Shown here: positions 1 through 64,000 of the stretch, piece after piece
How the letters are laid out: each line of letters opens with the position of its first letter
Position numbering within the stretch: position 1 is the stretch's first letter
Source: Marine Group II euryarchaeote MED-G34
GTDB lineage: Archaea; Thermoplasmatota; Poseidoniia; Poseidoniales; Thalassarchaeaceae
DNA: 64,000 nucleotides
Assembly: GCA_002457605.1 (NCBI GenBank)
Contig: NTJT01000001.1
Coordinates: 15,269 to 79,268 of the forward strand
Direction: 5' to 3'
Notes under the pieces: model-generated
What the model was told of the DNA's origin: nothing
Seen by the model: only the letters and a program-made list of their open reading frames with translations
Database searches by the model: none
Translations under genes and position numbers: made by a program

Positions 1-242
1 CACTCCATCAGAGGCAACCCCTCGCCCATCGAGCGATTGAGTATCATCGCGAGGTGGGTGTGCCAGTTCTGCAGCGAGCGCGTGACCAGCCGAGTCGAGC
101 CGTCGATGTTCTCAACAACGTCCTCGTCGCCCTTGCTCTTCGAGTACGAACCATCGGGATGCAGCAGGAAGTTGCCGTCCTGAACCACACCGTCGTGGTC
201 TATCAGTCGAGCGCCGGTGATTCGGCGCACTCCCTCTTCCAT
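1..242 (-). CDS. N-terminal fragment of an amidohydrolase. It resembles 5-methylthioadenosine/S-adenosylhomocysteine deaminase, and the gene continues beyond the window edge.
   Basis: Reverse-strand translation from ATG at 242 gives MEEGVRRITGARLIDHDGVVQDGNFLLHPDGS...LVTRSLQNWHTHLAMILNRSMGEGLPLMEW. This is a typical amidohydrolase N-terminus with the HxH metal motif and the LPLMEWL signature of MTA/SAH deaminases. It is absent from the ORF track because there is no in-window stop. Confidence 0.5.
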   Translation of the reverse strand, partial: MEEGVRRITGARLIDHDGVVQDGNFLLHPDGSYSKSKGDEDVVENIDGSTRLVTRSLQNWHTHLAMILNRSMGEGLPLME

Positions 243-291
243 GGAATCGCCAACGGCTAGCCCATCTCAAGGTTCTCTATGCGAGAACTGC

Positions 292-987
292 TCAGTTACT
301 TGGTTTAGGTAGGAAAGGCATCAACTTGTTAGCAAGAGCCTCAAAGTTTCGAGTCTGTATCCAAGCCTTACCAGATCCTGATAATTTCAAGACAACACCC
401 TCTCCTCCGAACATGGTAGTCTTCCAAGATCCTGCCTTTTGCGGATCATAGGATACTCCATCGGTGAATGCCACGAGATGCCCGTTGTCGACAATTATTG
501 GTGCATCAGGAGTCACTTCGACCTCTTTGATGGCCCCATATGAACAGTAGAAGACCTGTCCTGGACCACCTTCTGAGAAAGCCCTCAGGAAGAAGGCACC
601 CTCTCTGGAAAATAGTGCCTTGGCGCCTTGGAATTTTGTATCATACTGAATATTATGCGAGCAGGCCATGAAGGCCCCTCCTTGCATGTACATGTTTTGA
701 CCGGGCTCCAAGTCGAATGTGCAGATATCTCCAGGAGACGAAGGAGCCATCGAAATCCATCCGCCAGAAGATCCTGCCGTGTATGTATTGATGAAGAAAG
801 ATTCTCCCCCCATAGCGGACTTAATGAGCCCACCAATCAGACCTCCTTTCGAAGCTCTGCCTGTTTCGACATTCAAACCAGAAGACTGGGCCACCATTGC
901 ACCAGGCTCGACTTTAATCGACTCTCCTGGGCCGAGGTTGGCAGTCATCAGTGTAAAGGCAGGTTGGAACTCGTAATCTACATCCAT
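292..987 (-). CDS. AIM24/TIGR00266 family protein (DUF124)
   Basis: Strong full-length similarity to the TIGR00266 family (GPGESIKVEPGAMVA...GGESFFINTYTAG...GHLVAFTDGVSYD...GEGVVLKLSGSGKAWIQTR). The start was chosen at M65 (MDVDYEF), which matches the family N-terminus. The upstream in-frame ATG at 1044 is the alternative. Confidence 0.7.
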   Translation of the reverse strand: MDVDYEFQPAFTLMTANLGPGESIKVEPGAMVAQSSGLNVETGRASKGGLIGGLIKSAMGGESFFINTYTAGSSGGWISMAPSSPGDICTFDLEPGQNMYMQGGAFMACSHNIQYDTKFQGAKALFSREGAFFLRAFSEGGPGQVFYCSYGAIKEVEVTPDAPIIVDNGHLVAFTDGVSYDPQKAGSWKTTMFGGEGVVLKLSGSGKAWIQTRNFEALANKLMPFLPKPSN

Positions 988-1031
988 GAGTGCGTGCTGA
1001 AGGTCCAACTTTTCAAATGAACGGTGATGTG

Positions 1032-1634
1032 CTAAATAATACATTTCGCGTTGAGCACACTCACCTTTTTTCCCTCCGAGTTCCGCATCCAACACTCTAC
1101 TAAATCCCCTTCGTGCATCGGCCCGACACCCTCTGGGGTGCCGGTCCAGACAAGGTCTCCAGGCGAAGGCTCGTACCAATCATGCAGGTGCCCAAGAATG
1201 GTCTCCACCGAGTGCACCATCAGTTCAGTCGATGCCTGCTGCCTAACTTCGCCATTTACCGACAGACAAATCTCCACCGGCCGCGAGTCCCAAGCAGTCC
1301 AAGTTCCCAGCACCCCTGAACCAGCGAACCCCTTACCTTCGAGCCATGGCCAACCCTTCTTCTTGGCCAGTGTCTGACGAGTCCTGTTAGTGGTGTCGTT
1401 GCCAACACACATCTCCACCGGCTCGAGGTCCTCGCCGAGCCGGATGACTAGTTCCACCTCATGGTCAATGTGATCCTCGGCTGAGCTCAGCGCGACCACG
1501 TTGTTACCATGCTCATCTGCCTCCACCAATGCGGTCGGCGGCATCAGGAAGAAGCGGGGGTAGTCGGTGATGTCGCCGTAGATCTCCTTGGCATGACCAA
1601 CATAGTTGCGGAACACCGCCCATCCGACCGCCAT
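1032..1634 (-). CDS. Fumarylacetoacetate hydrolase (FAH) family protein
   Basis: FAH-fold motifs (HEVELVIRLGED, LVWTGTPEGVGPMHEGD), about 200 aa. ATG start confirmed at 1634. Confidence 0.75.
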   Translation of the reverse strand: MAVGWAVFRNYVGHAKEIYGDITDYPRFFLMPPTALVEADEHGNNVVALSSAEDHIDHEVELVIRLGEDLEPVEMCVGNDTTNRTRQTLAKKKGWPWLEGKGFAGSGVLGTWTAWDSRPVEICLSVNGEVRQQASTELMVHSVETILGHLHDWYEPSPGDLVWTGTPEGVGPMHEGDLVECWMRNSEGKKVSVLNAKCII

Positions 1635-1718
1635 GACACTTCCAACACCCGCAATCCCATTATCGCATCGCTACCGAACTAAGCAGGTTGAAGACTCTCC
1701 CTCGGCCGAGCCGCATCG

Positions 1719-2699
1719 ATGGCCGAGGACCCCTACCGAGTCCTAGGCGTCTCCAGCGACGCCAGTGATGCCGAGATTAAGCGGGCCTACCGCAAACTCG
1801 CTCGGCAGTACCACCCCGACAGGAACCCGGATGACGCAGCGGCCGAGGAACGCTTCAAGGCGATTCAGGCTGCCTACGAGAATGTCGGAACTGCCGAAGC
1901 CCGCAGAGAGTATGACCAGAGTCGTCGCATGGAGGACATGTTCGCCAGTGGTGGCTTCCAGGGCAACCCGTTCGGAGGGGGCTTTGGCGGCGCCGATTTG
2001 GGAGATATAATCTCGCAGTTCATGGGAGGTAGAGGCGCATCTAGAGGATTTGATACGAGGTCCTCACGTGGCTTCGGCGGCCAGACTCAAACTCCCTCAA
2101 ACGAGCCCGCCCAACCAACAAGAGGTGCCGATATCGAGGCAGGACTCGACATTTCGCTCGAGCAGGCTTCACAGGGGACTGAGGTGAAGTTTAGCCACCG
2201 CAGGCTAAGGCGATGCGGGAAGTGCAAAGGTTCGAGTTTCGGAAAGTCACGGCGCTGCGCACCGTGTAATGGAACAGGAGTTCAGACCAAGGGTAGCACA
2301 CTCACTGTGAAGGTCCCACCCAATGCCGAACACGGTCAGTTGCTCCGCCTCAAGGGTATGGGGCACGAGCATCCCGAGGGAGATCCTGGAGACCTGCGAA
2401 TTACCTTGAGGTTGGATGCTCAGGAAGGGCGGCGTTGGGAGGAAGGCAGGTTGGTCCAAGAAGTCCCCATACCTGTCACAACACTACTTCTTGGCGGGAA
2501 TGTACGAATCTCAACACCAGCTGGTAAGAGGGTGCAAATTGACGTACCTGAAGGCACCCGCATAGGCGATCGCAGGAGGCTGCAGGGCCATGGCCACTCT
2601 GGTGGACCACTCGATATCGAGTTCACTCTAGCCGAACCAGAGGCACTGAACAAATCCCAGCGCGAAGCGCTGGAGAGACTCAAGGATAGTGGGCTGTGA
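1719..2699 (+). CDS. dnaJ: DnaJ-type molecular chaperone with a J domain, a G/F-rich region and a reduced zinc-finger region
   Basis: J domain (YRVLGVSSDASDAEIKRAYRKLARQYHPDRN), Gly/Phe-rich linker, and only two CxxCxGxG repeats (CGKCKGSS, CAPCNGTG) where four are canonical. It also has a C-terminal beta-barrel-like region. Confidence 0.85.
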   Translation: MAEDPYRVLGVSSDASDAEIKRAYRKLARQYHPDRNPDDAAAEERFKAIQAAYENVGTAEARREYDQSRRMEDMFASGGFQGNPFGGGFGGADLGDIISQFMGGRGASRGFDTRSSRGFGGQTQTPSNEPAQPTRGADIEAGLDISLEQASQGTEVKFSHRRLRRCGKCKGSSFGKSRRCAPCNGTGVQTKGSTLTVKVPPNAEHGQLLRLKGMGHEHPEGDPGDLRITLRLDAQEGRRWEEGRLVQEVPIPVTTLLLGGNVRISTPAGKRVQIDVPEGTRIGDRRRLQGHGHSGGPLDIEFTLAEPEALNKSQREALERLKDSGL

Positions 2700-2743
2700 A
2701 CCACACACAACCTGTCAAATACCCGTCTTCCGCGGCCCACAAC

Positions 2744-5700
2744 ATGCGCGACTTTGCCCATGTAGCCGACTTCCTCGTACCGAGGCGCAGGCAGGCGCAC
2801 ATCGTCATCATCCTACTGTCCATACTAATGCTCCCAGGAATCTCAGCCACGTTCAGTCCAATTGACATAGAATCCTACGACCTAGAGTCACCGGAACTCG
2901 ACGCAGATGAGGTCCTCATGGAGGAGTTCTCATCAGCTGGAGGGATAGAGGCCTTCGGAATCTTCATTCGTGACTCAAGTTACTTCGGAGAGCCAGATTC
3001 CGATGTCACGATGATTGCCGATTACACTGGCCACGGTCTAGGTGTGTCCGACCCCAAAGGAGGAGTACTCAACCTCACCGTGCTGAGAGAGATTGACACT
3101 AAGGCCGAGTACCTGAGGCAGCACGAGATTTCCGAGTTTTACCTCTCGTTCGCATCTCAGATTACCGGCGAGCCAGTAATCGGTATACTCGACCTCGCTA
3201 CTGACTTCAGAGCATTCATGTCGGGCCAATCTGCCTTGACTAGCCCTAGAATCGACCCCGAGACATTGACAATGGCACCGCCATCTACTGACTGGATAGA
3301 CTGCGGTATTCTTGAGTGCCTATCATTCGACGACGAGAACCTCACTCAGGCTCATATCGATCTAGCCGCACACAGGTTGGCCAATCACAGTTCTGGTGCC
3401 TTTCTCAGACTGCTTTCCAAGGATCGTGGATTTACTCCAGATCAATCAAGTCCTGTGTTAGGGCCTTACGACTACCAACTCCTCGCGGACGGAACTATCG
3501 TTGCTGAGGAATGGGGCCCTGGGCGTTGGTCAGCATCTTCTGCATGGCTACTCATCAACTTCGACAGAGAGGCCATGCAAAACAACGGCTGGTCATTCTC
3601 ATGGTTGAACTCCAGTTCCGACTCTGATTCAGGATACGAGTGGGATGGGGTCACAGTCGAGACCAACCCGATTCACAACTCGGTCGAGGAGTGCCGTGAG
3701 AGGGCACTAGCGGGCGAGGAACTCTGTTCAATGGAATGGCTCTATTTGGCCCTAGAGGAGGATTTGAGATCCACTGATGAAATGGTCGTCACTCTGATGT
3801 TCGCTGAGGGCGTCAATGTCGAGATAAATCGAGAATTACTCTCAAGCGCCTATCTGATTTTGATTATGACATTGGTAGTAACTGTCCTGTTGTGGCTCAG
3901 TCTGAGGAGAGTATCTGACGTAGCCATAGTGGTGGTCGGCCTAGTGCTTTCACTAATGTGGATGCAGGGGCTTATCGGATGGTCAATCATCCTAGGACAA
4001 AGATACGGGATGGAAGTGATATTCCGCTCGCAGTTCTCTAATCTCCTCCCAATCTTAGTACTCGCTTTAGGCATAGACGACAGTCTACACGCGCTGCATA
4101 GGTACAAGGAAGAGAGGAGGGAGGGAGCCAGTCCCGAATTGGCAGCCCGTACCTCAATAAGCAGAGTTGGTAGAGCCATTCTTCTGACTTCAACGACAAC
4201 CATAGTTGCCTTCATGGCCAATATGACTTCGAACATCGCTGCCCTCCGCTCTTTTGGCATAGAGGCAGGCCTCGGAGTGCTTTCGGCATTCATTCTCACT
4301 GGCCTCTGGGTTCCTCTGGTCCGCTACGACTTCGATTTATGGATGGAATCGAAGGGCAAACTGCAGGATGAGGAGGAAGGCCTCGTGCACATGGTGCCGG
4401 AGTCTTGGCTAGCCGCAGTCACCACCAATTCAGCTAGGCATGCCCCAGTGGTCGCCGCACTGGCCATCCTGATTACTGCGATGGCCGTTCCGATGATGCT
4501 CTCACTAGAGGGAGACTTTCAGGTTGAGGACTTCATCGAGAGCGAATCCGACCTCGCGGTGGGAATCGGCTTGGTAAACGAGCGCTTCAGTGACGAGGGT
4601 GAACCCGGCTTCATCTTACTTGAGGGAGATATGGCGAATCCTAAGGTGTTAGCCGCCATTGGGGAACTACGCAACAATGTGAACTCGCATGGACCGGAGG
4701 ATTCGAACCAACTCTCTCGTCTTCCCACCGGGGAGGTGGAACTACTAGCAATTGACGGCATACTAGGATTTGCCAAGGCGGCAATGGCTTGGAACAACAC
4801 CCCCTTCGTCGAGGCAGGATGGGACCCTTCGGCCGAGGATGGAGGGGTCGATTGCGACAGGGATTTCCTAGGTCTGCCTTCGCTGGGCGACAGGGAGTGC
4901 TTGATTTTCCTTTACGGCTTCGTGTTGACCAGGGGGGTTCCCGAAAGCGGAGGATACCCATCGATGCCTCCTACCATAGTCGCTGAGTACATTCAAGTGG
5001 CTGAAGATCTGGACTACGAGCACCCATGGCTTACCACCTCAGGTGAGACTCCGCAGTACATCCGGGCCTCGATTCGATTTGGAATTTCCAGTCCAGAGCA
5101 GTTTGCCTTGGTCGAGCCGGCTTTGGCTCAATTGGTGGATGACATGGCTCCATTACAGGAGCTCGCCCGGAATCCACTCAGAGAGCAAGGTGATATCTCT
5201 TCGGCAGATGATCAGTACCCTGTCACATGGGCGATTCCTACTGGCGAACCCGTCATCAGATTCGTCGCCGCCGACTCGATGCAGGATGAGATGCAGGGCA
5301 CCCTGCTTCTTGGTGTCGTACTCTGCACAATCACCCTGTGGTGGGGCTTCCGGGAGGAGACTTCGGCGAGGCAGCGATGGCAGGAAAGCATGCAGAATCG
5401 TGCTGACTTTGCTCGCAGAGTGGGGTCGACAGTTGTGGTTACTGGGGTGCTTACCTATCTCATGTTGGGCGCAGGTTACGCAGCCTTCTTCACAGTCCTG
5501 GCACTTGTTCTTTCCATCCTCTGGGGGACCCTTCCTTTCTTCATTGCTACAGTCACCACTGGCCCTATCTTCCTCGTAATCATCTGGCTGTACGCTATGG
5601 TAGAACTTGCTGGATATGGGCTTAACATGGTCACCGTAGCAATTGCAGCAATGTCTCTTGGGGTCGGCATAGACTACGTCATCCACCTCATTGAGAGGTA

Positions 5701-5962
5701 TCGTGAGGAACGTGAGAAGGGGATGACACCACACCTCTCACTGGCTGCCGTGGGCAGTGCCTCAGGTCTCGCACTCTTCGGCTCTGCAGTATCGGATATC
5801 GCGGGGTTCATGGTAATCCATCAGTCCAAGATGGGATTCTTTTCCACCTTCGGGCTGTTCTGTGCAGTCATGATTGGATTGTCACTGATTGCAAGCATGA
5901 TTCTGACTCCGGCGGTGCTGGGCCTGCTTCATCGCAAATCACTAGTTTCTGAGCACTCTTGA
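2744..5962 (+). CDS. RND-superfamily exporter (MMPL/SecDF-like) with 12 TM helices and two large extracytoplasmic domains
   Basis: Two TM bundles, each followed by the GxGxDYxIH-type motif (LALGIDDSLHALHRYKEER and SLGVGIDYVIHLIERYREER). It has large soluble loops and is about 1070 aa. The ORF track starts at GTG 2696, which overlaps the dnaJ stop. The first ATG is at 2744. Confidence 0.7.
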   Translation: MRDFAHVADFLVPRRRQAHIVIILLSILMLPGISATFSPIDIESYDLESPELDADEVLMEEFSSAGGIEAFGIFIRDSSYFGEPDSDVTMIADYTGHGLGVSDPKGGVLNLTVLREIDTKAEYLRQHEISEFYLSFASQITGEPVIGILDLATDFRAFMSGQSALTSPRIDPETLTMAPPSTDWIDCGILECLSFDDENLTQAHIDLAAHRLANHSSGAFLRLLSKDRGFTPDQSSPVLGPYDYQLLADGTIVAEEWGPGRWSASSAWLLINFDREAMQNNGWSFSWLNSSSDSDSGYEWDGVTVETNPIHNSVEECRERALAGEELCSMEWLYLALEEDLRSTDEMVVTLMFAEGVNVEINRELLSSAYLILIMTLVVTVLLWLSLRRVSDVAIVVVGLVLSLMWMQGLIGWSIILGQRYGMEVIFRSQFSNLLPILVLALGIDDSLHALHRYKEERREGASPELAARTSISRVGRAILLTSTTTIVAFMANMTSNIAALRSFGIEAGLGVLSAFILTGLWVPLVRYDFDLWMESKGKLQDEEEGLVHMVPESWLAAVTTNSARHAPVVAALAILITAMAVPMMLSLEGDFQVEDFIESESDLAVGIGLVNERFSDEGEPGFILLEGDMANPKVLAAIGELRNNVNSHGPEDSNQLSRLPTGEVELLAIDGILGFAKAAMAWNNTPFVEAGWDPSAEDGGVDCDRDFLGLPSLGDRECLIFLYGFVLTRGVPESGGYPSMPPTIVAEYIQVAEDLDYEHPWLTTSGETPQYIRASIRFGISSPEQFALVEPALAQLVDDMAPLQELARNPLREQGDISSADDQYPVTWAIPTGEPVIRFVAADSMQDEMQGTLLLGVVLCTITLWWGFREETSARQRWQESMQNRADFARRVGSTVVVTGVLTYLMLGAGYAAFFTVLALVLSILWGTLPFFIATVTTGPIFLVIIWLYAMVELAGYGLNMVTVAIAAMSLGVGIDYVIHLIERYREEREKGMTPHLSLAAVGSASGLALFGSAVSDIAGFMVIHQSKMGFFSTFGLFCAVMIGLSLIASMILTPAVLGLLHRKSLVSEHS

Positions 5963-6002
5963 GTTCCATTAGGTTCTTGACATAATCTGGATTCGATTCT
6001 TC

Positions 6003-6530
6003 ATGATGGAGCCTGGATACGCTGACAGAGGCCATATAATGGCCGTAGAATTCGATAGGAAGATTATCGTTTATTGGTGGATGATGGCGAATCTAGGCCT
6101 TCTCTCTACAATAGTTGGAATTTTACTAATGCCAATCTGGCTTCCGTTTGGGTGGATTGTTCATAAGAAGCAGTATGAGCACATGAGTGGGGCCCTAACT
6201 GACCGTTCAATCAACATGCGCATGGGATGGTTGTTCAAGAAGCAGCAGAACATTCCTCTGGACAAACTCACTGATGTATCTATTCATGAGGGTCCAATCC
6301 TGAACGCCTTCGGAGTTGTCAGGATGCAGTTTGAGACTGCTGGCGCAGCACCATTCATTCTCACCGGGGTAAAAAACTCCGATCAGTTCCGCGACCTCGT
6401 TCTCCAGCAAAGAGACTCATTGGTTTCCGCTCCTCAACAGTCTACATCTTCAGATGACTCCAACGACGTCCTTGTCGAAATCAGGGACATCCTTCAGCAA
6501 ATAAATGCAAACATCTCTAACGAGGAGTAG
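6003..6530 (+). CDS. Membrane-flanked bacterial PH-domain protein (bPH_2/YdbS-like)
   Basis: Two N-terminal TM helices followed by a bPH_2-type domain (ALTDRSINMRMGWLFKKQQNIPLDKLTDVSIHEGPILNAFGVVRMQFETAG). Confidence 0.65.
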   Translation: MMEPGYADRGHIMAVEFDRKIIVYWWMMANLGLLSTIVGILLMPIWLPFGWIVHKKQYEHMSGALTDRSINMRMGWLFKKQQNIPLDKLTDVSIHEGPILNAFGVVRMQFETAGAAPFILTGVKNSDQFRDLVLQQRDSLVSAPQQSTSSDDSNDVLVEIRDILQQINANISNEE

Positions 6531-6531
6531 A

Positions 6532-6765
6532 ATGGTATTCGAATGCAACATTGATGCTAGAGGCAAGGTGTATCGCCTCAAGCTCGGAATCATAGGACTC
6601 GTAGCTGGATTGGTGTCAGGGGCTGCCTTCTGCTTAGCAGGGATTGATTGGGGTAATCTTTGGTTAATACCTCTTGGAATCACCGGCGGCGGAGCGTTTG
6701 CTATTTTCGAAGCCCGGACTGGATGGTGTCTTGCACGTGCTCTGGGATTCAAAACCCCGCTGTGA
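6532..6765 (+). CDS. DUF2892 (YgaP-like) small membrane protein
   Basis: DUF2892 pattern: R..GLV.G....W...PLG.TGG..F.AR.G.C....LG. ATG at 6532 immediately follows the upstream stop. The ORF-track start at 6505 would overlap the previous gene. Confidence 0.55.
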   Translation: MVFECNIDARGKVYRLKLGIIGLVAGLVSGAAFCLAGIDWGNLWLIPLGITGGGAFAIFEARTGWCLARALGFKTPL

Positions 6766-6870
6766 AATCTAACGCCGCATTCCGAGTGAATCTCTCAAAT
6801 CCAACTTGAAATCATAGTTTACGAAACCATACTTCTCGTCTAGCAGCCGGTTTGACGAGATAAGAAGGCC

Positions 6871-6882
6871 ATCATTATATTC
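6871..6882 (+). promoter_or_regulatory. Candidate archaeal TATA box (CATTATATTC) about 25 nt upstream of the DUF971 start. This spacing is consistent with a leaderless transcript.
   Basis: AT-rich TTATAT element in an otherwise GC-rich intergenic region, at the expected distance from the ATG at 6903. Confidence 0.35.
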
Positions 6883-6902
6883 TCAGTGATTAAGGAACCA
6901 CC

Positions 6903-7223
6903 ATGCCGGAAAATATCCTGACTGACTTAGAGCGCGGCGACGAGGACTGTATTCTCCGATTTGCCGACGGATCTGCATTCAGGCTCAGTTACCTATCGAT
7001 ACGCTGCCGCTGCCAATGTGCCAAGTGCAAGCCGAGGCAAGAGAATCAACAGAGGCTTACTGAGTTCGAAGAGGAGATTGCTCGCCTCAGGGTCGAGAAG
7101 CCGCGAGCTGAGCCAGTGGGGCGCTATGGAGTCAGATTCGATTGGCCGTCCGGGTGCTCGAGCGGAATCCACTCCTTCAGACATTTGAGGAGCGTCGCCG
7201 AAGACCTTGGTTCAGCACTCTGA
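6903..7223 (+). CDS. DUF971 domain protein (gamma-butyrobetaine hydroxylase-like N-terminal domain)
   Basis: DUF971 signature (LRFADGSAFRLSYLSIRCRCQCAKC ... GVRFDWPSGCSSGIHSFRHLR). Confidence 0.6.
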   Translation: MPENILTDLERGDEDCILRFADGSAFRLSYLSIRCRCQCAKCKPRQENQQRLTEFEEEIARLRVEKPRAEPVGRYGVRFDWPSGCSSGIHSFRHLRSVAEDLGSAL

Positions 7224-7318
7224 ACATATGGCTTACCTATGCGAAGGGGTCAAAGGCGACTCTCTGGTCGCGAAATTATCGAAGACACGGGTAGCCCCGT
7301 GATTTCGGTGGTGATTCG

Positions 7319-8743
7319 ATGCATGAAAATGGCCCCGATGGAGACGAGCAAAAGCTCGATGAGGAAGATGAGTGGCAACTCTACGCCAGTGCCGGGTACG
7401 CCTCGGCAGAAACCGTCACTGAGGTTGAGGAGGCTGAGGAGGCCGACAAGGAAGAGTGGTTCGACGGCGACGATCTCGAGGTCAACGGAGCTCCAATAGA
7501 TTGGGATGCACCGCCCTGTCCTGCCCCACTTGGGGTCGCCCACATCATCAAGATGGGAACCTGCGATTACTGTCTGCATAGGGTGGCTGGTCGTAGAACC
7601 AAGGCCCGTGGGGCTGAGGGTGGCCGGGAGATTCGAGAAGACGCCCACGCAAGGGATCCTGGAATAGCCAAGTTTGGGGCGCCTGAACTGTGTCCTCTAT
7701 GTGAGGACCTGTTCGATGACACCAGCAACATCGTCAGTAGGGTCATAGAGTCTACAAAAGGCATCGAGTACGGTACCATACAGTTTGGAATCCATCTGCC
7801 GAAGGATCTAGTACAGGATGAGGACAAAATCCGAAGTAGACACGGAGCTCCTGCTTCAAGACCGCTAAAAGCCGCTTTCGCTGATGCGATACAGCAGCAG
7901 TTGTCCGAGCACATGCCTAATATTGAGTTCGTCAAGGAGAAGCCCGACCTGATGATTTTGGTCGACGGCCTGACTCTCAGGGTCGACATCGATGTCAGAC
8001 CGGTCTTTCTCTATGGCAGATACAGGAAGCTCAGTCGAGAGATTCCTCAGACCAGATGGCCTTGCCGCGCCTGTAGGGGAAGAGCACAGGGCTGCGAATC
8101 TTGTCAGGGCACCGGGCTACAGTATCCTGACTCCGTACAGGACCTCATCGGTGAGCCGATTAGATCCATCCTACAGGCCGAAGACACCTCATTCCACGGC
8201 ATGGGAAGAGAGGACATCGACGTCAGATGCCTTGGCTCCGGTCGCCCCTTTGTCCTAGAAATTAAGAATCCTCTAATCCGTAAGGCGAATCTCGTAGAAC
8301 TCGTTGCAGCAGTCAATGATAACTCATCGGAGATGGTGGAAATTGATCAGCTAGATTGGACAGACAGGAAGCGAATCGGGAAAGTCAAAGAGACTCGCTC
8401 GGATAAGTCCTACACGATTAGGTTCAGGGTCGACGACATCCCAGAAGAGGAGAAGGTGAAGGAAGCCATATCAGGGCTATCGGGTGTCGTACTGGGGCAG
8501 GATACGCCCAAGCGTGTCTCGCATCGCAGGGCTGCTAAGACGCGAAAGAGAAAAGTCGTCTCGATTAGCGACGTAATTGTTGATGGCGACGAGGTCCAGA
8601 CAACCTTACGTTGCGAAGCCGGGACTTACATCAAGGAACTCATCCATTCCGATGAGGGCAGAACGGTGCCCTCGGTCAGCGGCGTGCTGGATAGGGAATG
8701 CGAGGTGCTTTGGCTCGATGTCGAGGAGATTCACGCTGACTGA
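7319..8743 (+). CDS. pus10: tRNA pseudouridine(54/55) synthase Pus10
   Basis: N-terminal Zn-binding CxxC...CxxC (CDYCLHR ... CPLCEDL), a THUMP-like middle region and the catalytic motif GREDIDVRCLGSGRPFVLEIKNP. An unusually acidic 78-aa N-terminal extension precedes M79 (MGTCDYC), so the true start may be at 7553. Confidence 0.8.
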   Translation: MHENGPDGDEQKLDEEDEWQLYASAGYASAETVTEVEEAEEADKEEWFDGDDLEVNGAPIDWDAPPCPAPLGVAHIIKMGTCDYCLHRVAGRRTKARGAEGGREIREDAHARDPGIAKFGAPELCPLCEDLFDDTSNIVSRVIESTKGIEYGTIQFGIHLPKDLVQDEDKIRSRHGAPASRPLKAAFADAIQQQLSEHMPNIEFVKEKPDLMILVDGLTLRVDIDVRPVFLYGRYRKLSREIPQTRWPCRACRGRAQGCESCQGTGLQYPDSVQDLIGEPIRSILQAEDTSFHGMGREDIDVRCLGSGRPFVLEIKNPLIRKANLVELVAAVNDNSSEMVEIDQLDWTDRKRIGKVKETRSDKSYTIRFRVDDIPEEEKVKEAISGLSGVVLGQDTPKRVSHRRAAKTRKRKVVSISDVIVDGDEVQTTLRCEAGTYIKELIHSDEGRTVPSVSGVLDRECEVLWLDVEEIHAD

Positions 8744-8821
8744 ATCCAATGCCTCATCCGAGCCCTTAAGAAGAATCGGCAGGTCGAACGCTCCCACGAC
8801 CTACGGTCGAAAGGTGATTCA

Positions 8822-9115
8822 ATGGCCACGAGAACACACGGCGAACGTCAGGGTACCCGCAGCATCCTGAAAAAGAAGAAAGCCGAGCGAAGTCGTGTTT
8901 TCATCAATCGTGTGATGCATCCCTATGCCGAGGGCGATCGTGTCGCAATCGTGCTTGACGGAGCCCAGCAGAAGGGCATGCCACACCGCCGCTTCCAAGG
9001 CAAGACTGGCATAATTGCCGGAATTCAGGGTCGAGCATATGTCGTTTCAGTCTCGGACGGTGACATGCAGAAGACCGTGGTGGCTAGACCTGAGCACCTC
9101 AGGCCCATGGAGTAA
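8822..9115 (+). CDS. rpl21e: 50S ribosomal protein L21e
   Basis: L21e family hallmarks (KGMPHRRFQGKTGII...ARPEHL), 97 aa. Confidence 0.9.
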   Translation: MATRTHGERQGTRSILKKKKAERSRVFINRVMHPYAEGDRVAIVLDGAQQKGMPHRRFQGKTGIIAGIQGRAYVVSVSDGDMQKTVVARPEHLRPME

Positions 9116-9124
9116 GTGATTCTG

Positions 9125-9478
9125 ATGTCTGAGAAAGAGTATGTCGACTTCGCCACCGTCCGCGACCTGCTGGAGCAGGCTAACGAGCGCCGTGGCGAAC
9201 TCTCCTATGAACAACTCATGGCACTCGGTCATGCTCAGTGGGCGGCCAGTGAGAATCGCGGCGGCAGGAAGACAGACCCAGAGGCCTTCAGGGGACTACG
9301 CGATGCTCTGATGGAGAATGAAAAACTCGCACCACATCCCGAGATTTGTGCTAAGCTGGCTGAACTTTGCCCCATGGTTGTGGCAGACGTCAGGGTAATC
9401 GTCGCTAGCAAGAGGATTGCGATGGACACCTCGGAGATCGAGGAACTCATCACAATAATCCGTCAGCACGTTCTCTGA
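9125..9478 (+). CDS. rpoF: DNA-directed RNA polymerase subunit Rpo4/F (Rpb4 homolog)
   Basis: Collinear similarity to archaeal RpoF (ATVRDLLEQANERRGE ... KLAELCPMVVADVRVIVASKR...EIEELITIIRQH). Its position immediately after rpl21e is conserved in archaea. ATG at 9125 was chosen. The ORF track uses GTG 9116, which abuts the L21e stop. Confidence 0.8.
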   Translation: MSEKEYVDFATVRDLLEQANERRGELSYEQLMALGHAQWAASENRGGRKTDPEAFRGLRDALMENEKLAPHPEICAKLAELCPMVVADVRVIVASKRIAMDTSEIEELITIIRQHVL

Positions 9479-9549
9479 TGCTACTTTTCGGCACTTTTCG
9501 CCAACAATTTCATTCAAGGGGGGGAACCGCTCTGAACAACCTGAGAGAC

Positions 9550-10122
9550 ATGCAGTTAGGCGGCCCCGACGAGTCTGACGAGGACGAACCTAGTCCGTAT
9601 GAATCCGAGACTCATATCAGGGTCCTAGATATGCAGGACAGACGTCCCATGGGGCATGAGATACACGGCATCACAGAACCATCGATGCATCTGATCCGCG
9701 CTCGAGTGAATGATTCTGTGGAGCTATCTAAAGGCTCGAGGATGGCAGCTGACTCGGAATCAATCGGACCTCTCTCTGAAATCAGACACCGAGACCTCTC
9801 TCCAGCAGCTATCGGTGAACTGACAGAGGCCCTGTTGGCAACAATCTCCGAGACCCCCGAGAAGCACTTGGGTTTCTACAACAGCGCCGGGCCGATGTCA
9901 CTGAAGTACCACGCCTTCCAACTGCTTCCAGGTATAGGGAATTCAAAGGCACTGCAGATGGTCCAACTACGGGGAATCGCCGGTTGGAACGACTTTGCAG
10001 CGGTCGATGAGGCCTGTGGAATCGAATCTGCTAGACTGCTAGCGGAGCGCTATGTCAAGGAGATGGAGGACGATGCCCAGACCCCTAGATTGCTCGACAT
10101 CCTAGTTCGCTCCGAGATTTGA
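9550..10122 (+). CDS. DUF655-family OB-fold/HhH RNA-binding protein
   Basis: DUF655 pattern (SPYESETHIRVLDMQ...; HhH: HAFQLLPGIGNSKALQMVQLRG) in the conserved archaeal L21e-RpoF-DUF655-KsgA arrangement. The ORF-track start at 9478 adds 24 non-conserved residues. M25 at 9550 fits the family N-terminus. Confidence 0.7.
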   Translation: MQLGGPDESDEDEPSPYESETHIRVLDMQDRRPMGHEIHGITEPSMHLIRARVNDSVELSKGSRMAADSESIGPLSEIRHRDLSPAAIGELTEALLATISETPEKHLGFYNSAGPMSLKYHAFQLLPGIGNSKALQMVQLRGIAGWNDFAAVDEACGIESARLLAERYVKEMEDDAQTPRLLDILVRSEI

Positions 10123-10135
10123 CCGGGGCGGGACC

Positions 10136-11026
10136 ATGGACGACTTGGACACACGGCTCCTAGTAGACTTGCTTAGAGATCGAATTAGACCTAGCAAGGA
10201 ATTAGGCCAGCACTTCCTTATCGATGACTCGGTCATCTCCAGATCGGTTTCACTCGCTTCATCTAAGGCCCTGCTGGGAGAAGATTCACACGTCATTGAG
10301 ATTGGCCCCGGACCTGGTTCACTGACACTGGCTCTACTGAGGGCCGGAACCTCGGTGACTGCCTTTGAGATCGACGAGGAGGCGGTCTCCCATCTGCAAC
10401 GTGTTTTCGGAGATGCTGATGGGCGCCTCGAAGTGCTTCATGCTGATGCCTTGGATATTGACTGGCCTGTGGATGCGACTCACGTAGTAGCGAACCTGCC
10501 GTATCAGATATCCAGTCCCGCGATAGAGCGAATCCAGAGACATCACGCCGCCCATTCTCTCGCATCTATAGTGCTTCTAGTGCAGAACGAGTTCGCCGAG
10601 AGGATGACCATTGGCAGGGATGCTTCAGCCCTCAGCCCATTGGCCCTGTCTCTTTGGCTGGATTTCGATGTTGAACTGGATGTCAAAGTGTCCCCTCATT
10701 CTTTCAGTCCCTCTCCCCGTGTGACTTCGCGCCTAGTTTCTCTGAAGCCCGTAGATAGGGCTGAGGGAGTAGATCGTAGGATGTTCCGAATCGTCACCCA
10801 GCACTGCTTCGCCAACAGGCGACGTAAGATGCGTACTCTACTATCTAGGCCACCCAGCCGTTTGAGTCGCATCCGAGGCTGGCACAAGAAGCGCTGGGAA
10901 GAGGCTGTCAAGAGCATCGAACATTCGACCCCTGAAGCTCTTCCTGAGGGGTGGATAGAACTCAGACCTGAGAATCTGCAGACTTCCCACTGGGTTGCAA
11001 TCGTAGAGGCAATTTCGTCTGAATGA
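10136..11026 (+). CDS. ksgA: 16S rRNA (adenine1518/1519-N6)-dimethyltransferase KsgA/Dim1
   Basis: LGQHFLID motif, SAM-binding EIGPGPGSLT and VANLPYQISSP motif. Confidence 0.9.
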   Translation: MDDLDTRLLVDLLRDRIRPSKELGQHFLIDDSVISRSVSLASSKALLGEDSHVIEIGPGPGSLTLALLRAGTSVTAFEIDEEAVSHLQRVFGDADGRLEVLHADALDIDWPVDATHVVANLPYQISSPAIERIQRHHAAHSLASIVLLVQNEFAERMTIGRDASALSPLALSLWLDFDVELDVKVSPHSFSPSPRVTSRLVSLKPVDRAEGVDRRMFRIVTQHCFANRRRKMRTLLSRPPSRLSRIRGWHKKRWEEAVKSIEHSTPEALPEGWIELRPENLQTSHWVAIVEAISSE

Positions 11027-11127
11027 GCCGATATGAGAGGGTTTTGACAGCGCCTTGATAGAGGGCCCACGGTTCCGCAGGTCAGGGCAGCGGGTCACGC
11101 GACGGGCCCAGACTGGGATGAATACTC

Positions 11128-12222
11128 ATGGCAAAGAAGGACACCTATCTTGCGCTGCTCAGACGCGGCATAGACGAGAACACTGCACACATCCTCTCCG
11201 ATAGCGGGGTTAAGGTGGGTGATCTGAAGAAGTTCGACGTCACCACTCTAATCAACAACTACGGACTCAAGAAGAAAGTCGCTGAATCCGTCCTCGATGC
11301 TGTGCGCTCGGGCCCCCGCGACTCCAGTAAGCAGAGATTCCTAGCCGATGTATTGTCCGACCGAGGGGGTAAGAAGAAGGTCGACAAGATAGAGGAACAA
11401 CGCTTCAAGCGAGAGCAGAAGGATCTACACGCTGAACTTCTAGAGAAGAAAGAACAACTCAGGATGGCAAGGGTCGAGGCATTTCGCAACAAGAAGTTGG
11501 TGATGAATAGGCTCGGCAAGACCATCGAACTGATTGTCAAGCTGGAGAACACCTTCGACGACGAGTCCAAGGACGAGCAACGCTCCAAATTACGTGACCA
11601 ACTAGAGACCAGAGGGCTAGAGGCAGCGAGAGATCACGAGATGCTCGAACTGGTCGGTACTCCGCAGGATATCGTCGACTTCCGCAGGAAAATAGTACCA
11701 AAGATATGCCTCCACGCATGTCCTTCCTGTGGTGAGGAAATCGACCCACTGGGAAGTAATGTGGTCGAAGATATGACAGATTATTCGCTTGTCTGCTGGG
11801 AGTGTGAGGAGGAGTTCAGAGCCCCAATGGCCCAAATCGTCGAAGATCGCTTGGCCAACGGCTCAAGAATCAAGATAGACACGAAGAAGAAACCACGTCT
11901 GCCAGTATCCCGGCAACCGAAGAAGAAGAAAATCACCTCAGTCTCTGAACAAATGATACGTGATCTTGAATCCACTGGTGCCTCGGCTGAAGAACTTGAG
12001 GCGGCGGTAGAGTCAAGCAAACTCTCTGGAGTGCTGATGAGCATAGATGACTGGATTGATCAAACCATAGCGGCGAAGGGTTACATCCAGGCTCAGGAGC
12101 ACCGTGAGGAATTCATCATAGCAACCGGCGCGGGTGCCACGAAATTCAACAAGTGGATGAAAAAGGCTGGATTGGTCTTCAACAAGCAGACAGGAAGATG
12201 GACCCGCTGGGAAGACCGCTGA
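11128..12222 (+). CDS. Uncharacterized protein with an N-terminal HhH-like domain, a coiled coil, an internal Cys4 zinc ribbon and a conserved basic C-terminal domain
   Basis: N-terminus resembles RadA/NusA-type HhH (GIDENTAHILSDSGVKVGDLKKFDVTTLINNYGLKKKVAESVLDAVR). Heptad-rich segment, then CPSCGEEID...CWECEEEF. No confident family assignment. Confidence 0.5.
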   Translation: MAKKDTYLALLRRGIDENTAHILSDSGVKVGDLKKFDVTTLINNYGLKKKVAESVLDAVRSGPRDSSKQRFLADVLSDRGGKKKVDKIEEQRFKREQKDLHAELLEKKEQLRMARVEAFRNKKLVMNRLGKTIELIVKLENTFDDESKDEQRSKLRDQLETRGLEAARDHEMLELVGTPQDIVDFRRKIVPKICLHACPSCGEEIDPLGSNVVEDMTDYSLVCWECEEEFRAPMAQIVEDRLANGSRIKIDTKKKPRLPVSRQPKKKKITSVSEQMIRDLESTGASAEELEAAVESSKLSGVLMSIDDWIDQTIAAKGYIQAQEHREEFIIATGAGATKFNKWMKKAGLVFNKQTGRWTRWEDR

Positions 12223-12231
12223 GGCAGGTCC

Positions 12232-12531
12232 ATGTCCGAAGAGACTCCGGTTATCCGGTTCTTCCGTGGCTCAAAGCCTATGGGATCTGCCAGAGTGGTT
12301 CCGGATGCCCCAATTGTAGAGATTGCTGAGTTGGCAGGAGTAGAAATTCCCACCAACTGCACCTCAGGTAACTGTGGGACCTGTCTCGTAAGACTGATCA
12401 GCGGTCAAGTGGACCTACCTGATGAGCTTCCACCTGGACTTGATGAAGATCTGGTGGCTGCTGGTGGCACGCTCACATGCTGTATCTACCCGATAGGCTC
12501 GTGCGATATCGATTTGATACCCCCACTATAG
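12232..12531 (+). CDS. [2Fe-2S] ferredoxin (plant/adrenodoxin-like fold)
   Basis: CTSGNCGTC...C cysteine pattern with the beta-grasp ferredoxin layout, 99 aa. Confidence 0.7.
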   Translation: MSEETPVIRFFRGSKPMGSARVVPDAPIVEIAELAGVEIPTNCTSGNCGTCLVRLISGQVDLPDELPPGLDEDLVAAGGTLTCCIYPIGSCDIDLIPPL

Positions 12532-12539
12532 GTGCTTGA

Positions 12540-12707
12540 ATGGTAGATTGGACGGATACCGAGTTTCTCGCCGTGCTGATATTCGATATCGCTGCAATCG
12601 TAATCGCGGTCTGGTGGATTTCAGGACGTTTCACCTCGAAGATGCGCGAAGTCGAGGAGAGGATGTCGAGGAAGGACTCAGAAACGGTCGTTGAATCAGA
12701 GGAATGA
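12540..12707 (+). CDS. Possible 55-aa single-TM small protein
   Basis: An ATG..TGA ORF (MVDWTDTEFLAVLIFDIAAIVIAVWWISGRF...) too short for the 60-aa ORF track. It has one hydrophobic helix and GC-rich codon usage matching its neighbours. Confidence 0.3.
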   Translation: MVDWTDTEFLAVLIFDIAAIVIAVWWISGRFTSKMREVEERMSRKDSETVVESEE

Positions 12708-12708
12708 G

Positions 12709-12743
12709 ATATTATTAATAATTATTAATAATTTTAATTGAAA
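12709..12743. repeat. AT-rich island between convergent genes. It contains two perfect tandem copies of the self-complementary 10-mer TTATTAATAA (12712-12721, 12722-12731) and is a candidate bidirectional terminator or protein-binding site.
   Basis: Read directly from the sequence. About 35 nt at over 90% A+T in a ~56% GC genome, lying between the 3' ends of the 12540 and 12744 genes. Confidence 0.5.
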
Positions 12744-13037
12744 TTATTCGTTCACTGCAGCAGTCCATCGTTCTGCATGGGGTATTCCTACCACTTCGAC
12801 ATGACATCCAAGCACTCCTTTCTGGGATGATATCTCATTCCTGAGATTAATCAAGTCATCGAGGCAACATGGACAGTGTGGATGAGGAGGTTTCACCCAT
12901 AATTCCACTATTCCGGAATCGTCAACCTCCACTCCCCTCAGAATTGAATCGTCTGTAATCGGTTTTCCGTGCGGTTCGTTACGATCCTGCAGTACTCTTG
13001 CAAGCCTCATCTGTGCTTTCCGTTTGGCCCTGCTCAT
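12744..13037 (-). CDS. Small Cys-rich protein (HCPCC motif), possibly DUF59/MIP18-like Fe-S assembly related
   Basis: The layout D..I...L..V.V.DSGIVELWV...HCPCC..L.....EI......V.V....IP...W loosely resembles DUF59. It has a basic N-terminus, and the family call is weak. Confidence 0.35.
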   Translation of the reverse strand: MSRAKRKAQMRLARVLQDRNEPHGKPITDDSILRGVEVDDSGIVELWVKPPHPHCPCCLDDLINLRNEISSQKGVLGCHVEVVGIPHAERWTAAVNE

Positions 13038-13038
13038 G

Positions 13039-14220
13039 CTACCACTCCGTCAGCAGTGGGAATGACTCACCCATGGTTAGACACTCCATCCCATCTGCAC
13101 CGCGCACCCATGTGTCCTCGACCCCAATTGCTCCTTCGGAATAGATTACTTTAGGCTCGATGGCCATAGTACCACCCTTTTGTAGGGGCTGGTCGAAACC
13201 TCTTGCTACCACTGGTGTCTCATCTAGTTCAAGGCCGACAGAATGGCCAAGGAATCTAGCCTGATCAGGAGGCATCCCCATTAGGTGACCTACATGACCC
13301 ATTTCCGTTACCATTGCACTCCCTTCGTCCCAGACAGTCGAGCAGTCTACGCCTTTTCCAAGACTGTCTTTGATGAAGCTAGCGACTTCTTCCATGTCAT
13401 TGAGTTTCTGTTTCCACTCGTCGGAGAGCCGGCCGGCGCTGAACATTCGAGTGCAGTCCGAGACGTAGCCACGGTGGACGTGGACAATGTCCACGAGCAC
13501 TGGCTCACCCTCGACTACTCTGGCAAAGCCCGCACCCAGAGAGGCTATTGGACTGGCTCCAAGTCCAGCTACTCCCGAGTCGAAGTATGAGGGCACCGCA
13601 CCAGAACGACCGGCGGCAATAACCACCCTATCGCAGTCCATCGGCCAAGTCCTCATTCTGATGCGTCCACCAAATCCCGCAGCCCTACTCACCTCATCGG
13701 CAGCCCCAGCCATCTCGATTTCGGTCTGTCCGATGCCCCCTTGATCACGAATCACATCGAACATCATCCGATTAATCCGACCACTCTCGCGGTGCATCTC
13801 AAGCTCCCATTCTGACTTGGTCTCTCTGAGTGAGTACAATATGCCCGTACAGTCCTCGCTTTCGCCACCTAAGCCATCTATTTTCGATGAAAGGAAAGAC
13901 CACCTAGATTTCGGTACCTTGGCGGCCAACATCCCCGGGGTTCGAGTACACCCTGCTTCACTGAGAGAAACCTCGAATTCGCCCATTCCAGGTCTGGCTG
14001 TTATGGAGTGGGGCGAATCACTGCCCCCAGATTCGTGGCGAGCCCGCTGCAGAGAGCGCCTGACCCATTGGGTGTTTGATACCTCAGATCCTTCTGCGCC
14101 GACCAGCAGCAGTGAGTTCTGCCGACCTCCAGTCAGCCAGTAGAGTTCGACTGGGTCGTCGATTAGCACGGATTCATGGCCAGCTCGGGCAAGCGCCTCA
14201 GAAAGTCTAGATTGCCTCAT
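13039..14220 (-). CDS. M24-family metallopeptidase (Xaa-Pro aminopeptidase/prolidase-like)
   Basis: Creatinase-like N-terminal domain (MRQSRLSEALARAGHESVLIDDPVELYWLTG) plus the pita-bread metal-ligand region (HRGYVSDCTRMFSAGR ... HSVGLELDE ... GGTMAIEPKVIY). The ORF extends to 14601 but would overlap pgk, so the start was taken at ATG 14220. Confidence 0.8.
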   Translation of the reverse strand: MRQSRLSEALARAGHESVLIDDPVELYWLTGGRQNSLLLVGAEGSEVSNTQWVRRSLQRARHESGGSDSPHSITARPGMGEFEVSLSEAGCTRTPGMLAAKVPKSRWSFLSSKIDGLGGESEDCTGILYSLRETKSEWELEMHRESGRINRMMFDVIRDQGGIGQTEIEMAGAADEVSRAAGFGGRIRMRTWPMDCDRVVIAAGRSGAVPSYFDSGVAGLGASPIASLGAGFARVVEGEPVLVDIVHVHRGYVSDCTRMFSAGRLSDEWKQKLNDMEEVASFIKDSLGKGVDCSTVWDEGSAMVTEMGHVGHLMGMPPDQARFLGHSVGLELDETPVVARGFDQPLQKGGTMAIEPKVIYSEGAIGVEDTWVRGADGMECLTMGESFPLLTEW

Positions 14221-14359
14221 TTCTAACTCTGATACGGGAACCCTCCAGTCCTCGCCGTCCGGGCCTGAAATGCGCTCGGCATCCCAACTCATGCTAACGC
14301 TTCTAGAGCCACCCACGAAAGGTATTGTGGGAACACACAGAGTGTGTTCTGCACCCACA

Positions 14360-15664
14360 ATGGCCATAGAGGGGCCGCTGGTGCCGCCAAACGTGACTAC
14401 CGTCCTGTCGCTGGACGACGTCCGCCTTGCGGGACGGACCGTGCTATACAGAACCGACGTTAATTCTCCTCTCCATCCGTCGACTGGCGCATTCCTTGAT
14501 GACAGCAGGCTACGCTCGATACTCGAGACCCTCAGGGACCTGTCTGATGCACAGGTCGTCATCATGGGACACCAGTCGAGACCAGGCAAGGAAGACTTCA
14601 CCGATATGTCGGGCCACTGTGACCGACTGTCCCGTCTACTCGGACAACCAATTCAATTCGTCTCCGACATCTGTGGAGACGAGGCTCTAATGGCCATCGA
14701 GGCGCTTCAGCCCGGGGAGAAAATATTCCTAGACAACGTTAGGATGCACCCTGAGGAGTACGGTCCCGAGAAGGTAAGTGAGGATGAGGAGCATGACTCT
14801 GAGATTGTCACTAAACTTTCCGCTATGGCCGATGTCTACGTTACTGATGCCTTCGGAGCATCACACCGCAATTCTCCAACTCTGACCGGATTTGCTGAGG
14901 AGATGCCTTGCATCGCAGGTCGGCTGATGAACAATGAGATCAGGTCACTGAGTCTTGCTGTTAATGACCCCCCGAGGCCATATGTAGCAATTCTTGGTGG
15001 TGCGAAGTGCGACGACTCACTAAGAGTCGCACTCAATCTAATCGGCCGTGAAGTAGTCGACACCATTGTCATGGTAGGAGTAGTTGGAAACATGATGCTG
15101 TGGGCAAGTGGGCATGACATCGGAAGTAGCAACAAGGAGTTCATTCGTAGTACTATGGGGGACGAATTCGAGAAGACATGGAAGATGGCCGAAAGACTGG
15201 TCACAGACCACTCGGAACTACTATTCTTGCCTCGTGACCTCGCCGTTGAGGTGGACGGCCAACGTCAGCCGTTGGAACTCAGAGCGCTACCGACACAACA
15301 CCCCATCTATGACATCGGCTTCCAGACATTGATGGACATGCGACCTCTCATCACGGGCGCCGGCTGTGTGCTTTGGAATGGTCCAGCCTCATACTTTGAG
15401 CTGCCCGAGTTCGCCTTCGGAACCATCGAGATTCTCAACATGTGCGCAGAGGCTACTGGGGTGTCTATCGTCGGTGGCGGACACACTAGTGCGTTGGTGA
15501 ATCAGCGTGGAATGTCCGGAGAGGTCAGCCACAACAGCACTGGGGGTGGCTCGGCACTGGGAATGCTCTCAGGCGATCCAATGCCCGTTATTGACGCACT
15601 CACGCGTTCAAACGACAAGTTCAGACCACTGCTCGCTGCATTGGGCCTTGAACCGGCGGAATGA
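14360..15664 (+). CDS. pgk: Phosphoglycerate kinase
   Basis: PGK N-terminal motif (LDDVRLAGRTVLYRTDVNSPL) and C-terminal nucleotide-binding region (VLWNGPASYFELPEFAFGT...GGGHTSAL). The start is ambiguous, with ATG at 14360 or GTG at 14393. The stop codon overlaps the 3' end of tRNA-Thr. Confidence 0.85.
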   Translation: MAIEGPLVPPNVTTVLSLDDVRLAGRTVLYRTDVNSPLHPSTGAFLDDSRLRSILETLRDLSDAQVVIMGHQSRPGKEDFTDMSGHCDRLSRLLGQPIQFVSDICGDEALMAIEALQPGEKIFLDNVRMHPEEYGPEKVSEDEEHDSEIVTKLSAMADVYVTDAFGASHRNSPTLTGFAEEMPCIAGRLMNNEIRSLSLAVNDPPRPYVAILGGAKCDDSLRVALNLIGREVVDTIVMVGVVGNMMLWASGHDIGSSNKEFIRSTMGDEFEKTWKMAERLVTDHSELLFLPRDLAVEVDGQRQPLELRALPTQHPIYDIGFQTLMDMRPLITGAGCVLWNGPASYFELPEFAFGTIEILNMCAEATGVSIVGGGHTSALVNQRGMSGEVSHNSTGGGSALGMLSGDPMPVIDALTRSNDKFRPLLAALGLEPAE

Positions 15665-15736
15665 GCCACTGGGGGGACTTGAACTCCCGACCTCCTGATT
15701 ACGAATCAGGTGCTCTACCAACTAAGCTACAGTGGC
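15664..15736 (-). tRNA. tRNA-Thr (anticodon CGU), 73 nt, CCA not encoded
   Basis: Manual fold of the reverse complement: GCCACTG/CAGTGGC acceptor stem, GCTT/GAGC D stem, CCTGA/TCAGG anticodon stem with loop TTCGTAA (anticodon CGT), and T arm GGGAG-TTCAAGT-CCCCC with one A-C mismatch. Discriminator U. Confidence 0.75.
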
Positions 15737-15818
15737 GTCAGCGCGGCCACCTTAGACACTCGGATAAGAGAATCGGTGCCGTAGGCAACGCTAAGGTCCC
15801 ACTGATTTACACACCTGC

Positions 15819-16385
15819 ATGGAAGAGACTGACGAGGGCGCAGCCCCCGAAGAAACGACACTATCAGGAACACCGAATGCCGCCCCCGCTGGCGATGATG
15901 GTGGAGCGTATGGCCAACCCGCTGTGATGGTTGGCCCGAAGAGCTCCCTGCCCAAGATTATGGGAATTCTCATGATGATTTACGGAGTCCTAGTGGGACT
16001 GATGGGAGTTCTCGCATTAGCCGCCACTGGAGATTCGATTTCTGAGTACGAAAATATTGGTATCGAGGTCAACTCGATTTTCATGTGGGTCCAAGCGGGT
16101 GTAGGAGCTGTAGTTCCTTTCGTGATTGCATATGCCGGAAACCAGGTCCGCAACTACCAGAGGAGCGGTGTCATGATGGGACTCTACGCAATTGGGGCCC
16201 AACTCGCTGTGTCACTGATTGGGACCGTTCTGTTCGCCGATGCCATGGCAGAGATGGCCGGAGACAGCGCTCTCGGGGCAGCCGCGGGAGGCATTGGAGC
16301 ATTCTTCCAAGTCTTCTGTGCTGGTTTATGCGGCCTTTTGGTGGCTCTACCAATACTAGCCTCTGCCGACTCTTTGGAAGATTAG
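15819..16385 (+). CDS. Hypothetical polytopic membrane protein with an acidic N-terminal tail and four predicted TM helices
   Basis: Hydrophobic helices (IMGILMMIYGVLVGLMGVLALAA etc.). No recognised family. Confidence 0.45.
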   Translation: MEETDEGAAPEETTLSGTPNAAPAGDDGGAYGQPAVMVGPKSSLPKIMGILMMIYGVLVGLMGVLALAATGDSISEYENIGIEVNSIFMWVQAGVGAVVPFVIAYAGNQVRNYQRSGVMMGLYAIGAQLAVSLIGTVLFADAMAEMAGDSALGAAAGGIGAFFQVFCAGLCGLLVALPILASADSLED

Positions 16386-17767
16386 CGCAGCGCGCTGAGA
16401 TCCGCCATGTGCCCGATGCGGGCGTTGACATCCGCGAGGATACTCTCCAGCGCAGCATCGGTCCTGCCCTCCGCGCGCATCACTAGGATGGCTTCGGTGT
16501 TGCTCGGTCGGCACAGGTACCAACCGTCGTCGTAACGCACCCTGATGCCATCCACCGTGGAGCACTCCATGTCCGAGAAGGCTTCCTGCACGGCTGTCAT
16601 GACTTCTTCTCGCTCACCAGGTAGTGGGACTTTAGCCTCCCCTGTTGAAGGGTAGTCTGGCAGGAATGAGAAGCGCTCTGAGAAGGATGGACCACCATCT
16701 GAAGGAGAAGGGTCGCGTCCGATTATCTCAAGCAGGCGCGCGGAATTGTAGAGTGAGTCGTCAAAGCCCGGCCAGCGGTCATGCAGGAAGAAGTGTCCTG
16801 ACATCTCACCTGCCATCGGGGATTGGGGGTTGTCCCGCAATTCTCGTTTCATGAACGAGTGACCGGTTCTCACCATTTTCGGCACACCACCAACAGAGGC
16901 GATTGCCTCTTCTAGTGCCATACTGCACTTGACATCGAAGTACACTGTTCTCTCGGCCTCCGTGGCATCCTCTGGCAGGTTGGACAGGATGTCTGAGGCG
17001 AATATTGCCATCAGTCTGTCCGGGTGGATGAAACGTCCGGCTTCGTCGACCACGCCAATTCTATCTCCATCCCCATCCATCCCAATACCGAACTCGGCTC
17101 CGTGTTCAATCACCGCAGCTGCTAGATCGGCCATGTTGCCCTCGCGAGTCGGATCCGGTGGGTGGTTAGGGAAGCTGTTGTCCCACTCGCAGTACAGCGG
17201 AATCGCATCGATTCCTAGAGCATCCATGAGTCTCACCGCCAGAGGTCCTGGGACAGCGTTGCCACAGTCCACCACGATACGAATCGACCTAGCAGGCCTG
17301 CCAGCATTCTCAACTATCGTGCGAATGTAGTGGTCCTCAAAGCCACCTACCTCGACGTGAGTGCCCTCGCCCTCGCGGAATTTACCCGACTCAAAGGCCA
17401 CTCGTAATTCCTGCAGTTCACCTCCGGCCACTGGAAGTTTGCCGTGGCAGATTTTGAATCCGTTGTATTCGGGTGGGTTATGACTCGCTGTGATGGCCAC
17501 AGCGGCTTGCACAGGGAGGTCGACCGTGGCACGGTACAGTACTCCAGTAGTAGTCACACCCAAATCGAGGACATCCGCGCCGGTGCTGACAATCCCCTCC
17601 ACGAAGGCAGCATGGAGGCTGGGCCCGGAATCTCTGATGTCTCTCGCGATAGCAACAGAGGAAGCGTCGAGGTGAGTTGCAACGGCTTTTCCTAGAGTTT
17701 TTGCGAATTCGGGTGTCAACTCGCTGTCCGCGATGCCCCTGATGTCGTACGCCTTGAACACACTCAC
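16382..17767 (-). CDS. Phosphomannomutase/phosphoglucomutase (alpha-D-phosphohexomutase family)
   Basis: The active-site serine loop TASHNPPEYNGFK, the metal-binding DGDGDR loop and the sugar-binding GEMSGH motif are all present. GTG start. Confidence 0.85.
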   Translation of the reverse strand: MSVFKAYDIRGIADSELTPEFAKTLGKAVATHLDASSVAIARDIRDSGPSLHAAFVEGIVSTGADVLDLGVTTTGVLYRATVDLPVQAAVAITASHNPPEYNGFKICHGKLPVAGGELQELRVAFESGKFREGEGTHVEVGGFEDHYIRTIVENAGRPARSIRIVVDCGNAVPGPLAVRLMDALGIDAIPLYCEWDNSFPNHPPDPTREGNMADLAAAVIEHGAEFGIGMDGDGDRIGVVDEAGRFIHPDRLMAIFASDILSNLPEDATEAERTVYFDVKCSMALEEAIASVGGVPKMVRTGHSFMKRELRDNPQSPMAGEMSGHFFLHDRWPGFDDSLYNSARLLEIIGRDPSPSDGGPSFSERFSFLPDYPSTGEAKVPLPGEREEVMTAVQEAFSDMECSTVDGIRVRYDDGWYLCRPSNTEAILVMRAEGRTDAALESILADVNARIGHMADLSALR

Positions 17768-17819
17768 GGCCCGGGCCAGATGCAGACACTCCTAAGCGTT
17801 CCCGATTCGGGACAGCCAC

Positions 17820-18176
17820 TCAATCAGCGTACTTATCGGCTCCTTGGAAGTGCAGTGAGACATATTTCTCGTCGCCGACGACCCAACTGTCGTGAGGCTC
17901 CGGGCCGATGTAGAACAGATCACCCGGACCTAGGGTGTATACCTCACCGTCCTTGAAAGCGCAAGTCGCATGACCTTCTAGCACCATCCCGAGGTGCTCG
18001 ACCTCACAGAAATCCGTACCAGACAGTGGTGATACATCGACCGACCACTTCCAACCTGGCTCGTAAGTTGCCCGTCCTATGGTCATACCATCGAAATGAA
18101 CTACTTCGAACCTGCCCTTCTCAAACTCTCGCAACTCATCAGGCTCCTCAAAACGCTTCAGGATGATATCGTGCAT
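17820..18176 (-). CDS. Cupin-domain protein
   Basis: Small beta-barrel cupin pattern (G..W....S......E.EH.G.VLEG...C.F.DGE...L.PGD.F..GP.PH). ATG at 18176 overlaps the RidA stop (ATGA). The ORF-track TTG at 18191 was rejected. Confidence 0.6.
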   Translation of the reverse strand: MHDIILKRFEEPDELREFEKGRFEVVHFDGMTIGRATYEPGWKWSVDVSPLSGTDFCEVEHLGMVLEGHATCAFKDGEVYTLGPGDLFYIGPEPHDSWVVGDEKYVSLHFQGADKYAD

Positions 18177-18550
18177 CAGGCTCCTCCACAACCGCGAAAC
18201 GCTTCACAGACAATCTCAATCAGTGCGCCGCCAGGTAGGTCTGCAACTCCATAAGTTGCTCTGGCAGGAGGCATAGAGTCCCCGAGCCACTCGGAGTAGA
18301 TTTCGTTTACCGTAGAGAAGAAACCTATGTCGGCCAATAGTATAGTGACCTTGACGAGATCAGTCTTGGAGCTGCCCGCTGCAGCCAGCAGACCGTCCAC
18401 CTTGGCCAGAGTGCCGTGTGTCTGCGCTTCTATTCCGTCTACCGAGAAATCCACTTGTCCGGACAACCAGATGTGATCCTTCACGGTGATTCCCGGGCTA
18501 TATGGTCCGAAGACAGATTCACCAGTATCAATCTTCAACTTGCGAGTCAT
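18176..18550 (-). CDS. ridA: RidA/YjgF family reactive-intermediate deaminase
   Basis: YjgF signature (GPYSPGI......SGQ ... ARATYGVADLPGGALIEIVCEA). Confidence 0.85.
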   Translation of the reverse strand: MTRKLKIDTGESVFGPYSPGITVKDHIWLSGQVDFSVDGIEAQTHGTLAKVDGLLAAAGSSKTDLVKVTILLADIGFFSTVNEIYSEWLGDSMPPARATYGVADLPGGALIEIVCEAFRGCGGA

Positions 18551-18580
18551 ACCTCTCGCACAGGCTCTTTGGTGAAATGT

Positions 18581-19033
18581 TTACTCACGCAACATCTCGA
18601 TGATTCGGAAGTGACTTCCAGCTACTTCATCCGCTGTCAGTTCGGCTATTGGCACCCAAGCAGCATCTTCTGCGTCATCGCCACTCCGTGGCACCGCTTC
18701 GGATTCAACGTCAACTAGGTAGAACAGCGCGATGATGTGCTTTCGCGGATCTCTGTCTGGGTCACCTTGGATTGCGAGAGCGACTGGGTCGTAACCATCG
18801 ACCCCCGTCTCTTCCTCAAGCTCACGCAGGACCGCGTGCTCAGGGTCCTCCCCATAGTCTACGAAGCCACCTGGAAATGCCCATCGTCCTTTCCAGACTT
18901 CGGGCTCACCACCCCTTCTGATTAGCAAAGCTTCGATGCCGCCCCCGGCCTCCCTGAGGGCGACAGCATCCACAGCGACAGCAGGATTACTGTAACCGTC
19001 ACGCCCGCAGACATCGCACGCATCACTCTCCAT
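18581..19033 (-). CDS. NUDIX hydrolase
   Basis: Nudix box GGFVDYGEDPEHAVLRELEEETG. Confidence 0.85.
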   Translation of the reverse strand: MESDACDVCGRDGYSNPAVAVDAVALREAGGGIEALLIRRGGEPEVWKGRWAFPGGFVDYGEDPEHAVLRELEEETGVDGYDPVALAIQGDPDRDPRKHIIALFYLVDVESEAVPRSGDDAEDAAWVPIAELTADEVAGSHFRIIEMLRE

Positions 19034-19904
19034 AGCGACGCCTCCTGCTTTGGTAGGACTCGAGCGCCTCGTATAGATCGTTCTTGGAGAATGAGGGCCA
19101 GTGAACGTCAGTGAAGTGCAGTTCTGAGTAGGCTATTTGCCACAGTAGGAAATTCGAGATGCGCTCTTCACCACTAGTCCGGATGACGAGATCCGGATCA
19201 GGCAGATCAGCTGTGTACATCCTAGCTGAGATCTGGGCCGAGTCTATCGATTCCAGCGCGAGTTCGCCCTTGGCGTGGTCCGCTGCTACTTCACGCACCG
19301 CATCAACAATTTCCTCTCTCCCCCCGTAGGCTAGACATACTGTGAACAAGAAGTTGGAATGTTCTGCAGTCTTACTCTCGGCACGGTCTATCGCGTTGCG
19401 TACCCTCGAAGGCAAACTCTCCAAGCGACCCACAGCCTGCACCTTGACCCCGCGCGAGTGTATCCGTGGATCTGCTGCAATCTCGTCAAGACCGGCGACA
19501 TACAAGTCATACAGCGACTCAAGCTCATCCTCTGAGCGTTCGCGCATGTTCTCGGTTGAGAGTGCATACACAGTGAGGTATGAAATATCTAGATCGAGAA
19601 TCCAGTCCATCACATCCTTGAGCTTCTCCTTGCCGTGGTGATGGCCCACATCACGCCCGAGATTACTACTCCACGCGAATCTCCTATTTCCATCCATAAT
19701 GATGGAGACGTGCTCGGGTAATTCTCCCTGCTTCAGCCTGTCGCGCAGTCTGTTGGTTCGGATTCGATCAGTCCGAGAGATGAAACTCCATGCATAACTG
19801 GAGTTCGCGATTAATTGAGCAGGCACAGAAAACAGTCTGAACCTCAGGAACCACTTGGCCAGGCCGTCGACCCGACGCCCCAACGACTTGCGCATGCGTC
19901 CCAT
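19023..19904 (-). CDS. uppS: Isoprenyl transferase, a cis-prenyltransferase (UppS/dolichol-chain synthase type)
   Basis: UppS motifs (HVSIIMDGNRRFA, ALSTENMRERSEDE, C-terminal RRYGE). The ORF extends to 20132 but would overlap the upstream HAD gene, so the start was chosen at ATG 19904 (alternatively 19895). Confidence 0.85.
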   Translation of the reverse strand: MGRMRKSLGRRVDGLAKWFLRFRLFSVPAQLIANSSYAWSFISRTDRIRTNRLRDRLKQGELPEHVSIIMDGNRRFAWSSNLGRDVGHHHGKEKLKDVMDWILDLDISYLTVYALSTENMRERSEDELESLYDLYVAGLDEIAADPRIHSRGVKVQAVGRLESLPSRVRNAIDRAESKTAEHSNFLFTVCLAYGGREEIVDAVREVAADHAKGELALESIDSAQISARMYTADLPDPDLVIRTSGEERISNFLLWQIAYSELHFTDVHWPSFSKNDLYEALESYQSRRRRYGE

Positions 19905-19953
19905 GCTATCACCAAATGATGACTGCGCTAAAGGGCGTCGCCTACTCAAGCAC

Positions 19954-20499
19954 CTACTCGAAGACGATATCCGCCCCATCTTCGAGCTTCTCCAGAAGGC
20001 CCTTTTCGGGATTGACGACAATAACCTGTCCAGCTCTCTCCCAAACGACAACGTCGTGATGACTGTTGCCTGCATATCCGAATCCATTCTCACCGTATTT
20101 GGAGACAAGAGCCTCGGCCTTGCGCTTGCCACGCAAGTTGTAGGTGGCGTCCGAAGCCATCACATCGGAGAACAAACCCACATGGGCGGCCACCCTCTCA
20201 GCCACGATTCGATCAGATGCCGTTGCCAACACCAATGTTCGCCCCCTCGCTCGCTCGCCTGTAATCCAATCGAGAAAGGCCTCGTGGTAGTCCAACTCTG
20301 CAGGATCGAAGATCAGTTTCTCAGCGAGATCTCGCTTCCACTGCGCCCTTCTTCCTGTGAACTCTTTGAGAATCATGCTCAGAAGCATCCACGGCCTCCT
20401 TGGAATGACTCTGGAAAAACAGATTCTACTCATATCCGAGAGAATCAGAGTACCGTCCATGTCAACGGCCAGTGGAATGTCAGACACAGCATCTCCCAT
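19954..20499 (-). CDS. HAD-superfamily phosphatase (HAD-IB/PSP-like)
   Basis: Motif I DMDGTL near the N-terminus and conserved lysine/aspartate motifs downstream. The 4-helix cap (HAD-IB/PSP-like) is inferred only. Confidence 0.65.
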   Translation of the reverse strand: MGDAVSDIPLAVDMDGTLILSDMSRICFSRVIPRRPWMLLSMILKEFTGRRAQWKRDLAEKLIFDPAELDYHEAFLDWITGERARGRTLVLATASDRIVAERVAAHVGLFSDVMASDATYNLRGKRKAEALVSKYGENGFGYAGNSHHDVVVWERAGQVIVVNPEKGLLEKLEDGADIVFE

Positions 20500-20586
20500 G
20501 AGCCTCGCTGAGGGGGGTCGGATTCAAGGCTTCGCCGACCGATTCAATGAAACCGGCCACCACCTCGTGGTTCTGGGGGATGCGCC

Positions 20587-21837
20587 GTGGCAGAGCATGA
20601 GAGACCTTGGAGACCGGCCTCGATGGCTGAGATTGAACCCGATTCTGATGCTCCGCCGGGATTCAATGCAGTCGCCTTTGCGGGAATCGGCATGGTCGCT
20701 AGGATGTTGGAGCCACATGATTTGGCGAATACTGACGATTGGAAATCCCTTGTTGCTCGATTGGAGTCATGGGGGGAAGTCCCTGAACCCGATTCCATAG
20801 TTTCGATTTCAACTACTACTACTAACAGGGGATTGGTAGTCAAACTGTCCGCTGATTCTGATTGGATCGCTGAATTCCTTCCATGGGGTTCGGACGGTCG
20901 GCTAAGAGCACGGGCAAAAGCGGCCCCAACGGGCTCTCGCGTACCATCAGGAGGGTACTCATGGCAAGGCACCGACCTCATCATAATCAGATCCTCAGAC
21001 TCTACATCGCTTGACTCTGCGAACGAGGTCATAAAAGCCCTAGAGGCAGACGAAATGAGCGCAGCTCAAGAAAAACTGCGAAATGCCGGGGCAGTCTTGG
21101 GGCGCTATCACACAAAAGCCATGTCAGCAAGGACAACTCCTCCTGACGCATCCAGATGGAACGCTAGGAACCAGTGGCTCGAGGAGACTCTTCACGCGAC
21201 GTACATTTGGCGAGCCCCGTACTCGAAAAGCCAGCCATGCACCCTCACCCTCGGAGATGCCAGACTTTCGGACATTTCAGGCGACTCACTGAGGATAGGG
21301 AGGCCGAGGTTGGCCGATGCACTGCGTACACATACCTGCGAATTCCCGGCTATGCGCGACCTTGCATCTCTAGTCCATGACCTGTCAAGAATTCACTACA
21401 CAACGCCAACAAAACTCGAACTAATCCCTCTGCGTTCGGCACTAATTGATGGTTGGAAGTCCACAGCGCCGTCTGAATGGACCTCTGACGAAGCATTCTA
21501 CTCACATAGAGGTGGGATGGCAATATGGGAATACGAGCAATGCCTACTCGATGTACTCGAGGCCACATCTCACCAATCAGGTGCGCCAGAGCCGGCAGTG
21601 ACTACGCTGGCTTATGTCAAGGCTTACCAGAAGCGGATGTTCAGCAACCGCATGTTTTCGTCACTTTCGGTGATGACCGCGTTCTTCGGCATCGCCTCTT
21701 TGGTCAATACTTTCCCCCCTACGATGGATGAAGTTCCTATTCCGATAGCATGCATTGCCCTGAGTTTCTGGCTGTATAGAATGTACAAGCGCTTGTCACC
21801 GCCCCCTGAGAGGCCGTTCACCGATCTCGGGAAATGA
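20587..21837 (+). CDS. Hypothetical protein with a possible degenerate phosphotransferase (APH/ChoK-like) core and a C-terminal TM helix
   Basis: It has an LGDARLSDI segment where kinases have HGDxxxxN, and a later D-x-x-E segment. The C-terminus is hydrophobic (FFGIASLVNTF...IACIALSFWLY). There is no confident family, and the start is uncertain. Confidence 0.4.
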   Translation: MAEHERPWRPASMAEIEPDSDAPPGFNAVAFAGIGMVARMLEPHDLANTDDWKSLVARLESWGEVPEPDSIVSISTTTTNRGLVVKLSADSDWIAEFLPWGSDGRLRARAKAAPTGSRVPSGGYSWQGTDLIIIRSSDSTSLDSANEVIKALEADEMSAAQEKLRNAGAVLGRYHTKAMSARTTPPDASRWNARNQWLEETLHATYIWRAPYSKSQPCTLTLGDARLSDISGDSLRIGRPRLADALRTHTCEFPAMRDLASLVHDLSRIHYTTPTKLELIPLRSALIDGWKSTAPSEWTSDEAFYSHRGGMAIWEYEQCLLDVLEATSHQSGAPEPAVTTLAYVKAYQKRMFSNRMFSSLSVMTAFFGIASLVNTFPPTMDEVPIPIACIALSFWLYRMYKRLSPPPERPFTDLGK

Positions 21838-22417
21838 CACCTTCTTCGTAGCTGTAGTGTATCGGCTCTCCTGTGGGTATCTCAAGAGAGACGATGTCCT
21901 CGGGACTTATTCCATCAATGTGCATCACAATAGAGCGAAGCGAGTTGCCATGAGCCGAGACTAGGACATTCTTACCATCGACTAGATCTGGTAATATCTC
22001 TTCGGCAAAGTAGGGAATGGTCCTCTCGGCTGTCATCTCTAGACTCTCGCCCTCCGGAGGGGCAACATCGAACGAACGGCGCCAGATGTGAACCTGCTCC
22101 GCACCGTGCTTCTCCGCCGTCTCAGCCTTGTTCAGGCCCTGTAGCGCACCATAGTGGCGTTCATTGAGTCTCCAGTCGTAATTCGTTGGCACATCCTCAG
22201 AGGAATCGTTGTATCGCATGATGATTTCAGCTGTCCTCTGGGCCCGCACGAGGTCACTCGTGTGGACAACATCAATTCGAATATCTGCCAATTGTCGCCC
22301 CGCATCCTCAGCTTCCTCTACGCCTTGCTCGGAGAGCCCGACGTCAGTCCAACCGGTGAATCGGTTGGTTGCATTCCATACAGATTGGCCGTGACGGACC
22401 AGAATGAGTCTGGCCAT
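21818..22417 (-). CDS. gpmA: 2,3-bisphosphoglycerate-dependent phosphoglycerate mutase (histidine phosphatase superfamily)
   Basis: LVRHGQSVWNATNRFTGW catalytic His motif and SAHGNSLR second His motif. Confidence 0.85.
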   Translation of the reverse strand: MARLILVRHGQSVWNATNRFTGWTDVGLSEQGVEEAEDAGRQLADIRIDVVHTSDLVRAQRTAEIIMRYNDSSEDVPTNYDWRLNERHYGALQGLNKAETAEKHGAEQVHIWRRSFDVAPPEGESLEMTAERTIPYFAEEILPDLVDGKNVLVSAHGNSLRSIVMHIDGISPEDIVSLEIPTGEPIHYSYEEGVISRDR

Positions 22418-22426
22418 CTCCGCACC

Positions 22427-23524
22427 CTACTTCTGGCCTCTGAGTCGCGGCTCGTGTAAAACCAAACCGCTTTCGTTGCCCCTAGCCCGAGCCATTAGCA
22501 AAATGTCCTCGGTAAACTCCCTCTGGGTCTTTCCAGAGGAAGCACAGTAAAAGTTAGTTGAAACCGTTATCTTCGATGGAAGAGTCTCAGTGACACGAAC
22601 CCACGAGTCCTCGCGCTTGGTAGATCTCGGATCTGCCAGCACCTGCTCGCAGAGGGACTCACAGAATTGACGTAGCTGGGCGGCATCACTATCCTCCTCG
22701 AACTCGAAACGCGGGCGAATTCTGCGGAACCTTCGGTGACTGAAGTTCTCAACAGGGGAATTGGTGATGTTGGAGTTGGGGATTGTGACCATCGTGTCCG
22801 CTCCCGTCCTCAACGTAGTGGTGCGCAGACCGATGGTGACGACCTCACCCTCGACATCTTCGACGATAATCCAGTCACCGACATTGAACGGCTGATCGAC
22901 GATTATCGAGATAGCCCCAAAGACGTTCGCCACAGAGTCCCGCGCTGCAAGTGCCAGAGCTAGACCTGTGATTCCCAGGCCTGCTATCAGACCGTTGAGG
23001 TTGACTCCAAACAGTCCTGCTATCACGAAGAATCCGACCACCACTACAGCTAGTCGACCTATTGATTCGGCAACGCTAGCCAACGATCGGCGGGCCGCCA
23101 TATCATCTCCCTCGACCACAATGAAAGCATCGAGGTAGTCGACCAATCGGTAGGCTGTCAGAAGCACGAGTAGGATGAATCCAGCCCATGCGATTTGCTC
23201 TACAGTTTCTATCAGATTGGCGTCCCAAACGGGGGCTGCGTTAACGTACGCTCCCATTTCGTCTGTAGCGGAGAGCCAATCCAGTGAGAACCACATCGCT
23301 AAGAAGACAATCATCCATCTAAGTGACTTGGGAGCAAACGCATTCTCGCTGTTTATCCTTTCAATCTTGGAGAATACGTCCATCAGGCGCGGGAAAATCA
23401 TTCGTCTAGAGAGTATTCCAGCCCCCATACTGAGTGCAGCACAAGTGAGTACAACAACCAGAGTTCCGGTGGAGAAGTCACCAATTGTGGGTTCGCCAGC
23501 CATGAATTTATCGAGTTCGTTCAT
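22427..23524 (-). CDS. Mechanosensitive ion channel, MscS family
   Basis: Three TM helices followed by the MscS beta domain (FNVGDWIIVEDVEGEVVTIGLRTTTLRTGADTMVTIPNSNI). Confidence 0.85.
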   Translation of the reverse strand: MNELDKFMAGEPTIGDFSTGTLVVVLTCAALSMGAGILSRRMIFPRLMDVFSKIERINSENAFAPKSLRWMIVFLAMWFSLDWLSATDEMGAYVNAAPVWDANLIETVEQIAWAGFILLVLLTAYRLVDYLDAFIVVEGDDMAARRSLASVAESIGRLAVVVVGFFVIAGLFGVNLNGLIAGLGITGLALALAARDSVANVFGAISIIVDQPFNVGDWIIVEDVEGEVVTIGLRTTTLRTGADTMVTIPNSNITNSPVENFSHRRFRRIRPRFEFEEDSDAAQLRQFCESLCEQVLADPRSTKREDSWVRVTETLPSKITVSTNFYCASSGKTQREFTEDILLMARARGNESGLVLHEPRLRGQK

Positions 23525-23624
23525 GGTGCGGCCGAGGGCGCCTCCCTCAAAAAGGCACCCCCGGTCCTATGGACCGCTTCTCCGAGGGATTGAATACCGC
23601 CCCTATGGTCGCAGAGGCGTTCAG

Positions 23625-25793
23625 ATGTCATCAAGAGACGCCACACGTGCCGAGCAAGCAGAAGCGCGCTCCCGCCGAATTCCCGTGACAGCAATGCTCC
23701 TACCGTTCCTGCTGTCCATGCTCTCTCCAGTTGCAATAGCCCCAATCTCTACAGCCCAAGAAACTGGTCCAGGAGCTTCTCCAGAAGATATCTGGTCAGT
23801 TGAGTATGCAAACCAGATATTCCCTTGGGGGCCGCATGGAGATTTCGACCAACTCCAATTTCGATCTTACCACGATTACTTCTCTATGAAGGAGAGAATG
23901 CAGACTTTGGCTGCCTACTATCCTGATTTTCTGCAATTCCATGAGGGACTATTGGGTGGAGTGAACGCACGCGGCGACGAGATGACCTCCGACGAATACA
24001 AGGGTTGGTTCTACAATCATCCAAGCCCATGGATGAAAATTACCGGCAATGTACAGGGAGGGGAATTCAATGATTTCAATGGCGACGACGGAAACTACGC
24101 AGACCGACCAGACGTGATGTTGGTGGGAAACCATCATGCTAGAGAGTGGATGTCTTACGAAGTCCCGATGTTCTTTCTAGAGACAATCGCCTTCTATTAC
24201 GGCAAGGCAGGCATCGACAATGATGGAGACGGAAAAATCGATGAGGACGGCTGGGACGGCATCGACAATGACGGCGATTGCTTGCTGTTGAACGCAACCA
24301 ACCAAGATAGCAATGGCGACGGCACCCCCTGTGGGCCCGGCGACTTAGGGGTCGACGAGGATTTCAGCGAGCAATTCATCACTGACCTAGTCAACACCCG
24401 CGAGATATACCTCATTCCCATGCTAAATGTAGATGGGAACAGGTACGACCGAGAGGAGTATTGCGGCGAGACCGCATGGGAGAACTGCAGGACTTCGGGT
24501 TGGAGGAAAAACCTACGTGACAACACCCATACAGGAACCACGCCTATCCCAGACGTCGATGAAGAGGTTGACGAGGGTTGTGACGGTGTAGATCTGAATC
24601 GAAACTATCAGTTCGAGTGGGGAGCTCCACTTGGCGCCACTGGACCCCTTTTCCCCGGTTTCTGCTATGCTAGTGGTCCTAACAATGACGTCTACAACGG
24701 ACCTGTGAACTATGAAGACAACGATGGCGACGGTCTAGTCAACGAGGACCACGTAGATGGGAAGGACGACGATGGAGATGGCCAGACCGATGAGGATTGG
24801 ATGGGAGGTAACTCTGAGCCAGAGACGAAGTTCATCCAGGACATGACGGAGATGAACGACGACGACCTAGATGGCGCCTCTGACTTCAAGGCAACACTGA
24901 CATGGCATTCATTTTCGGAGTTGGTGCTGTGGCCATGGGGACACTGCACTAATTGTTACACTACGGATGATGAGTATCTCGTATACCATGGCAACATGAT
25001 GGGACAGATGACAGACTATGCTCCTATGCAGTCATCCGAACTTTACCCCACTACTGGCGATTTCTGCGACTGGCATTACGGAGTCCACAATTCATACTGC
25101 TACACCATCGAAATCGGGAACGCCTTCCACGAACTTCCCGAAGACATCGCGCATATCGCGGTGCGAAACATCGGAGTCGCATTTTACATGACTGAGATTG
25201 CCGATGACCCCAGATACCGTGCCATCGTAGGAATAGAGAACACTACTGCTCGACAATGGCTTGCTGACCCTGCTAATGTAACGGTCCCGGACAAGGGAGA
25301 CATCCCAATCGGGCTTTGCCTCGATCCCGCATTCCCATTCACTCCTGACATAAACAGAACCCACTTGATGTGGCGATTCGTAGAACCGACTAGGCAGCAG
25401 AATGAGTTTGGTCCAACCGAGTGGGTGGACGTGCCTTGGGAGATGTCAGGGTTCTCTGAGTCGGAGGATGTATGCAGTTTGCTGGATGGCTCGAACGGAA
25501 CCCTGCTCCACAGTCACATTCCACACCCTGATACCTTGGCTGGTAAGATTCAGTACAAGGCGATGTTAGGGACCATAAACGGCGCCTTCCCGTTCTCATA
25601 CCCCTCCGTAAATGAAGGAGGGAACTACTACGAGTTAGGAATACCCTACAGAGCTTCATTCGGTTCATCCATTCTGGCAGTGATGATGTTCCTAGTGATA
25701 GCGAGCTTCGTCTGGGGTGGACTCGGCTATACCCTGCGCGCTATGTTCGATGACGAACGTGGCGTAATCGGTTTGCCGGAGGATGGCGGATGA
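23625..25793 (+). CDS. Secreted M14-family zinc carboxypeptidase with inserted calcium-binding (dockerin/thrombospondin type-3-like) Asp-rich repeats and a C-terminal hydrophobic anchor
   Basis: M14 Zn ligand motif GNHHAREW and other M14 blocks. Signal peptide with an RR-containing n-region (MSSRDATRAEQAEARSRRIPVTAMLLPFLL...). Repeats DNDGDGKIDEDGWDGIDNDGD and DNDGDGLVNEDHVDGKDDDGDGQTDEDW. C-terminal TM segment. The ORF-track start at 23175 was rejected because it overlaps mscS. Confidence 0.75.
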   Translation: MSSRDATRAEQAEARSRRIPVTAMLLPFLLSMLSPVAIAPISTAQETGPGASPEDIWSVEYANQIFPWGPHGDFDQLQFRSYHDYFSMKERMQTLAAYYPDFLQFHEGLLGGVNARGDEMTSDEYKGWFYNHPSPWMKITGNVQGGEFNDFNGDDGNYADRPDVMLVGNHHAREWMSYEVPMFFLETIAFYYGKAGIDNDGDGKIDEDGWDGIDNDGDCLLLNATNQDSNGDGTPCGPGDLGVDEDFSEQFITDLVNTREIYLIPMLNVDGNRYDREEYCGETAWENCRTSGWRKNLRDNTHTGTTPIPDVDEEVDEGCDGVDLNRNYQFEWGAPLGATGPLFPGFCYASGPNNDVYNGPVNYEDNDGDGLVNEDHVDGKDDDGDGQTDEDWMGGNSEPETKFIQDMTEMNDDDLDGASDFKATLTWHSFSELVLWPWGHCTNCYTTDDEYLVYHGNMMGQMTDYAPMQSSELYPTTGDFCDWHYGVHNSYCYTIEIGNAFHELPEDIAHIAVRNIGVAFYMTEIADDPRYRAIVGIENTTARQWLADPANVTVPDKGDIPIGLCLDPAFPFTPDINRTHLMWRFVEPTRQQNEFGPTEWVDVPWEMSGFSESEDVCSLLDGSNGTLLHSHIPHPDTLAGKIQYKAMLGTINGAFPFSYPSVNEGGNYYELGIPYRASFGSSILAVMMFLVIASFVWGGLGYTLRAMFDDERGVIGLPEDGG

Positions 25794-27586
25794 AACCGCA
25801 GGAGTCCTCATCGGACCAGTTCAGCGGCCGAATGGGACTGATATTCGCCACCATAGGTGCCGCCATAGGAACCGGTAACATCTGGCGCTTCCCTAGGATG
25901 GTAGGTGCCAACGGAGGCGGCTCGTTCCTAGTCCCCTGGCTGATTTTCCTATTCCTCTGGTCCATTCCACTAATCATAGCCGAGTTCGCCCTTGGGAAGA
26001 GGAGCAGGACTGGCACAGTGGGAACCTTCAGGTTATTCGCCGGTAACAACTTCGCTTGGATGGGGCTCTGGACAGCATGGATCTCCACTGCCATCGGGTT
26101 CTACTACGCCGTCGTAACAGGATGGTGCCTGAACTACTTCCAGTCTGCCATCAGGGGTGGTCTGGGAAGCGAGGTAGACACAGTAGAGGTCTGGAACTCC
26201 TTCCTGCAATCATGGGAGCAGGTGGTATTCTTCCAACTCATAGCGGTATTAATCACCATGGCTGCAATTTGGAGGGGAGCCAAGGCGATTGAAAAGGTCA
26301 ATGTAATTCTGATGGTATCGCTATTCGTACTACTCTTCTCCGCATTGTTCCTCGCCTTCGTGATGGACTTCGAAGACGGAACCCTCGATGGCTTCGTCTA
26401 CATGTTCAGTATCCAGCCTGAGTACCTCATGCAGCCAGAAACCTGGATCAATGGACTCTCGCAGTCAGCATGGTCCTGTTCAGCTGGAATGGGCATGGCA
26501 ATCACTTACTCAGTATACATGAGGAAGGATGAGGACACGACCCTCAATGCTGCCACCATGTGCCTCGCTAACAACAGCATAAGCATCATCGCGGGACTGA
26601 CTGTCATGATGGCGGTATTTGCGGTAGTGGACGACCCCCTGAGCGCTGTGGGGGCGGGTAGCTCTGCAATCACATTCCTAGTTCTGCCCGAGGTCTTCGC
26701 GCAGGCACCCGGAGGCAGCGTGGTACAACTCATCATGGTCACCGTATTCTTCCTCGCACTTTCATTCGCCGCCCTCACCTCGATGATATCTACAGTGGAA
26801 CTCTGCGTCAGGAACTTCGTCGACCACGGAGTGGACAGATCAAAGGCAGTGGGATTCACGACTGTCTCGATATTCCTCTTCGGTCTGCCCAGCGCTGCAT
26901 TGTGGATTCGCATGGACTCGGCAACTGGAGTAGCATTCCCGCAGTTTCTCGAAGTCCAGGATCACATCTGGGGCTACGGCCTGATGTTCAGCGGGCTATT
27001 CATCGCCTACAGCATCTGGAAGTACGGATGGAGCAGGTACAAGATGTGGCAGGCCGAGAACGACATCAGTGACTTCAGCATCCGTGACTATCTGGACAAC
27101 GGAGTCTCCTCGTTCCGTGAAGATTTCATCAACACGGGTGACAACGACTGGTGGATAGGCCGCTGGTGGGACTACATCATGTACCTAGGCTTCCCACTGA
27201 TGTTCGCAGTACTGATGATATCCTATTTCGTCGACCTGCTAGTCAATGTCCACGACCCGTGGAACCCATCGAACCCTCATGGGATCTCGATTATCCTCCT
27301 CTTCTGGGGAATAACCGCATCCCTCTTCATCGGACTCAACAGGTACGTCTTGGTTAATCGTGTAACCTCCATGAATGGATCTTTATGGCCACGGAATTGG
27401 GACTTAGAACCACGTCCACTTTACAGGAACGTGCCCGAGGGGGCGGATGCACCAATCGACATGCTGCCAGGGGGCGACGATCCGTTTGTCGTGCAGGCTG
27501 GCGAAGCACTTCCTGACACGTTTGTCGACGAGTATGGCGAGACCCAAAGCCATTCGATGGCAACTGTTGAAGCAGAACTCGTATGA
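25790..27586 (+). CDS. Sodium-dependent transporter of the neurotransmitter:sodium symporter (NSS/SNF) family
   Basis: NSS signature (GLIFATIGAAIGTGNIWRFP) with about 12 TM helices. Its start overlaps the carboxypeptidase stop (ATGA). Confidence 0.85.
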   Translation: MKPQESSSDQFSGRMGLIFATIGAAIGTGNIWRFPRMVGANGGGSFLVPWLIFLFLWSIPLIIAEFALGKRSRTGTVGTFRLFAGNNFAWMGLWTAWISTAIGFYYAVVTGWCLNYFQSAIRGGLGSEVDTVEVWNSFLQSWEQVVFFQLIAVLITMAAIWRGAKAIEKVNVILMVSLFVLLFSALFLAFVMDFEDGTLDGFVYMFSIQPEYLMQPETWINGLSQSAWSCSAGMGMAITYSVYMRKDEDTTLNAATMCLANNSISIIAGLTVMMAVFAVVDDPLSAVGAGSSAITFLVLPEVFAQAPGGSVVQLIMVTVFFLALSFAALTSMISTVELCVRNFVDHGVDRSKAVGFTTVSIFLFGLPSAALWIRMDSATGVAFPQFLEVQDHIWGYGLMFSGLFIAYSIWKYGWSRYKMWQAENDISDFSIRDYLDNGVSSFREDFINTGDNDWWIGRWWDYIMYLGFPLMFAVLMISYFVDLLVNVHDPWNPSNPHGISIILLFWGITASLFIGLNRYVLVNRVTSMNGSLWPRNWDLEPRPLYRNVPEGADAPIDMLPGGDDPFVVQAGEALPDTFVDEYGETQSHSMATVEAELV

Positions 27587-29022
27587 GTCGGGCCATGCGC
27601 GAGCCGGCATGCTGGGAGATGTTCTGGCCCGAGGTCGCAGTATTCGACGGCAATGCGAACGCACTTGGCATCGAAGAGGCATCGCTGATGGATGCGGCTG
27701 GGAAGAGACTCGCTACTGCTGCACGCGAAATGGCAGAAGGAGCAATTCTAATCTTATGTGGGCCAGGCAACAACGGTGGAGATGGCTTTGTCGCCGCCCG
27801 CTACCTACGTGAATGGGGCATCGATACCTCGGTCATAGCCAGTCACCCTGAATCGCGCGGCACCAGCGCGCGCGCTGCGCGCGAGGCTGCTGGCGGGGTA
27901 CTAATCTGGCCCAATACACCTCTCAAACCTCACACTCTCGTCGTGGACTGTCTGTTGGGAGCCGGAGCCTCCCCTGGGCAGAGCCTCAGGGCCCCTATTG
28001 GAGAAATCGTAGCTTGGGCAGTCGAACTTGAGACTCCCGTGCTTGCCTGTGATATCCCAACGGGAATGGGAGGGTTGGATGCTCTACCAGCTATCGCCAC
28101 CCTCACCTTCCATAGTATCAAGCAGGGGCTGGCCTCACCCGAGGCCGGGGAAGTCACAGTGGCTCCATTACCATGGCCGGCTGAGGTCGAGGACTGCGGA
28201 CCCGGTGATGCGAGCCGATATCCTCCTCTGACTGCAAACGCTCGCAAGGGAGACCGTGGCCGGTTATGGGTAATCGGAGGAGGTCCATACCACGGTGCCC
28301 CAATACTCGCTGGTATGGCAGCCGCTCGCACCGGTTGCGATCTCGTACACATCGCGATGCCTAGTGCAGCCGCAGCTAGAGTAGAATGGCCTGCCACACT
28401 GATTCCTGAGATCTTACCAGACGAGGACATTCTAACCGACGCTTCTCTTACACACATCTCCGAAGCCTTCGGATCCCGCGAAACCCAGGCGCTAATCATA
28501 GGCCCTGGATTGGGTCGTGACGATGCTACATTGAGCGCTGTTTCGGAAATACTCAGGATGTCTTCGGACAACGGTGTCCCTGTAGTGATTGATGCTGATG
28601 CCATCGGTGCCCTGCCCAATGAGTCATGGCCTAATGGGCTAAGCGGCGTTGCCACTCCCCATGTCAAGGAGGCCGAGCGTTGGCTTGGAACAACATCTCC
28701 TTCAGATGCTCTCAATGACTGTTCAGGAGAGGCCGTTACCATCGTAATCACAGGCCCGGAGGATGAACTGACGGGTCCTGAGGGCCGCTCCTGTCGTGCC
28801 TCAGGAGGTCACTCTCGCATGGCGGTGGGAGGCACTGGCGATCTGTTGGCAGGCACGATAGGAGGGTTGCTGGCTCAGGGTATGGAGGCTTGGCCTGCAG
28901 CTAGGCTCGGCTGCGCACTGCTGCGTGAATCAGGTGCCAGAGCAGCCGAGAGCACCGGTCCAGGACTGCTTGCAGAAGATGTTCCTGTTGAGATAGCCAG
29001 AGTACTGGCGGAGTGGACGTAG
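27583..29022 (+). CDS. nnr: Bifunctional NAD(P)H-hydrate repair enzyme Nnr (epimerase plus ADP-dependent dehydratase)
   Basis: YjeF-N motif (CGPGNNGGDGFVAARYL) and the YjeF-C carbohydrate-kinase domain (GGGPYHGAPILAGMAA ... GGTGDLLAGTIGGLLAQG). Confidence 0.85.
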   Translation: MSRAMREPACWEMFWPEVAVFDGNANALGIEEASLMDAAGKRLATAAREMAEGAILILCGPGNNGGDGFVAARYLREWGIDTSVIASHPESRGTSARAAREAAGGVLIWPNTPLKPHTLVVDCLLGAGASPGQSLRAPIGEIVAWAVELETPVLACDIPTGMGGLDALPAIATLTFHSIKQGLASPEAGEVTVAPLPWPAEVEDCGPGDASRYPPLTANARKGDRGRLWVIGGGPYHGAPILAGMAAARTGCDLVHIAMPSAAAARVEWPATLIPEILPDEDILTDASLTHISEAFGSRETQALIIGPGLGRDDATLSAVSEILRMSSDNGVPVVIDADAIGALPNESWPNGLSGVATPHVKEAERWLGTTSPSDALNDCSGEAVTIVITGPEDELTGPEGRSCRASGGHSRMAVGGTGDLLAGTIGGLLAQGMEAWPAARLGCALLRESGARAAESTGPGLLAEDVPVEIARVLAEWT

Positions 29023-29029
29023 GGATAGC

Positions 29030-29503
29030 ATGCTGGTCAGTGAAGATTACCCCTGGGGAAAACTTCTGCGTGAGTACGCGACTTACTGCGCAGTGGGGTG
29101 CATCAATGTCGCCGTATTCTTCGTTATCTACGACTGGCTCTATGACATTGTCCTAAACGAGCAGTATCGGGCAGCAAGCGCCTGGGCCGTGGCTTACTTC
29201 ATCAGTTCGTGGCAGGCTCACTTCCTACATCGCTGGCTGACCTTTGAGTCTCCAACTGGATACACGAAAAGCCTCTATGTGATGCTGTTGATTTACACAG
29301 TTCTATGGGCGATTTCCACCACTACTATAGCTTACTTCAGTGACACCCTAGGATACAACCATCTGTACACTTGGGCTGCCAACACAGCCGCTTTCGGCTT
29401 CTTGGCCTTCCTTGCTCTGCGCATCTTCGCCTTCCCTCTGTCGGACGGGCGAATCTCACGCAAAGAACGCCTTGAGGAGTACAAAGAGCGGCGTAGGTCT
29501 TGA
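29030..29503 (+). CDS. GtrA-family membrane protein (polysaccharide/glycolipid translocation-associated)
   Basis: Four-TM GtrA-like topology and motif (YATYCAVGCINVAVFFVIY...). Confidence 0.65.
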   Translation: MLVSEDYPWGKLLREYATYCAVGCINVAVFFVIYDWLYDIVLNEQYRAASAWAVAYFISSWQAHFLHRWLTFESPTGYTKSLYVMLLIYTVLWAISTTTIAYFSDTLGYNHLYTWAANTAAFGFLAFLALRIFAFPLSDGRISRKERLEEYKERRRS

Positions 29504-29527
29504 AGTGGACTTGTTCGTGGCGCGGCC

Positions 29528-30784
29528 GTGACCCAAGGCGTACGAGGCACTAGGGACTTCTATCCCGAGGACATGAGAATACGCAACTGGCTGTTCGACA
29601 ATTTCCGCAACGCCGCCCGCAGCCACGGATTTGAGGAGTACGATGCCCCGGTATTAGAGCATGAGGAGTTGTACACCCGCAAGCAGGGCGAGGAGATCAC
29701 ACAACAACTCTACAATTTCGAGGACAAGGGCGAGCGCAGGGTCGCCCTTCGTCCCGAGATGACACCATCCCTCGCGCGCATGGTGATGGCTAGGGCCGGT
29801 GCCTTACCCACTCCAATCAAGTGGTTCTCGATTCCACAGTGCTGGCGCTACGAGCGAACACAACGCGGGCGCGGGCGCGAGCACTACCAGTGGAACGTCG
29901 ACATCTGGGGCAGCAACGCCCTCGAGGCTGATGTGGAACTACTCTCGGTTCTGGTGAACTTCTTCGAGGGTATCGGACTTACAGCTGACGACTTGGTCAT
30001 CAAAATCAGCAGCCGCAAGGTGTTGGAGGAAGTTCTCGGCTCGTTGGGAATCTCCGGCGACGCCTTTGCCGCCACATGCATCATCGTCGACAAAATGGAC
30101 AAACTTCCAGAAGACGTCGTTGCCGCTCAACTGGCCGAGCAAGGGCTCGGCCCTGATGCAGTGACTACCATTCAATCCACACTCGGAGTTGACGACCTAG
30201 ACTCTCTTGCATCCGCACTCGGTGGAGACAGCGCTGCTGTCTCAGAACTTGCAGGATTATTCGATCTTATCGATGCCTACGACATCGCCGACTGGGTTGC
30301 CTTCGACGCCTCGGTGGTCCGTGGTCTCGCTTACTACACCGGCCCGGTCTTTGAGGCACACGACCGAGCAGGACAACTTCGCGCTATTTGCGGTGGTGGC
30401 CGTTACGATAGACTTCTGTCGAGCCTAGGTGGCAAAGATATGCCAGCGACCGGCTTTGGCTTCGGTGACATGGTCATCATGGAACTGCTGATGGACAAGG
30501 GACTCGTACCCGACCTGCCTTCAGGCAACGAGGACATCGTCATCGCAATCAGCGAGGATCTGCGCTCGGCAGCGATGTCTGTGGCTTCCAAACTCAGAGC
30601 AAGTGGCCGCTCGGTCGACCTCGTACTGGAAGACAAGCGCATGAAGTGGGCCTTCCGTCATGCCGAGAGAACTGGGGCACAAAGACTCGTGATGGTGATG
30701 CCCGAAGAATGGGCAGCAGGTAATGTGAGAATCAAAGACCTCGAAAGCGGTGAAGAGTCAGATGTCGACGTTGGCGATTTGTGA
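29528..30784 (+). CDS. hisS: Histidine--tRNA ligase
   Basis: Class II aaRS motifs (RGTRDFYPEDM; motif 2 RYERTQRGRGREHYQWNVD; GGGRYD motif 3) and the anticodon-binding domain. GTG start at 29528, with no in-frame ATG upstream. Confidence 0.85.
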   Translation: MTQGVRGTRDFYPEDMRIRNWLFDNFRNAARSHGFEEYDAPVLEHEELYTRKQGEEITQQLYNFEDKGERRVALRPEMTPSLARMVMARAGALPTPIKWFSIPQCWRYERTQRGRGREHYQWNVDIWGSNALEADVELLSVLVNFFEGIGLTADDLVIKISSRKVLEEVLGSLGISGDAFAATCIIVDKMDKLPEDVVAAQLAEQGLGPDAVTTIQSTLGVDDLDSLASALGGDSAAVSELAGLFDLIDAYDIADWVAFDASVVRGLAYYTGPVFEAHDRAGQLRAICGGGRYDRLLSSLGGKDMPATGFGFGDMVIMELLMDKGLVPDLPSGNEDIVIAISEDLRSAAMSVASKLRASGRSVDLVLEDKRMKWAFRHAERTGAQRLVMVMPEEWAAGNVRIKDLESGEESDVDVGDL

Positions 30785-30869
30785 TTACTCTTCTTCGAGA
30801 ATTTCTTTGATAGTCTCATCAGCTCCGAACATCGAGGCGATGATTGCCGAGACCAAGTCGAACATACCA

Positions 30870-31697
30870 TCACTCTTCGCGAGTGAATCTGCTGGCACCG
30901 ACTGCAGCGAGTGCTAGAGCGCCTATACCTGCTACTAGGCCGAAGCCAGGCAGAGCGTCTGAGACAGCACCACCGATTCCGTCTCCACCACCATCACCAC
31001 CTTCTCCTGGGATGGTTTGGTTGACTACAGGGAAGTTGGCTTCGACGGTATAGTTCTCCTCGTTGTTCGAGTAGAAGAAGGTGAACTCACCCTCACAATC
31101 TATTCCTGGAAAGAGGCACTCAATACCGTTGTAACCAGGCCAAGAGTACTGGACTCTAAGTTGGGGTTCTTCTATGCTCTTATTCCAACGAGCCATCGAC
31201 TCATTGGTGTTAATCTCCCAGTGTACTGCCTCATCTTCGTAATTATTGTTGACTCCAGGGAACTCCTGCTCTGCCATCTCCAAAGACCCCTTCATCAGTG
31301 TCAAGGTGAGTGGAATACATTCCTGGGTATCGTCACAACCATCTCCTGCATAAATCCTAACTTCAATATCAATGACTATTGTTCCGTTGGCATCTAGATA
31401 CATGTCCTGCTTGAAATTCTCCTGCATGCTGCAGGTGAAATCGACCTCTACCTGCTGTCCTTGAGGAAACGTCTCAGAGCCGTATCCCTCGCTGGCTGAG
31501 CCCGATGAGTCGTTGCCATCAAAGTGAGTCCAACAGTTGTTCAGGCTACTGTCTCCCCAGAAGTGCATGTGCGGGTTGTCGACCGAGGGCTGCTTGGGGT
31601 CCTGAACTGCATCTTGCGCGCTCGCGGGCGCGGCCACGGTAGACAGGGCAATCAGTAACGCGAGTCCGAAGGCGTGTGCAGCACGCTGCGTCTGCAT
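30870..31697 (-). CDS. Secreted Cys-rich protein of unknown function carrying a PGF-CTERM archaeosortase-A sorting signal
   Basis: Signal peptide (LALLIALSTVAAPASAQDA), eight or more cysteines in the mature domain, a Gly/Asp-rich linker (GEGGDGGGDGIGG), then PGFGLVAGIGALALAAVGASRFTREE. This is a PGF motif followed by a TM helix and a basic tail. Confidence 0.6.
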   Translation of the reverse strand: MQTQRAAHAFGLALLIALSTVAAPASAQDAVQDPKQPSVDNPHMHFWGDSSLNNCWTHFDGNDSSGSASEGYGSETFPQGQQVEVDFTCSMQENFKQDMYLDANGTIVIDIEVRIYAGDGCDDTQECIPLTLTLMKGSLEMAEQEFPGVNNNYEDEAVHWEINTNESMARWNKSIEEPQLRVQYSWPGYNGIECLFPGIDCEGEFTFFYSNNEENYTVEANFPVVNQTIPGEGGDGGGDGIGGAVSDALPGFGLVAGIGALALAAVGASRFTREE

Positions 31698-31749
31698 GGT
31701 TTCGCCCCCAATCTCCCCTGTTTGAGACTTACTCCGTTCTGGTTCACCC

Positions 31750-32865
31750 TCAATCGAATCGATGAAATCCGCCTTCTGGGGTACTGCGCGTCTTTCTTGA
31801 GATATTGAGGGCCTCTCCGAGCATATCTGCGCTCATCATCTCAGCCTCGAGCCGGCTGTTGGCAACTCCGGTGATGATTGACATCACTTTGATGGTGTCT
31901 CCGAAGGCCGGATCTTGTCTGGCTCCGAATATGACGTTGGCATCGGGAGAGAGTCTTGCTGTCATCAGATCACAGACCTGGTTAGCTTGCTCCAGCGTCA
32001 TGTATGGACCACCTGTAACGTGGATGAGAGCACCCGTCGCCCCGTCTATCTCAATGTCGAGAAGCGGATGGTTGAGGGACTCGTGAACTACCTCCTCTGG
32101 ACCTTGGTCACTCTCTCCATAGAGCATCATCGTCACGCCTCCACCCTTCATGATGGCTCGGACATCTGCGAAGTCGAGGTTGATTAGGCTCGGCAGGGTG
32201 ATGGTCTCGACCACTCCCTTGACTATCTCTGCGATGAGCTGGTCCATGATACTGAAGGCTTCGTCGAGAGGCAGGTTTGGGACGAAGTGGAGAAGTCTGT
32301 TGTTATCCAGCACCAGAACTGCGTCGGCCGCCTTCCTGAGTAATTCAAGTCCTTCCAATGCTCTCTGCATTCGCTGTCTGCGCTCGACTGAGAATGGAGT
32401 TGTTACGACGGCCACGACTAGAGCCCCTGAGCGCTTGGCCTCCTCTGCCACGATTGGAGCAATCCCGGTTCCAGTGCCTCCACCTAATCCGGCGGTGACA
32501 AACACTAGGTCAGCCCCACCAACAATCTTGGTGATGACATCTCTACCGGCCTCAGCGCAGCGTCGTCCAGTGACCGGGTCCCCTCCGGCACCAAGTCCGC
32601 GGGTGATGTGCCTGCCGACCAACAATTTCTGCATCGCTCTTGTGTGATCGAGGTGTTGCTTGTCGGTGTTGATCGCTACGGTGACAGCTCCCTCAACACC
32701 GATGTGAGTAATCCGATTCATCGTGTTATTGCCAGAGCCCCCACAACCGCATACTAGGATGCGTGGGTCTGGGGGCCCGTACGATTCGAGCTCCCTATCT
32801 GTCAGCGCTGTTGGAATCCTACCGTCGGGTATCTGATCAATTACTGATGCCGGCGCCTCAACCAT
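31750..32865 (-). CDS. ftsZ: Cell division GTPase FtsZ (tubulin/FtsZ family)
   Basis: GGGTGTG tubulin signature, the NTD.Q.L motif and the T7 loop region. About 371 aa. Confidence 0.85.
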   Translation of the reverse strand: MVEAPASVIDQIPDGRIPTALTDRELESYGPPDPRILVCGCGGSGNNTMNRITHIGVEGAVTVAINTDKQHLDHTRAMQKLLVGRHITRGLGAGGDPVTGRRCAEAGRDVITKIVGGADLVFVTAGLGGGTGTGIAPIVAEEAKRSGALVVAVVTTPFSVERRQRMQRALEGLELLRKAADAVLVLDNNRLLHFVPNLPLDEAFSIMDQLIAEIVKGVVETITLPSLINLDFADVRAIMKGGGVTMMLYGESDQGPEEVVHESLNHPLLDIEIDGATGALIHVTGGPYMTLEQANQVCDLMTARLSPDANVIFGARQDPAFGDTIKVMSIITGVANSRLEAEMMSADMLGEALNISRKTRSTPEGGFHRFD

Positions 32866-33021
32866 CCATCCTACCCCAGTGCATCCCCGGCATTGCTGCC
32901 TACTTCACGAAGTGCGTTTCTCAGCCTTCTTAACCGTTGAGGGGTATGACGGCCCGACCGAGGCGATTATCAGAGTCTCTCCGGAAAGCGAGATAAGCAG
33001 GAGGGCACTCCACTGGCATAA

Positions 33022-33125
33022 CCGTGCTTAGCTCAGTTGGCTAGAGCACCTGACTGTAGACTGGAAACACTTGGTTGTAGGCAGCCATCAGGGGGTCCCC
33101 GGTTCAAGTCCGGGAGCGCGGACCA
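33022..33125 (+). tRNA. tRNA-Tyr (anticodon GUA) with a 27-nt intron (33060-33086) at the canonical 37/38 position. CCA is encoded.
   Basis: Manual fold. Acceptor CCGTGCT/AGCGCGG with C1:G72 (the archaeal/eukaryal Tyr identity pair), discriminator A73, D stem GCTC/GAGC, anticodon stem CCTGA/TCAGG, loop CTGTAG|intron|A, perfect T arm CCCGG-TTCAAGT-CCGGG, 3' CCA. Confidence 0.8.
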
Positions 33126-33209
33126 ATAAACTCCTTCAGTTGCTCTTGGAGCAATGTGGGCAGACTGATAAAGGGGGGTTTGGTCGGCAGGCCGCAACGA
33201 GGTCTGACA

Positions 33210-33797
33210 ATGGGTGTTCAACAGCATGTTAGGTCACTCTGGAAGACCCCCAAGGCATCACTACCGCCTAGGTACCGGCGCGACCGCATGGCGAGCTGGA
33301 GGCGAGAGCCTGTGTTCCAGAGAATTGAGAGGCCAACGCGCATCGACGCGGCCCGACGGGTCGGCTACAAAGCTAAGCAGGGAGTAGTTGTTGTTAGGAC
33401 CCGCGTTCGCCGAGGGGGACTGCGCAAGAGCAAGGTCCACATGAAGCGCAAACCTTCCAAGGCCGGTATCAAGAAAATCACAATGGGCAAGTCGATTCAG
33501 CGGATGGCAGAGGAGCGAGTCAACAGGCGCTACCCAAACCTCGAGGTACTCAACTCGTATTGGGTAGGTGAAGATGGGAAGAACAAGTTCTTCGAAGTCA
33601 TCATGCTGGACCCTGCACATCCTGTGATTAAGTCGGACAAGCAGCTCGGATGGGTATCCAGCGGCAACAGCCACCGCGGTCGCGCGTATCGTGGAAAGAC
33701 CAGCGCCGGCAAGCGTGGGCGAGGTCTGCGCAACAAGGGCAAGGGAGCCGAGAAATTGCGGCCCAGCCTGAAGGCCAACAAAAACCGCGGCAAGTGA
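33210..33797 (+). CDS. rpl15e: 50S ribosomal protein L15e
   Basis: L15e family sequence along its whole length (LWKTPK...[21 protein letters not shown]...). ATG at 33210 was chosen. The ORF-track start at 33156 overlaps the tRNA region. Confidence 0.9.
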
Positions 33798-33846
33798 GCC
33801 CCCTTCGGCCGTCAGATTGATGCCTGTTCATTCTCGGCAGTAGCCA

Positions 33847-34101
33847 ATGGCAGACCGTCAAGTGTCCGAAATTCGCGGGCTCCCCGTCATCATGCCTAGC
33901 GGAAGATTGCTCGGAACAGTCCATGACACAGTCATCGATACAGACGGTTGGACCTGCACGCACATCTTCGTAGCCGACCCTCCCGCCGATCTGGTTGAGG
34001 GCCGAATTCATGTCGCGATTCCCTGGAACTGGGTCAGATCGATAGGCGATGTTGTGCTTCTCCGATGGTTCCCATCCACTCCCATTCCACGTAACTCGTG
34101 A
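33847..34101 (+). CDS. PRC-barrel domain protein
   Basis: PRC-barrel pattern (EIRGLPVIMPSGRLLGTVHDTVIDTDGWTCTHIFV). Confidence 0.5.
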   Translation: MADRQVSEIRGLPVIMPSGRLLGTVHDTVIDTDGWTCTHIFVADPPADLVEGRIHVAIPWNWVRSIGDVVLLRWFPSTPIPRNS

Positions 34102-34204
34102 AGCCTCTTTCCTCGTTCAAGGGCTCAAAACCCACTCTAATCGCTTGAGCATAGGATGAACGCGACTGCGATACGATTCAAAAGCAGAGGGCGAACCGTT
34201 CTGC

Positions 34205-36589
34205 GTGCGCCGAGCGTCCGCCACCCTACTAATCGCCCTACTGCTGGTCAGTTCAGCACCTCTGGTTCAGGCAGGAGAGAAAGGGGTCATCTCATGCGTC
34301 AACGCCGACCAGTCAATGATGCCGGCAAGTTGGGATCTCGATGATCAGTCATGTGTAAGGGTCGATTTGGGGGAGTTGGAGCCCGGCGAAATTATCTCCT
34401 TCGATTTGACCACTGATTCTGAAATAGATATCCTCATGTTCTCGGTCAACTCGATTTCAGTTTACCAGAATGAGCAGTCATACCGCAGCGATTCGATTTG
34501 GGAGAGGAACTCGGTATTCGAGGAATTCATCGGAACCGGTTCCTGGCACTGGACTGTCCCTGACGATAGGGAGATGACCCGATGGTACCTCGTTCTCGAC
34601 AATCTAGTCCACCCTCAGGATGGAGGAGGTGGCGCTCAGGGAGGTTCGATAGCGTCAATCGCACTAGACTCGGAAATGATCACTCCTGGAACGTTCACCC
34701 TCGCTGACACCATCGTTAGACTCGACCCCGGCGAGCACTCGGTACTGCACGGCCCGTTCATAGTAGACGCTGGCACTCAAGTCAGGATGGAGGCCAACAC
34801 CATGGAGGGAGCTCCCGATGTATTCCTAATGACTTCCTCGCAGGTGGCTCTGTATGAGCAGGGCGGCACCGCAGCCGCACGCGTCGAAGGTACCGACATG
34901 CTACTCATCACTCAGGAACGTGACATGGTCTGGATGGCTACCGAGACTTACGAGGGAGAAGATCTCTATCTGGTGGTCGATAACAGAGCAGGTCCTGCAG
35001 GAGGAGGTGCTGGAACCGAGGATACCGCAGTCACAGTTACACTCACTCTGACCCCGGTACTGGAACCAGTAATCAGCGGAGACGTCTCTCTTGAGATAAT
35101 CAACGTCGGCGACATCGTCACTCTGGACGCTACGCAGACTCCGAACAACTCCGGCCAGATTCCTGAGTCTGGCTTCCATTGGGACACCAACGGAGACGGA
35201 ACAGATGACACTGTAGGGTCGTCTGTGAGTGTCAGTTGGTCAGACCCCACTAATGTCACTATCAGACTTACTGTAGTGGCGATTGACGCGCGTAGCGCCA
35301 GCTCGTATCAGTCAATCGAGGTCGCGGACATTTCTGGGCCCGAAGTAAGCATTGGAGCCTCTGCGATATTGGAACGCACATATGGGGACGATGTGGTACT
35401 CAGTGGGCAGGTGAGTGATAATTGGGGCATCGCCACAATCGAATGGCTCGTCGATGATGTTCTGATACGGACCAATTCGGGCAGCGACGAAGGAGCAACC
35501 GTGTTCAACCATCTGTTCAACTCCAGTTACTCCGCCGGACTCCACACCATCACCCTGAAGGCCACTGACAATTCGGGCATGGTTTCCGAAGACACCGCAA
35601 CTATCAGTCTGTACGACTCCACTCCGCCAGTCATCGGAACACACCAAGAGGAGGTGAATCTGCAGATAGGCCAGACCTTCCGCTTTGAGGCCAACGTCAG
35701 CGATTCCGAATCGAACAACCTGTTATTCTCGTGGGATTTCAACAGCAATGTAGACTCCGATTCTGACGGCGACCCAAGGAACGACAACGACGGTTTTGGA
35801 GACTCGGTGCTGTGGAGTTACGATGCCTCCGGTCCTATGATTGTAGTCTGCCAGATTGAGAACGACGCCGGGCTGGTTTCCGAGTTTGAGGTGCTGGTCA
35901 ATGTGCTCAGTGGTAACGAGGATGATGGATTGGATTTGATGCAGTTGGGACTCATGGCCGCAGCTGCTCTCATAGTGGTAATTCTGATTGCTCTGTTGAC
36001 TTGGCGATTCATGTCTAATCGTAGACTTGCAGCGATGATTGCCGAAGATGATGAGCCTGAGCAGCCTGTATCCGCAGCCCCCTCAGTCGAGGAGCAGAAG
36101 GCCATGTGGGGTGGAGCAGAGCCCACCATGCAGATTGAGCAGCCTGCTCAACAGGTCTTCAATGACTTCTCAAGCGGGATGTCAGGTTCGACCCAAGATA
36201 TCTCCACTGCAATGGGTGAGTCTGAGGGAGAGGAACTGGATCCCGATATCGCAGCTCTGCTACGGTCATCCGAAGAAGAGGATGCCTCAGGCCCAAGTCC
36301 TGCCAAAGAAATCCTATCAGAGTTTGACGAAGATGACTCTGTCGAGAGAGAAGATATCGATTACTCACATGAGACTCAGACTGAGGAAACCGTGTCAAAC
36401 TGGTCTCCCGGAGAGGACGAAAATGAGGTCTTCCAACCTAAAGAAATTGAGTCGGAGCCGGATCGAAAAGTTCGCCAGAATTGCTCTTCGTGTGACAAGA
36501 AGTTCGAGGTCGAACTTCCTCCTGGACTTGACGCCGCTAGGACAGCTTGTCCTCATTGCGGCTCGATTGAATCGATTAGCCTAGGGTGA
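34205..36589 (+). CDS. Large membrane-anchored surface protein with a signal peptide, a 600-aa ectodomain with Ig/PKD-like repeats, one TM helix, an acidic cytoplasmic tail and a C-terminal Cys4 zinc ribbon
   Basis: GTG start (VRRASATLLIALLLVSSAPLVQA). The TM helix is LMAAAALIVVILIALLTWRF. The tail is rich in D/E/S and ends with CSSCDKKFEVELPPGLDAARTACPHCGS. Confidence 0.6.
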   Translation: MRRASATLLIALLLVSSAPLVQAGEKGVISCVNADQSMMPASWDLDDQSCVRVDLGELEPGEIISFDLTTDSEIDILMFSVNSISVYQNEQSYRSDSIWERNSVFEEFIGTGSWHWTVPDDREMTRWYLVLDNLVHPQDGGGGAQGGSIASIALDSEMITPGTFTLADTIVRLDPGEHSVLHGPFIVDAGTQVRMEANTMEGAPDVFLMTSSQVALYEQGGTAAARVEGTDMLLITQERDMVWMATETYEGEDLYLVVDNRAGPAGGGAGTEDTAVTVTLTLTPVLEPVISGDVSLEIINVGDIVTLDATQTPNNSGQIPESGFHWDTNGDGTDDTVGSSVSVSWSDPTNVTIRLTVVAIDARSASSYQSIEVADISGPEVSIGASAILERTYGDDVVLSGQVSDNWGIATIEWLVDDVLIRTNSGSDEGATVFNHLFNSSYSAGLHTITLKATDNSGMVSEDTATISLYDSTPPVIGTHQEEVNLQIGQTFRFEANVSDSESNNLLFSWDFNSNVDSDSDGDPRNDNDGFGDSVLWSYDASGPMIVVCQIENDAGLVSEFEVLVNVLSGNEDDGLDLMQLGLMAAAALIVVILIALLTWRFMSNRRLAAMIAEDDEPEQPVSAAPSVEEQKAMWGGAEPTMQIEQPAQQVFNDFSSGMSGSTQDISTAMGESEGEELDPDIAALLRSSEEEDASGPSPAKEILSEFDEDDSVEREDIDYSHETQTEETVSNWSPGEDENEVFQPKEIESEPDRKVRQNCSSCDKKFEVELPPGLDAARTACPHCGSIESISLG

Positions 36590-36650
36590 TTCATCTACAA
36601 CCTCGGTTATTAGATGCAAAGCCGGTTCCTGTAAGGCAATACCCTATAGC

Positions 36651-36667
36651 GCACCTCTAGGAGGTGC
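36651..36667 (+). promoter_or_regulatory. Perfect 17-nt palindrome GCACCTC-TAG-GAGGTGC immediately upstream of the 36672 start codon. It sequesters the SD-like GGAGGTG and is a candidate translational-control hairpin, terminator or protein-binding site.
   Basis: Read directly from the sequence. 7-bp stem, 3-nt loop. The ATG lies 5 nt downstream. Confidence 0.45.
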
Positions 36668-36671
36668 GAGC

Positions 36672-39600
36672 ATGGGCAACACTGGTATCCGGTTGGTCTC
36701 TAGGGCGCCGAGGGCGAACAATTCGCATACCCTGCTGATGGCCTTGCTGTTCTTGCTCCCTATCCTTTCACCCTTCTCTGCGGTGAGCGGCGAGGCGAGA
36801 ATAGAATCTCAGGACTTCGAGGTACTTGACCAACTGTCCGAAGTACTAGAGGAGCGCCAAGAGATGTTGGACAGTAACTCCGTAGCGCAGTTGGCCCAAC
36901 CAATCATCGAAGGAATAGGTAACTCGGTAGTGCCTACTGGGCCATCTGACCCTCTCGCCAATGTGGATGGATCAATAGATGGAGTGAGTATGGTGACGAC
37001 TACTCCTCCACAACCACAGCATCCTGGCCCCTACAATCTGCTGTTGGACCCCAGTAGCAGTTCTCCCGGCCAAGTCGATAACATCTGGCAGACTCTGGTA
37101 AATCTGACCGACTATGTGATTTGGACAGAGTACATCGACCTCGATGGGAACACAATCCAGAGCTTTGAGGTGGTGACATTCTCAGCCAATCTACTGTCTC
37201 TATTCGACATCAACTCCGAACCTCTTCTGCACGAGATTGACGTCGACAACGACGGGGATGATGACATCGAAGTTGGACTGAAGATTGCCTGGGAGTTCCT
37301 CGGCGGATGGGGGGTGGAAGGGGGAGTGCTTTGGATTGAGCCCGGCATTTCGTACTCGGTCAAGGTACTCGACTCTAGCCAGAATGATCTAGATTGGAAT
37401 ATGATGGACTCGCTGCAAGTATCACTAATCAAGGCATTTGCATATTCCGGGCAGGACTCCATACTGGCCCTCGGAGACGGTGAAACCTACATTTGGGTTG
37501 TCGACTCAAGGTTCACCGCCCAACCGGATGACTTCACTCTCCGAGTAGGAATAGAGAGATTCTATTTCGATATCTCTGGAGCCAGTTCCGATCTAGTATT
37601 CACTCTCATACAGGCACTCACGTTAGGACTAATCAATCAAGGGGCGGATGAGTCCGGAATCACTTTCGCTGCGATTGCCGCACCATACGCGATCGAGTTC
37701 AGGAACCCTGGTGGACGTGACTGCCCGGACCGGTATTCTCCTGACGAGATGCTCTTCGCTACTTACACGGAGCTGAATTGCGGAGTCTCGGCGGGCTTCG
37801 GATACTTACACTTCTCTCCACCCGATGAAAGTGGCGATAGAGACCTCTGGGAACTGGCATACATAGAACTCTCATTCCATCCCAATAAGCAAGCCGTGGT
37901 CATTCCCGAGGAGGCTGACGTAGTCATTAGGACAGATAGCGTTCTGCCCGAGAATAGCATCGTCGACGGTGAGAGGGGACTGACCACAATCGAGTATTGG
38001 GCAGACGAGAGAACCGACTTACATATCCACTTCCACGAGAACAGATCGGAACTCCCTCCTGAGGAATCCAGCGATGGAGGTAGAGGTAATGTGACCGACT
38101 CCGTAGGATGGCTGAGAGGGTTGCCTAAAGGGTCCTTGTCGGAAGGAGAGATAGAGCGCGTTTTCCGTATGCTTGGCTCTGATGGCTCGCGTTCCCAACT
38201 CCCAGGTGAACTCCCACAGAGGCTTGGCTTTATCATCGGAATCAAGAACTTCTCCAGAGACAACAGTGAGAATGTCGACGACCCCACTCTACCGGTAAAT
38301 CCAGCAAACCCTCCTAAGACCCTGATTCTCATACGGTCGGTGCAATCGATAGAGGAACTCAACTATGACTCGTGGTTCATCAGAGAGGGTGCTGCAGAAG
38401 ACCACAGAAAGATACACATCAGAGCGAAAGACCTGCCGACGGCACTGGTTCTCTACGGATCTTTCGAGCTTAGCAGCGGGAGCTCAAGTGAGAGTGGACT
38501 TGACTCAGAAGACAGCCTCGACTTCGTATCGAAGATTGTGGATAATGTCCTAATCAACATAGTCGATTTGTTCTTGGACATAGGAACCATCCTGAATGAC
38601 GTCCCTTCAGCCGTGGTGGATGTAATCAGCGGTGGTGTTGATGGGACCAGTGGCCTCGCGGGCAGGACAGTCCACCTACTTCTTACAGACAACTGGCTAG
38701 TCACCAGATCTGACATGCCGTTAACCAGCCTTTCAATTCAGATAGGTTCGAGTGACCATCCAACTGATTCAGGCGACCATCTGATGCTGGCAAAAGACAG
38801 GGGACTTGGTTTAGTTCAAGGCAGGAACGGACCAATCGAACCCCTAGCGCCAGTAGCGGCTAGCATCGGGTTCAGCGGCCTCATTGCATTCTCTCTAATC
38901 GACGACAACGAGTTGGATGAACAGGTCGTGATACTACGCACCGCATCTGATGAGAGATTCTCATTCACCTACATTGATTATCATTCAAAAACTCTCGAAG
39001 GAGCCTCCTTTGAGGCTCTGACACTCAGTGACATCCCTGACAATCTCTCCATACAAGTATCAGCAAGCGGAATGGAATACCTCGCTTCGTCCGGTATCGA
39101 GTCGATTACCTACGCGGGTATGGACGGCACTCAGCGTCAGGCAGCTACCATTATCGGTGTGCCCGACTCATTCAGCACCACATCAGGCTTCGTCACTGGA
39201 TGGTCATCCTCCACTCCTATCTCATCGATTGAGGCGCAGATTAGCAATTCAACTGACCCTGTCAGATTGACGGGTGACCACTTCCTCTTCCATCATGATC
39301 AGATAACTGGAGCTTCAACAATCTCAACTAGGTTGACCGGGCTCAGCGAAGTTAGTTGGACGGAGCCTTCTGTGGAGGGAGCCTCGGGTCCTGCTGGCCG
39401 GGGAACCGCTCAGATATCGGCGTCAGGCGACCGAGCCCTGAGTATCAACGTCGACCATGCTCCGACTGTGGGGGGTGACTCACTCTCAGTGATTGCCTCA
39501 ATTGACCCACTCCCATCTACTGTCAGAATCCAGATACCGACAGGATCCGACTCAGGAGCCAGTCTCGATGTGCCTGAATTCAACACCTCAAATGGCCTCT

Positions 39601-41057
39601 CTGGAGTAGCTTTCTTCATCAGCGGTTTCGCCGACCTCGGCAGGTCGGTAAACAGCGTCCTATCAGGCATCACCTCAGACATCTCGACCAGCTCGGAGTC
39701 CGAAGAAGACTTCTCCTTCGGCCTCCAGTTGGAGGCCGACTCAACATTCGACTTGACCGTAGAGGCTGTGCATGGCGACGGTTCGCTCAGGGTACCCACT
39801 TGGGTCCATGGGGTCGCCTTTCAGGCATCTCCCTCCGGAATCGCTGATGGCTTCCACTTGAGGATATGGCTACCCGAACTCCCTCCATTAATTGACTTCT
39901 CGATTACTAGGCAGAACAAGGTCAACGGCCAGAACTGGGGTATCAGTGTGGGCCTTGAAGGCTGGGTGCCGGCACATAGCGAACTCATGGTCCAGATTTA
40001 CGGAATCAACGGTCAGGACTTGCTACTGACCCTTCAGGGTCTGACGGTCGGAGCATCTACTAATCTCGGACTCGATGCGGTATTTGAAATCAAATCGGTC
40101 GGTGAAATTACCGAGGTCACAACCTCGACCCACTATGTTCTCTCTGAGAGGTTGGACTGGGTCCACGTCCTTCTAATCAACAGAGAGGCGGGAAGCAGGA
40201 CCGAGGTGATGATTCAGGACATCCCGGAGACCGTTGATTTGCAAGCTAGCATAGGCACGGCGATATCCATTGACATGACCGTTCCCGAACAGTACAGGCG
40301 CGACGGCTCCTCAGTCGGTTCCATCATGATGCAGCAGATGCAGTGGCTGGATTCAGCATGGTGGCCTGCAACGATATTCCTGACCGACGTTCCCGGCTGG
40401 ATTAACCTGACGACAGCCCCCTCGCTTGAGTTCGACATAACTCAAAATCTGGCTTTCCAAGGAACCCCGACGCTTGACTTCAGGGCTTCCGAAGAGGGCA
40501 TGTCATTGTACATAGAGGTCTTTGGTAGGGCGATAAACAAGAGAGGAGACACAATCTTACTAGCTGAGGGAATGACCGATTTCATGTCAATTAGTACCAC
40601 CAAGACATTCGGTCTCTCCATCAGATCAGGTGGCGTTGGGGTCGAACGTCTGTACATCAGGATGAGCAACGTTCCAGTCACACCTCCATTGGTTCTTGAG
40701 GAGATGGAGGCGTTGGGTGAGAACCTACAGCGGGCCACGGTCAACATCAGGGAGCTAGTGGGTCCGTACAGCATCATTGAGATTGATGACGTTCAGGGTG
40801 AGAGAATCATCGTCTCGGCCCGTGCCTCAGCCGACATTGAGGGCAACGAATTCGATCTCAGAGGCGTCCTCCTCGACGCTCAGATTACCGATGGTATTCC
40901 AACCGGTACAACTCTGGGAGTCAATGGAATAGCCTCTGATCTCTCATTGCTCAACATGGTTCCAGGAATGAGCGGCTCGACCAAGCATGTGATGGTCGTA
41001 GAGCCATTCTCATCTGCGATTCTTACGATACTTGCGACGTTCATGGGAGGTGATTAA
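36672..41057 (+). CDS. Giant (1461 aa) secreted protein of unknown function with an N-terminal signal peptide and no obvious membrane anchor
   Basis: An ATG preceded by GGAGGTG. Signal-like N-terminus (LLMALLFLLPILSPFSAVSG). It is Ser/Asp/Gly-rich, with no recognisable catalytic motif and no C-terminal TM helix. Confidence 0.6.
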   Translation: MGNTGIRLVSRAPRANNSHTLLMALLFLLPILSPFSAVSGEARIESQDFEVLDQLSEVLEERQEMLDSNSVAQLAQPIIEGIGNSVVPTGPSDPLANVDGSIDGVSMVTTTPPQPQHPGPYNLLLDPSSSSPGQVDNIWQTLVNLTDYVIWTEYIDLDGNTIQSFEVVTFSANLLSLFDINSEPLLHEIDVDNDGDDDIEVGLKIAWEFLGGWGVEGGVLWIEPGISYSVKVLDSSQNDLDWNMMDSLQVSLIKAFAYSGQDSILALGDGETYIWVVDSRFTAQPDDFTLRVGIERFYFDISGASSDLVFTLIQALTLGLINQGADESGITFAAIAAPYAIEFRNPGGRDCPDRYSPDEMLFATYTELNCGVSAGFGYLHFSPPDESGDRDLWELAYIELSFHPNKQAVVIPEEADVVIRTDSVLPENSIVDGERGLTTIEYWADERTDLHIHFHENRSELPPEESSDGGRGNVTDSVGWLRGLPKGSLSEGEIERVFRMLGSDGSRSQLPGELPQRLGFIIGIKNFSRDNSENVDDPTLPVNPANPPKTLILIRSVQSIEELNYDSWFIREGAAEDHRKIHIRAKDLPTALVLYGSFELSSGSSSESGLDSEDSLDFVSKIVDNVLINIVDLFLDIGTILNDVPSAVVDVISGGVDGTSGLAGRTVHLLLTDNWLVTRSDMPLTSLSIQIGSSDHPTDSGDHLMLAKDRGLGLVQGRNGPIEPLAPVAASIGFSGLIAFSLIDDNELDEQVVILRTASDERFSFTYIDYHSKTLEGASFEALTLSDIPDNLSIQVSASGMEYLASSGIESITYAGMDGTQRQAATIIGVPDSFSTTSGFVTGWSSSTPISSIEAQISNSTDPVRLTGDHFLFHHDQITGASTISTRLTGLSEVSWTEPSVEGASGPAGRGTAQISASGDRALSINVDHAPTVGGDSLSVIASIDPLPSTVRIQIPTGSDSGASLDVPEFNTSNGLSGVAFFISGFADLGRSVNSVLSGITSDISTSSESEEDFSFGLQLEADSTFDLTVEAVHGDGSLRVPTWVHGVAFQASPSGIADGFHLRIWLPELPPLIDFSITRQNKVNGQNWGISVGLEGWVPAHSELMVQIYGINGQDLLLTLQGLTVGASTNLGLDAVFEIKSVGEITEVTTSTHYVLSERLDWVHVLLINREAGSRTEVMIQDIPETVDLQASIGTAISIDMTVPEQYRRDGSSVGSIMMQQMQWLDSAWWPATIFLTDVPGWINLTTAPSLEFDITQNLAFQGTPTLDFRASEEGMSLYIEVFGRAINKRGDTILLAEGMTDFMSISTTKTFGLSIRSGGVGVERLYIRMSNVPVTPPLVLEEMEALGENLQRATVNIRELVGPYSIIEIDDVQGERIIVSARASADIEGNEFDLRGVLLDAQITDGIPTGTTLGVNGIASDLSLLNMVPGMSGSTKHVMVVEPFSSAILTILATFMGGD

Positions 41058-41058
41058 A

Positions 41059-41613
41059 ATGGGACTGCTAGAGAAGCTAAGGAGTGAGGACGAGGAGGCT
41101 GACACCCAGATTGCCCACGAGGTGTTAGAGCGAATCGAGGAGGAAGCTAGGAGACACATCTCACCGACTCGAGTGATTTTCGCCTCTGTGGCAGTCATGC
41201 TTCTGCTCGTTGCGAGCCTGTTTGTATTGACCTGGATTGTTCCATACGACCGTGTAAGTGTAGACGTGGTGTATAGACAAGGGGGCCCTGGCCACGTAGT
41301 TCTGGTCGAACTCGACAACGATGGCAGCCGTACCATCGAAGACATCGATCTGCAGGTTAGATTCATCGACTCAGAAGGAATAGAGATTTCTCGATCATCA
41401 TTTCTCAGGGACAACCTACCGGCTCACTCGTCGGTTTCAGGGGACGACATGGAACTACTGGTTGACGGCGCCTCAGTGTGGGAGAATTACACCATCGAAA
41501 TTCTGCTCTACTACGACTCCTACGCTGGCCAGAGGAGTGAGAGATGGACTCACAATGTGGGAGAGTGGACAATGGAGATATTCTCTGACAAGTCGCAGTA
41601 CCGATTCCTGTAG
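41059..41613 (+). CDS. Single-pass (type II) membrane protein with a 120-aa extracytoplasmic beta-rich domain
   Basis: ATG at 41059, 1 nt after the upstream stop (the ORF-track start at 41032 was rejected). Acidic N-terminus, TM helix VIFASVAVMLLLVASLFVLTWIV, then the domain. Confidence 0.5.
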   Translation: MGLLEKLRSEDEEADTQIAHEVLERIEEEARRHISPTRVIFASVAVMLLLVASLFVLTWIVPYDRVSVDVVYRQGGPGHVVLVELDNDGSRTIEDIDLQVRFIDSEGIEISRSSFLRDNLPAHSSVSGDDMELLVDGASVWENYTIEILLYYDSYAGQRSERWTHNVGEWTMEIFSDKSQYRFL

Positions 41614-41632
41614 TGTCCAATCATGACTTTTC

Positions 41633-41651
41633 ATGGGTTCGTAGAACCCAT
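41633..41651 (+). terminator. Hairpin ATGGGTTC-GTA-GAACCCAT (8-bp stem, 3-nt loop) between the 41059 gene and the subtilase gene
   Basis: Read directly from the sequence. It lies 20 nt after the stop at 41613. Confidence 0.35.
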
Positions 41652-41684
41652 ACGCTCAAATTGAGGAGGACGAGGCGATAGCCG

Positions 41685-44600
41685 ATGACAAAGCGCTTAG
41701 TGACACTGATGATGACAATTCTTCTGTTGTCCTACGCCCCTATTCTCGATCAGTCGCCTACTGAGGGAAATACCACTGTGGAATCCTTGGATCGCGTGGT
41801 CGAGAAAGTGGAAATTTCTCCTGACCCAAACAGCATTCAAGACCTCGGCGCCCCACAAATCTACTCTGGCTTCGAAGATTTCCGGGCGACAAGAGCCGAC
41901 TCCACCATTGGCGTCTACACTCAAGCAGGATTACTCCCCTCAGTTCAGATGAGCGTCGAGTTGGCTAATCCACGAAACGACCTCGCAATAGTTCTCATCG
42001 ATGGCGAAGTTGGCCTCTGGGAGGCGAGGCAGGCCCTACTCGAAGCAGCTGATGTTGAAGTCAGGTCTACCATTCCTCCCTCTGGATTCCTAGTGCAGGC
42101 TACACCCGAAAGTATCTCCGCACTTTCTCAAATCAAAGAGGTTGAAGCCGTACACGAAGTCCCAGCCGGCCTTCTGGTTCACCCTGATTTGAGAATGGCT
42201 AACGGGGACCAAACACTCCTCGTCGAAGTACTTGGTTGGAAGAACTCGGACCTAGTCCGACAAGACCAACCAGGTATGGGTTTCGAGGATTCTTTGAACA
42301 TCGCCGCATCACTCTGGATGGAGGAGGCGTGGTCACCAGAGGAGGGTAGAATGTGGGGTATGATATCACCTAGTGAAGTGGCTGATTTAGCCAGACATTC
42401 TTCTGTCGCTTATGTCGCCCCTATGCCCCTTCTAGTTCTGCATAACGACCAAGCTAGGGTCCACATGGGAATCAACTCAGTTGAGACCACCTTCATCACT
42501 GGATTGAATGGTAGCGGGCAGAAGATTGCTGTGGGTGATTCCGGCCTCGACGACGACCACGGAGACTTCACAGGACGAATCGCCGGCCTGACTTCGGTCA
42601 CCCCTGGAGATTCATCGACAGCAGATCTCTCAGACGGGCACGGCACTCATGTTGCTTGCACAGTGTTGGGTGACGGATTTCGTAGCAGTGGCACCTACCA
42701 GGGAATAGCACCCGAGGCCCAAGTTTACTTCCAGGCTATGGAGGACGACGATACTGGACAGTTGTACAGTTACGGCATCAATAGTATGTTGAATTCTGCT
42801 TACAATAACGGCGCCCGATTGCACACAAACAGTTGGGGCGCTGGTAGTGGAGGCGGCAGTTATTCGACCCAATCAGAGGATGCGGACTCCCGCACCTCGA
42901 CATGGGATCAATACTGGTCTTATCAGGGTATGACCGTGCTGTTCGCAGCCGGCAACGAGAGGAACGAAGGAGTCTCACCACCTGGGACTGCAAAGAACGT
43001 CATCACTGTCGGCGGACACAAGAATCGATACAGCGGTGCTCCTGATGAGATGTACTACTGGAGCAGCCGTGGTCCGACTGATGATGGGAGAATCAAACCA
43101 GACCTAGTCGCCCCCGGGGACTACGTCAGGTCGTGCAAATCGCAGGAGGCGGACAGCGCTCAGGGTTCATGGAGTAACAACTGGTACCTCGAGTATAGTG
43201 GCACCTCGATGTCCACCCCAGCTGCTGCCGGAGCGTCTGTCCTAGTCAGAGAGTACCTGATGGAGGTGATTGGTAGGCAGGCGCCACAAGGCGCCCTAAT
43301 CAAGGGACTTCTGATACTCGGTGCTCAGGATATGGGTACTCGGGATATACCCAACAACGATGAGGGGTGGGGCCGACTGAATCTCGTCGAGTCGCTGATT
43401 CCAGACAGTGATGTTGGTATCTTCGTCGACGACCGCTCCCGACTCTCTAGTGGACAGACGAGCGAGTACTCCTTCGATATCACCCGTGCGGGCGAGCCGA
43501 TGAAGGTGGTACTGACTTGGTCTGACTATCCTGGCTCATCTTCTTCTTCGACTCAACTTAGGAACGACCTCGACCTTGAGGTCATATCTCCCAACGGACA
43601 GATTACGTACAAAGGCAACGCCTTCGTAAACGGACGATCAGTCAATGGCGGGACCAAGGACTCCACCAATAACGTCGAGGTTGTGCTAATCGACAACGCA
43701 GCCACGGGAACGTGGACTGTGCGCGTGCGCGACGCCCAGCATGGCGGTAGCCGGACTTGGCAGCCATACGCTCTCGCTGTTCGCGGCGTCAATGTCAATG
43801 ATTTGAGTCCAGATCCAACCTTTGTCCAGAACTCATTTGAGATTTCATCCCCTATTCCTCAAGTCGGAGAGGAGGTCGATGTTTCCGTCATCATTCAGAA
43901 CCAAGGTGCCGGTTCGGTCGCCGACCTCTCGGTCATCGCCCGAGCCGACAGCAATCTGCTTGGCACCCATCAGTTGAGTATGTCTCCTGGGGAATCGGCA
44001 GTACTCGAGTGGAACTGGACGCCGACACAAGAGGGAGATGTGGAGTTCACATTCCACATAGATCCGAGTGATACAGTAGAGGAAGTCTCAGAGACTAACA
44101 ATTACCTCACTCATACTGTCATTGTCAGCGCACCAGGGGTCAGGGTGTCCTCAGAACAGGAAACCGTCACTCTCGGTGATGCGACAGACAGTTCGACCAC
44201 TTGGCAACTCTCACTGATGAATACCGCTCTGTTCGAGACCAACGCTACAATAGAGGTCAGTGACCCTGTTCGGATGCAGGATGGAGTGCAATACGATTGG
44301 TTCACGTCGTTTACCTCAAACACCTTCAATCTCGAGGCAGCCGAAACTGAATTAGTCAGTCTGACTATGGTGCATCCCGCACCCCCTCCCCCTGGACTCT
44401 ACAGTATGGTGGTTACTGGTACAGACGTTGAGAATAGCGTCACCTCAGAGCTGGTGATATTCTTCGACGTGCCAGTGCTGGCTGGAGCTGAAATTGTGAT
44501 GCCAGGGGAGCAGTTCCTCGTGAGTCCGCTTGAGTCCACAGAACTGCAGATACTGGTCTTCAACGAGGGCAACGGCGCTCAGGCCTATGATGTGGAACTG

Positions 44601-46178
44601 GTATCCCCCGCGGGCTGGCATCTCGGATTCGACACGCTTGGCGCCTTCGCTGGATCTTCACACGGTTCGACCGGGACCATGGCTAGGGACGCTGGACGAA
44701 CAGTCGACATCACAATCAATCCTCCAGGTGCTATGATTCCTGCAGGATCCGTTTTTGATGCTGCGATAATCATCCACTCACGAGTCAGTTCCGACTCTTG
44801 GAGCGAGGACATTTCACTTGTGGTCAAGGCGATAGACGAGGTCAGTACTACACCTTCATCCGACGGAGCAGAGCACGACATCTCTCCCGACGCACTACTG
44901 GAAATCGAGGTGGATCTCAGCAATCTGGGAAATCGGATGCTGGACCTACAGCCGTATGTGCGCAACATCCCTGGAGGATGGACTGTATCAGGAGGGCTGG
45001 ACACCATCAGCATCCCCGCGGGAGAATCTGGTGTTTGGTCTGTGGCTCTACAGGGCAACGGAGTAGCTGTTAGTGGGGATTTCGAACTCAGATTCGCTAC
45101 TGATGATGGCTTTTACATAGACTGGAACCGAACTCTAAACGTCCTTTCAGGAGCAATTCCCTCTCTGAGTTTCCACATGGTCGCTCTGCCCGATGGAACC
45201 GTCTCAGACTATCCACTTGGAGTTGGATCTCACCCAGTTGGTGAGCCCGGCTTCGACCTTGCTTGGACAGTTACCAATCAAGGCTCTACCACATGGCGAC
45301 CTACTACTTACCTCGAGGTTCCTGACGATGATTGGTCATCGAGTTGTTCCGCTCCCTCTACGCTTTCAGCAGGCGCCTCATCCACAGTTTGGTGCACTGT
45401 AGTAATACCTCTGTCAGCCGAGGCCTTATCCGAACCCATCATCACACTAGTTATGCAAGGTGAAGGCGTTGAGGTGAGCGATTCGATATCACTACTGGTT
45501 GAGTCTGTTGCTAGAGTGAGTTGGACTTTGAACAATCAACCTACAGGGCATGAGGGCTACCCGACTACACTGTACATCGATTTACAGAACACCGGCAATT
45601 CGGAGATATCTCACATTCTCCAAGTATCTGGTCCTGAGGGTTGGGCCCCTCTAATTCTCGATGGAGTAGTGGTTAACTTGAGACCCGGAGAGACCCGGAG
45701 TCTTGATGTCGGATTCACTCCTAATTCTGGGAGCGATGGGATTCTAGTGGTCGAATTGGCCGATGCCGATGACGTCGAAGATTTCTCATTCAGCATGGAA
45801 ATCGACGTACTTCCGGCTGCTAAGGTGCAAGGAACATCAATTCTAGAGACACTAATGATTGCAGTTTTGGTACTCGCGCTGGTCGGTGGTGGCCTCTATG
45901 TTTACTCCCGTAGGGGAAAAGACTCCTCAAGTCTGATTCAAACTGAAGCACTGAGTAAGATAGCCGATAGTTTCGGGTTGGGTGAGAAGGAGATAGTAGA
46001 GAGCAGTGGAGTCCCCTGCTGGATTTGTAGTCAGGACATCACATTAGAGGCGGCATGGGCCTGTTCCGAGTGCGGTGCTAGATATCACAGGGCAGGTCAG
46101 GTGCAGGGCTGCGACGTCCTCTCCATGGGCAACTGCCTGCACTGCGACGCCCCTTCCGAAGATCTCGTTGAAGTGTGA
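41685..46178 (+). CDS. Membrane-anchored S8 (subtilisin-like) serine protease. Its ectodomain (about 1350 aa) carries multiple CARDB/COG1361-like repeats, followed by a TM helix and a cytoplasmic tail ending in Cys-rich zinc-ribbon motifs.
   Basis: Catalytic triad blocks VGDSGLDDDHGDF (Asp), DGHGTHVACTVLG (His) and GTSMSTPAAAGASVLVREY (Ser). Repeats of the x-V-x-N-x-G-N/S type (IIQNQGAGSVADLSV, ILVFNEGNGAQAYDV, WTVTNQGSTTW, IDLQNTGNSEISHIL). TM helix TLMIAVLVLALVGGGLYVY. Tail CWICSQD...CSECG...GCDVLSMGNCLHCD. Confidence 0.8.
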   Translation: MTKRLVTLMMTILLLSYAPILDQSPTEGNTTVESLDRVVEKVEISPDPNSIQDLGAPQIYSGFEDFRATRADSTIGVYTQAGLLPSVQMSVELANPRNDLAIVLIDGEVGLWEARQALLEAADVEVRSTIPPSGFLVQATPESISALSQIKEVEAVHEVPAGLLVHPDLRMANGDQTLLVEVLGWKNSDLVRQDQPGMGFEDSLNIAASLWMEEAWSPEEGRMWGMISPSEVADLARHSSVAYVAPMPLLVLHNDQARVHMGINSVETTFITGLNGSGQKIAVGDSGLDDDHGDFTGRIAGLTSVTPGDSSTADLSDGHGTHVACTVLGDGFRSSGTYQGIAPEAQVYFQAMEDDDTGQLYSYGINSMLNSAYNNGARLHTNSWGAGSGGGSYSTQSEDADSRTSTWDQYWSYQGMTVLFAAGNERNEGVSPPGTAKNVITVGGHKNRYSGAPDEMYYWSSRGPTDDGRIKPDLVAPGDYVRSCKSQEADSAQGSWSNNWYLEYSGTSMSTPAAAGASVLVREYLMEVIGRQAPQGALIKGLLILGAQDMGTRDIPNNDEGWGRLNLVESLIPDSDVGIFVDDRSRLSSGQTSEYSFDITRAGEPMKVVLTWSDYPGSSSSSTQLRNDLDLEVISPNGQITYKGNAFVNGRSVNGGTKDSTNNVEVVLIDNAATGTWTVRVRDAQHGGSRTWQPYALAVRGVNVNDLSPDPTFVQNSFEISSPIPQVGEEVDVSVIIQNQGAGSVADLSVIARADSNLLGTHQLSMSPGESAVLEWNWTPTQEGDVEFTFHIDPSDTVEEVSETNNYLTHTVIVSAPGVRVSSEQETVTLGDATDSSTTWQLSLMNTALFETNATIEVSDPVRMQDGVQYDWFTSFTSNTFNLEAAETELVSLTMVHPAPPPPGLYSMVVTGTDVENSVTSELVIFFDVPVLAGAEIVMPGEQFLVSPLESTELQILVFNEGNGAQAYDVELVSPAGWHLGFDTLGAFAGSSHGSTGTMARDAGRTVDITINPPGAMIPAGSVFDAAIIIHSRVSSDSWSEDISLVVKAIDEVSTTPSSDGAEHDISPDALLEIEVDLSNLGNRMLDLQPYVRNIPGGWTVSGGLDTISIPAGESGVWSVALQGNGVAVSGDFELRFATDDGFYIDWNRTLNVLSGAIPSLSFHMVALPDGTVSDYPLGVGSHPVGEPGFDLAWTVTNQGSTTWRPTTYLEVPDDDWSSSCSAPSTLSAGASSTVWCTVVIPLSAEALSEPIITLVMQGEGVEVSDSISLLVESVARVSWTLNNQPTGHEGYPTTLYIDLQNTGNSEISHILQVSGPEGWAPLILDGVVVNLRPGETRSLDVGFTPNSGSDGILVVELADADDVEDFSFSMEIDVLPAAKVQGTSILETLMIAVLVLALVGGGLYVYSRRGKDSSSLIQTEALSKIADSFGLGEKEIVESSGVPCWICSQDITLEAAWACSECGARYHRAGQVQGCDVLSMGNCLHCDAPSEDLVEV

Positions 46179-46184
46179 ATTTAC

Positions 46185-46203
46185 CGCGACCCAAGGGGTC
46201 GCG
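46185..46203 (+). terminator. GC-rich hairpin CGCGACCC-AAG-GGGTCGCG (8-bp stem, 3-nt loop) 7 nt after the subtilase stop
   Basis: Read directly from the sequence. No T-tract follows. Confidence 0.4.
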
Positions 46204-46244
46204 TCGCCCGAAGTCCTTAGAGGGACGGTTATGTCGGGGTGCCG

Positions 46245-48938
46245 ATGAAGCGCAGTTCATCTGCCATCATTCTAACCGCGATGTTGCTGCTCACAATCGT
46301 AACACCGTTAGCCGCAGCAGCGGTATCAGTGTCCCTTTCTGCCAATCCTACGGCTCAGGAGGCTACCACAGATGACGACGCTGAGTACGACATCATCGTG
46401 ACCAATGACGGGGATGAGGACATCTCAGTGTCTCTCAGCACGCAGCAGGGAAATGACTGCAATGGATTCAGCTCCTCCTTGGACACGTTCCAAGTCTCGG
46501 TTAACGAAGGTGAGTCTGAGACCGTCAAACTAACCGTCACCGTGAATGACCAGGCCGATGGCGACTGTGAGACGACGGTGAACGCCCAAGCTACTGGTGG
46601 ACTAGGATCTCCTGCCAGCGACGATGTCACAGTGACGACAACCGCAGGTGATGGTGGCGGACTCTACTCGGTGAAGCTGACTACAGATGAGCAGTTGAAG
46701 ACCTACGACGGCGACTCGACCGAGTCCGACAGCGTCGTTTGGGATGTCGAGGTTGAGAACAACGGCGAGCAACAGGCAAACGTTCAACTGGAAATGACTT
46801 CAGACAGTGACTGCGAGTCTGATACTCTCGATGCCACCGTAGACCCTCAGGTTCTGCAATTGGACCCAGAGGACAAAGAGACTGTCGAAGTGACTGTGGA
46901 CGTGCCTGACGGCAGTTCAACCGAAGCGGGAGATCACTGCTTCATCCTCAAAGCCACTGTGACCAACGATCCCAATGCGGCCGACCAAGCCGAGGACAAC
47001 ATCACCCTGACTCTCAAGATACCGGAGCGCAAGGATTGTGATCCCGATCTGCAGTTCACCTCGCACAACCTCGATCCGGGAGATTCGGCCACCAACTCGT
47101 TCGAGGTCGAGAACATTGGGAACACGGAGTGGACCGTGACTGCCAACGCACAGGCTCAGGACTCCGACCACGATATTGCAGGATGGGTGGACTTCGACAG
47201 TCCCCTGAGCAAACTTCTCTCTGAGCCAGGCGGTTCGCAGGATAGCCATACTTTCACCTTCAGTGTGACTCCTGATGATTCCATCGAATCTGGGACACAA
47301 GTGGGGATCAAGATTCAGGGGCGTGCTGGGACTTCAATCGGATGTGAGCAGATTCTAACTGTCACCGTCGGCCAGAGCCACGGTGCTTCCATGACCCTGA
47401 GCAAGAACAAACTCAGCAATGTCGAGCCGGGCAGTTCTGACACAGTCACAGTCCAGATTACCAATCAAGGGAATGGCATGGAGACCATGTCCATCGGCGC
47501 CACAGGACTGCCTCCGGGATGGCAGATTTCATTCTCTCAGACTTCAGTGACCATCGGTAGTTCACACTCCGGCAATAACAAAGAGACAGTGACTGCAGAG
47601 ATATTCGTTCCCGAGGACGCTAGCGCTGCCGAGGACACGGTCATTACCTTCACAGTCGGACGTGGCGGAGGTAGCACTCCTTACGACACCAAGGACCTCA
47701 CAGTGTCAGTGGCTGCGCGTCATAGCGTCACCACTTCGATACTCTCAACCCAGCAGACAGGCCGAACGGAACAGACAATCCAGTTTCCCATAGATGTGAC
47801 CAACTCGGGAAACATTCAGGACACTTTCAAGCTGCAGGCCTGCGACCCAGGAGATAACACAGGATGCAACTCTCCGATGTGGGAGTCGTCATTCTCCGAT
47901 TCGCAGGGAAACACAATCTCACAAATTATTCTCGACCCCAGTCAGAAGCAGACCATCTATCTCGACATCTTAGTCGAGGGTGAGGAGGACGCTGATTCGG
48001 TCAGCGTGCTTGCACGGATAGCTATCTATGGGACCTCAGTGGCGGACGAGCACACTGTCAGTGTGGTGGTCTCGAACTTCAACTACGCAATGGCTATCTC
48101 CCCTCAGAATCCCGGTGAGGTACCTGACCAGATTGAAGCAACCCTTCCTCCGGGTGGTTCCATGACCGCCGCATTCTGGGTCGAGAACACAGGGGACTAT
48201 CCTGGAGGGGACAAAGCCGTGATTACCGTCATCGGTATGGAGTCGTCAGTGCTCAGGACGATGACGATTGAAGGCGTCGAGATTGATGGGACAGTGACGC
48301 TGGGGATGGGAGAGAGAGTACTTGTCGAGGTCCATATCGACGTTCTCGAAGGAGTTGCAAACGGAGTCTCTGGCGTAGTCAAGGTTAGTGCTTCTTCGGA
48401 GAGGAACACAGCTCAGAGCACTTCGGTTGATATTGTGGTTGAGGTGAGGACCATCCACGATCTCAGATTCACACTCGAAGGCGAGGACGAGCAGACCTCC
48501 GAATATCCAGACAAGGCCTATTTCGTCCTCTACATCACTAACCATGGCAACATTGTCGAAGATGTCCAAGTTCTATCCAGTGAATCTCTTAGGGGTTGGA
48601 CCGTCAATGTCGATTTCGACGAGTTTGAACTTGAACCTGGACTGACAAAAGAGGTTCAGGTTAGTGTCACACCACCTAGCGATTTACTCGACGATGATAC
48701 CTACATGTTCACTGTCACTGTGCAACCCGAGGGGATTGCAGTCGCTGGTGAACCCATCGATTTGACGGTGACCTCACAGATGCCATCGACCTTCATCGGC
48801 CTGTCTGAGGAAATGGCTCAGGCGCTCGTCTACGGGTCTATTGTTCTGGGCGCAATTTTGGTCATCGTACTGTTCTTTCGCTCTCGTTCGGAGAACCGCC
48901 GAATAGTCGAAGCACTCGAAAATCAGTTTGAGGACTAG
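46245..48938 (+). CDS. Surface (S-layer-like) protein with a signal peptide, at least 7 tandem CARDB/COG1361-like beta-sandwich repeats and a C-terminal TM anchor with a short basic tail
   Basis: ATG at 46245 (MKRSSSAIILTAMLLLTIVTPLAAAA). Repeats IIVTNDGDEDISVSL, VEVENNGEQQANVQL, FEVENIGNTEWTVTA, VQITNQGNGMETMSI, IDVTNSGNIQDTFKL, FWVENTGDYPGGDKAV, LYITNHGNIVEDVQV. C-terminus ALVYGSIVLGAILVIVLFFRSRSENRR. Confidence 0.65.
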   Translation: MKRSSSAIILTAMLLLTIVTPLAAAAVSVSLSANPTAQEATTDDDAEYDIIVTNDGDEDISVSLSTQQGNDCNGFSSSLDTFQVSVNEGESETVKLTVTVNDQADGDCETTVNAQATGGLGSPASDDVTVTTTAGDGGGLYSVKLTTDEQLKTYDGDSTESDSVVWDVEVENNGEQQANVQLEMTSDSDCESDTLDATVDPQVLQLDPEDKETVEVTVDVPDGSSTEAGDHCFILKATVTNDPNAADQAEDNITLTLKIPERKDCDPDLQFTSHNLDPGDSATNSFEVENIGNTEWTVTANAQAQDSDHDIAGWVDFDSPLSKLLSEPGGSQDSHTFTFSVTPDDSIESGTQVGIKIQGRAGTSIGCEQILTVTVGQSHGASMTLSKNKLSNVEPGSSDTVTVQITNQGNGMETMSIGATGLPPGWQISFSQTSVTIGSSHSGNNKETVTAEIFVPEDASAAEDTVITFTVGRGGGSTPYDTKDLTVSVAARHSVTTSILSTQQTGRTEQTIQFPIDVTNSGNIQDTFKLQACDPGDNTGCNSPMWESSFSDSQGNTISQIILDPSQKQTIYLDILVEGEEDADSVSVLARIAIYGTSVADEHTVSVVVSNFNYAMAISPQNPGEVPDQIEATLPPGGSMTAAFWVENTGDYPGGDKAVITVIGMESSVLRTMTIEGVEIDGTVTLGMGERVLVEVHIDVLEGVANGVSGVVKVSASSERNTAQSTSVDIVVEVRTIHDLRFTLEGEDEQTSEYPDKAYFVLYITNHGNIVEDVQVLSSESLRGWTVNVDFDEFELEPGLTKEVQVSVTPPSDLLDDDTYMFTVTVQPEGIAVAGEPIDLTVTSQMPSTFIGLSEEMAQALVYGSIVLGAILVIVLFFRSRSENRRIVEALENQFED

Positions 48939-48994
48939 TTACGACTCCAAAGTCGAGTCCGGATAGGCTTATTGCCGAAATTCAGGTGCAATGA

Positions 48995-49022
48995 CCCGTC
49001 GGTCCCTAAGGGGACCGTCGGG
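48995..49022 (+). promoter_or_regulatory. Strong hairpin CCCGTCGGTCCC-TAAG-GGGACCGTCGGG (11/12 bp) between the surface-protein gene and nuoA. It is a candidate terminator or 5'-UTR structure for the nuo operon.
   Basis: Read directly from the sequence. It lies inside the ORF-track N-terminal extension of nuoA, which argues that nuoA starts at ATG 49030. Confidence 0.4.
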
Positions 49023-49029
49023 TGTTACC

Positions 49030-49476
49030 ATGACTTCAGTTCCCGAAGCCTATCTCGCTGTTGCTGTTATGGCGCTTGTAGGGATTGGATTCCCTGTGGG
49101 GAGTTTCATTGCAGCAGCAGTTCTGAGACCGAGAAAATCGCCCAATGATCCAACCAAGATGCGCTCTTGGCTCCTTCCAGGTTATGAAACAGACCAGAGC
49201 TTGTATCTCCGCAGGGACAGCACCTATGAGTGCGGCGCTGAGCCTTTGGGAGACGCCCACATCAACTTCCACTTCCAGTACTATTGGTATGCTATCATCT
49301 TCCTCGTATTCGACATCGCCTTCATGTTCCTAGCATTTGGCGGTGTCATCGCCATACAGGACGGCATGCTGAACGAAGATATCCTCGGTGCTCTAGCCAC
49401 CCTAACCGCGTTCATCGTGCTAATGGGACTGGGAGTCTGGCACGTCTTCCGCAAGCGAGGAAGAATATACATCTAA
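49030..49476 (+). CDS. nuoA: NADH-quinone oxidoreductase subunit A
   Basis: NuoA/ND3 signature (YECGAEPLGDAHINFHFQYYWYAIIFLVFDIAFMFL) with three TM helices. Confidence 0.8.
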   Translation: MTSVPEAYLAVAVMALVGIGFPVGSFIAAAVLRPRKSPNDPTKMRSWLLPGYETDQSLYLRRDSTYECGAEPLGDAHINFHFQYYWYAIIFLVFDIAFMFLAFGGVIAIQDGMLNEDILGALATLTAFIVLMGLGVWHVFRKRGRIYI

Positions 49477-49485
49477 GGTGAGTGA

Positions 49486-50082
49486 ATGTCAGACGAGGGC
49501 CAAAACTACTCACTCTTCAACAGCAGGATGCTGGTTGATGTAGTAGGCGACGTGACCGATGAGGCTCTGAAGGCTAGTCGGATGAAGGACATCATCGGAG
49601 TTCTAGCTGGCAGGATGTTCAACTGGGGTCAACGCAAGTCCTTGTTCCCTCTCCACTTGGGTATCAAGTGCTGTGCTTTGGAGATGGCTGCGGCGGGAGC
49701 TAGTCGATTTGATGCTGAACGCTTCGGGGTCTTCTTCAGATCCAGTCCCCGGCAGTGCGACGTCCTGCTTGTCAACGGTCCGATTAGCAAGAAGTTCGCC
49801 GACCCCATTGTCAGGCTGTGGGAGCAAATGCCAGAGCCGAAGTGGTGCATAGCCATGGGAGAGTGCGCCATCTCCGGTGGCCCCTACTTCCAGTCATACA
49901 ACATCCTCGAAGGCGTCGATACCGTGATTCCTGTAGACGTCTACATACCCGGATGCCCCCCAAGGCCCGAGGCCCTGATAGATGGTTTTGACAAGCTGCG
50001 ACAGAAGATTATCCGAATTGGTGCAGCCCCCGGCGACTCTATTCCGCCTTCTACATCTCCGTTAATCTTGGGAGACGAGTAG
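49486..50082 (+). CDS. nuoB: NADH-quinone oxidoreductase subunit B (N2 cluster-binding, 20 kDa)
   Basis: CCALEM, GECAISGGPY and IPGCPPRPEAL motifs. Confidence 0.9.
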   Translation: MSDEGQNYSLFNSRMLVDVVGDVTDEALKASRMKDIIGVLAGRMFNWGQRKSLFPLHLGIKCCALEMAAAGASRFDAERFGVFFRSSPRQCDVLLVNGPISKKFADPIVRLWEQMPEPKWCIAMGECAISGGPYFQSYNILEGVDTVIPVDVYIPGCPPRPEALIDGFDKLRQKIIRIGAAPGDSIPPSTSPLILGDE

Positions 50083-50093
50083 GAGGTTCTAGC

Positions 50094-50753
50094 ATGGGTA
50101 ATATTGTCTCATCGGATTTCCAGAAGGCAGCGGCCGAGGCACTGGCTGTTGCAACGTCTGTAATTGAAGGAGTGGATGCCGAGGTAGCAGAGCGCTCTAG
50201 TGGCACTAACCCTCGACACGTAGTAGTCATCAACGCTTTACCAGGGAGTTGGAGAACCCTCGCCGAGAATCTCTACTCCGAGCACGCCGTCGATTACTGC
50301 TCCATGGTCACCGGAATCCACTGGCCCGATGGAGATGAGGAGAAGAAGTGGGAGGTGGTCTACCATCTAATGAGGACTGGAGTCAGGGACCCTCCCATTG
50401 AGAACGGCATTGTTCGGCCGATTATTGTGAATCCTTCGAGGCTCAGGGGAGCCAGTATCCCTCTCGAGATTGAGATTCATGTCCATATCCCAGACACAAT
50501 GACTCCTTCGGTGGATTCCGTTCAAGACATTTGGATAGGGGCGGACTGGAACGAGAAGGAGACATGGGACCTCGTTGGCATCGACTTCGATGGCCATCAG
50601 GGGATGAGAAGGGTGCTACAGCCACATGAGACCCCAAAGGGGTACCATCCTCTACAGAAGCAGCACCATCTACGTTATCACGGCTTCGAAGAAATGTACG
50701 ACGACGCCCAGGGATTCATGCGCAAGCCGGCGGACGTTGGCAAAATCAAGTGA
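50094..50753 (+). CDS. nuoC: NADH-quinone oxidoreductase subunit C (30 kDa)
   Basis: NuoC motif E.WDL.GI.F.GH (KETWDLVGIDFDGHQGMRRVL) and its position between nuoB and nuoD. Confidence 0.8.
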   Translation: MGNIVSSDFQKAAAEALAVATSVIEGVDAEVAERSSGTNPRHVVVINALPGSWRTLAENLYSEHAVDYCSMVTGIHWPDGDEEKKWEVVYHLMRTGVRDPPIENGIVRPIIVNPSRLRGASIPLEIEIHVHIPDTMTPSVDSVQDIWIGADWNEKETWDLVGIDFDGHQGMRRVLQPHETPKGYHPLQKQHHLRYHGFEEMYDDAQGFMRKPADVGKIK

Positions 50754-50762
50754 GGTGAGAAA

Positions 50763-51899
50763 ATGGCGGAGATGTGGATTTCAATGGGCCCGCAGCATCC
50801 CATGACGCACGGCCTCTGGACCCTCAAGGTAAAGGTCGATGGCGAGACCGTTGTCGACACAGAACCTGATCTTGGCTATATCCACAGAGGTGTGGAGAAA
50901 ATCTGCGAGGCGCGCGACTTTACTCAGATTACAACTTACTGTGACCGACTCTGCTACGCTAGTGCCAACACGTGGTCTCACTCCTACATCTACGCCGCCG
51001 AAGATCTCCTTGAGGTCGAGGTACCTGAGCGAGCCGAGTACATTCGCTTGGTGGCAGTAGAGCTGCAGCGTATTGCCAGCCACCTGATGTGGCTGGGAGC
51101 TTACGGGCCCGATATCGGAAACCTCTCTGTGATGGTCTGGTGCCTGCGTGAGCGCGAGATGATGATGGATCTCCTACAGGAGTTGGGTGGCTCCCGGATG
51201 CACTACAACTTCCCTCGTGTTGGTGGTGTCAAGCGTGACCTACCTCATGGCTTCGCACAGCGTGCCCGAGCCAAGCTCAAGTTGTTCCTCAACAGGATTC
51301 AGGAGTATGAGGCACTGTTCGACGAGAGCACAGTGTTTCTGCTGCGCAGTCAGGGAGTTGGCTACGCCAAGCCAGAGGAGATGATCAATCATGGAGTCTC
51401 AGGCCCTAATCTTCGCGCTGGTGGGGTGAACTACGACATCCGCTGGGCTCATCCCTATTCTGTGTACAGTGAACTCGACTGGGCGCCACCGGTCGAACGC
51501 TCATCGATTAAGGGAGCTGACTGCTACGACCGCTACAGAGTCAGAGTCGAAGAGATGCGCGTTAGTGCATCACTCGTTTTGCAGGCACTAGACAAGATGC
51601 CCGGCGGTGCTGACACCTATCACGAGCCCGAAGATCCAATGATCCTCGCTAAGGCGCCTACTCGAGCCCCAGAGGGGACCTCAGGTGCACATCACTTTGA
51701 GGACAGCAGGGGCGAGTCGATGTTCTACATCGCAGGTGGTGGCGAGGGCCGTGGTAAGCAGCCATACAGAGTATCGATACGGTCTCCTATGTTCATCACG
51801 ATTCCATATGCAGCCAAGTGCATGATTGGCTACAAGGTCGCCGACATACCGGCCATAATGGGCTCCTTCGACCCATGCATAGGGGAGACTGACAGGTGA
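50763..51899 (+). CDS. nuoD: NADH-quinone oxidoreductase subunit D (49 kDa)
   Basis: The N-terminal GPQHPMTHG motif, the LGYIHRGVEKICE block and the conserved C-terminus. Confidence 0.9.
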   Translation: MAEMWISMGPQHPMTHGLWTLKVKVDGETVVDTEPDLGYIHRGVEKICEARDFTQITTYCDRLCYASANTWSHSYIYAAEDLLEVEVPERAEYIRLVAVELQRIASHLMWLGAYGPDIGNLSVMVWCLREREMMMDLLQELGGSRMHYNFPRVGGVKRDLPHGFAQRARAKLKLFLNRIQEYEALFDESTVFLLRSQGVGYAKPEEMINHGVSGPNLRAGGVNYDIRWAHPYSVYSELDWAPPVERSSIKGADCYDRYRVRVEEMRVSASLVLQALDKMPGGADTYHEPEDPMILAKAPTRAPEGTSGAHHFEDSRGESMFYIAGGGEGRGKQPYRVSIRSPMFITIPYAAKCMIGYKVADIPAIMGSFDPCIGETDR

Positions 51900-51903
51900 T
51901 CTG

Positions 51904-53481
51904 ATGGCGAGTAGTGACTGGTTGGATGTGGTGGGATGGTCCGAGTCCTTCTCCGGTTGGTCGATGGATAATGTGCACAATATCATGCCCTCCAACGATA
52001 TCGATATGCAGGTGACGATCCCAAGTACATGGGCATGGCAGGAACCAATCACCCTAGGCCCAATTTTCAACATGCAGAGTGGATTCGCTAACATTCAACC
52101 CGCTCTTGAGTCATTCATGCATGCCACCATCATGTGCACAGTAGTCTTCACCACAATGATGCTCACCATGCTAGCCATCCCCTATATCGAGAGGAAATTT
52201 ATCGGACGACTGATGGACAGGCTCGGTGCCACCACCACTCTCAGGAGCCTGTGGGTAGGTGAGAGCGGTGTCACCGCTGGTGAGTGGTGGAAGCAGTTAC
52301 CGTTCGGAATGGGTGTCCCCATCGGCTGGGCTGTGAAAGCCCTCAATTCTACATGGGGAAACTCGCACGAACTTGAGACAGTTGCGCGAGTCAACAACCG
52401 CAGTTACCATGGATACTGGTTTTTGCTTCCCGGCTTTTTCCAGGCCTTCGCTGATTTCATGAAGTTCGCTACCAAGGAACACATTGTACCGAAGAACGCT
52501 GACAAGGTAGTATTCGAGGTCGCCCCGGTAATCATCCTAGCGACCACAGTAATGGTATTCGCATTCGTCCCGTTTGGCCCACACATTTACGCCGCCAATC
52601 CGGAACTCTCACTACTCTTCATGATGGCGATATTTGGAATAGCTCCTCTAGGTGTATTCTTTGCCGGCTGGGCGTCAAACAACAAGTACACGCTGATTGG
52701 GGGTATGCGTTCGGCAGCCCAACTCACCGCTTACGAAATACCCCTCTTGATTACGGTTCTCGGAGTCGCAGTGCTGAGCGGCTCGTTCAACATCATTGAG
52801 ATTGTCGATTTCCAGATGGGGCAGGACCAAGGTAACGTCTGGAACATCTTCCTGATGCCACTCGGTGCCCTGCTCTTCTTGGTCACGATGATTGCGGAGG
52901 TCGAACGCATCCCATTCGACATGCCCGAGGCTGAGGCCGAGCTTGTAGAGGGCTGGTGGACGGAGTACGGAGGCATACGCTGGGGACTGATGTTCGCAGC
53001 CGAGTACATGCGCTCGTACGCGGCATGTATCTTGTTCGCACTATTCTTCCTCGGAGGATGGGAAGCACCGTTCCAGCACACGCTATCTGGTCTTCCAGTT
53101 GTTGGGGGCATCCTCACAACAGTCTTCTCACTGATACCGGGTATGATTTGGGTTCTTCTCAAAGCGTGGCTGCTATTCGCTGTCTTCGTATGGATTCGCG
53201 CTTCCCTCCACAGAGTGAGGACTGATCAAATTCTAGAGTTTGGATGGCGTTATCTGCTACCTCTCTCTATGCTTCATCTCGTCATCGCTGTCGTTCTACG
53301 TCTGCAGTTCTGGACCGGCGAGCCATGGGAGCTTTGGGTCCCAGCGGCAGTCACACTGATCTCAGGTGGGGTGTTCGTTATCCTCGCAATCGATGAAGAC
53401 AAGGAGGCACTTGAGATTCAGCGGAGGCCGTACAGCACGCAAGCAGTGGTCAAGGCATCACCGGGGAGTCACAGGGAGTAG
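51904..53481 (+). CDS. nuoH: NADH-quinone oxidoreductase subunit H, with an N-terminal extension and an internal loop insertion (525 aa versus about 330 typical)
   Basis: NuoH/ND1 blocks (IPYIERKFIGRLMDRLG ... GFFQAFADFMKF ... LIGGMRSAAQLTAYEIPLLI ... FAAEYM). Confidence 0.85.
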   Translation: MASSDWLDVVGWSESFSGWSMDNVHNIMPSNDIDMQVTIPSTWAWQEPITLGPIFNMQSGFANIQPALESFMHATIMCTVVFTTMMLTMLAIPYIERKFIGRLMDRLGATTTLRSLWVGESGVTAGEWWKQLPFGMGVPIGWAVKALNSTWGNSHELETVARVNNRSYHGYWFLLPGFFQAFADFMKFATKEHIVPKNADKVVFEVAPVIILATTVMVFAFVPFGPHIYAANPELSLLFMMAIFGIAPLGVFFAGWASNNKYTLIGGMRSAAQLTAYEIPLLITVLGVAVLSGSFNIIEIVDFQMGQDQGNVWNIFLMPLGALLFLVTMIAEVERIPFDMPEAEAELVEGWWTEYGGIRWGLMFAAEYMRSYAACILFALFFLGGWEAPFQHTLSGLPVVGGILTTVFSLIPGMIWVLLKAWLLFAVFVWIRASLHRVRTDQILEFGWRYLLPLSMLHLVIAVVLRLQFWTGEPWELWVPAAVTLISGGVFVILAIDEDKEALEIQRRPYSTQAVVKASPGSHRE

Positions 53482-53492
53482 GAGGTGAGGAG

Positions 53493-54461
53493 ATGAGTTA
53501 CAAAGCTAATACAGGACACCCTCACGCCACCCCCAACTTCCGTAATCTAGTCATCAGGCCGATGTGGATGACTCTCAAAACCGCACTGAGGACCGTTCCT
53601 TTCGTTGGCAAGTTGAGCATTCTGAAGAATAACTACCACGGGAAGCCTACGACCATGGTTGACGCTACTACTATGCTCAGAGTCGGCTCGAATCACCCGA
53701 GCGTCGGGCAGAGCTTCGCCCCCGATCGTGAGACCAGCCAGGTCATGCCGTTTGTCGAGCGACCAGTTACTGTGATGTACCCCTACGAGCGTTTGGAGGA
53801 CCTAGAGCCGTGGCTGTTCGTCCCAGGCAACTACAACGGCCGCATAGGAATCATCTGGGAGACCTGCACCGCTTGCAAAGCATGTGTCAGGGTGTGTCCC
53901 AATGACTGCCTGCACATGACTTCCGAGGTCAGGGTCAACGTCCTTGAGCTGGCCGAAGAGGGAGATGAACACCACGGTTACGGCGAAGAGCTAGAGGAAG
54001 GAGGATATGCCGCAAGAGAGAAGGGGGACTACGATGGAATCGCCTCAGGCTTCGACCTCGTAAATGCCCATGCTGACGCCCCTCAACAGTACGATTTCGC
54101 CGAAGTCATTGAACTGACAGGCGACAAGGCGACTGTACGATGGTCTGACGGCTCAGGTATCGAGACCATCGATTCCAGCACTCTCAAGCCTGCCGAGCAG
54201 GACATCGTCTCAGGACAGATTGACATCGGCAGGTGTATGTTCTGCGGGTTGTGCGCCGAAGCATGCCCGTTCGAGTCCTTCTTCATGACCAATGAGTACG
54301 ATGGCATGGCAGAGTTCTCTCGAGAGGAACTCTGGATGGATGCCAGTAGGACTCGAGTTCTTCCTGCTGTCCATCAGGAAAGGGTAGACATGGAACTCGC
54401 CAAGCGCGCCAAGAAGGAGCAGAAGAAACGTGACAGAAAGGCTGCAAGGGCGGAGGCCTGA
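53493..54461 (+). CDS. nuoI: NADH-quinone oxidoreductase subunit I (2x[4Fe-4S]). It has about a 65-aa N-terminal extension and a large acidic insertion between the two cluster motifs (322 aa versus about 170 typical).
   Basis: CTACKACVRVCP and CMFCGLCAEACP ferredoxin motifs are about 110 residues apart. Lys-rich C-terminal tail. Preceded by GGAGGTGAGGAG. Confidence 0.85.
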   Translation: MSYKANTGHPHATPNFRNLVIRPMWMTLKTALRTVPFVGKLSILKNNYHGKPTTMVDATTMLRVGSNHPSVGQSFAPDRETSQVMPFVERPVTVMYPYERLEDLEPWLFVPGNYNGRIGIIWETCTACKACVRVCPNDCLHMTSEVRVNVLELAEEGDEHHGYGEELEEGGYAAREKGDYDGIASGFDLVNAHADAPQQYDFAEVIELTGDKATVRWSDGSGIETIDSSTLKPAEQDIVSGQIDIGRCMFCGLCAEACPFESFFMTNEYDGMAEFSREELWMDASRTRVLPAVHQERVDMELAKRAKKEQKKRDRKAARAEA

Positions 54462-54463
54462 TC

Positions 54464-54727
54464 ATGACAATCGATTTTGAGGCATTGGTGTTCATCATAT
54501 TGGCCGCGACCGCCATAGGAGGGGCCCTCGGATGTGTCTACGCTCGGCGCGTCGCGCACTCACTACTCTCTCTGATGATGACATTCTTCGCCGTTGCAGG
54601 GGTCTTCGTAATGGCTAGCGCAGAGATGCTGGCGGCCATTCAGATTCTGGTCTACCTAGGTTCGGTAATGCTCGTGGTCCAGTTCGGTGTCATGCTGACG
54701 CGTAAGCAGATACAGGAGGATGCCTGA
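54464..54727 (+). CDS. nuoJ: NADH-quinone oxidoreductase subunit J, N-terminal half (split nuoJ1)
   Basis: NuoJ/ND6-like TM helices (ALVFIILAATAIGGALGCVYARR...ILVYLGSVMLVV). Its stop is immediately followed by the ATG of the second half. Confidence 0.65.
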   Translation: MTIDFEALVFIILAATAIGGALGCVYARRVAHSLLSLMMTFFAVAGVFVMASAEMLAAIQILVYLGSVMLVVQFGVMLTRKQIQEDA

Positions 54728-54991
54728 ATGAGAGGTCTTTCCGCACTCGCTCAGTTAGGCGTCCTCGCTTTCATGCTCGTATTACTATCTGAGATTATGT
54801 CTCACTCGATGTGGGGTGGAGTGGGGAATGCCCCTTCGACTCTAGACTTCGCAGTAGCTCTGTTCGGCGAGTGGTGGTTGGCCACCGTGGTTCTTGGAGC
54901 CCTCCTATCAATGGCGATGATTGGCTCCTCATACCTTGTTCGCGATGAACGCCTTGTCAATCTGATTTGGGATATGGAGGGAGACCAGTGA
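54728..54991 (+). CDS. nuoJ: NADH-quinone oxidoreductase subunit J, C-terminal half (split nuoJ2)
   Basis: A hydrophobic 87-aa ORF starting at the nucleotide after the nuoJ1 stop. The combined length, about 174 aa, matches single-gene NuoJ. Confidence 0.6.
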   Translation: MRGLSALAQLGVLAFMLVLLSEIMSHSMWGGVGNAPSTLDFAVALFGEWWLATVVLGALLSMAMIGSSYLVRDERLVNLIWDMEGDQ

Positions 54992-55290
54992 TCGAGGCCA
55001 GTTGGATAGCTGGGCTCGGGGTTATCCTGTTCAGCATCGGCCTGATTGGGGCGTTCACTCGCAAGAACGCCATCGTAGTGCTGATGTGTATTGAGGTGAT
55101 GTTGAACGCTGCTAACCTAAACTTCGTGGCTGGAGCCAGCCATTACAGCGATATCGATGGATGGGTGTTCACCGCCATCGCCATCGCCATCGCCGCAGCC
55201 GAGGTGGCGATTGGACTGGCCATCTTGCTTTCTCTCTACAGTACCCAGGAGACAATCTCCCTGGACGAGGCGAACATCCTGAGGAACTGA
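54988..55290 (+). CDS. nuoK: NADH-quinone oxidoreductase subunit K
   Basis: ND4L family (three TM helices, LMCIEVMLNAANLNFVA). GTG at 54988 overlaps the nuoJ2 stop (GTGA). TTG at 54967 is the alternative. Confidence 0.8.
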   Translation: MIEASWIAGLGVILFSIGLIGAFTRKNAIVVLMCIEVMLNAANLNFVAGASHYSDIDGWVFTAIAIAIAAAEVAIGLAILLSLYSTQETISLDEANILRN

Positions 55291-55299
55291 GGTGAGAGA

Positions 55300-57615
55300 G
55301 TGAGCGATACAAAGAACGAGTGGCAACTCCTTGTTCCGATTATACCCTTCCTACTAGTCGCCCCATCGCTCAAATTCTTGGCTGACTGGGAGTCCGTCGA
55401 AGCCGCCTTTCTCATCGTGGTCGTGCCTCTGCTGACCTTCCCAGCTATACTGATCCTCGGACAGTTGTACAATGGTAACGAGACTTGGAAGCACCGCTAC
55501 AAGGAGGGAGGGATATTCGCTCTCGGTTCACTTGCTCTCTCGCTCAGCATCGCTATTTGGATACTCTACGACTACATCGTAGGATCCGCCCACTTCGAAG
55601 CGCATTCAGTGGTCGACCCGTTCTCGTGGCTGACTTTCGATGTAATCGAGCAGACCGGCGCACAATGGGAAGTTAGCACGGGCTTCGCTGACATCGGAGT
55701 CGGTGTCTGGATAGACTCGGTCACTCTAATGCTGCTGTTCGTAGCCACCTTCCTATGCTTCCTGATATGTTGGTTCAGCCTTGGTTACATGAACACGGAC
55801 AAGATCAACGAAGACAGTAATCACCGCTTCTACGGAGAGTTCGTTCTATTCGCCATCGGCATGTTTGGCATGGTGTTGGCTGACAACTTCTTGTGGCTAT
55901 TCATTTTCTGGGAGATAATGGGGCTTTGCTCCTACCTTCTCATCGGCTTCTACTACTGGAAAGATAGCGCAGCCTATGCCGCCAAGAAAGCCTTCCTGAC
56001 CACTCGCGTGGGTGATGTGTTCCTGATGGTCGGCCTTCTGATACTCTACGACATCTACGGCTCTCTGGACTTCGCGGTAATCTTCGATGATCCCTCAACC
56101 GGGGTCGGAGGTGCGATAGTAGAATCTGGTGAGTTGTTTTGGGCTCTGCTGATGTTATTCATCGGGGCAGTGGGCAAGTCAGCCCAGTTCCCTCTCCATG
56201 TCTGGCTACCTGACGCCATGGAGGGCCCGACTCCGGTGTCTGCCCTCATACACGCCGCGACCATGGTGAACGCCGGGCTTTACCTCGTTGTACGGATGGT
56301 ACCTTTCGTCGATATCCACGTCGACGGCGTTGCCGGACTCGAAGATTTCGCACTGATAGTCGCCTGGATTGGCGGCATCACGGCGTTCATGGCAGCAGCC
56401 ATCGCATTCGTGCAGAACGACATCAAGAAAGTTCTCGCATACTCAACAATGAGCCAGTTGGCCTACATCTTTACTGGATTGGGCGCCGGTCTGTTGTTCC
56501 TCAATATTGGCGAACATCACGCGGGCTACTTCGTCATTGGCGCTTCGATGTTCCATTTGTTCAACCATGCCATGGCCAAGGGAATGCTCTTCATGGCCAG
56601 TGGCTCAGTCATCCACGAGATGCATCACGCGCACGATCACGTGCGCGAGCTCAGTGAGAAATACAGTACGAACGAAGGTGACGACCACGGTGACTTCGAC
56701 CCGCAGGATATGCGCATCATGGGGGGCCTTGCTGCTAGGATGCCGGTCACAGCCACGGCTATGATGTTCGGATCGATGTCCATCATAGGTATCCCACTCA
56801 TCGGCGGCTTCTGGTCCAAAGAAGGCATCATCGCTGAGACTTGGAAAGCCTGTTTGGAAGAGGAGCCACTGATGTTCGTCCCGGCTATGTTGGTGTTGGC
56901 AACTGCGGGTATGACTGGCTTCTATATGACTCGGATGTGGCTGATGACATTCGCTGGACCACCGAAGAGCGAGGTTGTCGGACATGTTCACGAGGAGACA
57001 CCGTGGATCAAGGAGCCGTTAATTGTCCTCTCCATCATTACCGCGATTGGGGGCTTCGCACTCGCTCTTTTCGGCGCCATAGAGTATCTAGGCGATCCTG
57101 AGTACGACCATCTCTCATTCCATGGCATACTCTACACGTTAGAACACGCCTTCTTACCCGAAGACAATAATCTCAGGTTGGTTGGCTGGACCACCATACT
57201 CATCGCCATGGTCATCGGTCCTGTGATGGCATCGCGAATTCACGGCGGTAGGCTAATCGACGGTGTCGAGGCGAGTCCGCTAGTCTCTTGGCTAGTCAAT
57301 TTGTCAAGCAGGTTTGGTTCGCAAGATGTCTCTGAACTAGCGGACTCTCAGCTCGCTGAGGCACTCCAGAGGAGACTATACTTCGATGACCTCTACGAGA
57401 TGACCCTCGCCAAGACGGCGACCCCCCTCGCCGGACTCTCGGCTTGGTTCGACAAGAACGTCATTGATGGCGTAATCAAGCAGATTGAGTCTAACTCCTC
57501 AGCCGGCTCGTTGCAAGTCAGAAGAATCACCACTGGCAGTGCTCGTGACTACATTCTGATGGCTGTGGTCGGAATGCTCTCTATATTCGCACTGGTGTGG
57601 GGGGTGAGCGCTTGA
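55300..57615 (+). CDS. nuoL: NADH-quinone oxidoreductase subunit L (antiporter-like, with a long C-terminal amphipathic helix). A His/Asp-rich insertion follows the conserved HH motif.
   Basis: WLPDAMEGPTPVSALIHAATMVNAGLYL block. C-terminal RLYFDDLY...FDKNVIDGV region. The insertion reads SVIHEMHHAHDHVRELSEKYSTNEGDDHGDFDPQDMRIMGGL. GTG start. Confidence 0.9.
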   Translation: MSDTKNEWQLLVPIIPFLLVAPSLKFLADWESVEAAFLIVVVPLLTFPAILILGQLYNGNETWKHRYKEGGIFALGSLALSLSIAIWILYDYIVGSAHFEAHSVVDPFSWLTFDVIEQTGAQWEVSTGFADIGVGVWIDSVTLMLLFVATFLCFLICWFSLGYMNTDKINEDSNHRFYGEFVLFAIGMFGMVLADNFLWLFIFWEIMGLCSYLLIGFYYWKDSAAYAAKKAFLTTRVGDVFLMVGLLILYDIYGSLDFAVIFDDPSTGVGGAIVESGELFWALLMLFIGAVGKSAQFPLHVWLPDAMEGPTPVSALIHAATMVNAGLYLVVRMVPFVDIHVDGVAGLEDFALIVAWIGGITAFMAAAIAFVQNDIKKVLAYSTMSQLAYIFTGLGAGLLFLNIGEHHAGYFVIGASMFHLFNHAMAKGMLFMASGSVIHEMHHAHDHVRELSEKYSTNEGDDHGDFDPQDMRIMGGLAARMPVTATAMMFGSMSIIGIPLIGGFWSKEGIIAETWKACLEEEPLMFVPAMLVLATAGMTGFYMTRMWLMTFAGPPKSEVVGHVHEETPWIKEPLIVLSIITAIGGFALALFGAIEYLGDPEYDHLSFHGILYTLEHAFLPEDNNLRLVGWTTILIAMVIGPVMASRIHGGRLIDGVEASPLVSWLVNLSSRFGSQDVSELADSQLAEALQRRLYFDDLYEMTLAKTATPLAGLSAWFDKNVIDGVIKQIESNSSAGSLQVRRITTGSARDYILMAVVGMLSIFALVWGVSA

Positions 57616-59213
57616 TAGACGACCCTCTGTCAGTAATCACACTCGTCCCATTGGCTATGGGACTAATCTTGATGATACTCCCGAGAGTTCTTCCGAATTC
57701 ATCTGCAGAGGGGCTAATACGAGTTTCAAGGAACATCAGCATGGGCGTCGCCCTTGCTATAGCTACTATCACGACCATGTTGTTCCTAGGCCAAGTAGGC
57801 AGCATCGACTGGACTAATATCACGCAAGGCGGATACGTTCTCCAGAATGAAGCGGTTGACCTCATTCCCGCCATTGGCGTTACTTGGAAGGTCGGGGCTG
57901 ACGCCCTTTCCTTCCCGATGATTTGGCTGACTGCCATTCTCATACCAATCTCGATGCTGGTTGAATGGGATGCCAAGCGAGGACACCTCTTCTTCCCACT
58001 GCTGTTGGTGATGGAGGGTGCCCTACTGGGTGTATTCGTAGTTCTCGACCTGTTCGTATTCTATGTGTTCTGGGAGCTGACCCTGATTCCGATGTTCCTC
58101 CTGATTCTACTCTGGGGTGGGGAAGATCGGCGCTATGCGGCGATGAAGTTCTTCATCTATACATTCACAGCCAGTGTCTTCATGCTCATCGGAATTCTCG
58201 TGATGTACTTCCATACAGAAGCTATAGCAGGTTTGGGAAGTCTGTCCGGCCATCACTTCGACCTCGTGGCCATGACTGCTCAAGAGAATCTGATTCCGAG
58301 CGAGGGGCTGAGGCACTTCGTCTGGCTTCTCCTGTTAATTGGATTCGCTACCAAAATGCCCAGCGTACCTGTGCATACATGGCTGCCTGATGCCCACGTT
58401 CAGGCTCCGACGGCAGGTTCGATGTTGTTGGCCGGAGTGATGCTGAAGATGGGAGCTTATGGATTCCTGAGAATCTCAGTCACAGTATTCCCCGAGTCTA
58501 CCATAGAGTTCGTACCCCTGTTGATTTTCCTTGGGATGGTCAGCCTCGTATACGGCGCATGGGTGTGCATGGGACAGACCAATCTCAAGCGAATGGTTGC
58601 CTATTCATCAGTCTCCCACATGGGTCTGATTTTCCTCGGTATCGCCACTATGCAGCCGTTGGGTTTCGCTGGTGCACTGTTCATGATGTTCGCTCACGGA
58701 ATAATCAGCCCGCTGCTATTCGCTGTGGCTGGGGCGTTCAAGCACCACTATCATACTCTGGAAATCGGATCGATGCGCGGTATTGCGCACCACAGCCCCT
58801 GGTTGGCTGCCCATATGATGCTCGGCTGGATGGCTAGTCTTGGACTCCCTCTCCTAGCCGGATTCGTCGCTGAAATCGCCATATTGATTGCATTCTGGAT
58901 GACCTATGGATGGTTAGTTCTACTACCTGCACTAACCCTGATTGTCACTGCAGTCTACTACCTGAATTCGATGCAGAGGACCATCTTTGAGTCCAACGAT
59001 CCTGAGCAAGGCATACTCCCGGAAACTCTGCATGGCGAAGATCCCAGTGACCTGACCTGGCACGAGAATGCTGGGATGATGACTCTCGCAGCGATGACGG
59101 CGCTGTTCGGTATTATGCCATTCATCTTCTGGGACATGATGTCGAACTGGAGTTCTGGATTTGTCATCGACACTATGATTGAAGCCATGCAGACACAGGA
59201 GTGGAGTCCATGA
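57597..59213 (+). CDS. nuoM: NADH-quinone oxidoreductase subunit M
   Basis: TWLPDAHVQAPTAGSMLLAGVMLKMGAYGFLR block. The start is uncertain. The ORF track uses GTG 57597, which overlaps the nuoL end. TTG 57612 and ATG 57657 are alternatives. Confidence 0.9.
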   Translation: MGGERLIDDPLSVITLVPLAMGLILMILPRVLPNSSAEGLIRVSRNISMGVALAIATITTMLFLGQVGSIDWTNITQGGYVLQNEAVDLIPAIGVTWKVGADALSFPMIWLTAILIPISMLVEWDAKRGHLFFPLLLVMEGALLGVFVVLDLFVFYVFWELTLIPMFLLILLWGGEDRRYAAMKFFIYTFTASVFMLIGILVMYFHTEAIAGLGSLSGHHFDLVAMTAQENLIPSEGLRHFVWLLLLIGFATKMPSVPVHTWLPDAHVQAPTAGSMLLAGVMLKMGAYGFLRISVTVFPESTIEFVPLLIFLGMVSLVYGAWVCMGQTNLKRMVAYSSVSHMGLIFLGIATMQPLGFAGALFMMFAHGIISPLLFAVAGAFKHHYHTLEIGSMRGIAHHSPWLAAHMMLGWMASLGLPLLAGFVAEIAILIAFWMTYGWLVLLPALTLIVTAVYYLNSMQRTIFESNDPEQGILPETLHGEDPSDLTWHENAGMMTLAAMTALFGIMPFIFWDMMSNWSSGFVIDTMIEAMQTQEWSP

Positions 59214-60907
59214 GTTCGATGATTAGCGACATGGACCTGGCCACTACTCAACTCATCCTGCCCGAGTTACTGATGCTTGGCGGTATCCTCACGATGATAC
59301 TTGTCCCGAATTTCGGGAATGCGACGATGCGAATCCCACTGACGAGTATCCGAATTCCGGTTCTGTTCGGTGGCACCAGATTCGCTACTACTAACAATCC
59401 AAAACTCCCGAATCAGATAGCGACGACCACCCTCGCTCTAGCATTCATGACTTCCTTACTATTCCTAAGCGAAGAGGGTGAGGTAGGCAACTCACTGTAC
59501 GTGAACGAGTTCAGTCGGATATTCACTCTTGTATTCACCACTGCACTCCTGCTTGCCTCTCTAGCGACGACTGCTCGACTACCTGCTAGGCCAACGGCTT
59601 CGGCACCACTCGACACTGATTCTATAGCCAACTCTGATGCCAAGGTCAACGCGCTGATAGACAATCGACGACAGGTCGATTTCCACATCTTACTGCTTAC
59701 CACAGGGCTCGGGATGAGCTTGATGGCAATGGCAACTAATCTGTTCATGCTGTTCGTGTGTCTTGAGCTTGCATCACTGTCATCCTACATCCTCGTGGCA
59801 TTCCACAAAGAGACTGATGTTGGTGGAGAGGCCGGCACGAAGTACTTCATTGTCGGCTCAGTAGTCTCAGCGATTGGCATCTACGGGATGTCGCTGCTGT
59901 ATTTATGGAACGGCAGTCTTGACATGACCGATCTAGCAGCCTCATGGGATGCGATGGAAGGAATGGATCCGTTGGCGACCATCGGCGTCGGCCTGATGCT
60001 GGTCGCATTTGGCTTCAAGGTCGGTGCAGCCCCATTCCATCTGGCCGTTCCCGATGCCTACGCCGGCGCATCTTCTCCGGTCGCAGGAGTACTGGCAACG
60101 GCCTCTAAGGCGATGGGTTTTGTCGCCCTCATGCGACTCCTACTCGTGGTTACAATGCCCTCAACAGGGCAGGCCTTCTGGTTTCTCACACTGGCGATAG
60201 TCGCCGTGGTGACGATGACTTGGGGCAACCTCGCAGCGCTAACCAGCGATAACCCGAAGCGGATACTAGCCTATTCTAGCGTAGCCCACGCAGGATACAT
60301 TCTCGCAGCACTCGCTGCAATTGGCTCTGGACTAGCCGACTCAGACATGTCCACGCTCATAGTCACCGCTGTGGTGTTCCATCTCGTCGTGCTTGTGCTG
60401 TTCAAGTTGGGCGCCTTCCTAATTCTCTCGATGCTTGAGGCAGAAGGCAAGGGTCACAAGATGGAGGACCTACATGGACTGGGTCGACGCGATCCTGTAA
60501 TCGCAGCGTCTATGTTTGTGTTCATGCTTTCTCTCGCTGGGGTCCCGCCACTCTCCGGTTTTCTCTCCAAACTGCTGATGATTAACGGAATAGTCAACGT
60601 ATCAGCTGGCACCAGCTCTGCATCAGCGGCCACCGCGCTATCTTGGGCACAGGGGGTTGACCCGGTGTTCTGGCTCGCAGTCGCCATCGTGCTGAACAGT
60701 GCACTGTCACTGTTCTACTACCTAAGAATCGGCTTGGTGATGTTCTTTGAGTCTCCAGTCACTGATAATCCCCTCAAGCGCTCCTCATCTCTGAGGATGG
60801 CCATCATCGCATGTGCCATGCTGACACTACTCTTCGGAATTGGTCCGTTGAGCAACTCACTGCTCGACATGGTAGGCTCCGCAGTCGACTCCTTCATGGG
60901 TAGTTGA
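59210..60907 (+). CDS. nuoN: NADH-quinone oxidoreductase subunit N
   Basis: LVAFGFKVGAAPFHLAVPDAYAGASSPVAGVLATASK block. ATG at 59210 overlaps the nuoM stop (ATGA). Confidence 0.85.
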   Translation: MSSMISDMDLATTQLILPELLMLGGILTMILVPNFGNATMRIPLTSIRIPVLFGGTRFATTNNPKLPNQIATTTLALAFMTSLLFLSEEGEVGNSLYVNEFSRIFTLVFTTALLLASLATTARLPARPTASAPLDTDSIANSDAKVNALIDNRRQVDFHILLLTTGLGMSLMAMATNLFMLFVCLELASLSSYILVAFHKETDVGGEAGTKYFIVGSVVSAIGIYGMSLLYLWNGSLDMTDLAASWDAMEGMDPLATIGVGLMLVAFGFKVGAAPFHLAVPDAYAGASSPVAGVLATASKAMGFVALMRLLLVVTMPSTGQAFWFLTLAIVAVVTMTWGNLAALTSDNPKRILAYSSVAHAGYILAALAAIGSGLADSDMSTLIVTAVVFHLVVLVLFKLGAFLILSMLEAEGKGHKMEDLHGLGRRDPVIAASMFVFMLSLAGVPPLSGFLSKLLMINGIVNVSAGTSSASAATALSWAQGVDPVFWLAVAIVLNSALSLFYYLRIGLVMFFESPVTDNPLKRSSSLRMAIIACAMLTLLFGIGPLSNSLLDMVGSAVDSFMGS

Positions 60908-60951
60908 TTAGGTATGCTCAACTTCACATAGGGGACTCTCGACGCAGCCCC

Positions 60952-61470
60952 ATGGCCCGTAGGGAAGAGAAGGTCGACACAGAACTTCTAGCTCGGCTAG
61001 AATCCGGTGGCGACCGCATCCGCGTCCCCCTTCCAAACCGGAAGGTGAACGAGATGTTTGCAATCGCCGACCAGATTCTCGGTGGCCGCAGGGTCAGGGC
61101 AGTCTGTGAGGATGGCGATAGCCGCCTCGCTCGCATCCCAGGTAAGATGCGACGCCGGCAGTGGGTGCGCGAGGGCGATCTCATCGTGGTACAGCCTTGG
61201 GACTTCCAAGATGAGAAGGCCAATGTTTGCATGCGCTACACCAAGACACAGTCTCTCTACCTCTCTAGAAAGGGAGTGCTCCCAGAGATTGTGGATTTGT
61301 TTGGCATGTCCAATCTTGAGGAAGTAGAAGGCATCGACATCGAGACTACGGACGACGAGAAGTCACCCGAGAATGAGTCCGAACCACAGGTAACGGAAAC
61401 TATCGAGTCCGAACCTGAAACCACTCCGACCCAAGCTCCTGAGGATGACATAGATTCGTTCTTTGGGTGA
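60952..61470 (+). CDS. eif1a: Translation initiation factor aIF-1A with a roughly 70-aa acidic C-terminal tail
   Basis: S1-like OB fold matching eIF1A (RVRAVCEDGDSRLARIPGKMRRRQWVREGDLIVVQPWDFQDEKANVCMRY), followed by a D/E/T/P-rich tail. ATG at 60952 was chosen over the ORF-track start at 60904. Confidence 0.8.
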   Translation: MARREEKVDTELLARLESGGDRIRVPLPNRKVNEMFAIADQILGGRRVRAVCEDGDSRLARIPGKMRRRQWVREGDLIVVQPWDFQDEKANVCMRYTKTQSLYLSRKGVLPEIVDLFGMSNLEEVEGIDIETTDDEKSPENESEPQVTETIESEPETTPTQAPEDDIDSFFG

Positions 61471-61474
61471 GAGT

Positions 61475-62356
61475 ATGTCGGATGAGATGGACGACTTTCC
61501 AGAACTCGACGCCCTGATGAGAGCGGAGAAGAAGCACGACTGGATGTCCGAGCCGCGCTTCAAGCGAATGTTCGATGAGATTGAGGATGGCCTGCAAGGA
61601 GTTCTCGGTAAGGGACGATACGAGTGGGTCGATAGACGAGTCTTTGATCAGGTCTTCGATCGCTCTACTCTGCTGGCGGTTCACAAGCTAATGCAGAAGG
61701 GAAAAATCGAGACAATCGACTACCCGATAGCTAGAGGCAAGGAGGCGCATGTTTTCCACGCTACCACCAATCATGGTCCAGTGGCCGTCAAGATATTCCA
61801 CACAACCAATGCGGTATTCAAGGGTCTGGCGAAGTACATCGACGGTGACCCGAGGTTCTCAGGCCTGTCACGCAGGCACCGCGAACTGGTGAACATCTGG
61901 GTGCGTAAGGAGTTACGAAACCTCAAGCGCATGCGTAAGCATGGACTACGTGTCCCGGAACCGATTGACAGTCTGAAGAATGTCCTCGTAATGGAATATA
62001 TCGGCGATGATAGGGGCGCCAGCCCCCGACTCAAGGACATCACCATCGATAAGCCATACGAGGTCTTCGAGGACCTGCTCGAGTTCGTAGCGATTAACTG
62101 GCAGACATGTGAACTCGTACACGCTGACTTCAGCGAATACAACATCCTCTGGCTCGACGGAGAGCCATGGATCATCGATGTCGGCCAAAGCGTAACCCGG
62201 CAACACCCCAGTTCAGAGGAGTTCCTAATCAGGGACGTGACTAGGCTAGTCGATTGGATAAATCGACAGGGACACAGCGTAGACCTAGCCGAAAGTCTAG
62301 CTAGAGTGCTCGACGACCCGGTTCCCTCACTCCCTTCGCTCTCGGGCGGAGATTAA
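61475..62356 (+). CDS. rio1: Serine/threonine protein kinase Rio1
   Basis: RIO domain (PIARGKEAHVFHA...VAVKIFH; catalytic LVHADFSEYNILW; metal-binding IIDVGQSV). Its position after aIF1A is conserved in archaea. ATG at 61475, with an ORF-track TTG at 61463. Confidence 0.85.
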   Translation: MSDEMDDFPELDALMRAEKKHDWMSEPRFKRMFDEIEDGLQGVLGKGRYEWVDRRVFDQVFDRSTLLAVHKLMQKGKIETIDYPIARGKEAHVFHATTNHGPVAVKIFHTTNAVFKGLAKYIDGDPRFSGLSRRHRELVNIWVRKELRNLKRMRKHGLRVPEPIDSLKNVLVMEYIGDDRGASPRLKDITIDKPYEVFEDLLEFVAINWQTCELVHADFSEYNILWLDGEPWIIDVGQSVTRQHPSSEEFLIRDVTRLVDWINRQGHSVDLAESLARVLDDPVPSLPSLSGGD

Positions 62357-62382
62357 AACAGGGCGGCGGGTCGGCCGCAGTC

Positions 62383-63114
62383 GTGGAGTATCTGGCACGC
62401 ATCCCGCAGGACCGCATTGCCGTGCTGATAGGCAAGGGCGGTGAGACCCGTCGTATGATTGAGGAGGCTTGTGGGGCGACCCTCGAAATTGACTCGAAGA
62501 GTGGTGAAGTGATGGCAGAATGGGGTGATGAGGGTGCAGACCCAATCGTCCGCATGAAGATGCCCGATGTCATAGTGGCCATCGGTCGTGGATTGGCTCC
62601 TAAGCGAGCCGTGCAGTTGATTCGGGACGAAGTATTTCTCAAGATGTACGATATCCGTGAGTGGGCCGGCAGGCAGCCCAATCAGACCCGTAGGATGAGG
62701 AGCAGACTGATTGGCAGGAACGGCCGTATCCGCAGCTTGATAGAGGAGATTTCCAGCTGTGAGATGGCGATATATGGCTCTACTGTACTGGTCATTGGAG
62801 ATGAGGACGGCCTCGCTCTGGCTGCACCCGCAATCGAAGGGATACTGCGCGGCTCTGAGCACAGTACTATCCTACACGGACTCGAGCAAGATCGTAAGCG
62901 ACAGAGGCTACGCTCACGCAGGCTTGAGAGCTATGAGGAACACAGTCCTGATGAATCATCCACCTTCGAAACACTGGTCCCAGGGCTGGCAGAGGCACGT
63001 AGACGCAGGGAGCGTCGTTACAGGGACTCACAGGTCGACCCCGACGACGAAGAGGAAGTCAGCAGCATGTTGGATCTCGCAGATGATGAAGAAATTGTCT
63101 ACGAGGAAGAGTGA
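62383..63114 (+). CDS. KH-domain RNA-binding protein (archaeal Dim2/Pno1-like, two KH domains) with an acidic C-terminal tail
   Basis: KH GXXG loops (VLIGKGGETRRMIEE and RLIGRNGRIRSLIEE). GTG start. It completes the conserved aIF1A-Rio1-KH trio. Confidence 0.75.
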   Translation: MEYLARIPQDRIAVLIGKGGETRRMIEEACGATLEIDSKSGEVMAEWGDEGADPIVRMKMPDVIVAIGRGLAPKRAVQLIRDEVFLKMYDIREWAGRQPNQTRRMRSRLIGRNGRIRSLIEEISSCEMAIYGSTVLVIGDEDGLALAAPAIEGILRGSEHSTILHGLEQDRKRQRLRSRRLESYEEHSPDESSTFETLVPGLAEARRRRERRYRDSQVDPDDEEEVSSMLDLADDEEIVYEEE

Positions 63115-63178
63115 CTCACACCGCCATGCATAAGCGTAGCGCACTTCACGGAATACCGTGTCTAATCCCCTTGAAGAG

Positions 63179-64000
63179 ATGTATGACTACGAGGAGTGGG
63201 CCACAAAACTCCTGTTTCTCGTCACTGGACTGGTCTTCGGTGGCGTCGCACTGAACGTCCTAGGCGTGGATAACCCCCTGACCGACTTTCTCTACGAGTA
63301 CTACTTCGATCCGGTGATCAGTGAGTCTAGCGGCGATGCCGGCTACAACGAAGTCAACACCATGACCTATGCGGCCCTGCTCATTTTGTTTGCCATTGCC
63401 CTCTCTGCATGGCTCCGTTATCTGGGGTTAGATGACAGCGATGCTATGATACTGGCACTGCTGCCCTATGTCCTATGGGCAGTTCTCGGTGAAATCGTGG
63501 AGGATGCCAACATGTTCGATGCCTCACTCGAGTCCTATTTCGTCAGCCCCGGCATCCACTTCCAAACAGCAGCATGGGTCATCATCGCTGGGGCTTTCGG
63601 ATACCTAATCTCCAACAGCGATTCTGTGTCGGAAGAAGACATGATATCCAAGGTTGATAGCGCTGCGACGATTCTTATTCTCGCACAGATTGTTATCTAC
63701 TACACCTCTATCGATGCCGGTTCAGTTACTTCTTCTGCAGGCTTCGACGATACTGCAATGGTGGTGTGCTTCATCGTCGCCCTGCTCGTACCTACTCTGA
63801 TGATCAATAAACCGTTATTCGGCTTCACGCTCGTCCAGCGCTGTGTCTTCATAGTCGGTCTGGGAGGATCAATCGCGCTTTTCGGGCCCCTGCTTTCGTT
63901 TGGTATCAGCAACCCCGACCAAGTCATACTATGGCCGTTGGCAGTAGTCATCGGTGCGCCGGCAGTGCTCGTCTACCAGATGTATCAAACTGGTCTTCCA
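63179..64000 (+). CDS. Partial (N-terminal 274 aa) polytopic membrane protein, DUF63-like. It runs off the window end.
   Basis: Translated manually from ATG 63179 ([29 protein letters not shown]...), uninterrupted to position 64000 with six or more hydrophobic helices. It is absent from the ORF track because it has no stop. Confidence 0.45.

Follow-up and report, generated by a model that had tools for sequence, protein, structure and literature searches.

Five consecutive genes, here called A to E, lie on the forward strand of a 64,000-nucleotide stretch of DNA (the window) from a genome of Ca. Thalassarchaeum (Marine Group IIb, MGIIb), flanked by L15e (rpl15e) and PRC genes on one side and by nuoA of the nuo operon on the other (Table 1). 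Together they span 14.7 kb, 23 % of the window, which bears out the initial annotation of five same-strand genes for giant proteins, placed at these coordinates and said to fill a quarter of the window. A signal peptide or a transmembrane (TM) helix was found in all five products. Gene C starts at ATG 41059, not at TTG 41032, as judged from its orthologues and from a Shine-Dalgarno-like GGAGGTGA, and the product of E, previously given as 898 aa, is one residue longer or shorter depending on the start codon. Also encoded in the window is an M14 carboxypeptidase, fused in an operon with an SNF-type symporter.

Table 1. Genes and predicted protein features of the A-E locus; positions are those of the window.
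Feature	Position	Strand	Details
Gene A	34205..36589	+	794 aa
A, PKD-like Ig domains	35075..35929	+	residues ~291-575
A, transmembrane helix	35945..36013	+	residues 581-603, hydropathy peak 2.87
A, cytoplasmic CxxC...CxxC zinc ribbon	36482..36559	+	C760, C763, C782, C785
Gene B	36672..41057	+	1461 aa
B, extreme C-terminal peptide	40986..41054	+	HVMVVEPFSSAILTILATFMGGD, conserved family-wide
Gene C	41059..41613	+	184 aa
Gene D	41685..46178	+	1497 aa
D, S8 catalytic domain and KP-43/P-domain-like β-barrel	42498..43754	+	residues 272-690
D, stalk of about six Ig-like modules	43863..45728	+	residues 727-1348, paralogous to E
D, transmembrane helix	45840..45908	+	residues 1386-1408
D, cytoplasmic C4HC3 zinc finger	46017..46145	+	C1445, C1448, C1460, C1463, H1468, C1476, C1484, C1487
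Gene E	46239..48938	+	899 aa (GTG 46239) or 897 aa (ATG 46245)
E, C-terminal transmembrane helix	48822..48890	+	residues 862-884

Gene order and setting of the locus

The order L15e-PRC-A-B-C-D-E-nuoA is kept in all 80 species-level MGIIb genomes (from 171 hits), in three further MGIIb contigs and, at a protein identity of just 31-42 %, also in MGIIa (L084) and a third lineage (L085). The locus is single-copy and universal among the Marine Group II (MGII) genomes examined. The initial annotation had named unlinked genes in related genomes as grounds for abandoning the idea of a module, and the five genes turned out to be linked throughout. With the order kept in all lineages examined and with predicted topologies that are all secreted or membrane-bound, the proposal that A-E form a dedicated, tightly linked cell-surface module is supported.

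The description of the locus as an island does not hold. Across A-E the GC content is 0.52-0.55, equal to that of the flanks, no integrase or tRNA was seen at the borders in the flanking sequence of the window and no mobility genes at the locus itself, and the position between rpl15e/PRC and nuo is fixed in Poseidoniales, with housekeeping surroundings and no compositional anomaly in every lineage examined. An origin as a genomic island or by horizontal transfer was ruled out by the flank-like GC content together with the synteny, the locus being present in every genome examined.

Predicted architecture of the five proteins

In protein A, a signal peptide and an N-terminal region precede three PKD-type Ig domains; after the TM helix comes an acidic disordered tail with a zinc ribbon at its end. 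The signal peptide and the TM helix confirm A as the anchored protein first described. Residues 25-290 are conserved and, by eye in the alignment, resemble two tandem copies; the N-terminal half had no PDB match in sequence and profile searches. Residues 323-568 match the PKD domains of ColH and KIAA0319L (PDB profile search, E 1e-7), and comparison of A with E by hhalign found no relationship beyond the TM segment. The zinc ribbon, which matches Zn_ribbon_8 at E 4e-7 and under the gathering score, has its four Cys invariant in 68-69 of 69 sequences and is present in the third lineage and absent in MGIIa (L084). A is the fastest-evolving of the five proteins, with 35-55 % identity between MGIIb genera and 31 % to MGIIa.

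Protein D is a prepro-subtilase mounted on an Ig-domain stalk; a TM helix follows, and a zinc finger lies in the cytoplasm. In Pfam, residues 276-563 match Peptidase_S8 (E 3.8e-43; 148.3 bits, cut-off 21.8), and P_proprotein reaches 22.0 bits against a cut-off of 21. The region 272-682 aligns across the catalytic domain and the β-barrel with the oxidatively stable Bacillus subtilase KP-43 (1wmd) and with SubHal (5fax); the alignment with 1wmd has an E-value of 9.2e-74 and reaches chain residue 417. The catalytic residues D285 (VGDSG), H319 (HGTHV) and S508 (GTSMS), with the oxyanion N424 (AAGNE), stand in subtilisin order and in register with both structures, and none of the four varies among 50 sequences, namely the window protein and 49 orthologues, so that the triad first read from the translation stands up in a proper subtilase alignment. 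At the sequence level, D is predicted to be a catalytically competent, KP-43-like S8 protease. KP-43 itself is secreted as a free enzyme of 434 residues, whereas D has in addition an N-terminal region of ~270 aa (presumably a propeptide), a stalk of about 660 aa, the TM helix and the zinc finger. The ligands of the finger are invariant in 49-50 of 50 MGIIb sequences, and the finger is also found in MGIIa and in the third lineage; its Pfam matches (Prok-RING_1, DZR and PHD) are all sub-threshold. Pyrolysin, lactocepin (PrtP) and C5a peptidase are, like D, very large surface S8 proteases with β-sandwich C-terminal extensions. Streptococcal cell-envelope proteinases gave weak local matches to D in residues 453-569 only, and cell-envelope proteinases carry LPXTG or other anchors in place of the TM helix of D and belong to no conserved five-gene module.

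Protein E begins with a signal peptide, continues with about seven Ig-like modules of ~118 aa (residues 28-860) and ends, beyond a TM helix, in a short basic tail. Four of the modules match the NEW3/FixG_C/DUF11 group, two of them reaching the gathering score, and the protein passes the NCBIfam model choice-of-anchor T (NF041740) with 90 bits against 70, in five stretches, a resemblance to CARDB/NEW3/COG1361 archaeal surface proteins in which the name denotes architecture and not function. Against the PACE-CTERM putative S-layer model (NF033506), E scores 57.7 bits, under the cut-off of 110, and no PDB match was obtained in sequence and profile searches. In the stalk of D, CARDB (residues 724-809, E 3e-16) and NEW3 (1291-1351, E 1e-6) are the sole domains individually significant, and residues 810-1290 have no Pfam match in four covering fragments; the earlier claim that this ectodomain is mostly CARDB/COG1361-like repeats is borne out by Pfam at the two ends of the stalk only. 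NxGN-type Ig modules are nevertheless common to E and D, blastp repeat matches reach 1e-5 to 1e-8, and hhalign aligns D 727-1348 collinearly with E 164-813 over 579 columns (probability 98.8 %, E 1.3e-16). Significance in HMM searches had been set as the check on the repeat calls: some modules pass and the profile-profile alignment supports them, while not every repeat is significant alone. The D stalk is a collinear paralogue of E, and E is built, as proposed, of D-type repeats and a TM anchor; both would therefore span a similar distance from the membrane.

Protein B, a giant all-β protein with a signal peptide, belongs to an uncharacterised family and has no Pfam or NCBIfam match and no PDB relative in sequence and profile searches. 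AlphaFold models, built from a shallow alignment of 44 database proteins, consist of long β-meanders of medium confidence with merely generic fold matches, and B resembles no solved S-layer protein in sequence or fold. The mean column identity of B is about 70 %. Apart from the S8 core of D, none of the large ectodomains matches a characterised enzyme in Pfam, NCBIfam and PDB searches, as had been anticipated.

The extreme C-terminal peptide of B follows the pattern His-φφφ-(P/E)-x-P-φ-(S/T)(S/T)-x3-T-φφ, which ends the protein; it is weakly hydrophobic, is shared by MGIIb and by Thermoplasmata relatives with 15-30 % identity, and forms a low-confidence helix in the structure model. Like PEP-CTERM, PGF-CTERM and PEF-CTERM signals, members of the family end with Pro-Glu-Pro, Pro-Ala-Pro or Glu-Pro-φ and then a hydrophobic stretch. 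This stretch, however, is 11-15 residues long and lacks the terminal basic cluster, and the tails of ten family members matched no NCBIfam C-terminal sorting-signal model at E ≤ 10. The status of archaeosortase or exosortase substrate was rejected for B, given a hydrophobic stretch that is too short, without a basic cluster, and tails that the sorting-signal models fail to match. No sortase gene was seen among the part of the window ORFs that was scanned.

Protein C, confirmed as a single-pass membrane protein, has one N-in (type II) TM helix and a ~125-aa β-rich ectodomain. This ectodomain has no detectable relation to the E and D modules, and hhalign of C against E matches the TM segment at most. 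Between the B stop and the C start the spacer measures -14 to +2 nt in every one of 76 MGIIb loci, compared with 52-88 nt at the C-D and D-E junctions, and C is translationally coupled to B. The description of B as secreted and without an anchor agrees with its signal peptide and with the absence of a canonical TM anchor; in view of the family-wide hydrophobic peptide and the obligately coupled membrane protein C, B is nonetheless probably not free of an anchor.

The B-C pair across the Thermoplasmata

The contexts of distant B relatives were taken from exact-protein look-ups. A C homologue lies directly 3' of the B-like gene in six of eight distant non-Poseidoniales Thermoplasmata loci, with scores of 14-33 bits compared to 7 bits for the best decoy among 824 ORFs. 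At these other loci the pair stands without A, D, E or an adjacent S8 gene, and among the loci examined A, D and E accompany it in Poseidoniales only. B-C is an uncharacterised ancient core pair, spread across the class Thermoplasmata, to which A, D and E are later Poseidoniales additions, and the locus cannot be described, as it initially was, as built around the subtilase. Since B-C occurs without them in other Thermoplasmata, D, E and A could also be neighbours of independent function under shared regulation.

A candidate surface assembly and its alternatives

The reading that we favour, at somewhat below an even chance, is that A-E are parts of one MGII cell-surface protein assembly of envelope type. 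B, secreted and all-β with its ~1460 aa, would be made together with C as the ancient core, and C, anchored N-terminally, would hold B at the cell surface through its β-rich ectodomain, the C-terminal Pro-x-Pro-hydrophobic peptide of B being a likely docking or tethering element. To this core the Poseidoniales may have added D and E, paralogous pillars with six to seven Ig-like modules and a C-terminal anchor: E would be a plain pillar, and D would carry an active KP-43-type subtilase on its far end and a zinc finger on the cytoplasmic side. A would contribute PKD domains on a membrane protein whose zinc ribbon lies in the cytoplasm. The protease of D would then sit one pillar length above the membrane, within or under the B layer, where it could cleave extracellular proteins for uptake and possibly mature its partners. 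The physical association, the canopy and anchor roles and the substrate are what we infer for this assembly. A more specific version is doubtful: that B-C, as canopy and membrane anchor, makes up the outer protein layer in Poseidoniales and in many other uncultured Thermoplasmata, with a fold without solved relative and a new Pro-x-Pro-hydrophobic docking peptide, into which a pillar-mounted subtilase is integrated in MGII.

SlaA of the Sulfolobales is about 1,400 aa long, against 1461 aa for B. In the bicistronic slaA-slaB genes, a large β-rich protein that forms the canopy is encoded ahead of a smaller membrane-anchored β-sandwich protein, the stalk that tethers it (PMC5744192), and B-C shares with them the order from a large secreted β-protein to a small membrane anchor, as well as tight coupling. 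On the other hand, no sequence or fold similarity was detected between the two systems, C is anchored by an N-terminal and not a C-terminal helix with no coiled coil evident, and B ends in a conserved hydrophobic peptide and has moderate transcript levels. In Staphylothermus marinus, the subtilisin-family STABLE protease is bound to the S-layer, with a proposed role in precursor processing and peptide supply (PMC5744192); this is likewise a subtilisin-family protease placed on the envelope and away from the membrane, as proposed for D. STABLE, however, binds the coiled-coil stalk of tetrabrachion non-covalently, whereas D has its own Ig stalk, TM anchor and zinc finger.

Several observations count against an envelope assembly, among them the dissimilarity of B to solved S-layer proteins, the medium confidence of its models, the lack of relation between the C ectodomain and the E and D modules, and the occurrence of B-C without A, D and E. 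N-glycosylation sequons number nine in B and one in E. Furthermore, a major S-layer protein should rank among the most abundant transcripts, and in an MGIIb MAG the orthologues have moderate levels, 0.17 for A and E and 0.13 for B and D (PMC9723583, supplementary file 4). These values are close to those of nuoA-C and lower by a factor of 10-50 than those of ribosomal S27e and L44e, in one MAG and one data set. A subtilase significantly depleted in dark incubation (PMC9723583, supplementary file 7) was considered as a candidate for D and rejected; it is gene 558, the D orthologue is gene 395, and the depletion result is therefore not usable for D.

The moderate expression suits an enzyme system better than a wall, and thus a locus that serves feeding only, with D as a tethered digestive protease, A, B and E as binders of substrate or particles and no structural role in the envelope, supplying peptides and amino acids to a protein-scavenging photoheterotroph. 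S8 or sedolisin-like peptidases are treated as the core extracellular peptidases of MGII for the degradation of high-molecular-weight protein (PMC6336850, PMC6864105, PMC9723583), KP-43, the closest solved relative of D, is a broad-specificity secreted protease, and the M14 carboxypeptidase with its symporter lies in the same window. We consider such a device unlikely, as it leaves unexplained the conservation of B-C across Thermoplasmata without a protease, the length-matched paralogy of the D stalk and E, and the conserved cytoplasmic zinc modules of D and A. Less likely again is that D is mainly a maturation protease (a convertase or sheddase) for its neighbours, for instance removing the C-terminal peptide of B or freeing B from C. 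The union of S8 and a P-domain-like β-barrel in D is the architecture of proprotein convertases, the D-B linkage is fixed across Poseidoniales, the conserved terminal peptide of B resembles the kind often removed in processing, and the proposal for STABLE and a tetrabrachion precursor offers a precedent (PMC5744192). The same peptide is nevertheless kept on B-like proteins in lineages with no adjacent S8 gene, so that its handling cannot depend on D; moreover, KP-43-type enzymes are not specific convertases, and no cleavage site is identifiable from sequence.

Attachment to particles, algae or other cells through the PKD and CARDB-type Ig domains is improbable, even though PKD, CARDB and NEW3 domains are common in adhesins and MGII cells are sometimes particle-associated (PMC6864105). 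The coastal populations studied are mostly free-living (PMC6864105), the locus is universal and single-copy with a strongly conserved B (about 70 %), unlike the typically variable adhesins, and the intact protease would be left without explanation. A chance grouping of unrelated genes, or an island gained by horizontal transfer, for which the unusual gene sizes alone would speak, can be practically dismissed: composition and borders show no sign of it, and the identical order in >80 genomes, down to 31 % identity, refutes it.

Marine Group II is among the most abundant planktonic archaea and, to our knowledge, has never been cultured; its role in the carbon cycle is thought to depend on extracellular protein degradation, and no account of the MGII cell surface was found in the literature. 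With A-E, specific candidates for envelope and protease components are at hand across the order, each with a defined topology, at a locus that separates an ancient, Thermoplasmata-wide B-C pair with no known domains from the later A, D and E of Poseidoniales. The "core extracellular S8 peptidase" of MGII is, as predicted here, not a free enzyme, being membrane-tethered, equipped with a cytoplasmic zinc finger and set in a fixed five-gene context. If the outer-layer reading were true, the envelope of MGII would be only the second among archaea, after that of Staphylothermus, to have an enzyme built in.

Gene order and conservation of the locus

The five consecutive same-strand ORFs for giant secreted or anchored proteins reported by the initial annotation, here called A to E, were found as claimed. 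Upstream of A lie HisRS, an ORF of no assigned family, FtsZ, ribosomal protein L15e and a PRC-barrel gene, while nuoA-B-C-D follows directly downstream of E. The GC content of the A-E region (0.52-0.55) is the same as that of its flanks.

Coordinates of the features discussed, in the window and in the compared contigs
Sequence	Feature	Coordinates	Strand	Remark
Window	MMPL/RND-type membrane transporter	2696-5962	+	1088 aa, sterol-sensing-like domain
Window	M14 zinc carboxypeptidase and SNF-family sodium symporter	23175-27586	+	carboxypeptidase 872 aa; symporter 25790-27586
Window	ORF between HisRS and FtsZ	30870-31697	-	275 aa, no Pfam match
Window	FtsZ	31750-32865	-	just upstream of A-E
Window	PRC-barrel gene	33847-34101	+	84 aa, between L15e and A
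Window	A	34205-36589	+	ORF
Window	A-B spacer	36590-36671		hairpin
Window	B	36672-41057	+	ORF
Window	C	from 41059	+	184 aa, ATG start
Window	D	41685-46178	+	ORF
Window	spacer 3' of D	46179-46244		hairpin
Window	E	46239-48938	+	ORF
L084 (MGIIa)	MBL-fold (Lactamase_B) gene	5557-6561		between PRC and A; absent from MGIIb
L084 (MGIIa)	A orthologue	6587-8863
L085 (third lineage)	MBL-fold (Lactamase_B) gene	3481-4605		just upstream of A; absent from MGIIb
L088 (distant Thermoplasmata)	giant-protein cluster	3801-22259
L090 (distant Thermoplasmata)	FtsZ	8841-9923		directly upstream of B-like gene

When one genome per GTDB species was scanned with a motif, 171 genomes proved to encode a B relative, and 80 loci were kept. 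By tblastn these loci have the order L15e-PRC-A-B-C-D-E-nuoA-nuoB wherever the contig reaches; A is 35-100 %, B 45-98 % and E 44-99 % identical to the window. Three further contigs of MGIIb, the group of the window, share the arrangement, and L038, a GTDB genome contig from Ca. Thalassarchaeum sp., matches the window throughout the locus at 98-100 % identity. The PRC-barrel gene, left out of the module count, occupies its position between L15e and A in all MGIIb loci and in MGIIa. Database searches with D gave as best hits proteins of 97 % identity, named 'S8 family serine peptidase [Candidatus Thalassarchaeum sp.]'; together with L038 these assign the window to Marine Group IIb (MGIIb; Thalassarchaeaceae, Poseidoniales). 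The B profile, run with full HMMER against 1.84 billion cluster representatives (212 matches at E ≤ 1e-3), yielded more divergent full-length relatives, and a ~1560-aa group of B relatives is named 'Candidatus Poseidoniaceae archaeon'.

The cluster also occurs on L084 (GCA_002170075.2), from MGIIa, and on L085, a 3.0-Mb contig of a third lineage, again flanked by L15e and nuoA, with identities to the window in L084 and L085, respectively, of 31 and 31 % for A, 37 and 35 % for B, 40 and 42 % for C, 41 and 42 % for D, and 35 and 36 % for E. The only differences from the window are the extra MBL-fold gene before A in both contigs and four small genes inserted between A and B in L085. The same run of genes appears independently in a published table for an MGIIb MAG (PMC9723583). 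There the D orthologue corresponds to MG2_0429 of NCBI taxon 274854, which we take to be the MGII reference genome of 2012; this locus tag comes six after that of L15e and four ahead of that of nuoB. Given this synteny across MGIIb, MGIIa and the third lineage, the possibility that the genes are unlinked in relatives clearly fails; A-E is a core, fixed locus, and the word 'island' is misleading, as composition matches the flanks and position is constant.

The two spacers listed in the table carry short GC-rich hairpins: one, GCACCTC-TAG-GAGGTGC, shares bases with the Shine-Dalgarno-like sequence of B, and the other, CGCGACCC-AAGG-GGTCGCG, is found just 3' of D. These could be processing or attenuation elements. 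Elsewhere in the window, 8 kb upstream of A-E, the 3' end of the M14 carboxypeptidase gene overlaps the start of the symporter gene, in what looks like a peptidase-plus-uptake pair; the MMPL/RND-type transporter gene was also recorded.

The B-C pair

The true start of C lies one base past the stop codon of B, is preceded by a Shine-Dalgarno-like sequence, GGAGGTGA, and is the position at which C orthologues begin with MGLLEK. The spacer between B stop and C start is -14 to +2 nt in 76/76 MGIIb loci, those of C-D and D-E measuring 54-88 and 52-67 nt. C comprises a charged cytoplasmic N-terminus of ~38 aa, one TM helix and a β-rich ectodomain of ~125 aa.

The B profile also finds proteins of ~1250-1310 and 1630-1940 aa, at 15-30 % identity and with no Pfam domain; the few that are named belong to 'Thermoplasmata archaeon', 'Thermoplasmatota archaeon' or 'Euryarchaeota archaeon' MAG entries. 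Gene context was looked up on eight of their contigs. On six of them a gene of 148-204 aa comes immediately after the B-like gene, overlapping it or at most 130 nt away, and a C-family HMM recognises all six (14-33 bits; among 824 decoy ORFs taken from these loci the highest score is 7 bits). Each has an N-x-G motif and an N-in TM helix with a P-R-(T/A) motif directly behind it (in MGIIb C, P-Y-D). At none of the eight loci is there an S8, E-like or A-like gene next to the pair or the B-like gene; on L089 an unrelated S8 gene of 603 aa lies about 7 kb upstream. L088 bears a different giant-protein cluster formed around the pair, with flanking genes of 1479 aa (FG-GAP/Big_7), 1449 aa (no Pfam) and >2665 aa. 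The distant surroundings are housekeeping in kind (PAC2, eIF2α, S27e, L44e, mevalonate-kinase-type GHMP, FtsZ-NusG-L11). The presence of FtsZ near B genes both in the window and in L090 could be an ancestral neighbourhood or coincidence.

Because the pair recurs at distant loci lacking adjacent S8, E-like and A-like genes, B-C is, as judged by homology and gene order, an ancient two-gene unit in several Thermoplasmata lineages, to which A, D and E are linked only in Poseidoniales among the loci examined. The core is hence B-C, and not the subtilase around which the module had been proposed to be built. The gene arrangement shows B and C to be co-translated and co-inherited across a class.

B consists of a signal peptide and about 1400 residues with no match in Pfam, NCBIfam or PDB sequences. 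Two AlphaFold models built from 44 family members, of residues 36-1235 (pLDDT 73.3, pTM 0.71) and 700-1461 (pLDDT 76.4, pTM 0.74), are made up nearly throughout of long β-strands (8-18 residues) that form consecutive hairpins, plus two helices of ~30 residues; their structural matches mean a predicted 'large curved antiparallel sheet', no more. The motif DxDxDGDDD at residues 190-198 is invariant and points to a calcium site; Cys351 and Cys370 are also invariant.

All B-family members share a C-terminal signature: His, three or four hydrophobics, (Pro/Glu)-x-Pro and, up to the last residue, a stretch of 11-15 amino acids that are mainly small or hydrophobic (HVMVVEPFSSAILTILATFMGGD in the window; HYIIPEPVGSLLGSL..., HLLVPAPILTVIATLFS and HIVAIEPISSAIATGVATIL in others). 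It resembles PEP-, PGF- and PEF-CTERM sorting signals in its terminal position and proline motif, but was rejected as one since it lacks a full-length helix, a basic end and any match to the NCBIfam CTERM models; AlphaFold places a low-confidence helix there. Read most simply, in view of this conserved signature and of the obligate coupling of B to C, the tail would dock B to C or to the membrane surface. B, originally described as having no anchor, is thus probably not anchorless.

Subtilase D, pillar E and protein A

D begins with a signal peptide and a ~270-aa region which we take to be a putative propeptide. Its S8 catalytic domain runs on into a β-barrel, as in the Bacillus subtilase KP-43 (1wmd, E 9.2e-74, D 272-682). 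Asp285, His319, Asn424 and Ser508 align in register with this solved structure and are invariant in 50/50 sequences, and D is catalytically intact at sequence level. The stalk contains one significant CARDB and one NEW3 domain; a TM helix (1386-1408) leads to a cytoplasmic tail terminating in an invariant C-x2-C-x11-C-x2-C-x4-H-x7-C-x7-C-x2-C module, with sub-threshold Pfam matches only (Prok-RING_1, double zinc ribbon, PHD).

Behind its signal peptide, E carries about seven Ig-like modules of ~118 aa each and, at the C-terminal end, a TM helix with a short basic tail. E scores above the curated cut-off of NCBIfam 'choice-of-anchor T' and below that of the PACE-CTERM putative S-layer model. 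That D and E contain the same repeats was borne out by profile-profile alignment of the families, in which D 727-1348 is collinear with E 164-813 (579 columns, probability 98.8 %, E 1.3e-16), although, when searched singly against Pfam, four fragments covering D 810-1290 match nothing and only four E modules match, two of these at gathering score. This alignment makes the D stalk, TM helix included, a paralogue of E. The two are length-matched paralogous pillars, D being in effect an E-type pillar with its first module exchanged for a protease head.

In A, a signal peptide precedes a conserved region (residues 25-290) which, on visual inspection of the alignment, resembles two copies in tandem. 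Next are three PKD-type Ig domains (profile search to ColH and KIAA0319L PKD domains, E 1e-7), a TM helix (581-603), an acidic low-complexity tail of ~150 aa and a zinc ribbon of the form CxxC...CxxC. The ribbon cysteines are invariant in 68-69/69 sequences; MGIIb and L085 have the ribbon, and the MGIIa orthologue lacks it.

A candidate envelope assembly

All five products are shown by prediction to be exported or membrane-inserted. C would hold B at the cell surface, beside or above the Ig-module pillars E and D, some 20-30 nm long by our rough estimate. The protease would act at the outer face on environmental proteins, perhaps on its partners, and the conserved cytoplasmic zinc modules of D, and of A in most lineages, would tie the assembly to something intracellular. 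The B-C design parallels the canopy and stalk encoded by bicistronic slaA-slaB in the Sulfolobales envelope, and D on its pillar parallels STABLE, a subtilisin that in Staphylothermus is attached to the tetrabrachion S-layer (PMC5744192).

An S-layer identity is weakened by several observations. In one table for an MGIIb MAG, transcripts of A, B, D and E (0.13-0.17) are close to those of nuoA-C and of the neighbouring housekeeping genes, and fall short of S27e and L44e by a factor of 10-50 (PMC9723583); no similarity to solved S-layer proteins was found, and N-glycosylation sequons are few (9 in B, 1 in E). For these reasons a purely nutritional role of D and its cluster, with no part in the envelope, stays a serious rival, and the MGII literature so treats its S8 peptidases (PMC9723583, PMC6864105, PMC6336850). 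D might serve as a maturation protease, but the terminal peptide of B is kept where no protease is linked, which such a role leaves unexplained.

The subtilase itself, a new member within a known family, is already counted in MGII peptidase inventories. Literature searches on MGII found no account of the fixed five-gene module, the D/E paralogy, the cytoplasmic zinc modules of D and A, or the domain-less B-C pair with its conserved C-terminal peptide across Thermoplasmata. We rate A-E a candidate envelope-associated protease assembly, a finding whose weight is raised by the ecological importance of the host organisms.

Follow-up and report, generated by a model that had tools for sequence, protein, structure and literature searches.

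Why should two proteins that an archaeon exports to its surface end in short cysteine-rich modules on what appears to be the inner side of its membrane? The question is raised by a locus of Ca. Thalassarchaeum (Poseidoniales), an archaeon of Marine Group II, found in a 64-kb stretch of DNA that we refer to as the window. Few archaea of the surface ocean are as abundant as those of Marine Group II, none of which has been brought into culture; proteins are thought to be their food. One paper lists a subtilase among the genes that they transcribe at high levels (PMC9723583, Table 1) and is silent on whether it is the subtilase described here. Our literature searches on Poseidoniales S-layer and surface proteins and on cytoplasmic zinc-ribbon tails in archaea returned nothing specific.

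The two proteins, hereafter protein 1 and protein 2 (the S8 subtilase), are encoded in a five-gene envelope cluster located between ftsZ/L15e and the nuo operon (Table 1). Gene order is strictly kept at each of the 45 Poseidoniales loci recovered, where the neighbours are genes for envelope proteins, L15e and FtsZ and the nuo operon. The cluster is set among housekeeping genes. The 1461-aa protein has no Pfam or NCBIfam match, and its gene is syntenic in every locus reaching that far. The 193-aa protein probably starts at M10 (nt 41059). The 899-aa protein matches the NCBIfam choice-of-anchor T model (90 bits, cut-off 70) and, weakly, a PACE-CTERM putative S-layer model; the synteny of its gene holds even in distant lineages. 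Elsewhere in the window, an M14 peptidase is another C-terminally anchored surface protein that carries no zinc module.

Table 1. Genes of the envelope cluster and segments of proteins 1 and 2, in window coordinates.
Feature	Position (nt)	Strand	Description
Protein 1 gene, 794 aa	34205..36589	+	Signal peptide, PKD/Ig-like ectodomain, one TM helix, predicted cytoplasmic tail ending in a putative zinc ribbon (ORF list, Pfam)
Protein 1 TM helix, residues 581-600	35945..36004	+	LGLMAAAALIVVILIALLTW; hydropathy 2.87; helix in the AF2 model
Protein 1 predicted cytoplasmic tether, residues 601-752	36005..36460	+	152 aa, 27% D/E, net charge -33, mostly disordered
Tail 1, C-terminal putative four-Cys zinc ribbon, residues 753-794	36461..36586	+	C760, C763, C782, C785
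Gene of 1461-aa protein	36672..41057	+	Signal-like N-terminus, TM helix at the extreme C-terminus, without cytoplasmic tail
Gene of 193-aa single-pass protein	41032..41613	+	Acidic N-terminal cytoplasmic segment of ~45 aa; syntenic
Protein 2 gene, 1497 aa	41685..46178	+	Signal peptide, S8 subtilase (residues 276-563), P-domain/CARDB/NPCBM_assoc Ig-like domains, TM helix, tether, C4HC3 domain (Pfam)
Protein 2 TM helix, residues ~1384-1408	45834..45908	+	Hydropathy 2.34; followed by RRGK
Protein 2 predicted cytoplasmic tether, residues 1409-1444	45909..46016	+	36 aa, net charge -1
Tail 2, C-terminal putative C4-H-C3 zinc domain	46017..46175	+	C1445, C1448, C1460, C1463, H1468, C1476, C1484, C1487
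Gene of 899-aa Ig-like-repeat surface protein	46239..48938	+	C-terminal TM helix, then a short Cys-free tail (21 aa)

Both reading frames exist as an initial sequence-only reading had described them. Protein 1 opens with a signal-like segment (residues 1-24, ...VQA followed by GE), and Pfam reports weak PKD/Big_7 matches along with Zn_ribbon_8; orthologues are found in 45 Poseidoniales genomes at 46-100% identity. Protein 2 is an S8 protease: the full-length PF00082 profile is covered at 148.3 bits against a cut-off of 21.8, and the catalytic motifs DSG (D285), HGTH (H319) and GTSM (S508) are all in place. Its P-domain scores 22 bits with Pfam P_proprotein (cut-off 21), and its orthologues share 61-100% identity. 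The ectodomains of both proteins are poor in cysteine, with 3 in 551 residues of protein 1 and 4 in 1358 residues of protein 2.

Hydropathy, domain content and the positive-inside rule were our guides to topology. As had been proposed, the Cys-rich segments almost certainly lie in the cytoplasm, because each protein combines a signal peptide, extracellular-type domains (PKD/Ig, S8, CARDB, P-domain), a single transmembrane helix and matching flank charges: three K/R residues just after the helix in both proteins, versus none or one before it. In protein 1, acidic residues precede the helix and basic ones follow it (RFMSNRR), and 194 residues lie beyond it.

The two proteins had been said to share the same layout, with a long acidic low-complexity linker. 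The order of signal peptide, ectodomain, single helix, tail and Cys-rich end is indeed common to both, but their linkers differ in length and charge (Table 1). That of protein 1 is acidic, yet it contains conserved motifs, namely EQKAMW (nt 36092-36109), SGMSG (nt 36173-36187), DPDIAxLL and LLSxF, which are at least 90% conserved, and in most cases invariant, across 40 orthologues; AF2 models short helices at EQKAMW, DPDIAxLL and LLSxF and has low confidence elsewhere in the tether. That of protein 2 is near-neutral, differs between lineages in length and composition and is Pro/Ala-rich in distant orthologues. A link to the neighbouring ftsZ was considered and rejected: the FtsZ C-terminus shows no evident likeness to the motifs of tether 1. 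Bacterial FtsZ C-terminal peptides resemble DIPAFL.

Tail 1 can be recognised, by its sequence, as a probable ordinary ribbon of Zn_ribbon_8/FmdB-like type, though it scores just below threshold. Its CSSC...CPHC end is as first described, with ligands C760-x2-C763-x18-C782-x2-C785 (CSSC-x18-CPHC; nt 36482-36559); the start initially assigned to the module, 36466, lies two bases out of frame. The spacing agrees with FmdB-type ribbons, in which two CxxC knuckles stand about 17-19 residues apart on a beta ribbon, and the signature FE...CP.CGS is shared as well. Zn_ribbon_8 (PF09723) scores 30.3-30.5 bits against a gathering threshold of 34.4, and TIGR02605, the "FmdB family zinc ribbon", 23 bits against 31.3. 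PF09723 is the best Pfam match for 12 of 13 tail 1 ribbons and is precomputed on 12 of 27 homologues, so the earlier remark that no described family was recognised finds no support for tail 1. In the Zn_ribbon_8/FmdB family the ribbon usually stands at the N-terminal end of a small soluble protein; here, in contrast, it forms the last 42 residues of a 794-aa protein with a signal peptide and a transmembrane helix.

Tail 2 is of another type. The seven cysteines noticed at first are all present (1445, 1448, 1460, 1463, 1476, 1484 and 1487), but an invariant histidine, H1468, had been overlooked, and the module is an eight-ligand C4-H-C3 domain, which presumably holds two zinc ions. In domain numbering the ligands are C12, C15, C27, C30, H35, C43, C51 and C54, all of them invariant in 15 divergent members, whereas the His within CLHC is not conserved. 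The CGARYH motif (nt 46071-46088) is invariant too, and the distance between the ligand His and the following Cys ranges from 2 to 7 residues. For this tail all profile scores fall below their cut-offs: Prok-RING_1 (PF14446) gives 19.6 bits, with 20.3 for the best of 25 family members and a gathering cut-off of 29.1; DZR (PF12773) gives 17.3 bits, with 23.7 for the best member and a cut-off of 27.3. TackOD1, at 17-20 bits versus 32, was rejected as a compositional match (TM plus CxxC). Judged from sequence, tail 2 is a family-level domain for which neither Pfam nor NCBIfam currently has a model that scores above threshold.

AlphaFold models gave zinc-type folds for both ends, as had been anticipated: tail 1 is a four-stranded ribbon (pLDDT 82-88) and tail 2 a compact domain (mean pLDDT 80). 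From their ligand patterns and these models, which were built without metal, we infer that both tails bind zinc. Foldseek searches against the PDB found no match with E < 0.1 for either model, the best values being 0.2 and 0.8. The neighbours of tail 1, none of them significant, are all zinc ribbons and include the ZitP zinc finger (2nb9) and the cytosolic domain of TMEM55B; those of tail 2 mix rubredoxins and RINGs, all with E of at least 0.2. Sequence-profile searches against the PDB convinced for neither tail: the best E was 0.04 for tail 1 and 0.01 for tail 2, the latter from a C2H2 match in several fragments.

The two ends had been presented as the same kind of tail. We rejected a single common module: in the six frames of the window, the HMM built from each tail matches its own protein only (93.9 and 120.6 bits), with nothing else above 8 bits. 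Tails 1 and 2 belong to distinct types of domain, between which no homology is detectable. Whether the tail recurs on other envelope proteins had been raised as a question; tail 2 does not, and its candidacy as a promiscuous module was dropped. An exhaustive profile search of 1.84 billion representative proteins returned 39 matches, about 22 of them genuine and all of these the C-termini of orthologues of this one subtilase; the remainder are multi-repeat zinc-finger proteins.

Within the lineage, both modules are kept with great fidelity. The ribbon is retained, with all ligands invariant, in 43 of 43 complete protein 1 orthologues, and the C4HC3 domain in 32 of 32 subtilase orthologues with a covered C-terminus, each set drawn from different species-level genomes; the Cys-rich ends are therefore not chance. 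Mean pairwise identity in protein 1 is 0.70 for the ribbon, 0.63 for the ectodomain, 0.42 for the linker and 0.30 for the helix; in protein 2 the mean values are 0.75 for the zinc domain, 0.70 for the mid-ectodomain, 0.41 for the helix and 0.38 for the linker. Distant subtilase orthologues whose ectodomain has fallen to 30-38% identity still retain tail 2 at 40-47%, and at one of these loci a CxxC-x18-CxxC ribbon also closes the ORF in the position of protein 1. The zinc modules thus evolve as slowly as the ectodomains or more slowly, while transmembrane helices and tethers drift, and the alignments place both modules under purifying selection. Several residues other than ligands are invariant as well (R, F, E, P, G, A and T in tail 1; the CGARYH motif in tail 2), which suggests a specific surface rather than a mere fold. 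This conservation shows importance, not function.

We now propose that the two are unrelated, lineage-specific zinc end modules, carried on flexible cytoplasmic tethers and serving as docking heads of type-I-anchored surface proteins, a reading to which we give about an even chance. Export by the signal peptide and retention by one C-terminal helix almost certainly leave the last 90-195 residues inside the cell, where the zinc modules would act as protein-binding heads and dock proteins 1 and 2 either to a partner in the cytoplasm or to one another. Such docking would position, cluster or retain a surface proteolytic or envelope complex from inside, and the conserved motifs of tether 1 may be further binding sites. 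An intracellular docking partner had been among the first suggestions and is still the most plausible role. Since zinc tails are found on only two of the four C-terminally anchored proteins of the cluster, they are not a generic anchoring requirement.

The proposal is modelled on the way in which the cytosolic zinc domains of ZitP and TMEM55B recruit partners, and it would apply here by analogy. Zinc-binding anti-sigma factors likewise place cytoplasmic zinc fingers on single-pass membrane proteins. ZitP of Caulobacter is a bitopic membrane protein whose cytoplasmic MJ0042-type zinc finger binds the PopZ scaffold (PMC5182065, PMC5182063). Protein 1 shares with it the single pass and a small four-Cys cytoplasmic ribbon as putative docking element, but the ZitP finger is N-terminal on a type II bacterial protein, whereas the ribbon of tail 1 is C-terminal on an archaeal protein with a signal peptide. 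Tail 1 stays below the cut-offs of Zn_ribbon_4 (PF13717, 15.2 versus 30.3) and TIGR02098 (12.9 versus 20.9), and the best Zn_ribbon_4 match of the protein 1 family (E 4e-6) likely comes from the ribbon of a distant orthologue; the resemblance to ZitP is functional and architectural only. TMEM55B acts as an adaptor hub on lysosomes through cytosolic tandem RING-like zinc domains (PMC12393467), zinc-stabilised beta modules of ~40 residues to which partners bind through short peptide motifs. TMEM55B is among the top fold neighbours of tail 1, which also has weak Tmemb_55A Pfam matches; neither is significant, and we claim no homology. TMEM55B differs in being a eukaryotic two-TM protein with N-terminal domains and no ectodomain.

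The tails had been called unusual on intracellular grounds, which needs narrowing. That single-pass proteins carry zinc fingers in the cytoplasm is already known (ZitP, TMEM55B); what is unusual is their C-terminal placement on signal-peptide proteins, together with the lineage-specific C4HC3 domain. For protein 2 as a whole, the layout recalls eukaryotic proprotein convertases of the furin/kexin type, with an S8 protease, a P-domain, a transmembrane helix and a functional cytoplasmic tail, and PA-TM-RING ligases, with an ectodomain, a transmembrane helix and a cytosolic RING. The likeness is one of layout only, as the tails are not homologous. Furin/kexin and PA-TM-RING tails work in vesicular sorting or ubiquitination, neither of which, to our knowledge, is known in this archaeon.

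Several other explanations have to be weighed against docking to a partner. The zinc modules could bind each other or self-associate, assembling the five-protein envelope complex from the cytoplasmic side without a separate partner. Both tails are present in every locus covering both genes (32 loci), and the fold neighbours include proteins, such as the MCM N-terminal domain, whose oligomers are held in contact by zinc ribbons. This co-occurrence is, however, equally explained by common ancestry of the core cluster, and tethers as different in length as 36 and 152 residues give no hint of fixed pairing, so we allow the idea a small chance.

We consider it unlikely that the tails signal from outside in, an ectodomain event leading to cleavage in or near the membrane and the freed zinc-ribbon tail then binding the transcription or translation machinery or nucleic acid, much as a regulator tethered to the membrane or an anti-sigma factor does. 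Archaeal transcription and translation factors often contain zinc ribbons, one source labels protein 1 a "predicted RNA-binding Zn-ribbon protein", and the long, acidic, motif-bearing tether 1 resembles a regulatory region. Tail 1 weakly matches RpoP, the TFIIB ribbon, Brz and S27e, among others, but all these matches lie far under threshold, and the net acidic charge of tail 1 is unfavourable for nucleic-acid binding. Moreover, Pfam finds no site-2 protease, rhomboid or transcription-factor gene in the cluster or window, and the cluster keeps its place amid housekeeping genes in 45 of 45 loci rather than lying beside a regulated target.

The modules might also work without any protein partner, either as membrane-proximal lipid binders of the FYVE/C1 kind or as rapidly folding plugs, which would hold the C-terminus in the cytoplasm and make the anchor more stable. 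Consistent with this are weak matches to C1_1 and FYVE and the location of both modules at the extreme C-terminus, right after a tether. It is nevertheless improbable: three other C-terminally anchored proteins of the window (the 1461-aa protein, the 899-aa protein and the M14 peptidase) have no plug, the ribbon of tail 1 lies ~150 residues from the membrane, and the invariant surface residues other than ligands, like the motifs of the tether, point to specific recognition.

A more far-reaching reading concerns tail 2 alone. It could be a genuine prokaryotic RING/PHD cross-brace domain, making protein 2 a membrane-tethered E3-like ligase or adaptor that links the protease to SAMP/Ubl modification or turnover, a prokaryotic counterpart of eukaryotic transmembrane RING ligases. 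Prok-RING_1 is reportedly the prokaryotic RING finger family 1 of Burroughs, Iyer and Aravind from 2011; some members are fused to transmembrane helices, and their genes are associated in neighbourhoods with Ubl, E1, E2 or JAB components. The invariant C4-H-C3 ligand order of tail 2 agrees with the C4HC3 configuration given for prokaryotic RINGs in a review (PMC11354881). Prok-RING_1 is joint best Pfam match for 14 of the 15 tail 2 domains, with which it shares a CP.CGA.YH-like core; variants with H-x2-C match its positions 2-50 of 54, and the RING domains of RING1B/BMI1, Bre1 and Rad18 are among the top Foldseek neighbours.

All of these profile scores remain under the cut-off, though, and DZR, the double zinc ribbon, matches 14 of 15 domains about equally well (best E 5e-5), even if tail 2 consists of three CxxC knuckles and an H...C pair rather than four knuckles. 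Many prokaryotic membrane proteins have DZR or a related ribbon as their cytoplasmic end. The Foldseek matches are non-significant and rank rubredoxins as high as RINGs, the variable H-to-C spacing is unlike a RING/PHD knuckle, and the secondary structure of the AF2 model fits cross-brace, sequential or nested pairing of the ligands alike, so that any of the three may apply. Finally, among the ~47 ORFs of the window Pfam detects no E1, E2, JAB or Ubl domain. We regard the ligase or adaptor reading as quite improbable, and as more doubtful still its extended form, in which a truly cross-braced RING/PHD-like domain under the membrane recruits a Ubl or other modification or turnover system and the ribbon and motifs of tail 1 possibly serve as substrate or co-adaptor. 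If true, an archaeon outside Asgard/TACK would tie surface proteolysis to intracellular protein tagging via a transmembrane RING protein, which would be an archaeal analogue, even a forerunner, of the eukaryotic transmembrane RING ligases.

That the Cys-rich ends are extracellular disulfide-bonded segments or functionless chance clusters is hardly credible, given the signal peptide and single helix with basic residues after it, CxxC spacing and models typical of zinc knuckles, and ligands invariant across 32-43 species, a conservation that effectively refutes it.

A large subtilase and a neighbouring surface protein thus each extend a conserved zinc module into the cytoplasm. For these archaea, this offers a handle on how a cell arranges, places or regulates its surface machinery for protein degradation from inside: the domains are small, soluble and expressible and have invariant residues on their surface, and the tether motifs are defined. 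If the docking reading is right, the pair would represent an archaeal, C-terminal version of the strategy used by ZitP and TMEM55B, useful rather than revolutionary.

The 794-aa surface protein (protein 1) and the S8 subtilase (protein 2) both start with a signal-like N-terminus (MRRASATLLIALLLVSSAPLVQA followed by GE in protein 1), cross the membrane once and end in a Cys-rich module. The ectodomain of protein 1 gives weak Pfam matches to PKD/Ig domains. In protein 2, Peptidase_S8 is matched over its full length at 148 bits, with the catalytic motifs DSG, HGTH and GTSM, and is joined by P-domain, CARDB and NPCBM_assoc domains. The single TM helix is strong in protein 1 (residues 581-600; acidic before, RFMSNRR after) and lies at about residues 1384-1408 in protein 2, followed by RRGK: three basic residues come directly after each helix, none or one before it. 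The signal-peptide-like N-termini, the secreted-type ectodomain domains, the single strong hydrophobic helix and its basic flank make it very likely that both Cys-rich ends face the cytoplasm. The ectodomains contain few cysteines (3 of 551 residues in protein 1, 4 of 1358 in protein 2); protein 1 ends in CSSC-x18-CPHC, and protein 2 has 7 Cys within its last 53 residues. Zinc knuckles suit a reducing compartment. The sequence-only reading had given both proteins the same layout, which holds for the helix and the Cys-rich end but not for the tether between helix and module: 152 aa with 27% D/E and a net charge of -33 in protein 1, 36 near-neutral aa (net -1) in protein 2.

Tail 1, the C-terminal module of protein 1 (residues 753-794), stands on the border of a known ribbon family, and its setting, C-terminal and tethered to the membrane, is unusual. 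Pfam places it closest to Zn_ribbon_8 (30.5 bits, cut-off 34.4), the family that ranks first in 12 of 13 ribbons; precomputed PF09723 is found on 12 of 27 homologues, and an NCBIfam FmdB-type model scores 23 bits (cut-off 31.3). We modelled the whole cytoplasmic portion of protein 1 with AlphaFold2, using 17 homologues. As anticipated, the predicted fold is of zinc type: the TM helix is followed by a tether, mostly of low confidence and with short helices at three places, and then by a four-stranded ribbon (pLDDT 82-88). Foldseek returned no significant neighbour (best E 0.8); the non-significant ones are all zinc ribbons, namely Tim15, the TMEM55B cytosolic domain, MCM N-terminal domains, S27e and the ZitP zinc finger.

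The predicted tether helices coincide with the motifs EQKAMW, DPDIAxLL and LLSxF. Across 40 orthologues EQKAMW and SGMSG reach 90% conservation or more and are mostly invariant, so that the linker is not merely of low complexity, as had been thought; DPDIAxLL and LLSxF are partially conserved in protein 1 orthologues. At L052, an 831-kb contig of a distant lineage (ERZ28548085; long-read assembly), error-prone sequence at nt ~130-330 encodes a Lys-rich stretch before a protein 1-type ribbon; since this stretch is basic and not acidic, the charge of the tether may vary within the order. The cluster genes of L052 are called as many short pieces, with the subtilase split into 1243 + 107 aa, and these breaks look like frameshift errors, not real gene fission. 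Several short database proteins, among them P0090 and P0036/37, are fragments of this type.

Tail 2, at the end of the subtilase, is a lineage-restricted C4HC3 domain, sub-threshold in Pfam and NCBIfam. Its seven Cys, counted in the sequence-only reading, are indeed invariant in 15 divergent members, but so is a His that was overlooked, which makes it a module of eight ligands; the only other invariant positions are G-A-R of the CGARYH core. A second His, internal to CLHC, is not conserved, and one sub-lineage has the tighter spacing H-x2-C-x4-C-x2-C. Prok-RING_1 (19.6 bits, cut-off 29.1) and DZR (17.3 bits, cut-off 27.3) are the best Pfam matches and each recognise 14 of the 15 members; the cut-off is reached by none of 25 members tested. 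The AlphaFold2 model of the 64-residue domain has a mean pLDDT of 80, and Foldseek yields no significant hit (best E 0.2), its top neighbours being rubredoxins interleaved with RING domains. The modelled secondary structure is compatible with a cross-brace of RING/PHD type, with two sites in sequence, or with an outer rubredoxin-like site that encloses an inner C-x2-C-x4-H...C knuckle.

In a six-frame translation of the window, the HMM of each tail matches its own protein only; no relationship between the tails is thus detectable, and the notion of one shared module falls. Recurrence of the tail on other envelope proteins fared no better: searched exhaustively as a profile against 1.84 billion representative proteins, tail 2 gave only 39 matches at E <= 0.001, about 22 of them genuine. 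All genuine matches inspected lie at the extreme C-terminus after an Ig-repeat ectodomain, a TM helix and a linker, or are fragments of such a protein. Carriers with retrievable context are distant orthologues of the same subtilase (identity 30-38% in the ectodomain, 40-47% in the tail), followed downstream by the 899-aa homologue and then the nuo operon. Judging by these profiles, tail 2 is restricted to one orthologue group and absent from other envelope proteins. At one distant locus, an ORF just upstream of the 1461-aa homologue ends in CPSC-x18-CPSC; thus the ribbon persists through deep divergence.

Scanning species-representative genomes with the protein 1 tail, we recovered 45 loci of Poseidoniales, most of which bear the label Thalassarchaeum or Thalassarchaeaceae. 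The C-terminal ribbon is present in all 43 complete protein 1 orthologues and the C4HC3 end in all 32 subtilase orthologues with a covered C-terminus; every locus covering both positions has both. Mean pairwise identity in protein 1 is 0.63 for the ectodomain, 0.30 for the TM helix, 0.42 for the tether and 0.70 for the ribbon; in protein 2 it is 0.89 for the S8 domain, 0.70 for the remaining ectodomain, 0.41 for the TM helix, 0.38 for the tether and 0.75 for the zinc domain. Selection on both modules is at the least strongly supported, as are the existence, topology and fold class of the tails; this conservation shows that the modules matter. Locus L031 (PAHZ01000001.1), labelled 'Chloroflexota bacterium isolate NAT190', holds the full Poseidoniales cluster, with the same protein identities to the window as locus L028 and a subtilase tail 2 identical to that of L028; it is most likely a mis-binned contig.

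Coordinates of the tails, the five-gene cluster and other features in the window
Feature	Position (nt)	Strand	Length	Remark
Five-gene cluster	34205-48938			same orientation, closely spaced
Protein 1 gene	34205-36589	+	794 aa
Tail 1	36461-36586			classical two-knuckle zinc ribbon
Cluster protein without family match	36672-41057		1461 aa
Single-pass cluster protein	41032-41613		193 aa
Protein 2, S8 subtilase	41685-46178	+	1497 aa
Tail 2	46017-46175			C-x2-C-x11-C-x2-C-x4-H-x7-C-x7-C-x2-C
Ig-repeat cluster protein	46239-48938		899 aa
ftsZ	31750-32865	-		divergent, ~1.3 kb upstream of cluster
M14 carboxypeptidase and transporter	23175-27586			4-nt overlap
M24 peptidase ORF	13039-14601	-
Phosphoglycerate kinase ORF	14270-15664	+
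ORF without Pfam match	11128-12222		364 aa
ORF without Pfam match	20587-21837		416 aa

Both genes belong to a five-gene cluster encoding large surface proteins anchored in the membrane, with ribosomal protein L15e and ftsZ on its upstream side and the nuo operon downstream. Its synteny is strict in 45 of 45 Poseidoniales genomes recovered and in more distant lineages. To the contig ends, all loci share the order ftsZ, a 275-aa membrane protein, L15e, protein 1, 1461-aa protein, 193-aa protein, subtilase, 899-aa protein; the ftsZ neighbourhood is 88-100% identical across loci, and we saw no motif common to the FtsZ C-terminus and the zinc tails. The 1461-aa protein (signal-like N-terminus, TM helix at the extreme C-terminus, 55-100% identity across Poseidoniales, zero Pfam or NCBIfam matches) is a candidate major envelope protein. 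As listed, the 193-aa ORF and the end of the 1461-aa gene before it share 26 nt; the Met at nt 41059 is probably the true start of the 193-aa protein, whose cytoplasmic, acidic N-terminus of ~45 aa marks it as a possible partner of the zinc tails. The 899-aa protein passes the NCBIfam 'choice-of-anchor T' model (90 bits, cut-off 70), weakly matches a PACE-CTERM putative S-layer model and is anchored by an ordinary TM helix at its C-terminus. Besides proteins 1 and 2, three surface proteins of the window have a C-terminal anchor (the 1461-aa and 899-aa proteins and the M14 carboxypeptidase), and none of them bears a zinc tail. The window is archaeal; identical proteins occur in public records under 'Marine Group II euryarchaeote MED-G34' and 'Candidatus Thalassarchaeum sp.'. 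The names given there are 'hypothetical protein' or 'S8 family serine peptidase', and protein 1 is a 'predicted RNA-binding Zn-ribbon protein (DUF1610)' in one source; we found no description of the cluster or the zinc tails in the literature.

Elsewhere in the window, the 872-aa M14 carboxypeptidase has a C-terminal TM anchor and precedes a transporter of the sodium:neurotransmitter-symporter family; the arrangement suggests that a surface peptidase is coupled to amino-acid import. The M24 peptidase and phosphoglycerate kinase ORFs overlap by ~330 nt on opposite strands, and the kinase probably starts further downstream, because its Pfam match begins at residue 48. In the 364-aa ORF, two CxxC pairs at residues 198 and 223, a spacing of 25 residues, may be part of a further zinc ribbon.

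We infer that the tails bind zinc and dock: both would be zinc-stabilised heads reaching into the cytoplasm. ZitP and TMEM55B, both experimentally studied, offer the likeness on which this reading draws, their cytosolic zinc modules being used for docking: in ZitP the zinc finger binds PopZ, a scaffold (PMC5182065), and in TMEM55B the tandem zinc beta-sandwiches bind short motifs of partners (PMC12393467). That a single-pass membrane protein can carry a zinc finger in the cytoplasm is, as a general principle, established. Among the rivals, the tails may associate mutually or with themselves. They may also serve outside-in signalling through tail release, but an intramembrane protease or regulator was not found nearby. 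Lipid binding or a passive plug is a further rival; invariant non-ligand residues, conserved tether motifs, freely varying tether length and composition, and the presence of such tails on only 2 of 4 anchored cluster proteins favour specific protein recognition over a plug. Finally, tail 2 agrees in ligand order with the prokaryotic RINGs of a review (PMC11354881), but a genuine transmembrane RING-type E3 or adaptor on an archaeal surface protease is very improbable, with all family scores sub-threshold, DZR matching equally well, and E1, E2, JAB or Ubl domains in none of the ~47 ORFs of the window.

The five-gene cluster resembles a core module, of envelope or S-layer type, in Marine Group II. 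Its two proposed docking heads, a reading that we prefer while giving it about as much credence as doubt, would link two members of this conserved complex of the envelope with a partner in the cytoplasm or with one another.
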